Below, piece after piece: positions 1 through 64,000 of a stretch of 64,000 nucleotides of DNA; the first letter of the stretch is position 1, and the number at the start of each line of letters is the position of its first letter. Below the pieces are notes generated by a model. It did no database searches. It was not told the origin of the DNA and saw only the letters and a program-made list of their open reading frames with translations. The stretch is taken from the NCBI RefSeq assembly GCF_009914755.1, contig NC_060937.1, one strand, 5' to 3'. The position numbers and the translations under genes are program-made. The stretch comes from the human T2T-CHM13v2.0 reference genome, Homo sapiens.

Positions 1-1526
1 TTGGTCCATAAAAAGAAATGTTGAATTCTGGGAAATGAATGCACACATCACAAAGAAGTTTCTCAGAATGTTTCTAAATAGTTTTTTTCTGAAGATATTT
101 CTTTTCCTCCATAGGCCTCAAAACTCTCCAAATATACTCTTGCAGATTCTGCAAAAAGAGTGTTTCCAAACTGCTCAATAAAAGAAAGGTTCAACTCTGT
201 GAGATGAACGTACACATCAAAAAGAAGTTTCTCAGAAACCTTCTGTTTAGTTTTTAGGTGAAGATATTTCCATTTTTCGTCATAGACCTCAAAGCGCCTT
301 AAACGTCCACTAGCAGATTCTAAAAAAAAAACTGCTCAATTAAAAGAAAGGTTTAACTCTGTGACATGAATACATACATCAGAGTGTAGTTTCTCAGATT
401 GCTTCTGTCTAGATTTTATGTGAAGATATATCCTTTCCTATCATAGGTCTCAAAGCACTCCAAATGTCCACTTGCAGATTCTACAAAAGAGAGTTTCAAA
501 ACTGCTCATTCAAAGAAAATTTTAACTCTATGAGATGAATGCAAACATCACAAAGAAATTTCTCAGATGGCTTCTGTCTAGATTTTATGTGAAGATATTT
601 CTTTTTCTATCATAGGCCGTGAAGCACTCCAAATGTCCACTTGCAGATTCTACAAAAAGAGTTTCAAAACTGCTTAATCAAAAGAAAGGTTTAACTCTGT
701 GAGATGAATGCACACATCAGAAAGAATTTTCTCAGATTGCTTCTGTCTAGATTTTATGTGAAGATATTTCCTTTTCCAGCATAGACCTCAAGGCGCACAA
801 AATGTCTGCTTGCAGATCCTTCAAAAAGAGGATTTCAAAACTGATCCTTCATAAGAAAGATTAAACTTTGAGATATGAATGTACACATCACAAAGAGGTT
901 TCTCAGAATGCTTCTGTCCAGTTTTTATGTGAAGATATTTTCTTTTCCACCATAGGCCTCAAGACACTCGAAATGTCCACTTGCAGATTCTACAAAAAGA
1001 GTATTTCAAAACTGGTCCTTCAAAAAAAAATGCTCAAGTCAGGGACATGAATGCATATATCACAAAGAAGTTTCTCAGAAAGCTTCTATCTGGTTTTTAT
1101 GTGAAGATATTTCCTTTTACACCATAGGCTTCAAAGCACTCCAAACGTCCACTTGCAGATTCTACAAAAAGAGTTTCAAAACTGCTCCATCAAAAGAAAG
1201 TTTCAACTCTGTGAGATGAATGTACAAATCACAAAGAAGTTTCTCAGAATTCTTCTCTCTAGTTTTTATGTGAAGGTATTTCCTTTTCCACCGTAGGCCT
1301 CAAAGCGCTCCAAATATCCACTTGCAGGAGCTACAAAAAGAGAGTTTCAAAACTGCTCCATCAAAAGAAATGTTTAACTCTATGACATGAACGCACACAT
1401 CACAAAGAGGTTTCTCAGGTTGCTTCTGTCTAGATTTTATGTGAAGATATTTCCTTTGCTACCATAGGTTGCAATGCACTCCAAATGTCCACTTGCAGAT
1501 TCTACAAAAAGAATGTTTCAAAACTG
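1..1526 (-). repeat. Alpha satellite, divergent, mostly the alternating two-monomer (dimeric) type
   Basis: ~171-bp periodic GCACACATCACAAAGAAGTTTCTCAGA...TTTTATGTGAAGATATTTCCTTTT...AAATGTCCACTTGCAGATTCTACAAAAAGAG. Includes GATTGCTTCTGTCTAGATTTT-type monomers and the A-box TTCCTTTTYCACCATAG. Confidence 0.97.
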
Positions 1527-1652
1527 GAACAGACCTGCAGCTGAGGGACCTGTCTGTTAGAAGGAGAACTAACAAACAGAAAGGACATCCACAACAAAAA
1601 CCCATCTGTACATCGCCATCATCAAACACCAAAAGTAGATAAAAGCACAAAG

Positions 1653-2668
1653 ATGGGGAAAAAACAGAACAGAAAAACTGGAAACTCTAAAAAGCAGAGT
1701 GCCTCTCCTCCTCAAAAGAAACACAGTTCCTCACCAGCAACGGAACAAAGCTGGATGGAGAATGACTTTGACGAGCTGAGAGAAGAAACCTTCAGATAAT
1801 CAAATTACTCTGAGCTATGGGAGGACATTCAAACCAAAGGCAAAGAGGTTGAAAACTTTGAAAAAAATTTAGAAGAATGTATAATTAGAATAACCAATAC
1901 AGAGAAGTGCTTAAAGGAGCTGATGGAGCTGAAAACCAAGGCTCGAGAACTACGTGAAGAATGCAGAAGCCTCAGGAGCCGATGCCATCAACTGGAAGAA
2001 AGGGTATCAGCGATGGAAGATGAAATGAATGAAATGAAGCGAGAAAGGAAGTTTAGAGAAAAAAGCATAAAAAGAAATGAACAAAGCCTCCAAGAAACAT
2101 GGGACTATGTGAAAAGACCAAATCTACGTCTGATTGGTGTACCTGAATGTGATGGGGAGAATGGAACCAAGTTGGAAAACACTTTGCAGGATATTATCCA
2201 GGAGAACTTCCCCAATCTAGCAAGGCAGGCCAACGTTCAGATTCAGGAAATACAGAGAACACCACAGAGATACTCCTCGAGAAGAGCAACTTCAAGAACA
2301 TAATTGTCAGATTCACCAAAGTTGAAATGAAGGAAAAAATGTTAAGGGCAGCCAGAGAGAAAGGTCGGGTTACCCTCAAAGGGAAGCCCATCAGACTAAC
2401 AGCGGATCTCTCAGCAGAAAGCCTACAAGCCGGAAGAGAGTGGGGGCCAATATTCAACATTCTTAAAGAAAAGAATTTTCAACCCAGAATTTCATATCCA
2501 GCCAAACTAAGCTTCATAAGTGAAGGAGAAATAAAATACTTTACAGACAATCAAATGCTGAGAGATTTTGTCACCACCAGGCCTGCCCTAAAAGAGCTCC
2601 TGAAGAAAGTGCTAAACATGGAAAGGAACAACTGGTATCAGCCACTGCAAAATCATGCCAAAATGTAA
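1653..2668 (+). pseudogene. L1 ORF1p (coiled-coil/RRM/CTD RNA-binding protein), disrupted
   Basis: ATG GGG AAA AAA CAG at 1653 (MGKKQNRK). In-frame TAA at 1797-1799 and a frameshift near 2297 that splits ORF-track pieces 1923-2303 and 2327-2668. Ends ...QNHAKM*. Confidence 0.95.
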
Positions 2669-2731
2669 AGACCATCGAGACTAGGAAGAAACTGCATCAA
2701 CTAACGAGCAAAATAACCAGCTAACATCATA

Positions 2732-6555
<3,824 letters not shown>

Positions 6556-6610
6556 ACAATGAGATCACATGGACACAGGAAGGGGAATATCACACTCTGG
6601 GGACTGTTGT

Positions 6611-6631
6611 GGGGTGGGGGAGGGGGGAGGG
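6611..6631 (+). other. L1 3'UTR G-rich tract (G-quadruplex motif), intact
   Basis: GGGGTGGGGGAGGGGGGAGGG: four G-runs with 1-nt loops. Confidence 0.8.
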
Positions 6632-6779
6632 ATAGCATTGGGAGATATACCTAATGCTAGATGACGAGTTGGTGGGTGCAGCGCACCACCATGGCACATG
6701 TATACATATGTAACTAACCTGCACAATGTGCACATGTACCCTAAAACTTAAAGTATAATAATAAATAAATAAATTAAAA

Positions 6780-9700
6780 AAAACTGCTCAATCAAAAGAA
6801 AGCTTCAACTCTGTGAGATGAAGGCACACCTCACAAAAAAGTTTCTCAGAACTCTTCTGTCTTGTTTTTTGTGAAGATATTTCCTTTTCCACCCTAGGCC
6901 TCAAAGCCCTCCCAATTTCCTCTTGCAGATTCAACAAAAAGAGTTTCAGAACTGCTCAATCAAAAGAAAGGTTTCACTCTCTGAGATGAATGCGCACATC
7001 ACAAAGAAGTTTCTCAGTTTGCTTCTGTCTAGATTTTATGCGAAGATATTTCCTTTTCTAACATAGGCTGCAAAGTGCTCCAAATGTCCACTTTCAGATT
7101 CTAAAAATATAGTGTTTCCAAACTACTCAATCAAAAGAAAATTTCAACTCTGTGATTTGAACGCACAGATCACAAAGACGTTTCTCAGAATTCTTCTGTC
7201 TAGCTTTTATGTGAAGATATTTCCTTTTCCACCGTGGGACTCAAAGCACTCCAAAAGTCCACTTACAGATCCTACAAAAAGAGAGATTCAAAACTGCTCA
7301 ATCAAAAGAAAGTTTTACCTCTGTGAGATGAATGCACACATCCCAAAGAAGTTTCTCATTTTGCTTCTGTCTAGATTTTATGTGAAGATATTTTGTTTTC
7401 TACCATAGGCCTCAAAGATCCCAAAATGTCCACTTGTAGATTCTACAAAAAGAGTATTTCAAAACTGCTAAATTGAAAATTCTCCAACTCTGTGAGATGC
7501 ATGGACACATTACAAAGAAGTTTCTCAGAATGCTTCTGTCTAGTTTTTATGTGAAGACATTTCCTTTTCCAAAACAGGCCTCAAAGCACTCCAAATATCC
7601 ACTTGCAGATTCTAAAAAAGAATGTTTCAAAACTGCTCCATCATAAGAAAATTTCAACTCTGTCACGCGAATGCACACATGTCAAAAGAGTTGCTCAGAA
7701 TGCTTCTGTCTAATTTTTATGTGAAGATATTTCCTTTTCCACTATAGGCAGTATAGCACTCCAAATATCCACTTGCAGATTCCACAAATAGAGTGTTTCC
7801 AAACTGCTGAATCAAAAGAAAGTTTCGAGTCTGTGAGATGAGTGCACACATCATAAAGAAGTTTCTCAGCATGCTTCTGTCTAGTTTTATGTGAAGATAT
7901 TTCCTTTTCCACCGTAGGCCTCAAAGCGCTCCAAATAACGAATTGCAGATTCTACAAATGAGTTTTTCAAAACTGCTCAATCAAAAGAAAGTTCAACTCT
8001 CTAAGATGAATGCACACATCACAAAGAATTTTCTCAGAATGATTCTGTCTAGTTTTTATGTGAAGATAGTTCCTTTTCCACCATAGGCCCCAAAGCGCTC
8101 CAAATGTACGCTTTCAGATACTACAAAAAGAGTGTTTCAAAACTGCTCAATCAAAAGAAAGTTTCAGCTTTGTGAGATGAATGCACACATCACAAAGTAG
8201 TTTCTCAGAATATTTCTGTAGGATTTTATGTTAAGATATTTAGTTTTCCACCATAGACCTCCTAGCACTCCAAATGTCCACTTGCAGGGTCTACAAAAAG
8301 AGTGTTTCAAAGCTACTCAATCAAAAGAAAGTTTCAACTCTGTGAGATGAGTGCACACATCACAAAGTAGTTTCTGAGAATGCTTCTATTTATTATGTGA
8401 AGATGTTTCATTTTCCAACTTAGGTCTCAAAGCACTCCAGATGTCCACCTGCAGATTCTACAAAAAAAGTGTTTCAAAACTGCTCAATCGAAAGTAAGAT
8501 TCAGCTCTGTGAGATGAAGTTTGTCAGAAATCTTTTGACTAGTTTTTATGTGAAGATATTTCCTTTTCCACCATAGTTCGCAAAGCGCTCCAAATGTCCT
8601 ATTGCAGATTCTACAACAAGAGTGTTTCAAAACAGCTCAATCAAAAGTAAGGTTAAATTCTGTGAGATGAATGCACACATCACAAAGAAGGTTCTCAGAA
8701 AGCTTCTGTCTAGCACCTAAGTGAAGATATTTTCTTTTCCACCGCAGGCCTCAAAGCACTCCAAATGTCCTTTTGCAAATTCTACAAAATGTGTTTCAAA
8801 ACTGATCAACCAAAAGAAAATTCCAACCCTGTCAGATGAATGCACACATCACAAAGAAGTTTGTCAGAATGATTCTGTCTAGTTTTTATGTGAAAATATT
8901 TCCTTTTCCACCATAGCCTGCAAAGCGCTCCAAATGTCCACTTGCAGATTCTTCCAAAAGGGTTTTTCAGACCTGCTCAATCGAAAGTAAGGTTCAACTC
9001 TGGGAGCTGCATGCTCACATCCAAAAGAAGTTTGTCAGAATGATTCTTTCTAGTTTCGATGTGAAGATGTTGCCTTTTCCACACTAGGCCTCGCAGTGCT
9101 CAAAATGTCCACTTGCAGATTCTACAAAAAGAGTGTTTCCAAACTGCTCAATCAAAAGAAAATTTCCAGTCTGTGAGGTGAATTCACACATCACAAAGAA
9201 GTTTCTCAGAATGCTTCTGTCTAGTTTTTATGTGAAGATATTTCCTTTTCCACCATAGGCCTGAAAACTCCAAATATCCACTTGCAGATTGTACAAAAAG
9301 AGTGTTTCCAAACTGCTCAATCAAAAGAAAGGTTCAAATCTGCGAGATGAATGCACACATCACAAAGAAGTTTGTCAGAATGTTTCTGTATAGTTTTTAT
9401 ATGAAGATACTTCCTTTTCCACCATAGGCTTCAAAGGGCTCCAAATTCCCACATGCAGATTGTACAAAGTGTTTCAAAGCTGTTCAATCAAATGAAAGGT
9501 TCAAACCTGTGAGATGAATGCGCACATCACAAAGAAATTTGTCAGAATGCTTCTGTCTAGTTTTTGTCAAGATATTTCCTTTTCCATCATAGGCCTCAAT
9601 GCACGCCAAATGTCCACTTGCAGATATTACAAAAAGGGTGTTTCAAAACTGCTGAATCAAAAGAAAATTTCAACTCTTTGAGATGAATGCACATATCACA

Positions 9701-9946
9701 AAGAAGTTTGTCAGAATGCTTCCGTCTAGTTTTTATGTGAAGATTTTTTTTTAAATATGCCTCAAATCGCTCCAAATGTCCACTTGCTGATTCTACAAAA
9801 AGAGTGTTTCCAAACTGCTCAATAAAAAGAAAGGTTCAACTCTGTGAGAAGACCGCACACATCACAAAGAAGTTTCTCAGAATTCTTCTGTCTAGGTTTC
9901 ATGTGAAGATATTTCCTTTTCCACCATAGGCCTCAAAGTGCTCCAA
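6780..9946 (-). repeat. Alpha satellite, divergent; dimeric type to ~7450, then a monomeric type in which TTTGTCAGAA/AAGTAAG variants appear from ~8500
   Basis: Continuous 171-bp monomers. Ends mid-monomer at ...CCTCAAAGTGCTCCAA. Confidence 0.96.
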
Positions 9947-12900
9947 TCCACTCCACTGAATTCCATTCTTTCGCATTCCATTTCACTCCATTCCACTCCA
10001 CGCCACTCCACTGCACTCCACCCCACTCCATTCCATTCCATTCCATTCCGTTCCATCCCACTCCATTCCATTCCATTCATTTCTTTCGACAGGATCTCCG
10101 TCTGTAACCCAGGCTGCAAGGCAGTGGCAAAATCTCAGCTCACGTTTCATTTCACCATTCCATTCCATTACATTACATGCCATTCCTTTCCATTCAATCC
10201 GTTCAACTCCACTCCACTTCACTGCACTCCATTCCATTCCATCATATTCCAGTTCTCTCCATTCCACTCCACTCCAATCAAGTCCAATCGACTCCACTTC
10301 ACTCCATTCCATTCCATCCCATTGCATTCAACTCCACTCCACTCCACTCCTTTCTTTTCACAGTATCTCACCCTGTCAACCAGTCTGGAGTGAAGTGGCA
10401 CAATCTCAGCTCACATTTCATTTCACCATTCCATTCTACTCCATTCCACTCAATTCCATTCCATTGCATTCCATTCAATTCCATTCCACTCCATTCCATT
10501 CCACTACACTGCACTTCACTCCACTAAACTCCATTCCAATGCATCCCACTCCATTCCACTACACTCTACTCCACTCCCTTCCATTACATCCCATTGCATT
10601 CAACTCCATTGCACTCCACTCCACTCCACTCCACTCCACTCCCTTCCATTCCATTCCATCCCACACCACTACATTCCATTCCATTCCATTCTTTCGACAG
10701 GATCTCACTCTGTCGCCCAGGCTGGAGTGCAGTGGAGCAATCTCAGCTAACATTTCACTTCACCATTCCATTGCATTCCATTCCATTCCATTCCATTCCA
10801 TTCCATTCCATTCCATTCCATTCCATTCCATTCCATAACATTCCACTGCACTCCAGTCAACTCCACTCCACTTCATTCCATACAACTCCATTCCATTTCA
10901 TTCCATTTAATCCACTCCATCCCCCTCCAGTCCACTCCACTCCATCCCAAACCATCCCATTCCATTCCACTCCATTCCACTCCAATCCACTCCACTCCAG
11001 TCTAGTCCACTACATTCCAATCGACCTTAATCCATCCCATCATATTCCACTCCTTTCCCCTCCACTCCACTCCACTCCACTTCTCTCCACTCCACTCCAC
11101 TCCATTCTATTCCATTCCATTCCACTCCATTCCGTTCCATTCATTTCTTTTGACAGGATCTCACTGTGTAACCCAGGCTGGAGTGCAGCGCCACTATCTC
11201 AGCTCACATTTCATTTCACCATTCCATTCCATTCCATTCCATTCCATTCCATTCCATTCCATTCCATTCCATTCCATTCCATTCCATTCCACTACACTAC
11301 ACTCCGTTCCATTCCATTCCATTCCACTCCATTCCAGTCCACTCAACTCCACACCACTCCACTCCACTCCATTCCATTGAATCCCATTCTATTCCACTCC
11401 ATTGCACTCCACTCCAATCCACTCTACTCCACTCCATTCCGTTCTATTCCATTCCATCCCATTCCATTCCACAGCATTCCACTCCCCTCCAATAAACTCT
11501 ACTCCAATCCACTCCATTCCATTCCATTAAACTCCATTCCATTCCATACCTTTCTTTCGACAGGATCTCACTCTGTCACACAGGCTGGAGTGCAGTGGCA
11601 CAATCTCAGCTCCCATTTCATTTCACCATTCCATTCCATTCTATTCCATTTCATTCCATTCCACTGCACTCCACTCCATTTCTTTCATTCCACTCCACTT
11701 CATTCCATCCCATTCCATTCCACTCCATTCCACTCCTCTCCACTCCATTCTATTAGACTACATCCCATTGCATTCCACCCCATTACACTCCACTGCACTC
11801 CACTCCACTCCAATACACTCCACTCCACTCCGTTCCATTCCATTCTATTCCATTCCATTGTATTCCATACCTTTCTTTTGACATTATCTCACTCTGTCAC
11901 CCAGGCTGCAGTGCAATGGCACAATCTCAGCTCACTTTTCATTTCACCATTCCATTCCATTGCATTCCATTTCATTCAATTCCATAGCGTTCCATTCCAT
12001 TCCATTCCATTCCATTCCATTCCATTCCTTTCAATTCCATTCCATTCCATTGCACTCCACTCCACTCCACTCCACTCCATTTAACTCCACTCCATTCTAT
12101 TCCACTCCATTGCTTTCCATTCCATTCCACTCCATTCCATTCCACCCCACTCCACTCCACTCCATTCCATCCCATTCCATTTCACTCCATTCCACTCCAC
12201 TCCTCTCCATTCCACTCCATTCCATTCAACTCCATCCCATTGCATTCCCCTCCGTTCCCCTCCACTCCGCTTCAGTCCACTCGAGTCCACTCCACTTCAC
12301 TACATTCCACTCCACGCCATTCCATTCCATTGCACTCAGTTATGTTTCATTCCTTTCTTTTGAGAGGATCTCACTCTGTCTCCCAGGCTGGAGTGCAGTG
12401 GCACAATCTCAGCTCACATTTCATTACACCATTCCATTCCACTGCGTTCCATTCCATTCCGTTCCATTCCATTCCATTCCACTCCACTCCAACGCATCCA
12501 TTCCACTCCATTCCATTCCATTTCACTCCACTCCACAGCACTCCACTAAATTCCATCTGGTTCCTTTAGACTCTATTCCACTCAACTCCACTCCACTTCA
12601 CTCCACTCCATTCCATTCCATTCCATTATACTCCAATCAATTCTATTCCTTTCTTTTGACAGAATCTCACTCTGTCACCCAGGGTGGAGTGCAGTGAAAC
12701 TATTTCAGTTCACATTTCATTTCACCATTCCATTCCATTCCATTAAATTCCATTCCATTCCATTCTATTCCACTCCACTCCACTCCACTCCACTCCACTC
12801 CACTCCATTCCATCCCATTCCATTCCACTCCATTCCACTCCTCTACAATCCATTCCACTCCACTCCATTCCCTTCCACTCCACTCCTCTCCACTCTAATC

Positions 12901-15900
12901 CACTCCATTCCATTCCATTCCTCTCCATTCTCTTCCATTCCTTTCTTTGGACAGGATCTCACTCTTTCCCCCAGGTTGGAGTGCAGTGGCACAATCTCAG
13001 CTCACATTACGTTTCACCATTCCATTCCATTCCATTCCATTTCATTCCATTCCATTCCACTCCACTATATCCATTCCACTCCATTACATTACATTCCACT
13101 CCACTCCAGTCCACTCCATTCAACTCCACGCCACTCCACTCCATGTCATTCCATACCATTACATTCCACTCCATTCCATTCCACTCCACTCCACTCCATT
13201 CCATTCCATTCCTTTATTTTAACAGATTCTCACTCTGTCACCAAGGCTGGAGTGTAGTAACACTATTTCAGTTCACATTTCATTTCACCATTCCAATCCA
13301 TTCCATTCCATTCCATTCCATTCCATTCCATTCCATTCCATTCCATTCCATTCCTTTCCTTTCCATTCCGTTCAATTCCATTCCATTCCATTCCATTCCA
13401 TTCCATTCCTATCCACTCCACTCCACTCCATTCCATCCCATACCATTATATTCCACTCCGTCCCACTCCACTTCACTCCATTCCAGTCCATTCTACTCCA
13501 TTCCATTCCATTCCTTTCTTTTAACAGAATCTCACTCTGTCACCAAGGCTGGAGTGCAGTAACACTATTTCAGTTCACATTTCATTTCACCATTCTAATC
13601 CATTTCATTCCATTCCATTCCTTTCCTTTCCATTCCGTTCAATTCCATTCCATTCCATTCCACTCCACTCCACTCCACTCCACTCCATTCCATCCCATTC
13701 CATTCAACTCACTTCCACTCCTTTCCATTCTACACCACTCCACTCCATTCCATTCAACTCCCTTCCACTCCAGTCCACTCCACACCACTCCACTCCATTC
13801 CATTCCATCCTATTCCATTCCACTCCATTGCACTCCACTTCACTCCACTACCCTCCACTCCATTCAATTCCACTCTAAACCATTCCATTCCACTCCACTC
13901 CACTCCAGTCCACTACTCTCCACTCCATTCCATTCCATTCCACTCCATTCCATGCCATTCCATTCGTTTTCTTCGAACGGGTCTCACTCTATCACTGAGG
14001 CTGAAGTGCAGTGGCACAATCTCAGCTCACATTTCATTTCACCATTCCATTGCATTCCATTCCATTCCATTTAATTACAATCCTTACCACTCAACCCCAC
14101 TCCATTCCACGCCATTCCATTCCATTACATTACATTTCAGTAAATTCCATTCCAGTCCACTCCACTCTGCTACATTCCATTCAATTCCATCCCATCCCAT
14201 TCCACTCCATTCCATTCCTCTCCACTCTACTCCACTCCACTCATCTCCATTCCATTCCACTCCATTCCATTCCATTCCTTTCTTTCGACAACATCTCACT
14301 CTGTCACCCAGGCTGGACTGCAGTCGCACAATCACAGCTCACATTTAATTTCACCATTCCATTCCATTCCATTCCATTCCATTGCACTCCACTGCACTCC
14401 ACTCCATTCCACTCCACTCCATTCCACATCACTCCACTCCACTCCAATGCATTACATTCCCTTTCATCCCCTTCCATTCCACTCCATTCCACTCCACTCC
14501 ACTCCACTCCATTCAATTATATTCCTTTCCATTCCACTCCATTCCATTCCATCACTTTCTTTTGACAGGGTCTCACTCTGTCACACAGGCTGGAGTACAG
14601 TGACACAATCTGAGCTCACATTTCATTTCACCTTTCCATTCCATTCCACTCCAGTCCACTCAACTCCACTCCACTCCATTCCCTTCCATTCCAATGCACT
14701 CCAATCCTCTCCTATACACTCCATTCCATCCAAATCCATTCCACTCCATTTCACTCCACTCCACTCCACTCCGATACTTTCCATTACAACACAGTACATT
14801 CCACTCCATTCCACTCCACTCAACTCCACTGTATTGCATTCCATTCAATTCCAATACACTCCATTACACTACTTTCCTATCCTTCTACAGGATCTCACTC
14901 TGTCACCCAGGCTGGAGTGAAGTGGCACAATCTCAGCTCACATTTCATTTCACCAGTACTTCCCATTCCATTCCGTTTCGTTCCATTCTGATCTACTCCG
15001 TTCCACTGCACTACATTCCACTCCCTTCCACTAAACTCCACTCAACTCCAGTCCACTCCACATCACTACACTCCATCCCATTCCATGCCACTCCTTTCCA
15101 TTCCACTGCACTCCACTCCATTCCATTCCATTACATTGCATCCCATTAGATTCCATTCCATGCCACACCATTCCACTCCACTCCACTCCATTCCATTCCA
15201 TCCCATTTCATTCCATTCCATTCCATTCCATTCCATTCCATTCCATTCCATCTGTTTCCATTCCATTCCATTCCATCCGTTTCCATTCCATTCCATTCCA
15301 TTCCATTCCATTCCATTCCATTCCATCCCATCCCATGCCATCCCATTCCATTCCATTCCATTCCTTTCCATTCCATTCCATTCCACTCCATCTCTTTCCA
15401 TTCCCTTCCACACCATTCCATTCCCTTCTTTCGACAGGATCTCACTCTGTGATACAGGCTGGAGTGCAGTAGCACAATCTCATCTCACGTTTCATTTCAC
15501 CATTCCATTCCACTCCATTCCACTCCACTTCACTCCACTCCACTCTAATCCACACCATTCCACTCTATTCCATTCCACTCCATTCGATTCCATTCCTTTC
15601 TTTGAGATGATCTCACTCTGTTACCCAGGCTGGAGAGCAGTGGCACAATTTCAGCTCACATTTCATTTCATGAGTCCATTCCATTCTATTCCATTCCATT
15701 CTACTCCACCCCACTCCACTCCATTCCATTCTATTCCACTCCATTCCATTCCATTCCATTCCATTCCACACCATTCAATTCCATTCTACTCCATTCCATT
15801 CCATTCCTTTATTTCCACTGGGTTTCACTCTGTCACCCAGAGAGGAGTACAGTGGAACAATCTTAGCTCAAATTTCATTTCACCATTCCATTCCATTCCA

Positions 15901-18900
15901 TTCCATTCCATTCCACTCCACTCCACTCCAATCCTCTCAACTCCACTCCACTCAACTCAACTCCATTCTGTTCCATTCCATTCCAGTCCGTTCCATTGCA
16001 TTGCATTCCGTTCCATTCCATTCCTTTCCACTCCACTGCATACCATTCCACTCCATTCCACTCCAGTCCACTCCAGTCCACTCCACTCCACTTCACTCCA
16101 TTCCACTCTACACCACTAAACTCCATCCACTCCATTCCCCTCCTTTCGATTCCATTCCATTCCATCCCATTCCATTCCACTTCACTCTGATCCACTCCAC
16201 TAAACTCCACTCCACTCCACTCCATCCCATTCCGTTCCATTCCGTTCTGTTCTGTTCCATTGCACTCCATTACATTCAACTCCACTCCTCTCCACTCCAC
16301 TCCATTACACTCCATTCACTCCTTTCCACTCCACTCAACTCCATTCCATTCCACTCCACTCCACTCCATTTCACTCCATTCCACTCCATTCCATTCCACT
16401 CCATTACACTCCATTACACTCCACTCCTTTCCATGCCACCCCATTCCACTCCACTCCATTCCACTCCATTCAATTCCACTCCACTACAATCCATTCTATT
16501 CTACGCCATTCCATTCTGTTCCTCTGTTTCGACAGGATCTCACTGTGTCACCCAGACTGGAGTACAGTGGCACAATTGTAACTCACATTTCATTTCACCA
16601 TTCCATTCTTTTCATTCCACTCCACTCCAGTCCACTCCACTCCACTCCACTCCATTTCACTCCATTCCACTTCATTCCATTCCACTCCATTCTGCTCCAT
16701 TACAGTCCACTCCATTCCGCTCCACTCCATTCCACTCCACTCCATTCCATTCCATTCTACTCCATTCCATTCCATTCTTTTATTTTGACTGGATCTCACT
16801 GTGTCACCCAGAATGGAGTGCAGTGCACAATCGTAGCTCACATTTCATTTCACCTTTCCATTGCATTCCATTCCATTCCATTCCTTTTCATTCCACTCCA
16901 CTCCATTCCAGTCCACTGCACTCCACTCCAATCCATTCCACTACACTCCTTTCCATTCCTTTCCATTCCATTCCACTCCACTCCATTCCACTCCACTGCA
17001 CTCCACTCCAATCCATTCCACTACATTCCTTTCCATTCCATTCCTTTCCAATCCATGGCAATCAGTTCCACTTCACTCAAAACCACCACACCCCACTCCA
17101 CTCCGTTCTGTTGCATTCCATTCCATTCCGTTCCATTGCATTCCATTCTATGCCATTTCATTCCATTCCACTCCACTCAATTACATTCCGCCCCATTCCA
17201 CTGCACTCCGCTCCATTCAAGTTCCATTCCACTGCACTCCGGTCCACTCCACTCAGTTCCACTGCATTCCATTCCACTGCAGTCATTTCCATTCCGTTCC
17301 AATCCTTTCCATTCCATTCTATTCAACTCCATTCCGTTCCACTCCACTCCTTTGTACTCCACTCCATTTCAATCGATTCCACTCCATTCCACTCCACTCC
17401 ACTCCACTCCATTGCATTCCATTCCCTTCAACTCCATTCCATTCTACTCCATTCCACTGCATTCCACTCCATTTCCCTCCATTCCATTCCACTCCACTCC
17501 ATTCCAATCAACTCCAATCCTTTCCTCAACATTCCATTCTACTTCACTCCATTGCATTCCATTCCACTCCATTCCATTGCATTCCTGTATTTCGACTGGA
17601 TCTCACTCTGTCACCCAGACTCGAACACTGTGGCACAATCTTAGCACACATTTCATTTCACCATTCCTTTCCATTCCATTCAATTGCATTCCATTGCACT
17701 GAAATCCGATCCAATCCACTCAACTCCACTCAACTCCACTCCGTTCCGTTCCATTCCACTCCTTTCCATTCCATTGCATTCTGTTCCATTTCATTCCATT
17801 CCATTCCACTGCATTCCATTCCACTCCATTCCACTCAACTCCGCTCCACGCTACTCTAATCCACTCTATTCCACTGCACTCCAGTAAACTCCACTCCACT
17901 CCAGTCCTCTCGATTACTTTAAATTCCATTCCACTCCATTACACTGCAGTCTGATCCACTCCACGCAACTCTACTCCTCTCCACTCTGTTCCATTCCGTT
18001 CTGTTGCATTCTGCTCTGTTCCGTTGCATTCCACTCCATTCCATTACACTCCAATCCACTGCATTCCACTCCACTGCACTCCAATCCACCCCACCCCACT
18101 CCATTCCACTCCTCTCCATTCCACTCCACTCCACTCCATTCCACTACACTCCTTTCCATTCCATTCCATTCCATTCCTTTCCATTCCACAGCAATCTGAT
18201 CCACTCCACTCAACTCCATTCCACTCCACTCCATTCCATTCCATTCCATTCCATACCATTCTGTTCCATTCATTCCATTCTGTTCCTTTCCATTGCATTC
18301 CAATCCACTCCATTCCATTCCACTCTATTCCAGTCCACTCCACACCACTCCACTCTATTCCACTCCTATCCACTCCACCCCACTCCACTCCACTCCCTTC
18401 AATTTCATTCCATTCCATTCCATTCCATTCCATTCCACAGCACTCTGATCCACTCCACTCAGTTCCACTCCATTTCACTCCACTCCATTCCGTTCCATTC
18501 CATTCTGTTCTGGTACGTTCCATTCCGTTCCATTAAACTCCATTCCATTCCATTCCACTCCACTCCATTTCACTCCACTCTACTCCATTCCACTTCCCTC
18601 CACTACAATCCACTCCAATACACTCCACTCCATTCCACTCCATTCCACTCCATTCATTCCATTCCAATTCATTCCACTCCATTCCACTCCAGTCCACTCC
18701 ATTCCATTCCACTCCAGTCCACTCCATTCCATTCCACTCCACCGCATTCCACTCACTCCCCTCCACTCCATTCCACTCCACTCCATTCCACTCTATTTCT
18801 TCCACTCCACTCCATTCCATTTCATTCCATTCCACTCCATTCCACTCCACTCCAATCCACTCCCCTCCATTCCACTCCACTCCATTCTATTCCACTCCAT

Positions 18901-21900
18901 TCCATTCCACTCCACTCCATTCCATTATATTCTACTGCATTTCAATCCATTCTTTTATTTCGACTATATCTCACTCTGTCTCCCAGACTAGAGTGCAGTG
19001 GCATAATCTTAGCTCACACTTCATTGCACGATTCCATTCCATTTCATTCAATTGCATTTCATTCCATTCTATTCCACTGCCATCCTATCCACTCCACTCA
19101 ACTCCACTCCACTCCACTCCATTCCGTTCCATCCCATTCCATAGCATTCTGATCCTTTTTATTCCATTCCACTCCACTCCATTCTATTCCACTCCATTCC
19201 ACTCCATTCCACTCCACTCCACTCCACTAAACTGTAATCCATTCAATTTCATTCCACTCCACTCCACTAAACTCCATTCCACTCCACTAAATTTCATTAA
19301 ATTATTTTCCATTCCATTCCAAAGCATTCCCATCCATTCCACTCAATGCTACTCCACTCCACTCCTTTCCATTCCTTTCCACTCTGTGCAGTTCAGTTCC
19401 ATTCCATTCCACTCCACACCACTCCACTCCTTTCCACTCCACTGCACTCCACTCCACTCCATTCCACTCCAATACACTGCACTCCACTCCATTCCACTAC
19501 ACTCCTTTCCATTCCATTCCATTCCATTCCATTCCATTCCATTCCTTTCCTTTCCTTTCCTTTCCTTTCCACGGCAATCTGATCCACTCCAGTCAACTCC
19601 ACTCCACTCCACTCCTTTCCATTCCATTCCATTCCATTCCATTCCATTCCATTCCATTCCATTCCATTCCATTCCATTCTATTCCATTCCATCCCATTCC
19701 ATTCCATTCCACTCCACTGCATTTCATTCCACTCCATTCAACTACACTCCACTCCACTCGAATCCACTGCAATACATTCCATTCCATTCCATTCCATTTC
19801 ATTCCACTGCACTCCAATCCACTCCTCTCAACTCCACTCCGCTCCATTCGATTCCATTCCGTTCCGGTCAGTTCCATTCTGTTCCACTCCACTCCATTTC
19901 ATTCCACTCCACTCCACTCCACTTCACTCCATTAGACTCCACTCCATTCCGTTCCATTCCATTCCATTCCATTCCTTTCTGTTCCTTTCCATTCCATTCC
20001 ACTCCACTACATTCCATTCCACTCCATTCCACTCTACTGCACTCAACTCCACTCCAATCCACCCCACGCCACTCCCCTAAATTCCATTCTATTTCATTCC
20101 ATTGCATTCAATTTCATTCCACTGCATTCCGATCCGCTCCACCCTACTCCACTCCACTCCATTCCAGTCCAATCTATTCCATTCCGTTCTGTTCCATTTC
20201 ATTCCCTTCCATTCCGTTCCATTTCTTTCCATTCCATTCCATTCCTTTCCACTCCACTCCATTCCTTTCCACTCCATTCCACTCCACTCCACTCCAGTCC
20301 ACACCACTCCACTCCATTCTATTCCACTCCATTCCATTACAATACACTGCACTTCATTGTCTTCCGTTCTGTTCCACTCCATCCCACTGCCCTCCATTCC
20401 ATTCCACTACATTCCACCACACTCCACTACACTCCACTACACTCCACTACATTTTATTGCAGTCCATTCCATTATATTCCACTCCATTCCATTCCATTCC
20501 ACTCCAATTCATGCCATTCCATTCCACTCCATTCCACTCCAATCCATGCCATTCCATTCCACTCAATTTCACTCCTTTCAATTATGTTCAATTCTGCTCC
20601 ACTCATTCCACTACACTACACTCCCCTCCATTCCACTCCACGCCACTCTACTCCATTCCACTCCATTCCATTCCACTCCACTCGATTCCATTCCATTCTA
20701 CTCCATTCCATTCCATTCCTTTATTTCGACTGGATCTAACTCTGTCACCGAGACTGGAGTGCAGTGGCACAATCTTAGCTCACATTTTATTTCATAGTTG
20801 CATTCCATTCCATTTCATTCCATTCCCTTCCATTCCATTCCCCTGCACTCCAATCCACTCCACTAAACTCCACTCCACTCCGTTCTGTTCCGTTCCATTC
20901 TATTCCATTCCATTCCATTCCATTCCACTCCACTCCATTCCATTCCACTCCACTCCACTCCATTCCATTCAATTCCCTTCCACTGCACTCTGATCCCCCC
21001 CACTCAACTCCATTCCGATCCACTCTGTCCCCTTCCATTCTATTCTCTTCTGTTCTGTTCCATTCCATTTCACTCCATTCCATTCCACTCCATTCCATTC
21101 CACTCCACTCCATTTCACTATATTCCACTCCACTCCACTCCTCTACATTTCATTGCACTACATTCCATTATATTCCCCTCCATTTCATTCCTTTCCATTC
21201 AGCTCCAATGCATTCCATTCCATTATATTCCCCTCCATTCCATTCCTTTCCATTCAGCTCCAATGCATTCCATTCCATTCCATTCCACTCCATTCCATTC
21301 CATTCCATTCCACTCAATTCCACTCCATTCCATTCCACTCCATTCTGCTCCACTCATTCCGCGATACTACACTCCCCTACATTCCACTCCACTCCAATCC
21401 ACTCCACTCCATTCCACTCCACTCCATTCCATTCCATTCCTTTATTTCAACTGGATCTACCTCTTTCACCCAGACTGGGGTGCAGTGGCACAATCTTAGC
21501 TCACATTTCATTTCTTCGTTGCATTCCATCCCGTTTCATTCCATTCCATTACATTCCATTCGTTTCCATTCCCCTGCACTCCAAACCACTCCACTCAACT
21601 CCACTCCACTACACTCCGTTCTGTTCCATTCCATTCCATTCCATTCCATTCCATTCCATTCAGTTCCACTCCACTCCATTCCATTCAACTCCACTCCACT
21701 CCACTCCATTCTGTTCCATTCCATTCCCCTCCACTCCGATCCCCTCCACTCAACTCCATTCCACTTCACTCTGCTCCGTTCAATTCCATTCCATTCTCTT
21801 CCATTCCGTTCCATTCCATTCCATTCCATTCCATACCATTCCACTCCACTCCATTTCATTCCATTCTATTCCACTTCTTTCCACTCCACTCCACTCCACT

Positions 21901-22287
21901 CTATTCCATTCCAGTCCATGCCATTGAATTCCACTGCACTCCAATCAACTCCACTCAACTCCACTCCACTAGATTCCTTTAAGTTCCATTCCATTCCTTT
22001 CCACTCCATTCCGTTCCATTCAACTCCATTCCATTCCATTCCACTGCATTCCACTACACTCTATTTCACTCCATTCCACTCCACTCCACTCCAATCCATT
22101 CCAATCCATTCCATTCCTTTCCATTCCTCTGCACTCTGATACACTCCACTCAACTCCATTCTACTCCCCTGTACTCCATTCTGTTCCACTCCTTTCCATT
22201 CCATTCCGTTCCATTCCATTCCATTCCACTCCATTGCATTCCACTCCTTACCACTCTAATCCACTCCACTCTTCTCCACTCCACTAC
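9941..22287 (+). repeat. HSat3-like (CATTC/CACTC)n satellite block, composite with periodic Alu fragments
   Basis: Degenerate 5-bp CATTC/CACTC repeats throughout, with pure CATTC runs at ~10775-10834, ~11220-11290 and ~19620-19678. Strong C/G strand asymmetry. Confidence 0.95.
10088..21504 (-). repeat. 24 tandemly amplified ~56-bp Alu 3'-end fragments (AluJ-like) embedded in the pentamer satellite
   Basis: Consensus on + is GACAGGATCTCACTCTGTCACCCAGGCTGGAGTGCAGTGGCACAATCTCAGCTCAC. Approximate starts: 10088, 10359, 10696, 11152, 11559, 11880, 12362, 12658, 12950, 13221, 13523, 13975, 14287, 14564, 14886, 15433, 15604, 15816, 16531, 16787, 17594, 18962, 20728, 21449. It aligns to the start of the full Alu at ~35017-35073 in this window. 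Confidence 0.93.
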
Positions 22288-25200
22288 CCAGAAGCATTCT
22301 GAGAAAGTTCTTTATGAGGTGTGCAGTCAATTCCCAGATTTGAACCTATCTCTTGAATGAGCAGTTTAGAATCTCTCTTTTTGCAGAATCTGCAAGTGTA
22401 TATTTGGAACGTTTTGAGACCTAATGTGGGAAAGCAAACATCTACATCTAAAAACTACACAGAAGCATTGTGAAAAACTTTTTTGTTAGGTGTGCATTCA
22501 ACTCACAGAGTCGAAAATATCTTCTGATTGAGCTGTTTTGAATCACTCATTTTGCAGAATCTGCAAGTAGATATTAAAGACCTCTGAGGCCTTCTGTGGA
22601 AAAGGAAATATCTTCAGATAAAAACTACACAGAAGCATTCTGAAAAACTTCTTTGTGATGTGTGCATTCAACTCAAAGGGTTGAACATATCTTTGGATTG
22701 AGCAGTTTTGAATCTCTCTTTTGGCAGAATCTGCAAGTGGATATTTGGAGACCTTTCAGGCCTACTGTGGAAAAGCAAATATCTTCAAATACAAACTACA
22801 CAGAAGCATTCTGAGAAACTTCTCTGTGAGGTGTGCATTCAACGCACAGAGTCGAACCTATCTATTGATTGAGCAGTTTTCAATCTCTCTTTTTATAGAA
22901 TCTGTAAGTGGATAGTCAGAGCGGTTTGAGGCCTATTGTGGAAAAGGATGTATCTTCAAATAAAAACTACACAGAAGCATTCTGAGAAACTTCTTTGTGA
23001 TGTGTCCATTCAACTCACAGAGTTGAACTTATCTCTTGATGGAGAAGTTTTGAATCTCTCTTTTTGTAGAATCTTCAAGTGGATATTTGGAGCCCTTTGT
23101 GGCCTATGGTGGAAAAGGAAATATCTTCAAATAAAAACTACACAGAAGCATTCTGAGAAACTTATTTGTGATGTGTGCATTCATCTCACAGGGTTGAACC
23201 TATCTTATGATTGAGCAGTTTTGATACACTCTTTTTGTATAATGAGCAAATGGATATTTGGAGGGCTTTGAGGCCTACTGTGGAATCACAAATATCTTCA
23301 CCTAAAAACTACACAAAATCATTCTGAGAAACTACTTTGTGATGTGTGCATTCAACTGACAGAGTCGAACCTCTCTTTTGATGGAGCAGTTTTGAATCTC
23401 TTTTTGCAGAATCTGCAAGTGGATTTTGGAGAGCTTTGAGGCCTATTGGGGAAAAGCAAATATCTTCATGTAAAAACTACACAGAAGCATTTTGAGAAAC
23501 TTCTTTGTGATGTGTGCATTCAACTGACAGAGTTGAACCTAGCTTTGATTAAACCGTTTTGAATCTCTTTTTTTGTAGAATCTGTGAGTGGATATTTGGA
23601 GCCCTTTGTGGCCTATGGTGGAAAAGGAAATATGTTCACATAAAAACTACACAGAAGCATTCTGAGAAACTTCGTTGTGATGTGTGCATTCATCTCACAG
23701 GGTGAACCTACCTTATGATTGAGCAGTTTTGAAACACACTTTTTGTGGAAATCAGCAAGTGGATATTTGGAGCACTTTGCGGCCAATTGTGGAAAATCAA
23801 ATATGTTCACATAAAAACTACACAGAAGCATTCAGAGAAACGTCTTTGTGATGTGAGCATTCACCTCACAGAGTTGATTCTTTCTTTTGATGGAGCAGTT
23901 ATGAAACACTGTTTTTGTAGAATCTGCAAGTGGATATTTGGAGCTATATCAGCCCTATTGTGGAAAAGGAAATATCTTCACATAAAAGCTACACAAAAGC
24001 ATTCTGATAAACTTCTTTGTGATGTGTGCATTCAATTCACAGAGTTGAACCTATCTTTTGATTGAGCAGTATTGAATCTCCTTTTTTTTTGGAATCTGCA
24101 ATTGGATATTTGGAGCCCTTTGCAGCCTATGGTGGAAAAGGAAATACCTTCAAATAAAAACTACACCGAAGCATTCTGAGAAACTTCTTTGTGATGTGTC
24201 CATTCATTTCACAGAGTTGATCCTTTCTTTTTATCCAGCAGTTTTGAAACACTCCTTTTATAGTATCTGCAAGTAGATATTTCGATCACTTTGAGGCCTA
24301 CCACGGAAAAGCAAATATCTTCACATAAAAACTACACAGAAACATTCTGAGAAACTTTTTTGTGATGTGCACATTCATGTCACAGAGTTGAACGTTTCTT
24401 TTGATGGAGCAGTTTTGAATCTCCTTTTTTTTATAATCTGCAATTGGATATTTGGATCCCTTTGCAGCCTATGGTGGAAAAGGAAATACCTTCAAATAAA
24501 AACTACACAGAAGCATTCTGAGAAACTTCTTTGTGATGTGTGCATTCATTTCACAGAGTTAATCCTTTCTTTGTATTCAGCAGTTTTGAAACACTCCTTT
24601 TATAGAATCTGCAAGTAGATATTTGGAGTGCTTTGAGGCCTACTGTGCTAAAGCAAATATCTTCATCTAAAAACTACACAGAAGCATTCTGAGAAACTTC
24701 TTTGTGATGTATGCATTCATCTCATGGAATTGAACGTTTCTTTCGATTAGGCAGTTTTGAATCTCCCTTTTTGCAGAATCTGCAAGTGGATATTTAAGAG
24801 CTTTGAGGCCTATTGTGGAAAAGGAAATATCTTCACATAAAAACTACACAGATGCATTCTGAGAAATTTCTTTTTGATGTGTGCATTCATCTCACAGGGT
24901 TGAACCTGTCTTATGATTGAAAGGTTTTGAAACACTGTTTTTGCAGAGCCTGCATGTGGAAATTTTGAGTGCTTTGAGGCCTATTGTGGAAAAGGAAATA
25001 TGTTCACATAAAAGCTACACAGAAGCATTCTGAAAAACGTCTTTGTGATGAGTGCATTCATCTCACAGAGTTGATCCTTTCTTTTTATTCAGCAGTTTTG
25101 AAACACTCCTTTTAGAGAATCTGCAAGTAGATATTTGGAGCGCGTTGAGGCCTACCATGGAAAAGCAAATATCTTCACATAAAAACTACACAGAAATATT

Positions 25201-28200
25201 CTGAGAAACTTTTTTGTGGTGTACACATTCATGTCACAGAGTTGAACCTTTCTTTTGATTGAGCAGTTTTGAAAGACTCTGTTTGTAGAATCTGCAAGTG
25301 GATATTTGTAGCGATTGAGGCCTGTTGTGGAAAAGGAAATATCTTCACATAAAAACTACAGAGAAGCATTCTGAGAAACTTCTTTGTGATGTGTGTATTC
25401 AACTCACAGAGTTGAACCTATCTGCTAATTGAGTAGTTTTGAATCTCTCTTTTTGCAGAATCTGAAAGTTGATATTTGGAGAGCTTTGAGGCCTATTGTG
25501 GAAAAGGAAATATCTTCACATAGAAACTACACAGAAGCATTCTGAGAAACTTCGTTGTGAGGTGTATATTCAAAACACAGAGTCGAACCTATCTTTTGAA
25601 TGAGCAGCTCTGAATCTCCCTTTATGCAGAATCTGCAAGTGGATATGTGGAGAGCTTTGAGGCCTATTGCTGAAAAGGAAATATCTTCAAATAAAAACTA
25701 AACAGAAGCATTCTGAGAAACTTCTTTGTGATGTGTGTATTCAAGTCACAGAGTTGAACCTATCTTTAGATTGAACAGCTGTGAATCTTTCTTTTTGTAG
25801 AATCTATGAGTGTATATTTGGGGCCCTTTGCAGCCTATGGTGGAAAAGGAAATATTTTCAAATAAAAACTACACAGAAGCAGTCTGAGAAACTTCGTCAT
25901 GATGTGTGAATTCATCTCACGGAGTTGAATCCTTCTTTTGATTGATCAGTTTTGAAACACTGTTTTTGTAGCATCTGCAAGTGGATATTTGGAGCGCTTT
26001 GAGCCCTACCGTGGAAAAGCAAATATCTTCAAATAAAAACTTCACAGAAGGATTCTGAGAAACTTCTTTGTTATGTGTGCATTCATCTCACAGAGATGCA
26101 CCTTCCTTTTGATGGAACAGTTTTAAAACACTCTGTTTGTAGAATCTGCAAGTGGATATTTGGAGCGATTTGAGGCCTATTGTGGAAAAGGATATATCTT
26201 CACATAAAAGCTACACAGCAGCATTTTGAAAAACTTTTTTGTGATGTGTGCATTCAACTCAGAGAGTTGAACCTATCTTTTGATTGGACAGTTTTGAATC
26301 TCTCTTTTTGTGCAATCTGCAAGTGGATATTTGGAGCCCTTTGTGGCCTATGGTGGAAAAGAAAATATCTTCAAATAAAAACTACACAGAAGCATTCTGA
26401 GAAACTTGATTGTGATGTGTGCATTCATCTGGCAGGGTTGAACCTTTCTTTTGATTGGGAAGTTTTGAAACACTCTTTTTGCAGAATCTGCAAGTGGATA
26501 TTTAGAGCGATTTGAGGCCTATTGTGGAAAAGGAAGTATCTTCACATAAAAATTACACAGAAGCATTCTGAGAAACATCTTTGTGATGTGTGCATTCATT
26601 TCACAAGGTTGAACCTATCTTATAATTGGACAGATATCTATTTCTCTTTTTGTAGAATCTGCAAGTGGATATTTGGAACCATTTACACTCTATGGTGGAA
26701 AGGGAAATATCTTCAAATAAAAACTACACAGAAGCATTCTGAGAAAAGTCTTTGTGATCTGTGCATTCATCTCAGTGGGTTGAACCTATCTTATGATAGA
26801 GCAGTTTTGAAACACTCTTTATGTATAATCAGCAAGTGGATATTATGAGCACTTTGAGGCCTACTTTGGAAAAGCACATATCTTCACCTAAAAACTACAC
26901 AAAAGCATTCTGAGAAACTTCTTCGTGATGTGTGAGTTCACCTCACAGAATTGAACCTTTCTTTTGATTGAGCAGTTTTGAAACACTCTTTTTGTAGAAT
27001 CTGCAAGTGGATATTTGGAGTGATTTGAGGCCTATTGTGGAAAAGGAAATATCTTCAAATAAAAACTACACAGAAGCATTCTGAGAAACTTCTTTGTGAT
27101 GTGTGCATTCAACTCAGAGAGTTGAACCTATCTTTTGATTGAGCCGTTTTGAATCTCTCTTTTTGTAGAATCTGCAAGTGGATATTTGGAGCCCTTTGTG
27201 CTCTTCGGTGGAAAAGGATATATCTTCAAATAAATACTACACAGAAGCATTCAGAGAAACTTCATTGTGATGAGTGCATTCATCACACAGAGTTGAAACC
27301 TTCCTTTGATTGAACAGTTTTGAAACACTCTTTTTGCAGTATCTGCAAGTTGATATTTGGAGAGCTTTGGGGCCCATTGTGGAAAAGGAAATATCTTCAG
27401 ATAAAAACGACACAGAAGCTTTCTGGGAAACTTCTTTGTGATGTGTGCATTCAACTCACAGAGTTGAATCTATCTTTGGATTGGGCAGATTTGAATCTCT
27501 CTTTTGTAGGATCTGCAAGTCGATATTTGGAGCCCTTTGTGGCCTATAATGGAAAAGGAAATATCTTCAAACTGAAACTACACAGAAGCATTCTGAGAAA
27601 CATCCTTGTGATGTGTGCATTTGTCTCACAGAATTTAACTGTTCTTTTGATTGAGCTGTTTGGAAACACTCTTTTAGTAGAATCTGCAAGTGGATATTTG
27701 GAGCTATTTGAGGCCTATTTTGAAAAAGGAAATATCTTCACATAAATACTGCGCAGAAGCATTCTGCGAAACTTCTTGTTATGTGTGCATTCAACTCACA
27801 GTGTTCACCCTATCTTTTGATTCAGCACTTTTAAATCTCTCATTTTGTAGAATCTGCAAGTGGATACTTGGAGTACTTTGTGCCCTATGGTGGAAAATGA
27901 AATATCTTCAAATAAAAACTACACAGAAGCATTCTGGGAAACTTCTTTGAGAAAAATGCATTCACCACACAGAGTTGAAGCTTTCTATTGACTGAGTAGT
28001 TTTGAAACACTTTTTTTGTAGAATCTAGAAGTGAATATGTGAAGGGCTTTGCGGTCTATTTTGGAAAAGGAAATATCTTCGTATAAAAACTACACAGAAG
28101 CATTCTGGGAAACTTCCTTGTTATGTGTGAATTCAACTCATGGATTTGAACCTATCTTTTGACAGAGTAGTTTTGAAACTCTCTTTTGGTAGAATCTGTA

Positions 28201-28250
28201 CGTGGATATTTGGGGCGCTTTGCAGCCTATGGTAGAAAACGGAATACCCT
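22283..28250 (+). repeat. Alpha satellite, monomeric layer of the AAAACTACACAGAAGCATTC / GTGGATATTTGG type
   Basis: Nearly every monomer has ACTACACAG (not ACTAGACAG) and GGATATTT, and many have GAATCTCTCTTTT. No CENP-B box seen. Right boundary approximate. Confidence 0.93.
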
Positions 28251-31200
28251 CACATAAAATATAGACAGAAGCAATCTGAGAAATTCCTTTACGATGTGTG
28301 CATTTATCTCACAGAGTTAAAACTTTCTCTTGATTGAGCCATTTTGAAACTCTCCTTTCGTAGAATCTGGAAGTGGACATTTGGAGCTCTTAAAGGCCTA
28401 TGGTGGAAAAGGAAATATCTTCACATAAAATCCAGACAGAAGCAATCTGAGAAACTTCTTTGTGATGTTGCATTCATCTCACAGAGTTAAATCTTTTTTT
28501 TTGATTGGGGAGATTTGAAACACTCCTTTTGTAGAATCTGCAAGTGGATATTTGGATCACTTTGAGGCCCATCGTGGAAAAGGAAGTATCTTCATATAAA
28601 AACTAGACAGAAGAATTCTGAGAAACATCTTTGTGATGCGTGCGTTCATCTCACAGAGTCAAAAATTTCTTTTGATTGAGCTGTTTGGAAACACACTTTT
28701 TGTAGAATCTGCAAGTGGACCTTTGGAGCGCTTTGAGACCTATGGTAGAAAAGGAAAGATATTCACATAAAATCTAGATAGAGGCAATCTGAGAAAGTTC
28801 TTTGTGATGTGTGCATTCATCCCACACAGTTAAACCTTTCTTTTGATTCAGTAGTTTTGAAACTCTCTTTTTGTAGAATCTGCAAGTGAATATTTGGAGA
28901 GATTTTATACCTATGGTGGAAAAGGAAATATCTTCACATAAAAACTAGATAGAAGAATTCTGAGACACTTCTTTGTGATGTCTGGATTCATCTCATAGAG
29001 CTGAACATTTCTTTTGATTGAGCAGTTTGGAAACATTCTTTTTGTAGAATCTTCAAGTGGACATTTGGAGTGCTTTGCGATCTATGGTAGAAAAGGAAAT
29101 ATCTTCACATAAAATCTAGATAGAAGCAATCTGATAAACTTCTTTGTGATATGTGCGTTCATCTCACAGGGTTGAACATTTCTTTTGATGGACCAGATTT
29201 GAAACTCTCTTTTTGTAGAATCTGCAAGTGGACATTTAGAGTGTTTTGTGGCCTATGGTGGAAAATAATGTATCTTCACATAAAAACTAGACAGAAGAAT
29301 TCTGAGAAACTTCTTTGTGATGCCTGTGTTCTTCTCACAGATTTGAACCTTCTTTTGATTGAGAAGTTTGGAAACACTCTTTTTGTAGAATCTGCAAGTG
29401 GACATTTGGAGTGCGTTGGGGCCTAAGGTATAAAAGGAAATATCTTCACATAAATTGTAGACAGAAGCAATCTGAGAAACTTCTTTGTGATGTGTGCATT
29501 CATCTCACAGAGTTAAAACTTCCTTTTGATTGAGCTGTTTTGAAACTCTTTTTATAGAATCTGCACGTGGACATTTGGGGCATTTTGAGGCCTACGGTGG
29601 AAAAGGAAATATCTTCACATAAAAACTAGACAGAAGAATTCTGAGAAACTACTTTGTGATGCGTGCATTCATCTCACAGAGTTGAACCTTTCTTTTTATT
29701 GAGCAGTTTGGAAAAACTTTTGTTGTAGAATCTTCAGGTGGACATTTGGAGTGCTGTGCGGCCTATGCTAGAAAAAGAATTATCCGTACATAAAATCTAG
29801 ACAGAAGCAATCTGAGAAACTTCTTTGTTATGTGGGCATTCATCTCACAGAGTTAAACCTTTCTTTTGATAGTGTAGATTTGAAACTCACTTTTTGTAGA
29901 ATGTGCAAGTAGACATTTCGATTTCTTTGTGGCCCATGGTACAAAAGGAAATATCATCACATAAAAACTAGACAGAAGAATTCTGAGAAACTTCTTTGTG
30001 ATGTGTGCGTTCATCTCACAGAGTTGAAACTTTCTTTTGATTGAGGAGTACAGAAACACTCTTTTTGTAGGATCTGCAAGTGGATATTTGGAGCGCTTTT
30101 TGGCCTATGGCAGAAAAGGAAATATCTTCAGACAAACTCTAGACAAAAGCAATCTGAGAAACTTCTTTGTGATATGTTCATTCATCTGAAAGAGGTAAAC
30201 CTCTTTTTTTTGATGCAGGAGTTTTGAAACTCTCTGTAGAATCTGCAAGTGGACATTTGGAGCGCTTTGAGGACTATGGTTGGAAAGGAAATATCTTCAA
30301 ATAAAAACTAGGCAGAAGAATTCTGAGAAACGACTTGGTGATGTGTGCATTCATCTGACAGAGTTGAATCTTTCTTTTCATTGAGGAGTTTTGAAACACT
30401 CTTTTTGTAGAATCTGCAAGTGGACATTTAAAGTGCTTTGCGGCCTATGGTAGAAAAGGAAATATCTTCACATAAAATCTGGACAGAAGCAATCTGAGAA
30501 ACTTCTTTGTGATGTGTGCATTCAACTCACAGAGTTAAAGCTTTGTTTTGATAGAACAGTTTTGAAACTCTCTTTTTGTAGAATCTGCAAGTGGACAATT
30601 TGAGCACCTTGAGGCCTCTGGTGGAAAATGAAATATCTTCACATAAAAACTAGACAGAAGAATTCTGGGAAACATCTTTGTGATGTCTGCGTTCATCTTA
30701 CAGAGTTGAACCTTTCTTTTGATTGAGGAGTTTGGAAAGAGTCTTTTTGTAGAATCTGAAAATGGATATTTGGAGCGCTTTACGGTCTGTGGCAGAAAAG
30801 GAAATATCTTCAGACAAAATCTAGACAGAAGCAATCTGAGAAACTTCTTTGTGATGTGTACATTCATCTGAAAGAGGTTAACATGTTTTTTTTGATGCAG
30901 GAGTTTTGAAACTCTCTGTAGAATCTGCAAGTGGACATTTGGAGCGCTTTGAGGCCTATGGTGGGAAAGGAAATATCTTCACATAAAAACTAGACAAAAG
31001 AATTCTGTGAAACTTCTTTGTGATGTGTGCGTTCATCTGACAGAGTTCAATCTTTCTTTTGAATGAGCAGTTTGGAAACATTCTTTTTGTAGAATCTGCA
31101 AGTGGACATTTGGAGTGCCTTGTGGCCTATGATAGAAAAGGAAATATCTTCACATAATATCTAGACAGAAGCAATCTGAGCAACTTCTTTGTGATGTGTG

Positions 31201-32050
31201 CATTCATCTCACTGAGATAAACTTTTATTTTAATTCAGAAGTTTTGAAACTCTTTTTGTAGAATCTGAAAGTGGACATTTGGAGCGCTTTGAGGCCTATG
31301 GTAGAAAAAGAAATATCGTAACATAAAATCTATACAGAAGAAATCAGAGAAACTTCTTTGTGAAGTGTGCATTCATCTCACAGAGTTGAACCTTTCTTCT
31401 GATTGAAGAGCTTTGAAACTCTCTTTTTGTAGAATCTGGAAGTGGACATTTGGAGTGTTTTGAGGCCTATGGTGGAAAAGGAAATATCTTCACATACAAT
31501 CTAGACAGAAGCAAGAAGAGAAATTTCTTTGTGATGTGTGCATTCATCTGACAGAGTTGGACCTTTCTTTTGATGGAGCAGTTTTGAAACTCTCTTTTTG
31601 TAGAATCTGAAAGTGGACATTTGGAGGGTTTTGCAGGCTATGGTAGAAAAGGAAATATCTTCACATAAAATCTAGACCGAAGCAATGGGAGAAACTTCTT
31701 TGTGATGTTTGCATTCATCTCACAGAGGTAAACCTTTCTTTTGGTGGACCAGTTTTGAAAGATTCTTTTGTAGAATCCGCAAGTGGATATTTCGAGTGCC
31801 TTGAGGCCTATTTTGGAAAATAAATTATCTTCACATAAAAACTAGACAGAAGAACTCCGAGAAACTTTTTTGTGATGCGTGCATTCATCTCACAGAGTTG
31901 AACTTTGTTTTGATTGAACAGTTTGGAAACACTCTTTTTGTAGAATCTGCAAGTGGACATTTGGATCGCTTTGGAGTCTATGGTAGAAAAAGAAATATCT
32001 TCACATAAAATCTAGACAGAAGCAATCTGAGAAACTACTTTGTGATGTCT

Positions 32051-32055
<5 letters not shown>
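28251..32055 (+). repeat. Alpha satellite, dimeric layer
   Basis: Alternation of AAAATCTAGACAGAAGCAATCTGAG...GTTAAA...TTTTGAAACTCT with AAAAACTAGACAGAAGAATTCTGAG...GTTGAA...TTTGGAAACACT, and GGACATTT. Confidence 0.92.
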
Positions 32056-37900
<5,845 letters not shown>

Positions 37901-40900
37901 TTGATCAAAAGAATGTTTTACTCTGTGAGATGAAAGCACACATCCCAAAGAAGTTTCTCAGAATAGTTCTGTCTAGTTTTTATGTGAAGATATTTCCTTT
38001 TCCACCATAGATCTAAAAGTGCTCCAAATGTCCACTTGCAGATTCTACAAAAAGAGTGTTTCAAAATTGCTCAATGAAAAGTCAGGTTCAACTTTGTGAG
38101 ATGAATGCACACATCACAAAGAAGTTTCTCAGAATAATTCTGTCTGGTTTTTAGGTGAAGATATTTTCTTTTCCACCATAGCCCTCAAAGCACTCTAAAT
38201 GTCCACTTGCAGATCCTACAAAAAGAGTTTTTCAAAACAGCTCAATCAAAAGAAAGTTTCAAGTCAGTGAGATGAATGCAAACGTCACAAAGAAGTTTTT
38301 CAAAATGCTTCTGTCTAGTTTTTCTGTGAAGATATTTGCTTTTCAACCATAGACCTCAAAGCGCTCCAAATGTCCAATTGCAGATTCTACAAAAAGAGTG
38401 TTTCAAAGCTGCTCAATCAAAAGAAAGGTCCAGCTCTGTGAGATGAATGTACACATCACAAAGTAGTTTGTCAGAATGCTTCTGTCTCGTTTTTATATGA
38501 GGGTATTTCCTTTTCCACCATAGGCCTCAAAGCACTCTAAATGTCCTCTTGCAGATACTACAAAAAGGGTGTTTCAAAACTGCTCAATCAAAACTAAGGT
38601 TCAACTCTGGGAGATGAATGCACATATCACCATGAAGGTTGTCAGAATGCTTCTGTTTTTTATATGAAGATATATGAAGATATTTCATTTTCCACCATGT
38701 GCGTCAAAGCCCTCAAAATGTCCACTTACAGATTCTCCAAAAAGAGTGTTTCAAAATTGCTCAATGAAAAGTAAGGTTCAACTCTGTGAGATGAATGCCC
38801 ACATCACAAAGAAGTTTGTCAGAATGCTTCTGTCTAGTTTTTATGTGAAGATATTTCCTTTTTCGCCATAGTCCCCAAAGTGCTACAAATGACTACTTGC
38901 AGATTCTACAAAAAGAGTGTTTCAAAGTTGCTCAATCAAAAGGAAGTTTCAACTCTGAAAGATGAATGCATGCATAACAAAGAAGTTTGTCAGAAGATTT
39001 CTGTCTAGTTTTTATGTGACGATACATCCTTTTCCACCATAGGCCAGAAAGCGGTCCAATTGTCCACTTGCAGATTCTACAAAAAGAGTGTTTCAAATCT
39101 GCTCAATGAAAAGTAAGGTTCAAATCTTTGAGTTGAACGCACACATTGAAAAGAAGTTTGTCAGAATGCTTCTGTCTGTTCTGTATGTGAAGATGTTCCC
39201 TTTTCCACCATAGGCCTCAAAGTGCTCCAAATGTACACTTGCAGATTCTACAAAAAGAGTGTTTCAAAGCTCCTGAATCAAGGAAAGTTTCAATTCTTTG
39301 TGAGATGAATGCACACATCACAAAGAAGTTTGTCAGAATGCTTCTGTCTAGTTTTTAAGTGAAGATATTTCCTTTTCCACCATAGGCCTCAAAGCACTCC
39401 AATTGTCCACTTGCAGATTTTACAAAAAGAGTGCTTCCAAAGTGCTCAATCAAAAGGGAGGTTCAACCCTGTAAGATGAATGCACACATCACAAAGAAGT
39501 TTCTCAGAATGGTTCTGTCCAATTTTTATGTGAAGATATTTCGTTTTCCACCATAGGCCTCAAAGCACTCCAAATGTCCACTTGCAGATTCTACAAAAAG
39601 AATGTTGCAAAGCTGCTCAATCAAAAGAAAGTTTCAACACTTTGTGAGATGTATGCAGACATCACAAAAAGTTTATCATAATGCTTCTCTCTATTTATTA
39701 TATGAAGATATTTCATTATCCACCATAGGCCTCAAAGCGCTCCAAATGTCCACTTTTAGATTCTACAAAAAGAGTGTTTCAAAACTGGACAATCAAAAGT
39801 AAGGTTCAACTCTGTGAGATGATTGCACACATCACAAAGAAATTTCTCAGAATGCTTCTGTTTAGTTCTTATGTGAAGATATTTCCTTTTCCTCCATAAG
39901 CCTCAAAGCACTCCAAATGTCCACTTTCAAATAGCAGAAAAAGGATGTTTCAAAACTGCTCAATCAAAAGAAAGGTTCAACTCTGTGAGATGAATGCACA
40001 TATCACAAATAAGGTTGTCAGAATACGTCTGTTTAGTTTTTATGTGAAGATATTTCCTTTTCCACCATTGGCCTCAAAGTGCTCCAAATGTTCACTTGCA
40101 GATTCTACATATAGGGTGTTCCAAAGCTGCTCAATCAAAAGAAAGTTTCAACTCTATGAGACGAATGCACATATCACAAAGACGTTTGTCAGAATGCTTC
40201 TGTGTAGTTTTCATGTGAACATATTTTCTTTTCTACCATAGGCCTCAAAGTGCTCCAAATGTCCACATGCAGATTCTATAAAATACTTTTTCAAAACTGC
40301 TCAATCAAAAGAAAGGTTCAAGTCAGTGAGATGAATGCAAACGTCACAAAGAAGTTTTTCAAAATGCTTCTGTCTAGTTTTATCTGAAGATATTCCTTTT
40401 CCACTGTAGGCCTCAAAGCGCTCGAAATGTCCAGTTGCAGATTCTACAAAAAGAGTGTTTCAAAGCTGCTCAATGAAAACAAAGGTCCAGCTCTGCGAGA
40501 TAAATGCACACATCACAAAGAAGTTTGTCAGAATGCTTCTGTCTGGTTTATATGTGAAGATATTTCCTTTTCCACCATATGCCTCAAAGCACTCCAAATG
40601 TCCACTTGCAGACATTACATAAAGGGTGTTTCAAAACTGCTCAATCAAAAGTAAGGTTCAACTCTGTGAGATGAATGCACATGTCACAAAGAAGGTTGTC
40701 ACAATGCTTCTGTCTAGTTTTTATGAGAAGACATTTCCTTTTCCACCATCGGCCTCAAAGTGCTCCAAATGTCCAAATGCAGATTCAACAAAAAGAGTGT
40801 TTCAGAACTGCTGAATGAAAGGTAAGGTTCAACTCTGTGAGATAAATGCATACATCACAAAGAAGTTTGTCAGAATGCTTCTATCTAGGTTTTATGTGAA

Positions 40901-43900
40901 GATATTTACTTTTCCACCATAGGCCTCAAAGCGCTCCAAATGTGCACTTGCAGATAGTACAAAAAGAGTATTTCAAAATTCTGAATGAAAATTAAGTTTC
41001 AACTCTGAGAGATTAATGCACACATCACAAAGATGTATGTCAGAATGCGTCTATCTGGTTTTTACGTGAAGATATTTCGTTATCCAACATAGGCCTCAAA
41101 GCACTCCAAATGTCCACTTGCAGATTTTACAAAAACAGTGCTTCAAAGCTGCTTAATCAAAATAAAGTTCAAATCTGTGAGATGAATGCACCCATCACAG
41201 AGAAATTTGTCAGAATGCTTCTGTATAGTTCTTATGTGAAGATATTTCTTTTCCACCAAAGCTCTCAAAGTACTCCAAATGTCCACTTGTGGATATTACC
41301 AAAAGGGTGCTTCAAAACTGCTCAATCAAAAGTAAGGTTCAACTCTGTGACATGAATGCACACATCACAAAGAAGTTTGTCAGAATGCTTTTGTCTAATT
41401 TTTATGTGGAGATATTTCCTTTTCCAACATAGGCCTCAAGTGCTTCAAATGTCCACTTGCAGATTCTACAAAAAATTGTTTTGAAACTGCTCAATTGAAG
41501 GTAAGGTTCAACTCGGTGATGTGAATGCACACATTACAAAGAAGTTTGTCAGAATGCTTCTGTCTAGTTTTTATGTGAAGATATCTCCTTTTCAACCATA
41601 GGTCTCAAGCACTCCAAATGTCCACTTGCAGATTCTACAAAAAGAGTGCTTCAAAACTGCTCAATGAAAAGTAAGGTTCAATTCTGTGAGATGAATGCAT
41701 GCATCACAAAAGAGTTTGTCAGAATACTTCTGTCTGGTTTTTATGTGATGATATTTCCTTTTCCACCAAAGGCCTCAAAGTGCTCCAAATATCCAATTGC
41801 AGATTATACAAAAAGAGTGTTTCAGAGCTGCTCAATCAAAAGAAAGGTTCCACTCTGTGAGACGACTGCACACATCACAAATAAGTGTGTCATAATGCTT
41901 CTGTCTAGTTATTATATGAAGATATTTCATTAACCACACCATAGGCCTCAAAGTGCAGCAAATGTCCACTTGCAGATTCTACAAAAAAGAGTGTTTCAAA
42001 ACTGCTCAATCAAAAGTAAGGTTCAACTCTGTGAGATGAATGCACACATCACAAAGGAATTTCTCAGAATCTTTCTGCCTAGTTCTTATGTGAAGATATT
42101 TCCTTTTCCACCATAGGCCTCAAAACACTCCAAATGTCCACTTGCAGATTCTACAAAAAGAGGATTTCCAAACTGCTCAATCAAAAGAAAGGTTCGACTC
42201 TGTGAGCTGAAGACACACATCACAAAGAAGTTTGTCAGAAAGCTTCTTTCTGTTTTTTATGTGAAAATATTTCCTTTTCCACCAAAGGCCTCAAAGCACT
42301 CCAAAGTCCAATTGCAGATGCTACAAAAAGAGTGTTTGAGAGCTGCTCAATCAAAAGAAAGGTTCCACTCTGTGAGACGAATGCACACATCATAAAGAAG
42401 TTTGTCATAATGCTTCTGTCTAGTTATTATATGAAGATATTTCATTAACCACCATAGGCCTCAAAGTGCAGCAAATATCCGCTTGCAGATTCTACAAAAA
42501 AGAGTGTTTCAAAACTGCTTAATTGAAAGTAAGGTTCAACTCTGTGAGATGAATGCACACATCACAAAGGAATTTCTCAGAATCCTTCTGCCTAGTTCTT
42601 ATGTGAAGATATTTCCTTTTCCACCATAGGCCTCAAAGCACTCCAAATGTCCACTTGTAGATACTACAAAAAGGGTGTTTCAAAACTGCTCAATCAAAAG
42701 TAAGGTTGAATTCTGTGAGATGAATTCACACATCACAAAGGAGTTTGTCAGAAAGCTTCTTTCTGGTTTTTATGTGCAGATATTTCCTTTTCCTCCAAAG
42801 ACCTCAAAGCACTCCAAATGTCCAATTGCAGATGTTACAATAAGAGTGTTTCAGAGCTGCTCAATCAAAAGAAAGGTTCCACTCGGTAAGATGAAAACAC
42901 ACATCACAAAGAAGTTTTTCATAATGCTTCCATCTAGTTATTATATGAAGATATTTTGTTAACCACCATAGGCCTCAAAGTGCAGCAAATGTCCACTTGC
43001 AGATTCTACAAAGAGAGTGTTTCAAAACTGCTCAATTGAAAGTAAGGTTCAACTCTGTGGGATGAATGCACACATAGCAAAGAAATTTCTCAGAATACTT
43101 CTGTCTAGTTCTTATGTGAAGATATTTCCTTTTCCACCATATGCCTCTAAGTACACCAAATGTCCACTGGTAGATATTTCAAAAAGGGTGTTTCAAAACT
43201 GCTAAATCAAAAGTAAGATTCAACTCAGTGAGATGAATTCACATATCACAAAGAAGGTTGTCAGAATGCTTCTGTCTAGTTTTTATGTGAAGATAATTCT
43301 TTTTCCACCATAGGCCTCAAAGCGCTCAAAATGTCCACTTGCAGATTCTACAAAGAGTATTTCAAAACTGCTCAATGAAAAATAAGGTTCAACTCTGTGA
43401 GATGAGTGCACACATCACAAAGAAGTTTGTCAGAATGCTTCTGTCTAGTTTGTATGTGAAGATTTTTCCTTTTCCACCATAGGCCTCAAAGCTCTCCAAA
43501 TGTCCACTTGCAGATTCTACAAAAAGAGTGTTTCAAAGTTGTTCAATCAAAAGAAAAGTTCAACTCTGTGAGATGAATGCACACATCACAAAGAAGTTTC
43601 TCAGAATGCATCTGTCTACTTTTAACCTGAAGATATTTACTTTTCCACCATAGGCCTCAAAGCGCTCCAAATGTCCACTTGCAGACACTACAAAAAGAGT
43701 GTTTCAAAACTGCTCAATGAAAAGTAAGGTTCAACTCTGTGAGATGAATGCACACAACACAAAGAAGTTTGTCAGAATGGTCTGTCTAGTTTTTATGTGA
43801 AGATATTTCCTTTTCCACCATAGGCCTCATAGTGCTCCAAATGTCCACTTGTAGATTCTACAAAAAGAGTGTTTCAAAGCTTCTCAATGAAAAGCAAGGT

Positions 43901-44988
43901 TTAACCCTGTGAGACGAATGCACACATCACAAAGAAGTTTCTCAGCAGGCTTCTGTCTAGTTTTTATGTGAAGACATTTCCTTTTCCTCAATAGGACTCA
44001 AAGTCCTCCAATTGCTCACTTGCAGATTCTACAAAAAGAGTGTTTCAAAATTGCTCAATGAAAAGTAAGGTTCAACTCTGTGAGATGAATGCACACATCA
44101 CAAAGAAGTTTGTCAGAATGCTTCTGTCTGGTTTTTATGTGAAGATATTTCCTTTTCCACCATAGGCCTCAAAGCACTCCAAATGTCCACTTGCTGATTC
44201 TACAAAAAGAGTGTTTCAAAGATGATCAATCAAAAGAAAGGTTCGAATCAGTGTGAGATGAATGCACACATCACAAAGAAGTTTCTCAAAATGCTTCTGT
44301 CTAGTTATTATATGAATATATTTGGTTATCCACTATAGGCCTCAAAGCGCTCCAAATGTCCACTTGCATATACTACAAAAAGAGTGTTTCAAAGCTGTTC
44401 AATCAAAACAAAGGTTCACCTCGGTGAGATGAATGCACATATCACAAAGAAGTTTGTCAGAACGCTCCTGTCTAGTTTTTATGTGAATATATTTCCTTTT
44501 TCATCATACGCCTGAAATTGTTCCAAATATCCACTTGCAGGTGCTACAAAAAGAGTGTTTCCAAACTGTTCAATAAAAAGAAAGGCTCAACTCTGTGAGA
44601 TGAACACACTCAACACAGGAGTTTCTCAGAATTCTTTTTTCTCGTTTTTATGTGAAGATATTTCCTTCTCCACCATAGGTCTCAAAATGCTCCAAATGTC
44701 CACTTGCAGATTGTACAACAAGAGTGTTTCAAAACTGTTCAATCAAAAGAAATGTTCAACTCTGTGAGATGAATGCACACATCACAAGGCAGTTTGTCAG
44801 AATGCTTCTGTCTAATTTTTATGTGAAGATATTTCCTTTTCCACCGTAGTCCTCAAAGCACTCCAATTGTACACTTGTAGAATCTACAAAAAGAGTGTTT
44901 TAAAACTGCTCCATCAACAGAAATGTTCAACTCCGTGAGATGAAGGCACACATCACAAAGAAGTTTGTCAGAATGTTTCTTTCCAGTT
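37901..44988 (-). repeat. Alpha satellite, monomeric layer of the GAAGTTTGTCAGAATGC / AAAAGTAAGG type
   Basis: Frequent TTTGTCAGAA, AAGTAAGGTTC and CAAAGCTGCTC variants; the dimer signature is absent. Confidence 0.92.
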
Positions 44989-47900
44989 CTGAAACACAAT
45001 TTTTGTGCTATCTGCAAGTGGACTTTTGTAGTGCATTGAGGCCTATGGTGGATAAGGAAATATCTTCACATAAAAACTAGACAGAAGCATTCTGACAAAT
45101 TTCTTTGAGATGTGTGCACTCATCTCACAGAGTTGAACATTTCTTTCAATTGAGTAATTTGGTAACTCTCTGTAGAATCTGCAACTGGATATTTGGAGCG
45201 CTATGAGGCCTATGGTCAAAAAGGAAGTATCTTCACTTAAGAACTAGACAGAAACATTCTGACAAACTTCTTTGTGATGTGTGCATTCATCTCACAGAGT
45301 TGAACCATTCTTTTGATTGAGCAGTTTTGAAACACTCTTTTTGTAGAATCTGCAAATGGACATTTGGAGGGCTTTGTGACCTATGGTGGAAAAGGAAATA
45401 TATTCACATAAAAACTATTCTGAAACATTCTGACAAACTCCTTTGTGATGCGTGCATTCATCTTATGGAGTTGAAACTTCCTTTGCATTGAGCAGTTTTG
45501 AAAAACTCTTTTTGTAGAATTTGCAAGTGTACACTTGGAGCGCTTTGAGGCCTATTGTCGAAAAGGTAAAAACGTCACATAAAACCTAGACAGGATCATT
45601 CTTAGAAAATTCTTACTGATGTGATAATTTATCTCACAGAGTTTAATCTTTCTTTCGATTGAGCAGTTGTGAAACACTCTTTGTAGAATTTCCACGTGGA
45701 CATTTGGCCACTTAGAGGCCTATGTTGGAAAAGGAAATATCTTCACATTAAAACTAGACAGAAGCTTTCTGAGGTACTTCTTTGTGATGTGTGCATTCAT
45801 CTCAGAGAGTTGAACCTTTCCTATGAATGAGCAGTTTGGAAAAACTCTTTTTGTAGAATCTGCAATAGGACATTTGGAGCGCTTTGCAGCCTATGTTGGA
45901 AAAGGAATCATCTCACATAAAAACTAGACAGAAGCAACCTGACAAACTTCTTTGTGATGTCTGCATTCATCTCAAATGGTTGAACCTTACATTCGATTGA
46001 GCAGTTTTGAAACACTCATTTTGTAGAATCTGCAATTGGTCATTTGGAGCGCTTTGAGGCCTATGATGCAAAACGAAATATCTTCACATATTAACTAGAC
46101 AGAAGCATTCTGAGAAACTTCTTTGTGATGTGTGCATTCCTCTCACAGAGCTGAATATTTCTTTTGATTGAGCAGCTTTGAAACACTCTTTTTGTAGAAT
46201 CTGCAAGTGGACATTTGCTGCGCTTTGCAAACTATGGTGGAAAAGGGAATATCTTCACATAAAAACTAGACTGAATCATTCTGAGAAAATACTTTGTGAT
46301 GTGTGCATTCATCTCATAGAGTTGAACATTGCTTGTGATTGAGCAGTTTTGAAACACACTTTTTGTACTATCTGGAAGTAGATATTTGGAGTGCTTTGAG
46401 GCCTATGGTGGAGAAGGAAATATCTTCGCATAAAAACCAGACAGAAACATTCTGACAAATTCCTTTGAGATGTGTGCATTTATCTCACAGAGTTGAAACT
46501 TTCCTTTGATTGAGTAGTTTGGAAACCCTCTTTTTGTAGAATTGGCAAGTGGACATTTGAGTGCTTTGAGGCCTATGGTGGAAAAAGAAAGATCTTCAAT
46601 TAAAAATTAGACAGAAGCATTCTGAGAGATTTCTTTGGGATGTGTGCATTCATGTCACAGAGTTGAAATTTTCTTTTGATTGAACAGTTTTGAAACACTC
46701 TTTTTGTAAAATCTGCAACTGGACATTTGGAGCACTTTGAGGACTATGATGGAAAAGGAAATATCTTCACATAAAAACTAAACATAAGCATAATGAGAAA
46801 CTTCTTTGTGATGTGTGCATTCATCTCACAGAGTTGAACTTTTCTTTTGTTTGAGCAGCTTAAAAACACTCTTTTTGTAGAATCTGCAAGTGAACTTTTG
46901 GAGTGCTTTGAGGCCTATGGTGGAAAAGGAAATATCTTCACATAAAAACTATGGAGAAAGATTCTGACAAACTTCGTCATAATGGGTGCATTCATCTTAT
47001 GGAGTTGAAAATTAGTTTTGAATGACCAATTTGAAACACTCTTTTTGTAGAATCTGCACACAGACATTTGGAGCACTTTGAGGCCTATGGTGGAAAATGA
47101 AATATCTTCACATAAAAACTAGAAAGAAGCATTCTGAAAAAATTTTGTGATGTGTGCATTCATCTCACAGAGTTGGGCCTTTCTTTTGATTGAGCAGTTT
47201 TGAAACACTGTTTCTGTAGAATCTGCAAGCGGACATGTGGAGCGCTTTGAGGCCAATGGTGGAAAAGGAATATCTTCACATAAAAACTACTCAGAAGCAT
47301 TCTGTCAAACTTATTTGTGATGTGTGCATTCATATCACAGTGTTGAACCTTACTTTTCATTGAGCAGTTTTGAAACACTCTTTTTGTAGAATCTGCAAGT
47401 AGACATTTGGAGCACCTTGATTCCTATGGTGGATAACGAAATATCTTCCTTTAATAACTAGACAGAAGCATGGTGAGAAATTTCTTTGTGATGTGTGCAT
47501 TCATCCCACAGAGTTGAACCTTTCTTTAGATTGAGCAGCTTTGAAACACTCTTTTTGTAGGATCTGCAAGTGGTCATTTGGAACACTTTGAGGCCTATGG
47601 TGGAAAAGGAAATATCTTCAGATAAAAACTAGACAGAAGCATTCTACCAAACTTCTTTGTGATGTGTGCATTCATCTCACAGAATTGAATCTTACTTTTG
47701 ATTGAGGAGTTTTGAAAGACGCTTTTTGTACTATTTGCAAGTGGACATTTGGAGTGATTTGAAGCCTATGGTGGAAAAGGAAATATCTTCACATGAGAAC
47801 TAGACAGAAGCATCTTGACAAATTTCTTCATCATGTGTGCATTCATCTCACAAAGTTGAATCTTACTTCTCATTGAGCAGTTTTAAAACACTGTTATTGT

Positions 47901-49600
47901 AGAATTTGCAAGTGGACATTTAGAGCACTGTGAGACCAATGGTGGAAAAGGAAAAATCTTCACATTAAAACTAGACAGAAGCATTGTGACAAACTTCTTT
48001 GTGATGTGTGCATTCATCTCACAGAGTTGAAACTTTATTTTGATTGACCAGCTTTCATACTCTCCTTTTGTAGAATCTGGATGTGGACATTTTGAGCACT
48101 TTGAGGCCCATGGTGGAAAGGGTAATATCTTCACATAAAAACCAGACAGAAGCATTCTGACAAACTTCTTTTTGATGTGTGCATTCATCTCACAGAGTTG
48201 AACTTTCTTTTGATCGAGCAGCTTTGAAACACTCTTTTTGTAGAATCCGCAAGTGGACATTTGGAGCGCTTTTTGGTGTCTGGTGGAAAAATAAGTATCT
48301 TTACGTAATAACTAGAGATAAGCATTCTGACACACTTCTTTGAGATGTGTGCATTCATCTCACAGAGTTGAACCTTTCTTTTGATTGTGCAGTTTTGAAA
48401 CAATGTTTTTGTAGAATCTGCAAGTGGACATTTGGAGCGCTTTGAGGCCTATGGTGGAAAAGGAAATGTCTTCACATAAAAACTAGACAGAAGCATTCTG
48501 ACAAACTTCTTTGTGACGTGTGCATTCATCTCACAGAGTTGAAACTTTCCTTTGATTGAGCAGCTTTAAGCACCCTTTTTGTAGAATCTGCGAGTGGACT
48601 TTTGAAGCTCTTTGAAGCCTATGGTGAAAAAAGGAATATCTTCACATAAAAACTAGACACAAGAATTCTGACAAACTTCTTTGTGATTTCTTTATTCATC
48701 TCAGAGAGGTGACCCTTACTTTTGATTGAGCAGATTTGAAACACTTTTTTTGTAGAATCTGGAAGTGGACATTTGGGGCGCTTTGAGGCCTATGGTGGAA
48801 ACGGAAATATCTTCACATAAAAACCAGGCAGAAGCATTCTGACAAACTTCTTTGTGATGTGTGCATTCATCTCACCAAGTTGAACATTTCTTTTGATTCA
48901 GCAGCTTTGAAACACTCTTTTTTTTTTTGAATCTGCAAGTGGACATTCGGAGCGCTTTGTGTCCTATGGTGGAAAAGGATATATCATCACATAAAAACGA
49001 GATAGAAGCATTCTGACAAACTTGTCTGTGATGTGTGCATTCATCTCACAGAGTTGACCCTTACTTTTCATTGTGGAGTTTTGAAACACTGTTTTTGTAG
49101 AATCTGCAAGTGGATATTTGGAGTGCTTTGAGGCCTACAGTGTAAAAGGAAATATCTTCACAAAAAAACTAGACAGAAGCATTCTGACAATCTTATTTGT
49201 GATGTGTGCAATCATCTCACAGAGATTAACCTTCCTTTCGATTGAGCAGCTTTGAATCACTCTTTTTGTAGAATCTGCAAGTGGATATTTTGAGCGCTTT
49301 GAGGCTTATGGTGGAAAAGGAAATACCTTCACATAAAAACTAGACAGAAGGATTCTGACAAAATTCTTTGTGATGTGTGCATTCATCAGAGAGTTGAACC
49401 TTACTTTTCATTTAGCAGTTTTGAAACACTCTTTTTGTAGAATCTGCAAGTGTACATTTGGGGCGCTTTAAGGCCTTTATTGGAAAAGGAAATATCTTCT
49501 TATAAAAACTATACAGAAGCATTCGGACAAAATTTGTGATGTGCGTTTTCATCTCACAGAGTTAAAACTTTCTTTTGATTCAGCAGTTTTTAAACACCCT
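44984..49600 (+). repeat. Alpha satellite, same monomeric layer in the opposite orientation
   Basis: GCATTCTGACAAAC, CCTTACTTTT and GAGCAGCTTTG are the reverse complements of the variants in the block to the left. Confidence 0.92.
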
Positions 49601-49871
49601 TTTTGTAGGATCTGCTAGGGGACATTTGGAGCGATTTGAGGCCTATGGTGGAAAAGGAATTATCTTCACATAACAACTAGACAAAAGAATTCTGAGAAAC
49701 TTCTCTGTGATGTGTGTGTTCATGTCACTGAGTTGAACCTTTCTTTTGATTGAGCAGTTTGGAATCTCTTTTTGTAGAATCAGCAAGTGGACATTTGGAG
49801 GTCTTTGTGGCTATGGTAGAAAAGGATATATCGTCACATAAAATCTAGACAGAAGCAATCGGATAAACTTG
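49601..49871 (+). repeat. Alpha satellite, start of the dimeric layer
   Basis: AGAATTCTGAG monomer followed by an AAATCTAGACAGAAGCAATC monomer, cut by the L1. Confidence 0.8.
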
Positions 49872-53420
<3,549 letters not shown>

Positions 53421-53421
<1 letters not shown>

Positions 53422-56400
53422 AGGAACTTCTTTGTGATGTGTACATTCATTTTACAGAGTTAAAACTTTATTTGATTGAGCAGTTTCGAAACTCACTTTT
53501 TGTAGCATCTGCAAGCGTACATTTGTAGCACTTTGCATCTTGTGGTAGAAAAGGAAATATCTTCACATAAAATCTACATAGAAGCAATCTGAGATACTTC
53601 TTTGTGATGTGTGCATTCATCTCACAGAGTTAAAACTTTCTCTTGATTGAGGAGTTTTGAAACCCTCTTTTTGTAGAATCTGCAAGTGGACATTTGGAGC
53701 GCTTTGTGGCCTATGGTGGAAAAGTTAATATTTTCACATAAATAATAGACAGAAGAATTCTGAGAAACTTCTTTGTGATGTATGCGTTCATCTCACGGAT
53801 TTGAAACTTTCTTTTGATTGAGCAGGTTGGAAACACTCTTTTTGTAGAATCTGCAATGGACAATTGGAACGCTTTGCGTCTTATGGTAGAAAAGGAAATG
53901 TCTTCACATAAAATCTAGAGAGAAGAAATCTGAGACTTATTTGTGATGTGTGCTTTCACCTCAGAGAGTTAAACTTTTCTTTTGATTTAGTAGTTTTGAA
54001 ACACTCTTTTTGCAGAAACTGCAAGTGGAGATTTGGGGTGCTTTGGGGTCTATGGTGGAAAAGGAAATATCTTCACATAAAAACTTTACAGAAGAATTCT
54101 GACAAACTTCTTTGTGATGTGTGTGTTCATCTCACAGAGTTGAGCGTTTCTTTTGATTCGGCAGTTTGGAAAAAATCATTTGTAGAATCTGCAAGTGGAC
54201 ATTTGGAGCGTTTTGCAGCCAAAGGTAGAAAAGGAAATATCTTCATAAAAAACCTAAACAGAAGCAATCTGAGAAACTTCTTTGTGATGTGCGTTTTCAT
54301 CTCACAGAGATAAACCTTTCTTTTGATTGAGCAGTTTTGAAACTCTCTTTTTGTAGAATCTGCAAGTGGACATTTGGAGCGCTTTGAGGCTTTTGGTGGA
54401 AAAGGAAATAACTTCACATAAAAACTAGACAGAAGAATTCTGAGAAACTTCTTTGTGATGTGTGCGTTCATCTGACAGAGTTGAACTTTCTTTTGATTGA
54501 GCAGTTTGGAAACACTCTTTTTATACCATCGACAAATGGACATTTGGGGCGCATTTGGGCCTATGTTAGAAAAGGAAATATCTTCACATGCAATCTAGAC
54601 GGAAGCATTCTGAGAAATTTCTTTATGATGTGTGCGTTCATCTCACAAAGTTGAACATTTATTTTGATTGAGCACTTTGGAAACACTCTTTTTGTAGAAT
54701 CCACAAGTGGACAATTTGGAGTGCTTTGCGGCCTTTGGTAGAAAATGAAATATCTTCAACTAAAATCTACACAAAAGCAATCTGAGAAACTTCTTTGTGA
54801 TGTGTGCATTCACCTCAAAGAGATAAACCTTTCTTTTGATTGAGCAGTTTTGAAACTCTCTTTTTGTATAATCTGCAAGTGGACATTTGGAGTGCTATGA
54901 GGCCTATGGTGGAAAAGGAAATATCTTCACATAAAAACTAGACAGAGGAATTCTGAGAAACATCTTTGTGATGGGTGTGTTCATCTCACAGAGTTTAACG
55001 TTTCCTTTGACTGAGCAGTTTGGAAACACTCCTTTGTAGAATCTGCAAGTGGACATATGGAGTGCTTTGCAGCCTATGGTAGAAACGGAAATATCTTCAC
55101 ATAAAACCTAGACAGAAGCAATCTGAGAAACTTCTTTGTGATGTGTGCTTTCATCTCACAGAGTTAAACCTTTCTTTTGATTGAGCAGTTTTGAAAATCT
55201 CTTTTTGTGGAATCTGCATTGGACATTTGGAATGCTATGAGGCCTACGGTGGAAAAGGAAATTACTTTGTGATATTTGTGTTCATCTCACAGAGCTGAAA
55301 CTTACTTTTGATTGAGCAGTTTGGAAACACTGTTTTTGTAGAATCTGCAAGTGGATATTTGTAGCGCTTTGTGGCATGAGGTAGAAAAGGAAATATCTTC
55401 ACCTAAAGTCTAAACAGAAGCAACCTTAGAAACTTATTTGCAATGTGTGCATTCATCTCACAGAGTTAAATCTTTCTTTCGATTGAGCAGTTTTGACACT
55501 CTCTTTTTGTAGAATCTGCAAATGGACATTTGGAGCGCTTTCAGGTCTATGGTGGAAAAGGATATATCTTCACATAAAAACTACACAGAAGAATTCTGAG
55601 AAACTTCTTTGTGATGTATGCATTCATCTCACAGAGTTGAACCTTTATTTTGATTGAGCAGTTTGGAAGCACTCTTTTTATAGATTCTGCAAGTGGACAT
55701 TTGCAGCGTTTGGTGGCCTATGGTAGAAAAAGAAATATCTTCACATAAAATCTAGACAGAAGCAATCTGAGAAACTTCGTTGTGATGTGTGCATTCATCT
55801 CACAGAGTTAACACTTTCTTTTGATTGTGCAGTTTTGAAACTCTCTTTTTGTAGAATCTACAAGTGGACATTTGGAACGCTTTGAGGCCTATGGTGGAAA
55901 AAGAAATATCTTCAAGTGAAAACTAGACAGAAGAATTCTGAGAAACTTTTCGTGATGTGAGCATTCATCTCACAGAGTTAAACCTTTCCTTTGATTGAAC
56001 AGTTTTGAAAATATCTTATTGTAGAATCTACAAGAGAACATTTGGATCGCTTTGAGGCTTTGTTAGGAAAGGAAGTATCTTCACATAAAATCTAGACAGA
56101 AGCAATCTGAGAAATTTCTTTGTGATGTGTGCATTCATCTCACAGAGTTAAACATTTCTTTTTCTTGAGCAGTTTTGAAACTCTGTTTTTGCAGAATCTG
56201 CAAGTGGACATTTGGAGTGCTTTAAGGCCTATGGTGAAAAAAGGAAATATCTTCACATAAAACTAGATAGAAAAATTCTGAGAAACATCTTTGTGATGCG
56301 TGCGTTCGTAACACAGAGATGAACCTTTCTTTTGATTGAGCAGTTTAAAAACACTCTTTATTTAGAATCTGCACGTGGACATTTGGAGTGCTTTGCAGCC

Positions 56401-59400
56401 TATGGTAGAAAAGGAAATATCTTCATATAAAATATAGAAACAAGCAATCTGGGAAACTCCTTTGTGATGTGTGCATTCATCTCACAGGGTTAAAATTTTG
56501 TTTTGATTGATCAGTTTTGAAACTCTTTTTTTGTAGAATCTGCAAGTGGACTTTGGAGTGCTTTGAGGCATAAGTTGGAAAAGGAAATATCTTCACATAA
56601 AAACTAGACAGAGGAATTCTCAGAAACTTCTTTGTGTTGTGTGCGTTCATCTCACAGAGTTGAAACTTTCTTTTCATTGTGCCATTTGGAAACACTCTTT
56701 TTGCAGAATGTGGAAGTGGACATTTAGAGGGCTTTGTGGCCTATGGTAGAAAAGGAAATATCTTCACATAAAATCTAGACAGAAGCAATCTGAGAAACTT
56801 CTTTGTGATGAGAGCATTCATCTTACAGAGTTAAACCTTTCTTTTGATTGAGCAGTTTTGAAACTCTCTTTTTGTAGAATCTGCAAGTGGACATTTGGAG
56901 TGCTTTGAGGCCTAAGGTGGAAAAGGAAATATCTTCACATAAAAACTGGATAGAAGCATTCTGAGAAACTTATTTTTGATGTGTGCATTCATCTCTCATA
57001 GTTTAACCTTTATTTTGAAGGACCAGTTTTCAAACACTCTTTTTGAAGAATCTACAAGAGGACATTTTGAGCGCCTTAAGGCCTATGGTGGAGAAGGAAA
57101 TATCTTCAAATAAATACCATATAGAAGAATTCTGGGAAACTTCTTTGTGATGTGAGCATTCATCTCACCGAGGTGAACCTTTCTTTTCATTGAGCAGTTT
57201 GGAAATACTCTTTTTGCAGAAGCTGCAAGTGGACATTTGTAGTGCTTTGCGTCCTGTGGTAGAAAAGGAAATACCTTCACATAAAATCTAGAGAGAAGCA
57301 ATCTGAGAAACCTGTTTGTGATGTGTGCACTCATCTCACAGAGTTCAACTTTTATTTTGATTGAGCAGTTTTAAAACACTCTTTTTGTAGAATCTGCAAG
57401 TGGACATTTGGATCACTTTGTGGCCTATGTTAGAAAAGGAATATCTTTGCATAAAATCTAGACACAAGCCATGTGAGAAACTTCTTTGTGACGTGTGCAT
57501 TCATCTCACAGGTTTAAACCTATCTTTTAATTGAGCAGTTTTGAAACTCTCTTTGTGTAGAATCTGCAAGTGGACATTTGGAGCGCTTTGAGGCCTATAG
57601 TGGAAACAGAAATATCTTCACATAAAAACTAGACAGAAGAATTGTGAGAAACTTATTTGTGATGTGTGCGTTAATCTCACAGATTTGAACATTTCTTTTG
57701 ATTGAGCAGTTAGGCAATGCTCTTATTGTAGAATCTGCAAGTAGACATTTGGAGTGCTCTATGGCCTATGGTAGAAAAGGAAATATCTTCACATAAAATC
57801 TAGAAAGAAGTAATCTGAAAAAGTTTTTTGTGATGTGTGCATTCATCGCACAGAGATAAACCTGTCTTTTCATTCAGCAGTTTCGAAACTCTCTTTTTGG
57901 AGAATCTGCAAGTGTACATTTGGAGCGCTTTGAGGCCTATGGTGGAAGAGGAAATATGTTCACATTAAAACTAGACAGAAGAATTCTGAGAAACTTCTTT
58001 ATGATGTGTGCATTCGTCTCACTGAGTTGAATCTTTCTTTTGATTGAGCAATTTGGAAACAATCATTTGTGGAATCTGCAAGTGGACATTTGGAGCGTTT
58101 TGCATCCTGTGGTTGAAAAGGAATTATCTTCACATAAATTTTAGACAGAAGCAATCTGAGAAACTTCTTTGTGATGTGTGTGTTCATCTCACAGAGTTGA
58201 ACCTTTGTTTTGATAGAGCAGTTTGGAAACACTCTTTTTTTAGAATCAGCAAGTGGACATTTGGAGCGCATTGCGGCCTATGTTAGAGAAGGAAATATCT
58301 TCACATAAAATCTAGAGAGAAACAATCTGAGAAAGTTCTTTGTGATGTCTGCATTCAGCTCACAGAGTTGAACCTATCTTTTGATAGAGTAGTTTTTAAA
58401 CTCTCCTTTTGTAGAATCTGCAATTGCACATTTTTGCGCTTTGCAGCATATGTTAGAAAAGGCAGTATCTTCACATAAAATCTAGACAGAAGCAATCTGA
58501 GAAACTTCTTAGTGATATGTGCTTTCATCACACTGAGTTGACACTTTCTTTTGACTGAGCAGTTTGGAAACACTCTTTTGTAGAATCTGCAAGTGGACAT
58601 TTTGAGCGCTTTGTGGCCTATGGTAGAAAAGGAAATATCTTCAACTAACATCTACACAAAAGCAAAGTGAGAAACTTCTTTCTGATGTGTGCATTCATCT
58701 CACAGAGTTAAACCTTTCTTTTGATTGAGCATTTATGAAACTCTCTTTTTGTAAATTCTACAAGTGGACATTTGGAGCGCTTTGAGGACTATGGTGGAAA
58801 AGGAAATAGCTTCGCATAAAAACTAGAGAGAAGAATTCTGAGAAACTTGTTTGTGATATGTGCGTTCATCACACAGAGTTGAACCTTTCTTTGAATTGAG
58901 CAGTTTGGAAACACACTTTTTGTACAACCTGCAAGTGGACATTTGGAGCGCTTTGAGGCCTGTGGTGGAAAAGTGAAAATCTTCACATTAAAAACTGGAT
59001 AGAAGAATTTTGAGAAACTTCTTTGTGATGCGTGGTTTAATCTCACAGAGTTGAACATTTCTTTTGATGGAGCAGTTTGGAAACACTCTTTTTGTAGAAT
59101 CTGCAAGCAGACATCTGGAGTGCTTTTGGGCCTATTTTAGAAAGGGGAATATCTTCATATAAAAACTAGACAGAAGAATTCTGAGAAACTTTTTTGTGAT
59201 GTGTGCATTCATCTCACAGAGTTGAACCTTTCCTTGAATTGAGCGGTTTTGACACTCTCTTTTTGTAGAACCTACAAGTGGACATTCGGAGCTCTTTGCG
59301 GCCTCTGTTAGAAAAGGAAATATCTTAACATAAAATCTACATAGTAGCAATCTCAGAAACTTCCTTGTGATGTGTGCATTCATCTCACAGGGTTAAACTT

Positions 59401-62400
59401 TTCTTTTGATGGAGCAGTTTTGAAACTTTCTTTTTGTAGGATCTGCAAGTGGACATTTGCAGCACTTTGAGGCCTATGGTGGAAAAGAAAATACCTTCAC
59501 ATAAAAACTAGACAGAAGAATTCTGAGAAACTTCTTTATGGTGTGTGCATTCATCTCACATACTTGAAACTTTCCTTTGGTTGAGCAGTTTGGAAACCCT
59601 CTTTTTGTTGAATCTGCAAGTGGACCTTTGGAGCGCTTTGATGCCTATTGTGGAAAAGGAAATATCTTCACATAAAAACTATACAGAAGAATTCCGAGAA
59701 ATTTCTTTGTGATGTGTGCGTTGATCTCACAGAGTTGAACCTTTCTTTTGATTCAGCAGTTTGGAAACACTCTTTTTCTAGAATCTGCAAGTGGACATTT
59801 GGAGCACTTTGGGGCCTGTTGCTAAAAGAAATATCTTCACATAAAATCTAGACAGAAGCAACCTGAGAAACTTCTTTCTGATGTGTGCGGTCATCTCACA
59901 GGGTTGAAACTTTCTTTTGATTAAGCAGTTTGGAAACACTCTTTTTGTAGCATCTGCAAGTGGACATTTGGAGCACTTTGAGGCCTGTGGAGGAAAAGCA
60001 AAAATCTTCACATGAAAACTAGTCAGAAGAATTTTGAGAAACTACTTTGTGATGCGTGCGTTAATCTCACGGAGTTGAACATTTCTTTTGATTGAGCAGT
60101 TTGGAAACACTCTTTATGTAGAACCTGCAAGCAGACATTTGGAGCGCTTTTGGGCCTATTTTAGAAGGGAATATCTTCACATAAAAACTAGACAGAAAAA
60201 TTCTGAGAAACTTCCTTGTGATGTGTGCATTCATCTCACAGAGTTGAACCTTTCTTTGAATTGAGCAGTTTTGAAACTCTCTTTTTGCAGAACCTGCAAG
60301 TGGACATTTGGAGCGCTTTGCGGTCTCTGTGAGAAAAGGAAATATCTTAACATAAAATCTACACAGTAGCAATCTGAGAAACTTCGTTGTGATGTGTGCA
60401 TTCATCTCACACAGTTAAAACTTTCCTCTGATTGAGCAGTTTTGAAACGCTCTTTTTGTAGAATCTGCAAGTGGACATTTGGATCGCTTTGCTGCCTACG
60501 TTAGAAAAGGAAGTATCTTTACATAAAATCTAGACAGAAGCCATAAGAGAAACCTCTTTGTGTTGTGTGCATTCATCTCACAGAGTTAAAGCTTTATTTT
60601 GACTGAGCAGTTTTGAAACTCTCTTTTGGTAGAATCTGCAAGTGGACATTTGGAGTGCTTTGAGGCCTATGGTGGAAAACGAAATATCTTCACATAAAAA
60701 CTAGACCGAAGAATTGTGAGAAACTTCCTTGTGACTTGTGCTTTAATCTCACAGATTTTAACATTTCTTTTGATTGAGTAGTTAGGCAACGCTCTTATTG
60801 TAGAATCTGCAAGTGGACATTTGGAGCGCTTTGTGGCCTATGGTAGAAAAGGAAATATCTTTACATAAAATCTAGAAAGAAGCACACTGTAAAAGTTTTT
60901 GTGATGTGTGCAGTCATCTCACAGATATAAACCATTCTTTTGATTGACCAGTTTTGGAACTCTCTTTTTGCAGAATCTGCAAGTGGACATTTGGAGCGCT
61001 TTGAAGCCTATGGTGGAAGAGGAAATATGTTCACATAAAAACTAGACAGAAGAATACTGACAAACTTCTTTGTGATTTGTGCATTCATCTCACTGAGTTG
61101 AGCCTTTCTTTTGATTGACCAGTTTGGAAACAATCTTTTTGTAGACTCTGCAAGTGGACATTTGGAGCACATTGCATCCTGTGGTTGACAAGGAAATATT
61201 TTCACATAATTTGTAGACAGAAGCAATCTGAGAAACTTCTTTGTGATGTGTGTGTTCATCTCACAGAGTTGAACATTTATTTTGATAGAGCAGTTTGGAA
61301 ACACTCTTTTTGTAGAATCTGCAAGTGAACGTTTAGAGTGCTTTGCGGCCTCTGTTAGAAAAGGAAATATCTTCACATAAAATCTAGACAGAAGCAATCT
61401 GAGAAACTTCCTTAAGCTGTGTGCATTCATCTCACAGAGTTAAAAGTTTCCTTTGATTGAGCAGTTTTGAAACTCTCTTTTTGCAGAAACTGCAAGTAGA
61501 AATTTGGAGCACTTTGAGGCCTATGGTGGAAAAAGAAATATCTTCAAATAAAAACTAGACAGAAGAATTCTGAGAAACTTCTTGGTGATATGTACGTTCA
61601 ACTCACAGAGTTGAACCATTCTCTTGATTGAGCAGTTTGGAAACACTCTTTTTGTAGAATCTGCAAGTGAACATTTGGAGTGCTTTGCAGCCTATGGTAG
61701 AAAAGGAAATATCTTCACATAAAATCTAGATGGAAGCAGTCTGAGAAACTTCTTCGTGATGGGTTAATTCACCTCACAGAGTTAAAACTTTCTTTAGAGT
61801 TAAAACTTTCTTTAGATTGAGCAGTTTTGAAACTCTCTTTTTGTAGAATCTACAAGTGGACATTTAGAGCACTTTGAGGCCTATAGTGGAAAAGGAAGTA
61901 CCTTCACATAGAAACTAGACAGAAGAATTCCAAGAAACTTCTTTGTGATGTGTGCGTTCCTCTCATAGAGTTGAACCTTTCTTTGGATTGAGTAGTTTGG
62001 AAACACTCTTTTTGTAGAATCTGCAAGTGGACTTTTGGAACGCTTTATGGCCTATGGTAGAAAAGGAAATATCTTCACATAAAATCTAGGCAGAAGCAAT
62101 CTGAGAAACTTCTTTGTGATGTGTGCATTCATCTCACATAGTTAAAGTTATCTTTTGATTGAGCAGTTTTGAAACTCTCTTATTGTACTATCTGCAAGTG
62201 GACATTTGGAGAGCTTTGAAGCTTATGGTGGAAAAGGAAATACCTTCATATAAAAATTAGATAGAAGCATTCTGAGAAACTTCTTTGTGATGTGTGCATT
62301 CATGTCCCAGAGATAAACCTTTCTTTTGAAGGACCAGTTTTGAAGTACTCTTTTTGTAGAATCTGCAAGCGGACACCTTGAGCGCTTTGAGGCCTATATT

Positions 62401-64000
62401 GGAAAAGGAAATATCATCACATAAAAACTAGACAGAAGAATTCTGGGAAACTTCTTTTTGTTATGGGCGTTCATATCTCTGAGTTGAACTTTTCTTTTGA
62501 TTGAATGGTTTGGAACACTCTTTCTGTAGAATCTGCAAGTGGACATTTGGAGCACCTAGCGACTTAAGGTGGAAAAGGAAATATCTTCACATAAAATCCA
62601 GACAGAAGCAATCTGAGAAACTTCTTTATGATATGTGTATTCATCTCAAAGGGTTAACCCTTTCTTTTGATTGAGCTGTTTTGAAACTCTCTTTTTGTAG
62701 AATCTGCAATTGGACATTTCTATCGCTTAGAGGCCTATGGTGGAACAGGGTATATCTTCACATAAAAACTAGACAGAAGAATTCTGAGAAACATCTTTGT
62801 GATGTGGGCATTCATCTCACAGAGTTGAACCTTTCTTTTGATTGAGCAGTTTGGAAATACACATTTTGGACTCTGCAAGTGGACATTTGGAGCGCTTTGC
62901 GGCCTATGGTAAAAAAGGATATATCTTCACATAAAATCTAGACAGACGTAATTTGAGAAATTTCTTTGTGATGTGCACATTCATCTCACAGAGTTCAACA
63001 TTTCTTTTGATTTAGCAGTTTAGAAACTCTCTTTTTGTAGAATCTGCTGTTGGACATTTTGAGCCCTTTGAGGTCAGTGGTGGAAATGGGAATATCTTCC
63101 CATAAAAACTGGACAGAAGAATTCTGAGAAACTTCTTTGTGATGTATGTGTTCATCTCACAGAGCTGAAACTTTCCTTGGATTGAGCAGTTTGGAAACCC
63201 TTCGTTTGTACAATCAGCAAGTGGACACTTGGGTCACTTTGCACCCTATGGTAGAAAAGGAAATATCTTCACATAAAATCTAGACAGAAGCAATCTGAGA
63301 AACTTCTTTGTGATGTGTGCATTCATCTCACAGGGTTAAACTTTTCTTTTGATGGAGCAGTTTTGAAACTTTCTTTTTGTATTATCTACTAGTGAACATT
63401 CGGAGCACTTTGAGGCCTATGGTGGAACAGGAAATACCTTCACATAAAAACTAGACAGAAGAATTCTGAGAAACTTCTTTGTGGTGTGTGCATTCATCTC
63501 ACATACTTGAAACTTTCCTTTGGTTGAGCAGTTTGGAAACCCTCTTTTTGTTGAATCTGCAAGTGGACTTTTGGAGGGCTTTGCAGCCTATGGCAGAAAA
63601 GGAAATATCTTCACATAAAATCTAGACAGAAGCAATATGAGAAACTACTTTTTGATGTGTGTTTTCACCTCACAGATTTAAAGCTTTCTTTTGATTGAGC
63701 AGTTTTGAAACTCTGTTTTTGTAGAATCTGAAATTGGACATTTGGAGCATTTTGCGGCCTGTGGTAGAAAGGGAAATATCTTCACGTAAAATCTGACAGA
63801 AGCAATCTGAGAAGCTTCTTAGTGTTGTGTGCATTCATCTCACAGACTTAAACCTTTCTTTTGATTAAGCAGTTTTGAAATTCTCTTTTTGTAGAATCTT
63901 CAAGTGGACATTTGGAACACTTTGATGCCTATTGTGGAAAAGGAAATATCTTCACATAAAAACTATACAGAAGAATTCTGAGACATTTCTTTGTGATGTG
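53421..64000 (+). repeat. Alpha satellite, dimeric layer with patchwork multi-monomer duplications
   Basis: Alternating ATCTAGACAGAAGCAATCT / ACTAGACAGAAGAATTCT monomers to the window end; A-box only. Confidence 0.95.

What the first reader, a model, noticed from the sequence alone, without database searches (positions are those of the whole stretch)
9941..22287. Composite satellite: 24 identically truncated Alu cassettes spaced by variable (CATTC/CACTC)n tracts
Seen: each unit is [pyrimidine patch TTCCTTTCTTTC] + [~56-bp antisense Alu 3' end] + [near-invariant linker ATTTCATTTCACC] + [variable pentamer tract]. All 24 copies have the same orientation and the same two endpoints; no TSDs or true poly(A) were seen. 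Established: independent TPRT insertions would have different truncation points and their own TSDs, and an Alu fragment inside a satellite unit has precedent in HSat1B/DYZ2. Inference: one old Alu remnant (GACAGG(G/A)TCTC is the AluJ-type end) became part of the repeat unit and was amplified in tandem. The true unit is therefore a ~300-bp+ Alu-pentamer composite that standard masking would split into simple repeats plus Alu scraps. I cannot tell whether it already has a subfamily name.
Basis: partly seen in the sequence, partly recalled or inferred. Interest (0 to 1): 0.8.

Follow-up and report, generated by a model that had tools for sequence, protein, structure and literature searches.

The report
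Alu scrap built into satellite 3
A 12-kb block of human satellite 3 on chromosome 13's short arm repeats one fixed 69-base piece (an old Alu tail end plus a short linker) between stretches of five-base repeats, and this same piece recurs thousands of times on many chromosomes, a feature the telomere-to-telomere papers have already noted in general terms.

Summary
Window 9947-22282 is a CATTC/CACTC pentamer block between two oppositely oriented alpha-satellite arrays. It holds 24 same-strand cassettes: an 8-nt T-rich patch, 56 nt of antisense Alu 3' end and a 13-nt linker. The Alu-plus-linker part is 69 nt in 23 of 24 copies.

- The Alu/linker/pentamer junction occurs 2125 times and the other junction 1441 times in the assembly, at up to 2 mismatches, with 0 control hits.
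- Sixteen sampled 10-kb regions on 12 chromosomes hold 7-30 co-oriented copies each, with the same consensus.
- All six Alu CpGs were already lost in the founder.
- Unit lengths differ between near-identical paralogues only by multiples of 5.

The AluJ call is ambiguous. Cassette-bearing arrays are CACTC-rich and look like HSat3A4, but the subfamily is not settled.

Altemose et al. 2021 and Rhie et al. 2023 already state that HSat3 carries ancient TE or Alu fragments in or among its units. The phenomenon is therefore known; only the detailed anatomy adds anything.

The parts
9947..22282 (+). HSat3 block: CATTC/CACTC pentamer arrays punctuated by 24 cassettes, with the CATTC strand on +
   Evidence: TRF period-5 array and the alpha-satellite limits. 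717 CATTC and 540 CACTC words in 12,350 nt.
10080..10156 (+). Cassette c01 (8-nt T patch + 56-nt antisense Alu 3' end + 13-nt linker)
10351..10427 (+). Cassette c02
10688..10764 (+). Cassette c03
11144..11220 (+). Cassette c04
11551..11627 (+). Cassette c05, closest to the consensus (96%); 99% identical to a copy at chr15:15.78M
11872..11948 (+). Cassette c06
12354..12430 (+). Cassette c07
12650..12726 (+). Cassette c08 (shares the CACTATTTCAGTTCAC variant with c10 and c11)
12942..13018 (+). Cassette c09
13213..13289 (+). Cassette c10 (95% identical to c11: a local duplication)
13515..13591 (+). Cassette c11
13967..14043 (+). Cassette c12
14279..14355 (+). Cassette c13
14556..14632 (+). Cassette c14
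14878..14954 (+). Cassette c15
15425..15501 (+). Cassette c16
15596..15672 (+). Cassette c17 (c16-c18 are only 171 and 212 nt apart; TRF reports this as a 171-nt period)
15808..15884 (+). Cassette c18, the first of the right-hand group with the four-variant type-II haplotype
16523..16599 (+). Cassette c19 (dropped by the gap filter; one search shows three of the four variants, T patch unclear)
16779..16854 (+). Cassette c20 (68 nt, type II)
17586..17662 (+). Cassette c21 (type II)
18954..19030 (+). Cassette c22 (type II)
20720..20796 (+). Cassette c23 (type II)
21441..21517 (+). Cassette c24 (type II)
6781..9946 (+). Left flank: alpha satellite, + orientation
22283..32054 (-). Right flank: alpha satellite in the opposite orientation, so the HSat3 block sits at a strand switch

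Best explanation
What it is. This block is one small array of a genome-wide, CACTC-rich lineage of human satellite 3, probably the acrocentric-enriched HSat3A4 type. Its repeat unit contains a fixed non-pentameric insert: the last 56 nt of an Alu right arm in antisense, with an 8-nt remnant of its A-rich tail on one side and a 13-nt linker on the other. The linker looks like two variant ATTTC pentamers.

How it most likely arose.
1. An Alu, or a piece of one, came to lie inside or beside a pentamer array (inferred).
2. It sat there long enough to lose all six CpGs of that segment (shown for the family consensus).
3. A unit made of this remnant plus flanking pentamers was then amplified in tandem and spread by unequal exchange and segmental duplication among acrocentric short arms and pericentromeres (shown as a pattern; the mechanism is inferred).

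What has happened since. The pentamer tracts grow and shrink in steps of five bases by slippage or unequal exchange, which is shown between paralogues. The cassette cannot slip, so it keeps its length and changes only by point substitution, about 10% from the consensus. That is why spacing varies while the cassette is rigid.

Function. No function of the cassette is indicated. It is best read as a passenger that marks descent.
For: Same ends and length. The cassette is 69 nt in 23 of 24 window copies. It is 69 nt in 241 and 68-70 nt in 328 of the 353 copies measured across the window and the 16 regions.

Genome-wide spread.
- The right junction 26-mer gives 1140 + 985 = 2125 matches at up to 2 mismatches, control 0.
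- The left junction 25-mer gives 745 + 696 = 1441 matches, control 0, including contig 24, which I take to be Y.
- Listed places are on chromosomes 1, 3, 4, 9, 10, 13, 14, 15, 16, 17, 20, 21, 22 and contig 24.
- All 16 fetched 10-kb regions hold 7-30 copies, co-oriented within each region.
- 415 of 436 aligned hits are full length and share one consensus, with 88-94% identity to it.

Alu homology. The cassette hits the window's own full Alu at E 8.1e-07. Its consensus matches 48 of 56 positions of the majority consensus of 37 chr19 Alus. Six of the 8 differences are CG to CA at Alu CpGs, carried by 89-97% of 348 copies.

One clade. Not rejected, p-AU 0.845.

Pentamer-step length change.
- Window versus chr21 paralogue (98.8% identical): unit lengths differ by 0, 0, -15, -10, 0, 0, 0, -5.
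- Window versus chr14 paralogue (97.6% identical): 0, 0, -5, -15, +5, +20, 0, -15.
- (Spacing - 69) mod 5 equals 3 in 185 and 2 in 81 of 336 units.

Unit-level homology beyond the cassette.
- The pentamer register and a conserved CACTC about 25 nt upstream are kept across the 24 copies.
- The first and last tenths of the tracts have a CACTC share of 0.19 and 0.27, against 0.39-0.52 inside (336 units).

A subset of HSat3 only. Two large HSat3 arrays (chr9:60.0M and chr15:10.0M) have 0 cassettes and a CACTC share of 0.06-0.07. Cassette-bearing loci have 0.38-0.48.
Against: - No regular period or higher-order repeat was found in this block. TRF finds only a weak 45-nt period and a local 171-nt one, so 'unit' is a loose term here.
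- Window copies are mostly closer to the consensus and to copies on other chromosomes than to their neighbours. This block therefore did not arise by recent local tandem amplification. The tandem step is old and is inferred from the pattern.
- Copies average 10.1% from a CpG-free consensus. Younger-type chr19 Alus differ from theirs by 7.5% at non-CpG sites, and older-type ones by 13.6%. At equal rates that leaves little time for the founder to age first. This needs an old founder, a faster rate in these arrays, or hidden substructure, and it is unresolved.
- The copy-number extrapolation (about 3200-3400) rests on loci that I chose from pattern hits, so it is biased.
- The HSat3A4 assignment is weak for this block itself: 0 hits at up to 1 mismatch for the Table-1 marker.
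Confidence: 0.88

Rival explanations
1. Co-amplification did not happen. Instead the cassette spread secondarily, by gene conversion or patchy non-allelic exchange, into pentamer arrays that already existed, so that the 'units' are not homologous as wholes.
For: - Tract interiors show no positional pattern: the CACTC share is 0.47-0.52 in deciles 3-9.
- Spacing is very variable, 137-1766 nt.
- Window copies do not cluster.
Against: - The cassette always has the same orientation relative to the CATTC strand in all 17 regions.
- CATTC-rich shoulders and a fixed pentamer register flank it.
- Spacing modulo 5 is strongly non-uniform.
- HSat3 arrays poor in CACTC have no cassette at all, so the cassette and the pentamer flavour travel together.
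Confidence: 0.07
2. The Alu came first. The pentamer arrays of this lineage grew out of the Alu's degenerating A-rich tail and its neighbourhood, as pentanucleotide expansions in Alu tails do elsewhere, and the cassette is the stump of that seed.
For: - The T patch lies where the tail would be and runs straight into CATTC repeats.
- The linker is two ATTTC words.
Against: - Pentamers flank the cassette on both sides, including the truncated 5' side, where no tail exists.
- HSat3 arrays without any cassette exist and are far larger.
- Altemose 2021 (passage) derives HSat2 and HSat3 from an ancestral (CATTC)n.
Confidence: 0.03
3. Independent Alu insertions into a hotspot in the pentamer repeat, each truncated at the same place.
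For: None beyond the Alu homology itself.
Against: - Both junction words recur, 2125 and 1441 times.
- There is no poly(A) longer than the 8-nt patch.
- The CpG-dead states are shared by 89-97% of copies.
- The real insertion in the window looks quite different.
Confidence: 0.01
4. The 56-nt core is not Alu-derived. It comes from another 7SL-related or unrelated source and resembles Alu by chance.
For: Rfam gives no hit in the block, including the 7SL/SRP models, at E up to 1.
Against: - 48 of 56 positions match a consensus of 37 genomic Alus, and 6 of the 8 differences are the expected CpG decays.
- Homology starts at the very 3' end of the Alu, next to a T-rich patch.
- A 56-nt piece is too short for the Rfam model to score.
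Confidence: 0.01

Closest known systems
Human satellite 3, acrocentric-enriched subfamily HSat3A4 (clone pTRS-47 type; Altemose et al. 2014, PMC4022460, Table 1 and passages read; Dataset S2 part 79 read)
   Same: - It is a pentamer satellite mixing CATTC with CACTC. All 3A4-specific 24-mers seen are such mixtures.
- Its listed localisations are 13, 14, 15, 21, 22 and Y.
- The Table-1 3A4 marker is the only one that recurs in cassette-bearing loci: 11 of the 16 fetched loci have at least one hit, up to 8.
- Its estimated size is 2,518 kb per diploid genome. That is close to my rough extrapolation of 3,300 units x 365 nt, about 1.2 Mb per haploid genome.
   Different: - The window block itself has 0 hits to that marker at up to 1 mismatch.
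- No published subfamily-specific 24-mer overlaps the cassette (0 hits for 9 cassette substrings on both strands; the 10th, an 11-nt linker word, matched only nine 3B2 24-mers in a non-cassette context).
- The cassette also lies on chromosomes 1, 3, 4, 9, 10, 16, 17 and 20.
HSat3-associated Alu fragments noted by the T2T papers (Altemose et al. 2021 bioRxiv 10.1101/2021.07.12.452052; Rhie et al. 2023 bioRxiv 10.1101/2022.12.01.518724; passages read)
   Same: [quoted passage not shown] 2001.
[quoted passage not shown]
- My tree agrees on the lack of clustering by locus, and I find the cassette on contig 24, taken to be Y.
   Different: - Those texts give no anatomy: no fixed endpoints, linker, copy number or CpG state.
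- Rhie et al. speak of Alu fragments 'including AluY', analyse the AluY fragments and derive them from PAR1 AluY. Here the segment is not clearly Y-type.
- I could not see their figures or supplements, so identity with this cassette is probable, not shown.
HSat1B / DYZ2 (2.5-kb unit with one Alu-derived part)
   Same: It is a satellite whose unit carries a fixed, old Alu piece (Altemose 2021 and Rhie 2023 passages).
   Different: - DYZ2 has a fixed unit length and an AT-rich body. At chrY:40.0M my model hits only the Alu part (model positions 12-75) every ~2417 nt, without either junction.
- Here the unit length varies and the body is pentameric. The two captures are independent.
Ordinary retrotransposed Alu (the window's own example at 35015-35295)
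   Same: The 56-nt segment is homologous to its 3' end.
   Different: The real insertion is 281 nt long, has a ~28-nt poly-T and a 14-nt TSD, and keeps many CpGs. The cassettes have none of these.

Membership tests
Human satellite 3 (HSat3) | Arrays derived from the pentamer CATTC/GGAAT | tested here: met
   TRF period-5 array 10426-22247. 717 CATTC and 540 CACTC words in 12,350 nt.
Human satellite 3 (HSat3) | Pericentromeric or acrocentric short-arm location next to other satellites | tested here: met
   The hub gives chr13:11.41 Mb. Alpha satellite lies on both sides.
HSat3 subfamily A4 (Altemose 2014) | Presence of subfamily-specific 24-mers | tested here: inconclusive
   - The Table-1 marker gives 0 hits at up to 1 mismatch and 6 at up to 2 in the block.
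- It recurs in 11 of 16 other cassette-bearing loci, and the control arrays gave their expected 3B5 and 3A5 markers.
Alu (3' end of the right arm) | Sequence homology to Alu | tested here: met
   E 8.1e-07 to the window's full Alu. 48 of 56 positions match the consensus of 37 chr19 Alus, and 6 of the 8 differences are at CpGs.
Alu (as a retrotransposition product) | Poly(A) tail and target-site duplication for each copy | tested here: not met
   There is only an 8-nt T-rich patch. A TSD cannot be assessed in pentamer flanks. The shared junctions show that the copies are not separate insertions.
AluJ subfamily | Diagnostic positions of the subfamily | tested here: inconclusive
   - Among 37 chr19 Alus, the GACAGGG-type end is seen only in those 14.5% or more from the majority consensus.
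- The cassette's ATCTCAGCTCAC matches the younger ATCTCGGCTCAC type, not the older ATCA(C/T)(A/G)GCTCAC type.
- The subfamily names attached to these states are recalled, and no curated consensus was available.
Composite satellite of the HSat1B/DYZ2 kind | A TE fragment fixed at one place in every tandem unit | tested here: met
Composite satellite of the HSat1B/DYZ2 kind | Constant unit length (higher-order period) | tested here: not met
   Spacing is 171-1766 nt in the window and 137-1766 nt in 336 units. TRF finds no matching period.
'Composite satellites' in the sense quoted by Altemose 2021 (made entirely of TE combinations) | A unit composed entirely of TEs | tested here: not met
   Most of each unit is a pentamer simple repeat. 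Only 56 nt are TE-derived.

The most novel reading that the evidence does not exclude
The cassette-bearing, CACTC-rich HSat3 is one monophyletic composite satellite lineage. It would comprise roughly 3,000 or more units, about 1 Mb, on at least 14 chromosomes, founded once from an already CpG-dead Alu 3' end. Its rigid 69-nt insert has not been explicitly defined or named in print. Because the insert cannot slip, it would serve as an alignable barcode inside an otherwise unalignable satellite. With it one could reconstruct how HSat3 was seeded on ancestral acrocentric arms and carried to pericentromeres (the model of bioRxiv 10.64898/2025.12.22.696095), and date that spread in apes.
Probability: 0.3. 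Interest if true: 0.4.

Novelty: already known. Interest (0 to 1): 0.2.

Why it matters
The finding shows that a reader without tools can recover the real unit structure of a satellite that masking breaks into simple repeats and Alu scraps. Biologically it is mainly a descent marker.

- The same two junctions on the five acrocentrics, contig 24 (taken to be Y) and eight other chromosomes tie these HSat3 arrays to one founding event.
- Pentamer-step length differences between 98-99% identical paralogues show directly how such arrays change size.
- The cassette could be used to trace HSat3 dispersal across apes.

None of this overturns current views, and the general point is already in the T2T centromere and Y papers.

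Tried and rejected
- Rfam scan of 9900-22400 at E up to 1: 0 hits. This is uninformative for a 56-nt piece.
- First fuzzy-regex scan: it found only 8 copies because of how best-match iteration works. I replaced it with nhmmer.
- HSat3 subfamily naming:
  - Table-1 markers of Altemose 2014 gave no clear call for the block.
  - Six pentamer-tract substrings searched in Dataset S2 gave only four near-miss 3B2 rows.
- Papers not held: Jarmuz 2007, Choo 1990 and 1992, Altemose 2022 review and the Science version. Bandyopadhyay 2001 and Vissel 1992 have no open copy that I could name. Whether those clone papers show this cassette is therefore unknown.
- Hoyt et al. 2021 preprint: 0 occurrences of HSat3, CATTC or Alu fragment.
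- Franklin et al. preprint (PMC11526998) and the 2025 Annual Review (PMC12771815): the searched passages say nothing on Alu pieces in HSat3.
- Literature searches for an explicit description returned only the two T2T statements.
- A strong polarity of the unit (CATTC-rich after the cassette, CACTC-rich before it), suggested by the ungapped window consensus, did not hold in 336 units. Only the two shoulders are CATTC-rich.
40 kb were used instead, so the Alu comparison rests on 37 elements.
- No ape or other human assemblies were available.
Full report
**What is there**

The stretch 9947-22282 is a pentamer satellite between two alpha-satellite arrays.
- TRF reports 171-nt arrays up to 9946 and from 22283, and a period-5 array in between.
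- A scan with one alpha monomer shows the left array on the + strand (6781-9946) and the right one on the - strand (22283-32054). The block therefore sits at a strand switch.
- The block contains 717 CATTC and 540 CACTC words in 12,350 nt.

**The cassettes**

- nhmmer with one cassette as query finds 24 copies at 10070-21529. All are on the + strand, with E from 2e-26 to 3.6e-15.
- They align almost without gaps and share both ends.
- From GACAGG to TTTCACC the length is 69 nt in 23 of 24 copies and 68 nt in one.
- Spacing runs from 171 to 1766 nt with a median of 322.

**Alu identity and the contrast case**

The 25th nhmmer hit (35013-35073, E 8.1e-07) is a genuine antisense Alu. It is 281 nt long (35015-35295), is preceded by about 28 T, and is flanked by a 14-nt direct repeat. 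It shows where cassette homology starts (at the very 3' end of the Alu, next to the tail) and where it stops (after GCTCAC).

Against the majority consensus of 37 Alus collected from 40 kb of chr19, the cassette consensus matches 48 of 56 positions. Six of the eight differences are CG to CA at Alu CpG sites, and the A state is carried by 89-97% of 348 copies. The founder had therefore already lost all six CpGs before it was multiplied.

The T patch lies where the A-tail would be, so I read it as its stump (inference). The linker looks like two ATTTC pentamer variants rather than Alu sequence (reading).

**Not a local oddity**

- In the window's own assembly, the cassette with flanks has 100% identical copies on chr21, chr15 and chr14, and 89-94% copies on chr10, 13, 14, 15, 16, 17, 20, 21 and 22.
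- The Alu/linker/pentamer junction 26-mer occurs 2125 times at up to 2 mismatches. The tail-side junction 25-mer occurs 1441 times. Backward-read controls give 0.
- Listed places include chr1, 3, 4, 9, 10, 13, 14, 15, 17, 20, 21, 22 and contig 24, which I take to be Y.
- I fetched 16 regions of 10 kb on 12 chromosomes. Each holds 7-30 cassettes, all co-oriented within the region.
- Of 436 aligned hits, 415 passed a filter of at most 6 gaps. One of the 24 window copies failed it. The copies give the same consensus as the window, with 88-94% identity to it.
- In the 353 copies measured across the window and those 16 regions, cassette length is 69 nt in 241 and 68-70 nt in 328.
- The junction words catch 231 and 147 of 348 model-detected copies. 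This extrapolates to roughly 3200-3400 copies. It is a biased figure, because I chose the loci from pattern hits.

**Single origin**

An IQ-TREE run used 56 columns with 23 window copies, 60 randomly drawn copies from elsewhere and 37 chr19 Alus.
- It does not reject the cassettes as one clade. The constrained tree is even better than the free one, p-AU 0.845.
- With so few columns most forks are open.
- Window copies do not cluster: 19 label changes for 23 rows, and 40 of 500 shuffles are as low.
- Most window copies are closer to the consensus or to a copy elsewhere than to any neighbour.

There are two exceptions.
- c10 and c11 are 95% identical, with c08 sharing their variants.
- The right-hand copies c18 and c20-c24 all carry a four-variant haplotype. 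The same haplotype occurs at chr15:15.78M (5 of 11 copies) and singly on chr1, 4, 9, 13 and 14. It is therefore a genome-wide cassette subtype, not a local novelty.

**How unit length varies**

- The chr21 paralogue is 98.8% identical to the window over 3.2 kb, and the chr14 paralogue 97.6%.
- Their cassette-to-cassette distances differ from the window's by 0, 0, -15, -10, 0, 0, 0, -5 and by 0, 0, -5, -15, +5, +20, 0, -15. Every difference is a multiple of five.
- Over 336 units, (spacing - 69) mod 5 equals 3 in 185 and 2 in 81. The pentamer register is therefore carried from one cassette to the next.
- The tracts have CATTC-rich shoulders: the CACTC share is 0.19 in the first tenth and 0.27 in the last, against 0.39-0.52 inside.
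- The stronger polarity I suspected was not borne out.

**Which HSat3**

- Two control regions in the big arrays, chr9:60.0M and chr15:10.0M, have 0 cassettes and a CACTC share of 0.06-0.07. They carry the published 3B5 and 3A5 markers as expected.
- Every cassette-bearing locus has a CACTC share of 0.38-0.48.
- The only Table-1 marker that recurs in cassette-bearing loci is that of HSat3A4, in 11 of the 16 fetched loci.
- The window block itself has none at up to 1 mismatch.
- All 3A4-specific 24-mers in Dataset S2 of Altemose 2014 are CATTC/CACTC mixtures, and none of the published subfamily-specific 24-mers overlaps the cassette.
- At chrY:40.0M the model hits only the Alu part of DYZ2 units, every ~2417 nt. 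That is a separate capture.

**Which Alu**

- In the chr19 sample, the GACAGGG-type end occurs only in Alus 14.5% or more from the majority consensus.
- Those same old Alus read ATCA(C/T)(A/G)GCTCAC where the cassette reads ATCTCAGCTCAC. The latter is the younger ATCTCGGCTCAC type after CpG decay.
- The 56 nt are thus mosaic at their two informative places. The labels J and S/Y for these states are from recall.
- Cassette copies average 10.1% from their consensus. Younger-type Alus differ from theirs by 7.5% at non-CpG sites and older-type ones by 13.6%.
- This argues for an old founder or a fast rate in these arrays, and I cannot tell which.

**What is in print**

- Altemose et al. [quoted passage not shown] 2001 (reference list; paper not seen).
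- Rhie et al. [quoted passage not shown] They add that the AluY fragments on Y and the acrocentrics cluster together, and that there is no local homogenisation.
- Six full-text searches found no text giving the cassette's ends, linker, copy number or CpG state.
- The older clone papers and all figures and supplements of the T2T papers were out of reach.

**Verdict**

- The phenomenon is already known.

Noticed in passing
window 34990-35310: A full-length antisense Alu (281 nt, 35015-35295) lies inside alpha satellite. It has a ~28-nt poly-T and a 14-nt target-site duplication (AAAAAGAGCATTTC) on both sides, and many CpGs are intact. It looks like a young, ordinary insertion.
   Followed up: yes
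window 1527-6780: A long L1 on the + strand interrupts the alpha satellite. Broken reading frames match the L1 ORF1 domains (Transposase_22 and its trimerisation domain), the endonuclease and the reverse transcriptase.
   Followed up: partly
window 49874-53397: A second non-satellite insert in alpha satellite. One 325-aa frame (51449-52426, + strand) matches reverse transcriptase at E 3.4e-38. It is probably another L1 piece.
   Followed up: partly
window 9946/22283, about 32055-32096, about 44990: The alpha satellite changes strand three times in the window: + up to 9946, - at 22283-32054, + at 32096-44990, and - from 44989 on. The first switch spans the HSat3 block.
   Followed up: partly
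window 15413-15767: TRF reports a 171-nt period here (2.1 copies, 82% matches). It is not alpha satellite. It is three closely spaced cassette units, c16-c18, 171 and 212 nt apart.
   Followed up: yes
cassette consensus, all copies: All six CpG losses in the Alu part go the same way: CG to CA on the CATTC strand. Six of six one way has a two-sided chance of about 1 in 32. This may reflect a strand bias or may be chance.
   Followed up: no
L017 (chr14:9.763-9.773M) and L018 (chr22:12.450-12.460M); L010 (chr3:95.52M) and L014 (chr13:5.13M): Pairs of arrays on different chromosomes show nearly the same series of cassette spacings, differing mostly by 5 or 10 nt. This indicates recent inter-chromosomal duplication of long cassette-bearing arrays. 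The chr3/chr13 series also repeats itself with a period of a few kb.
   Followed up: partly
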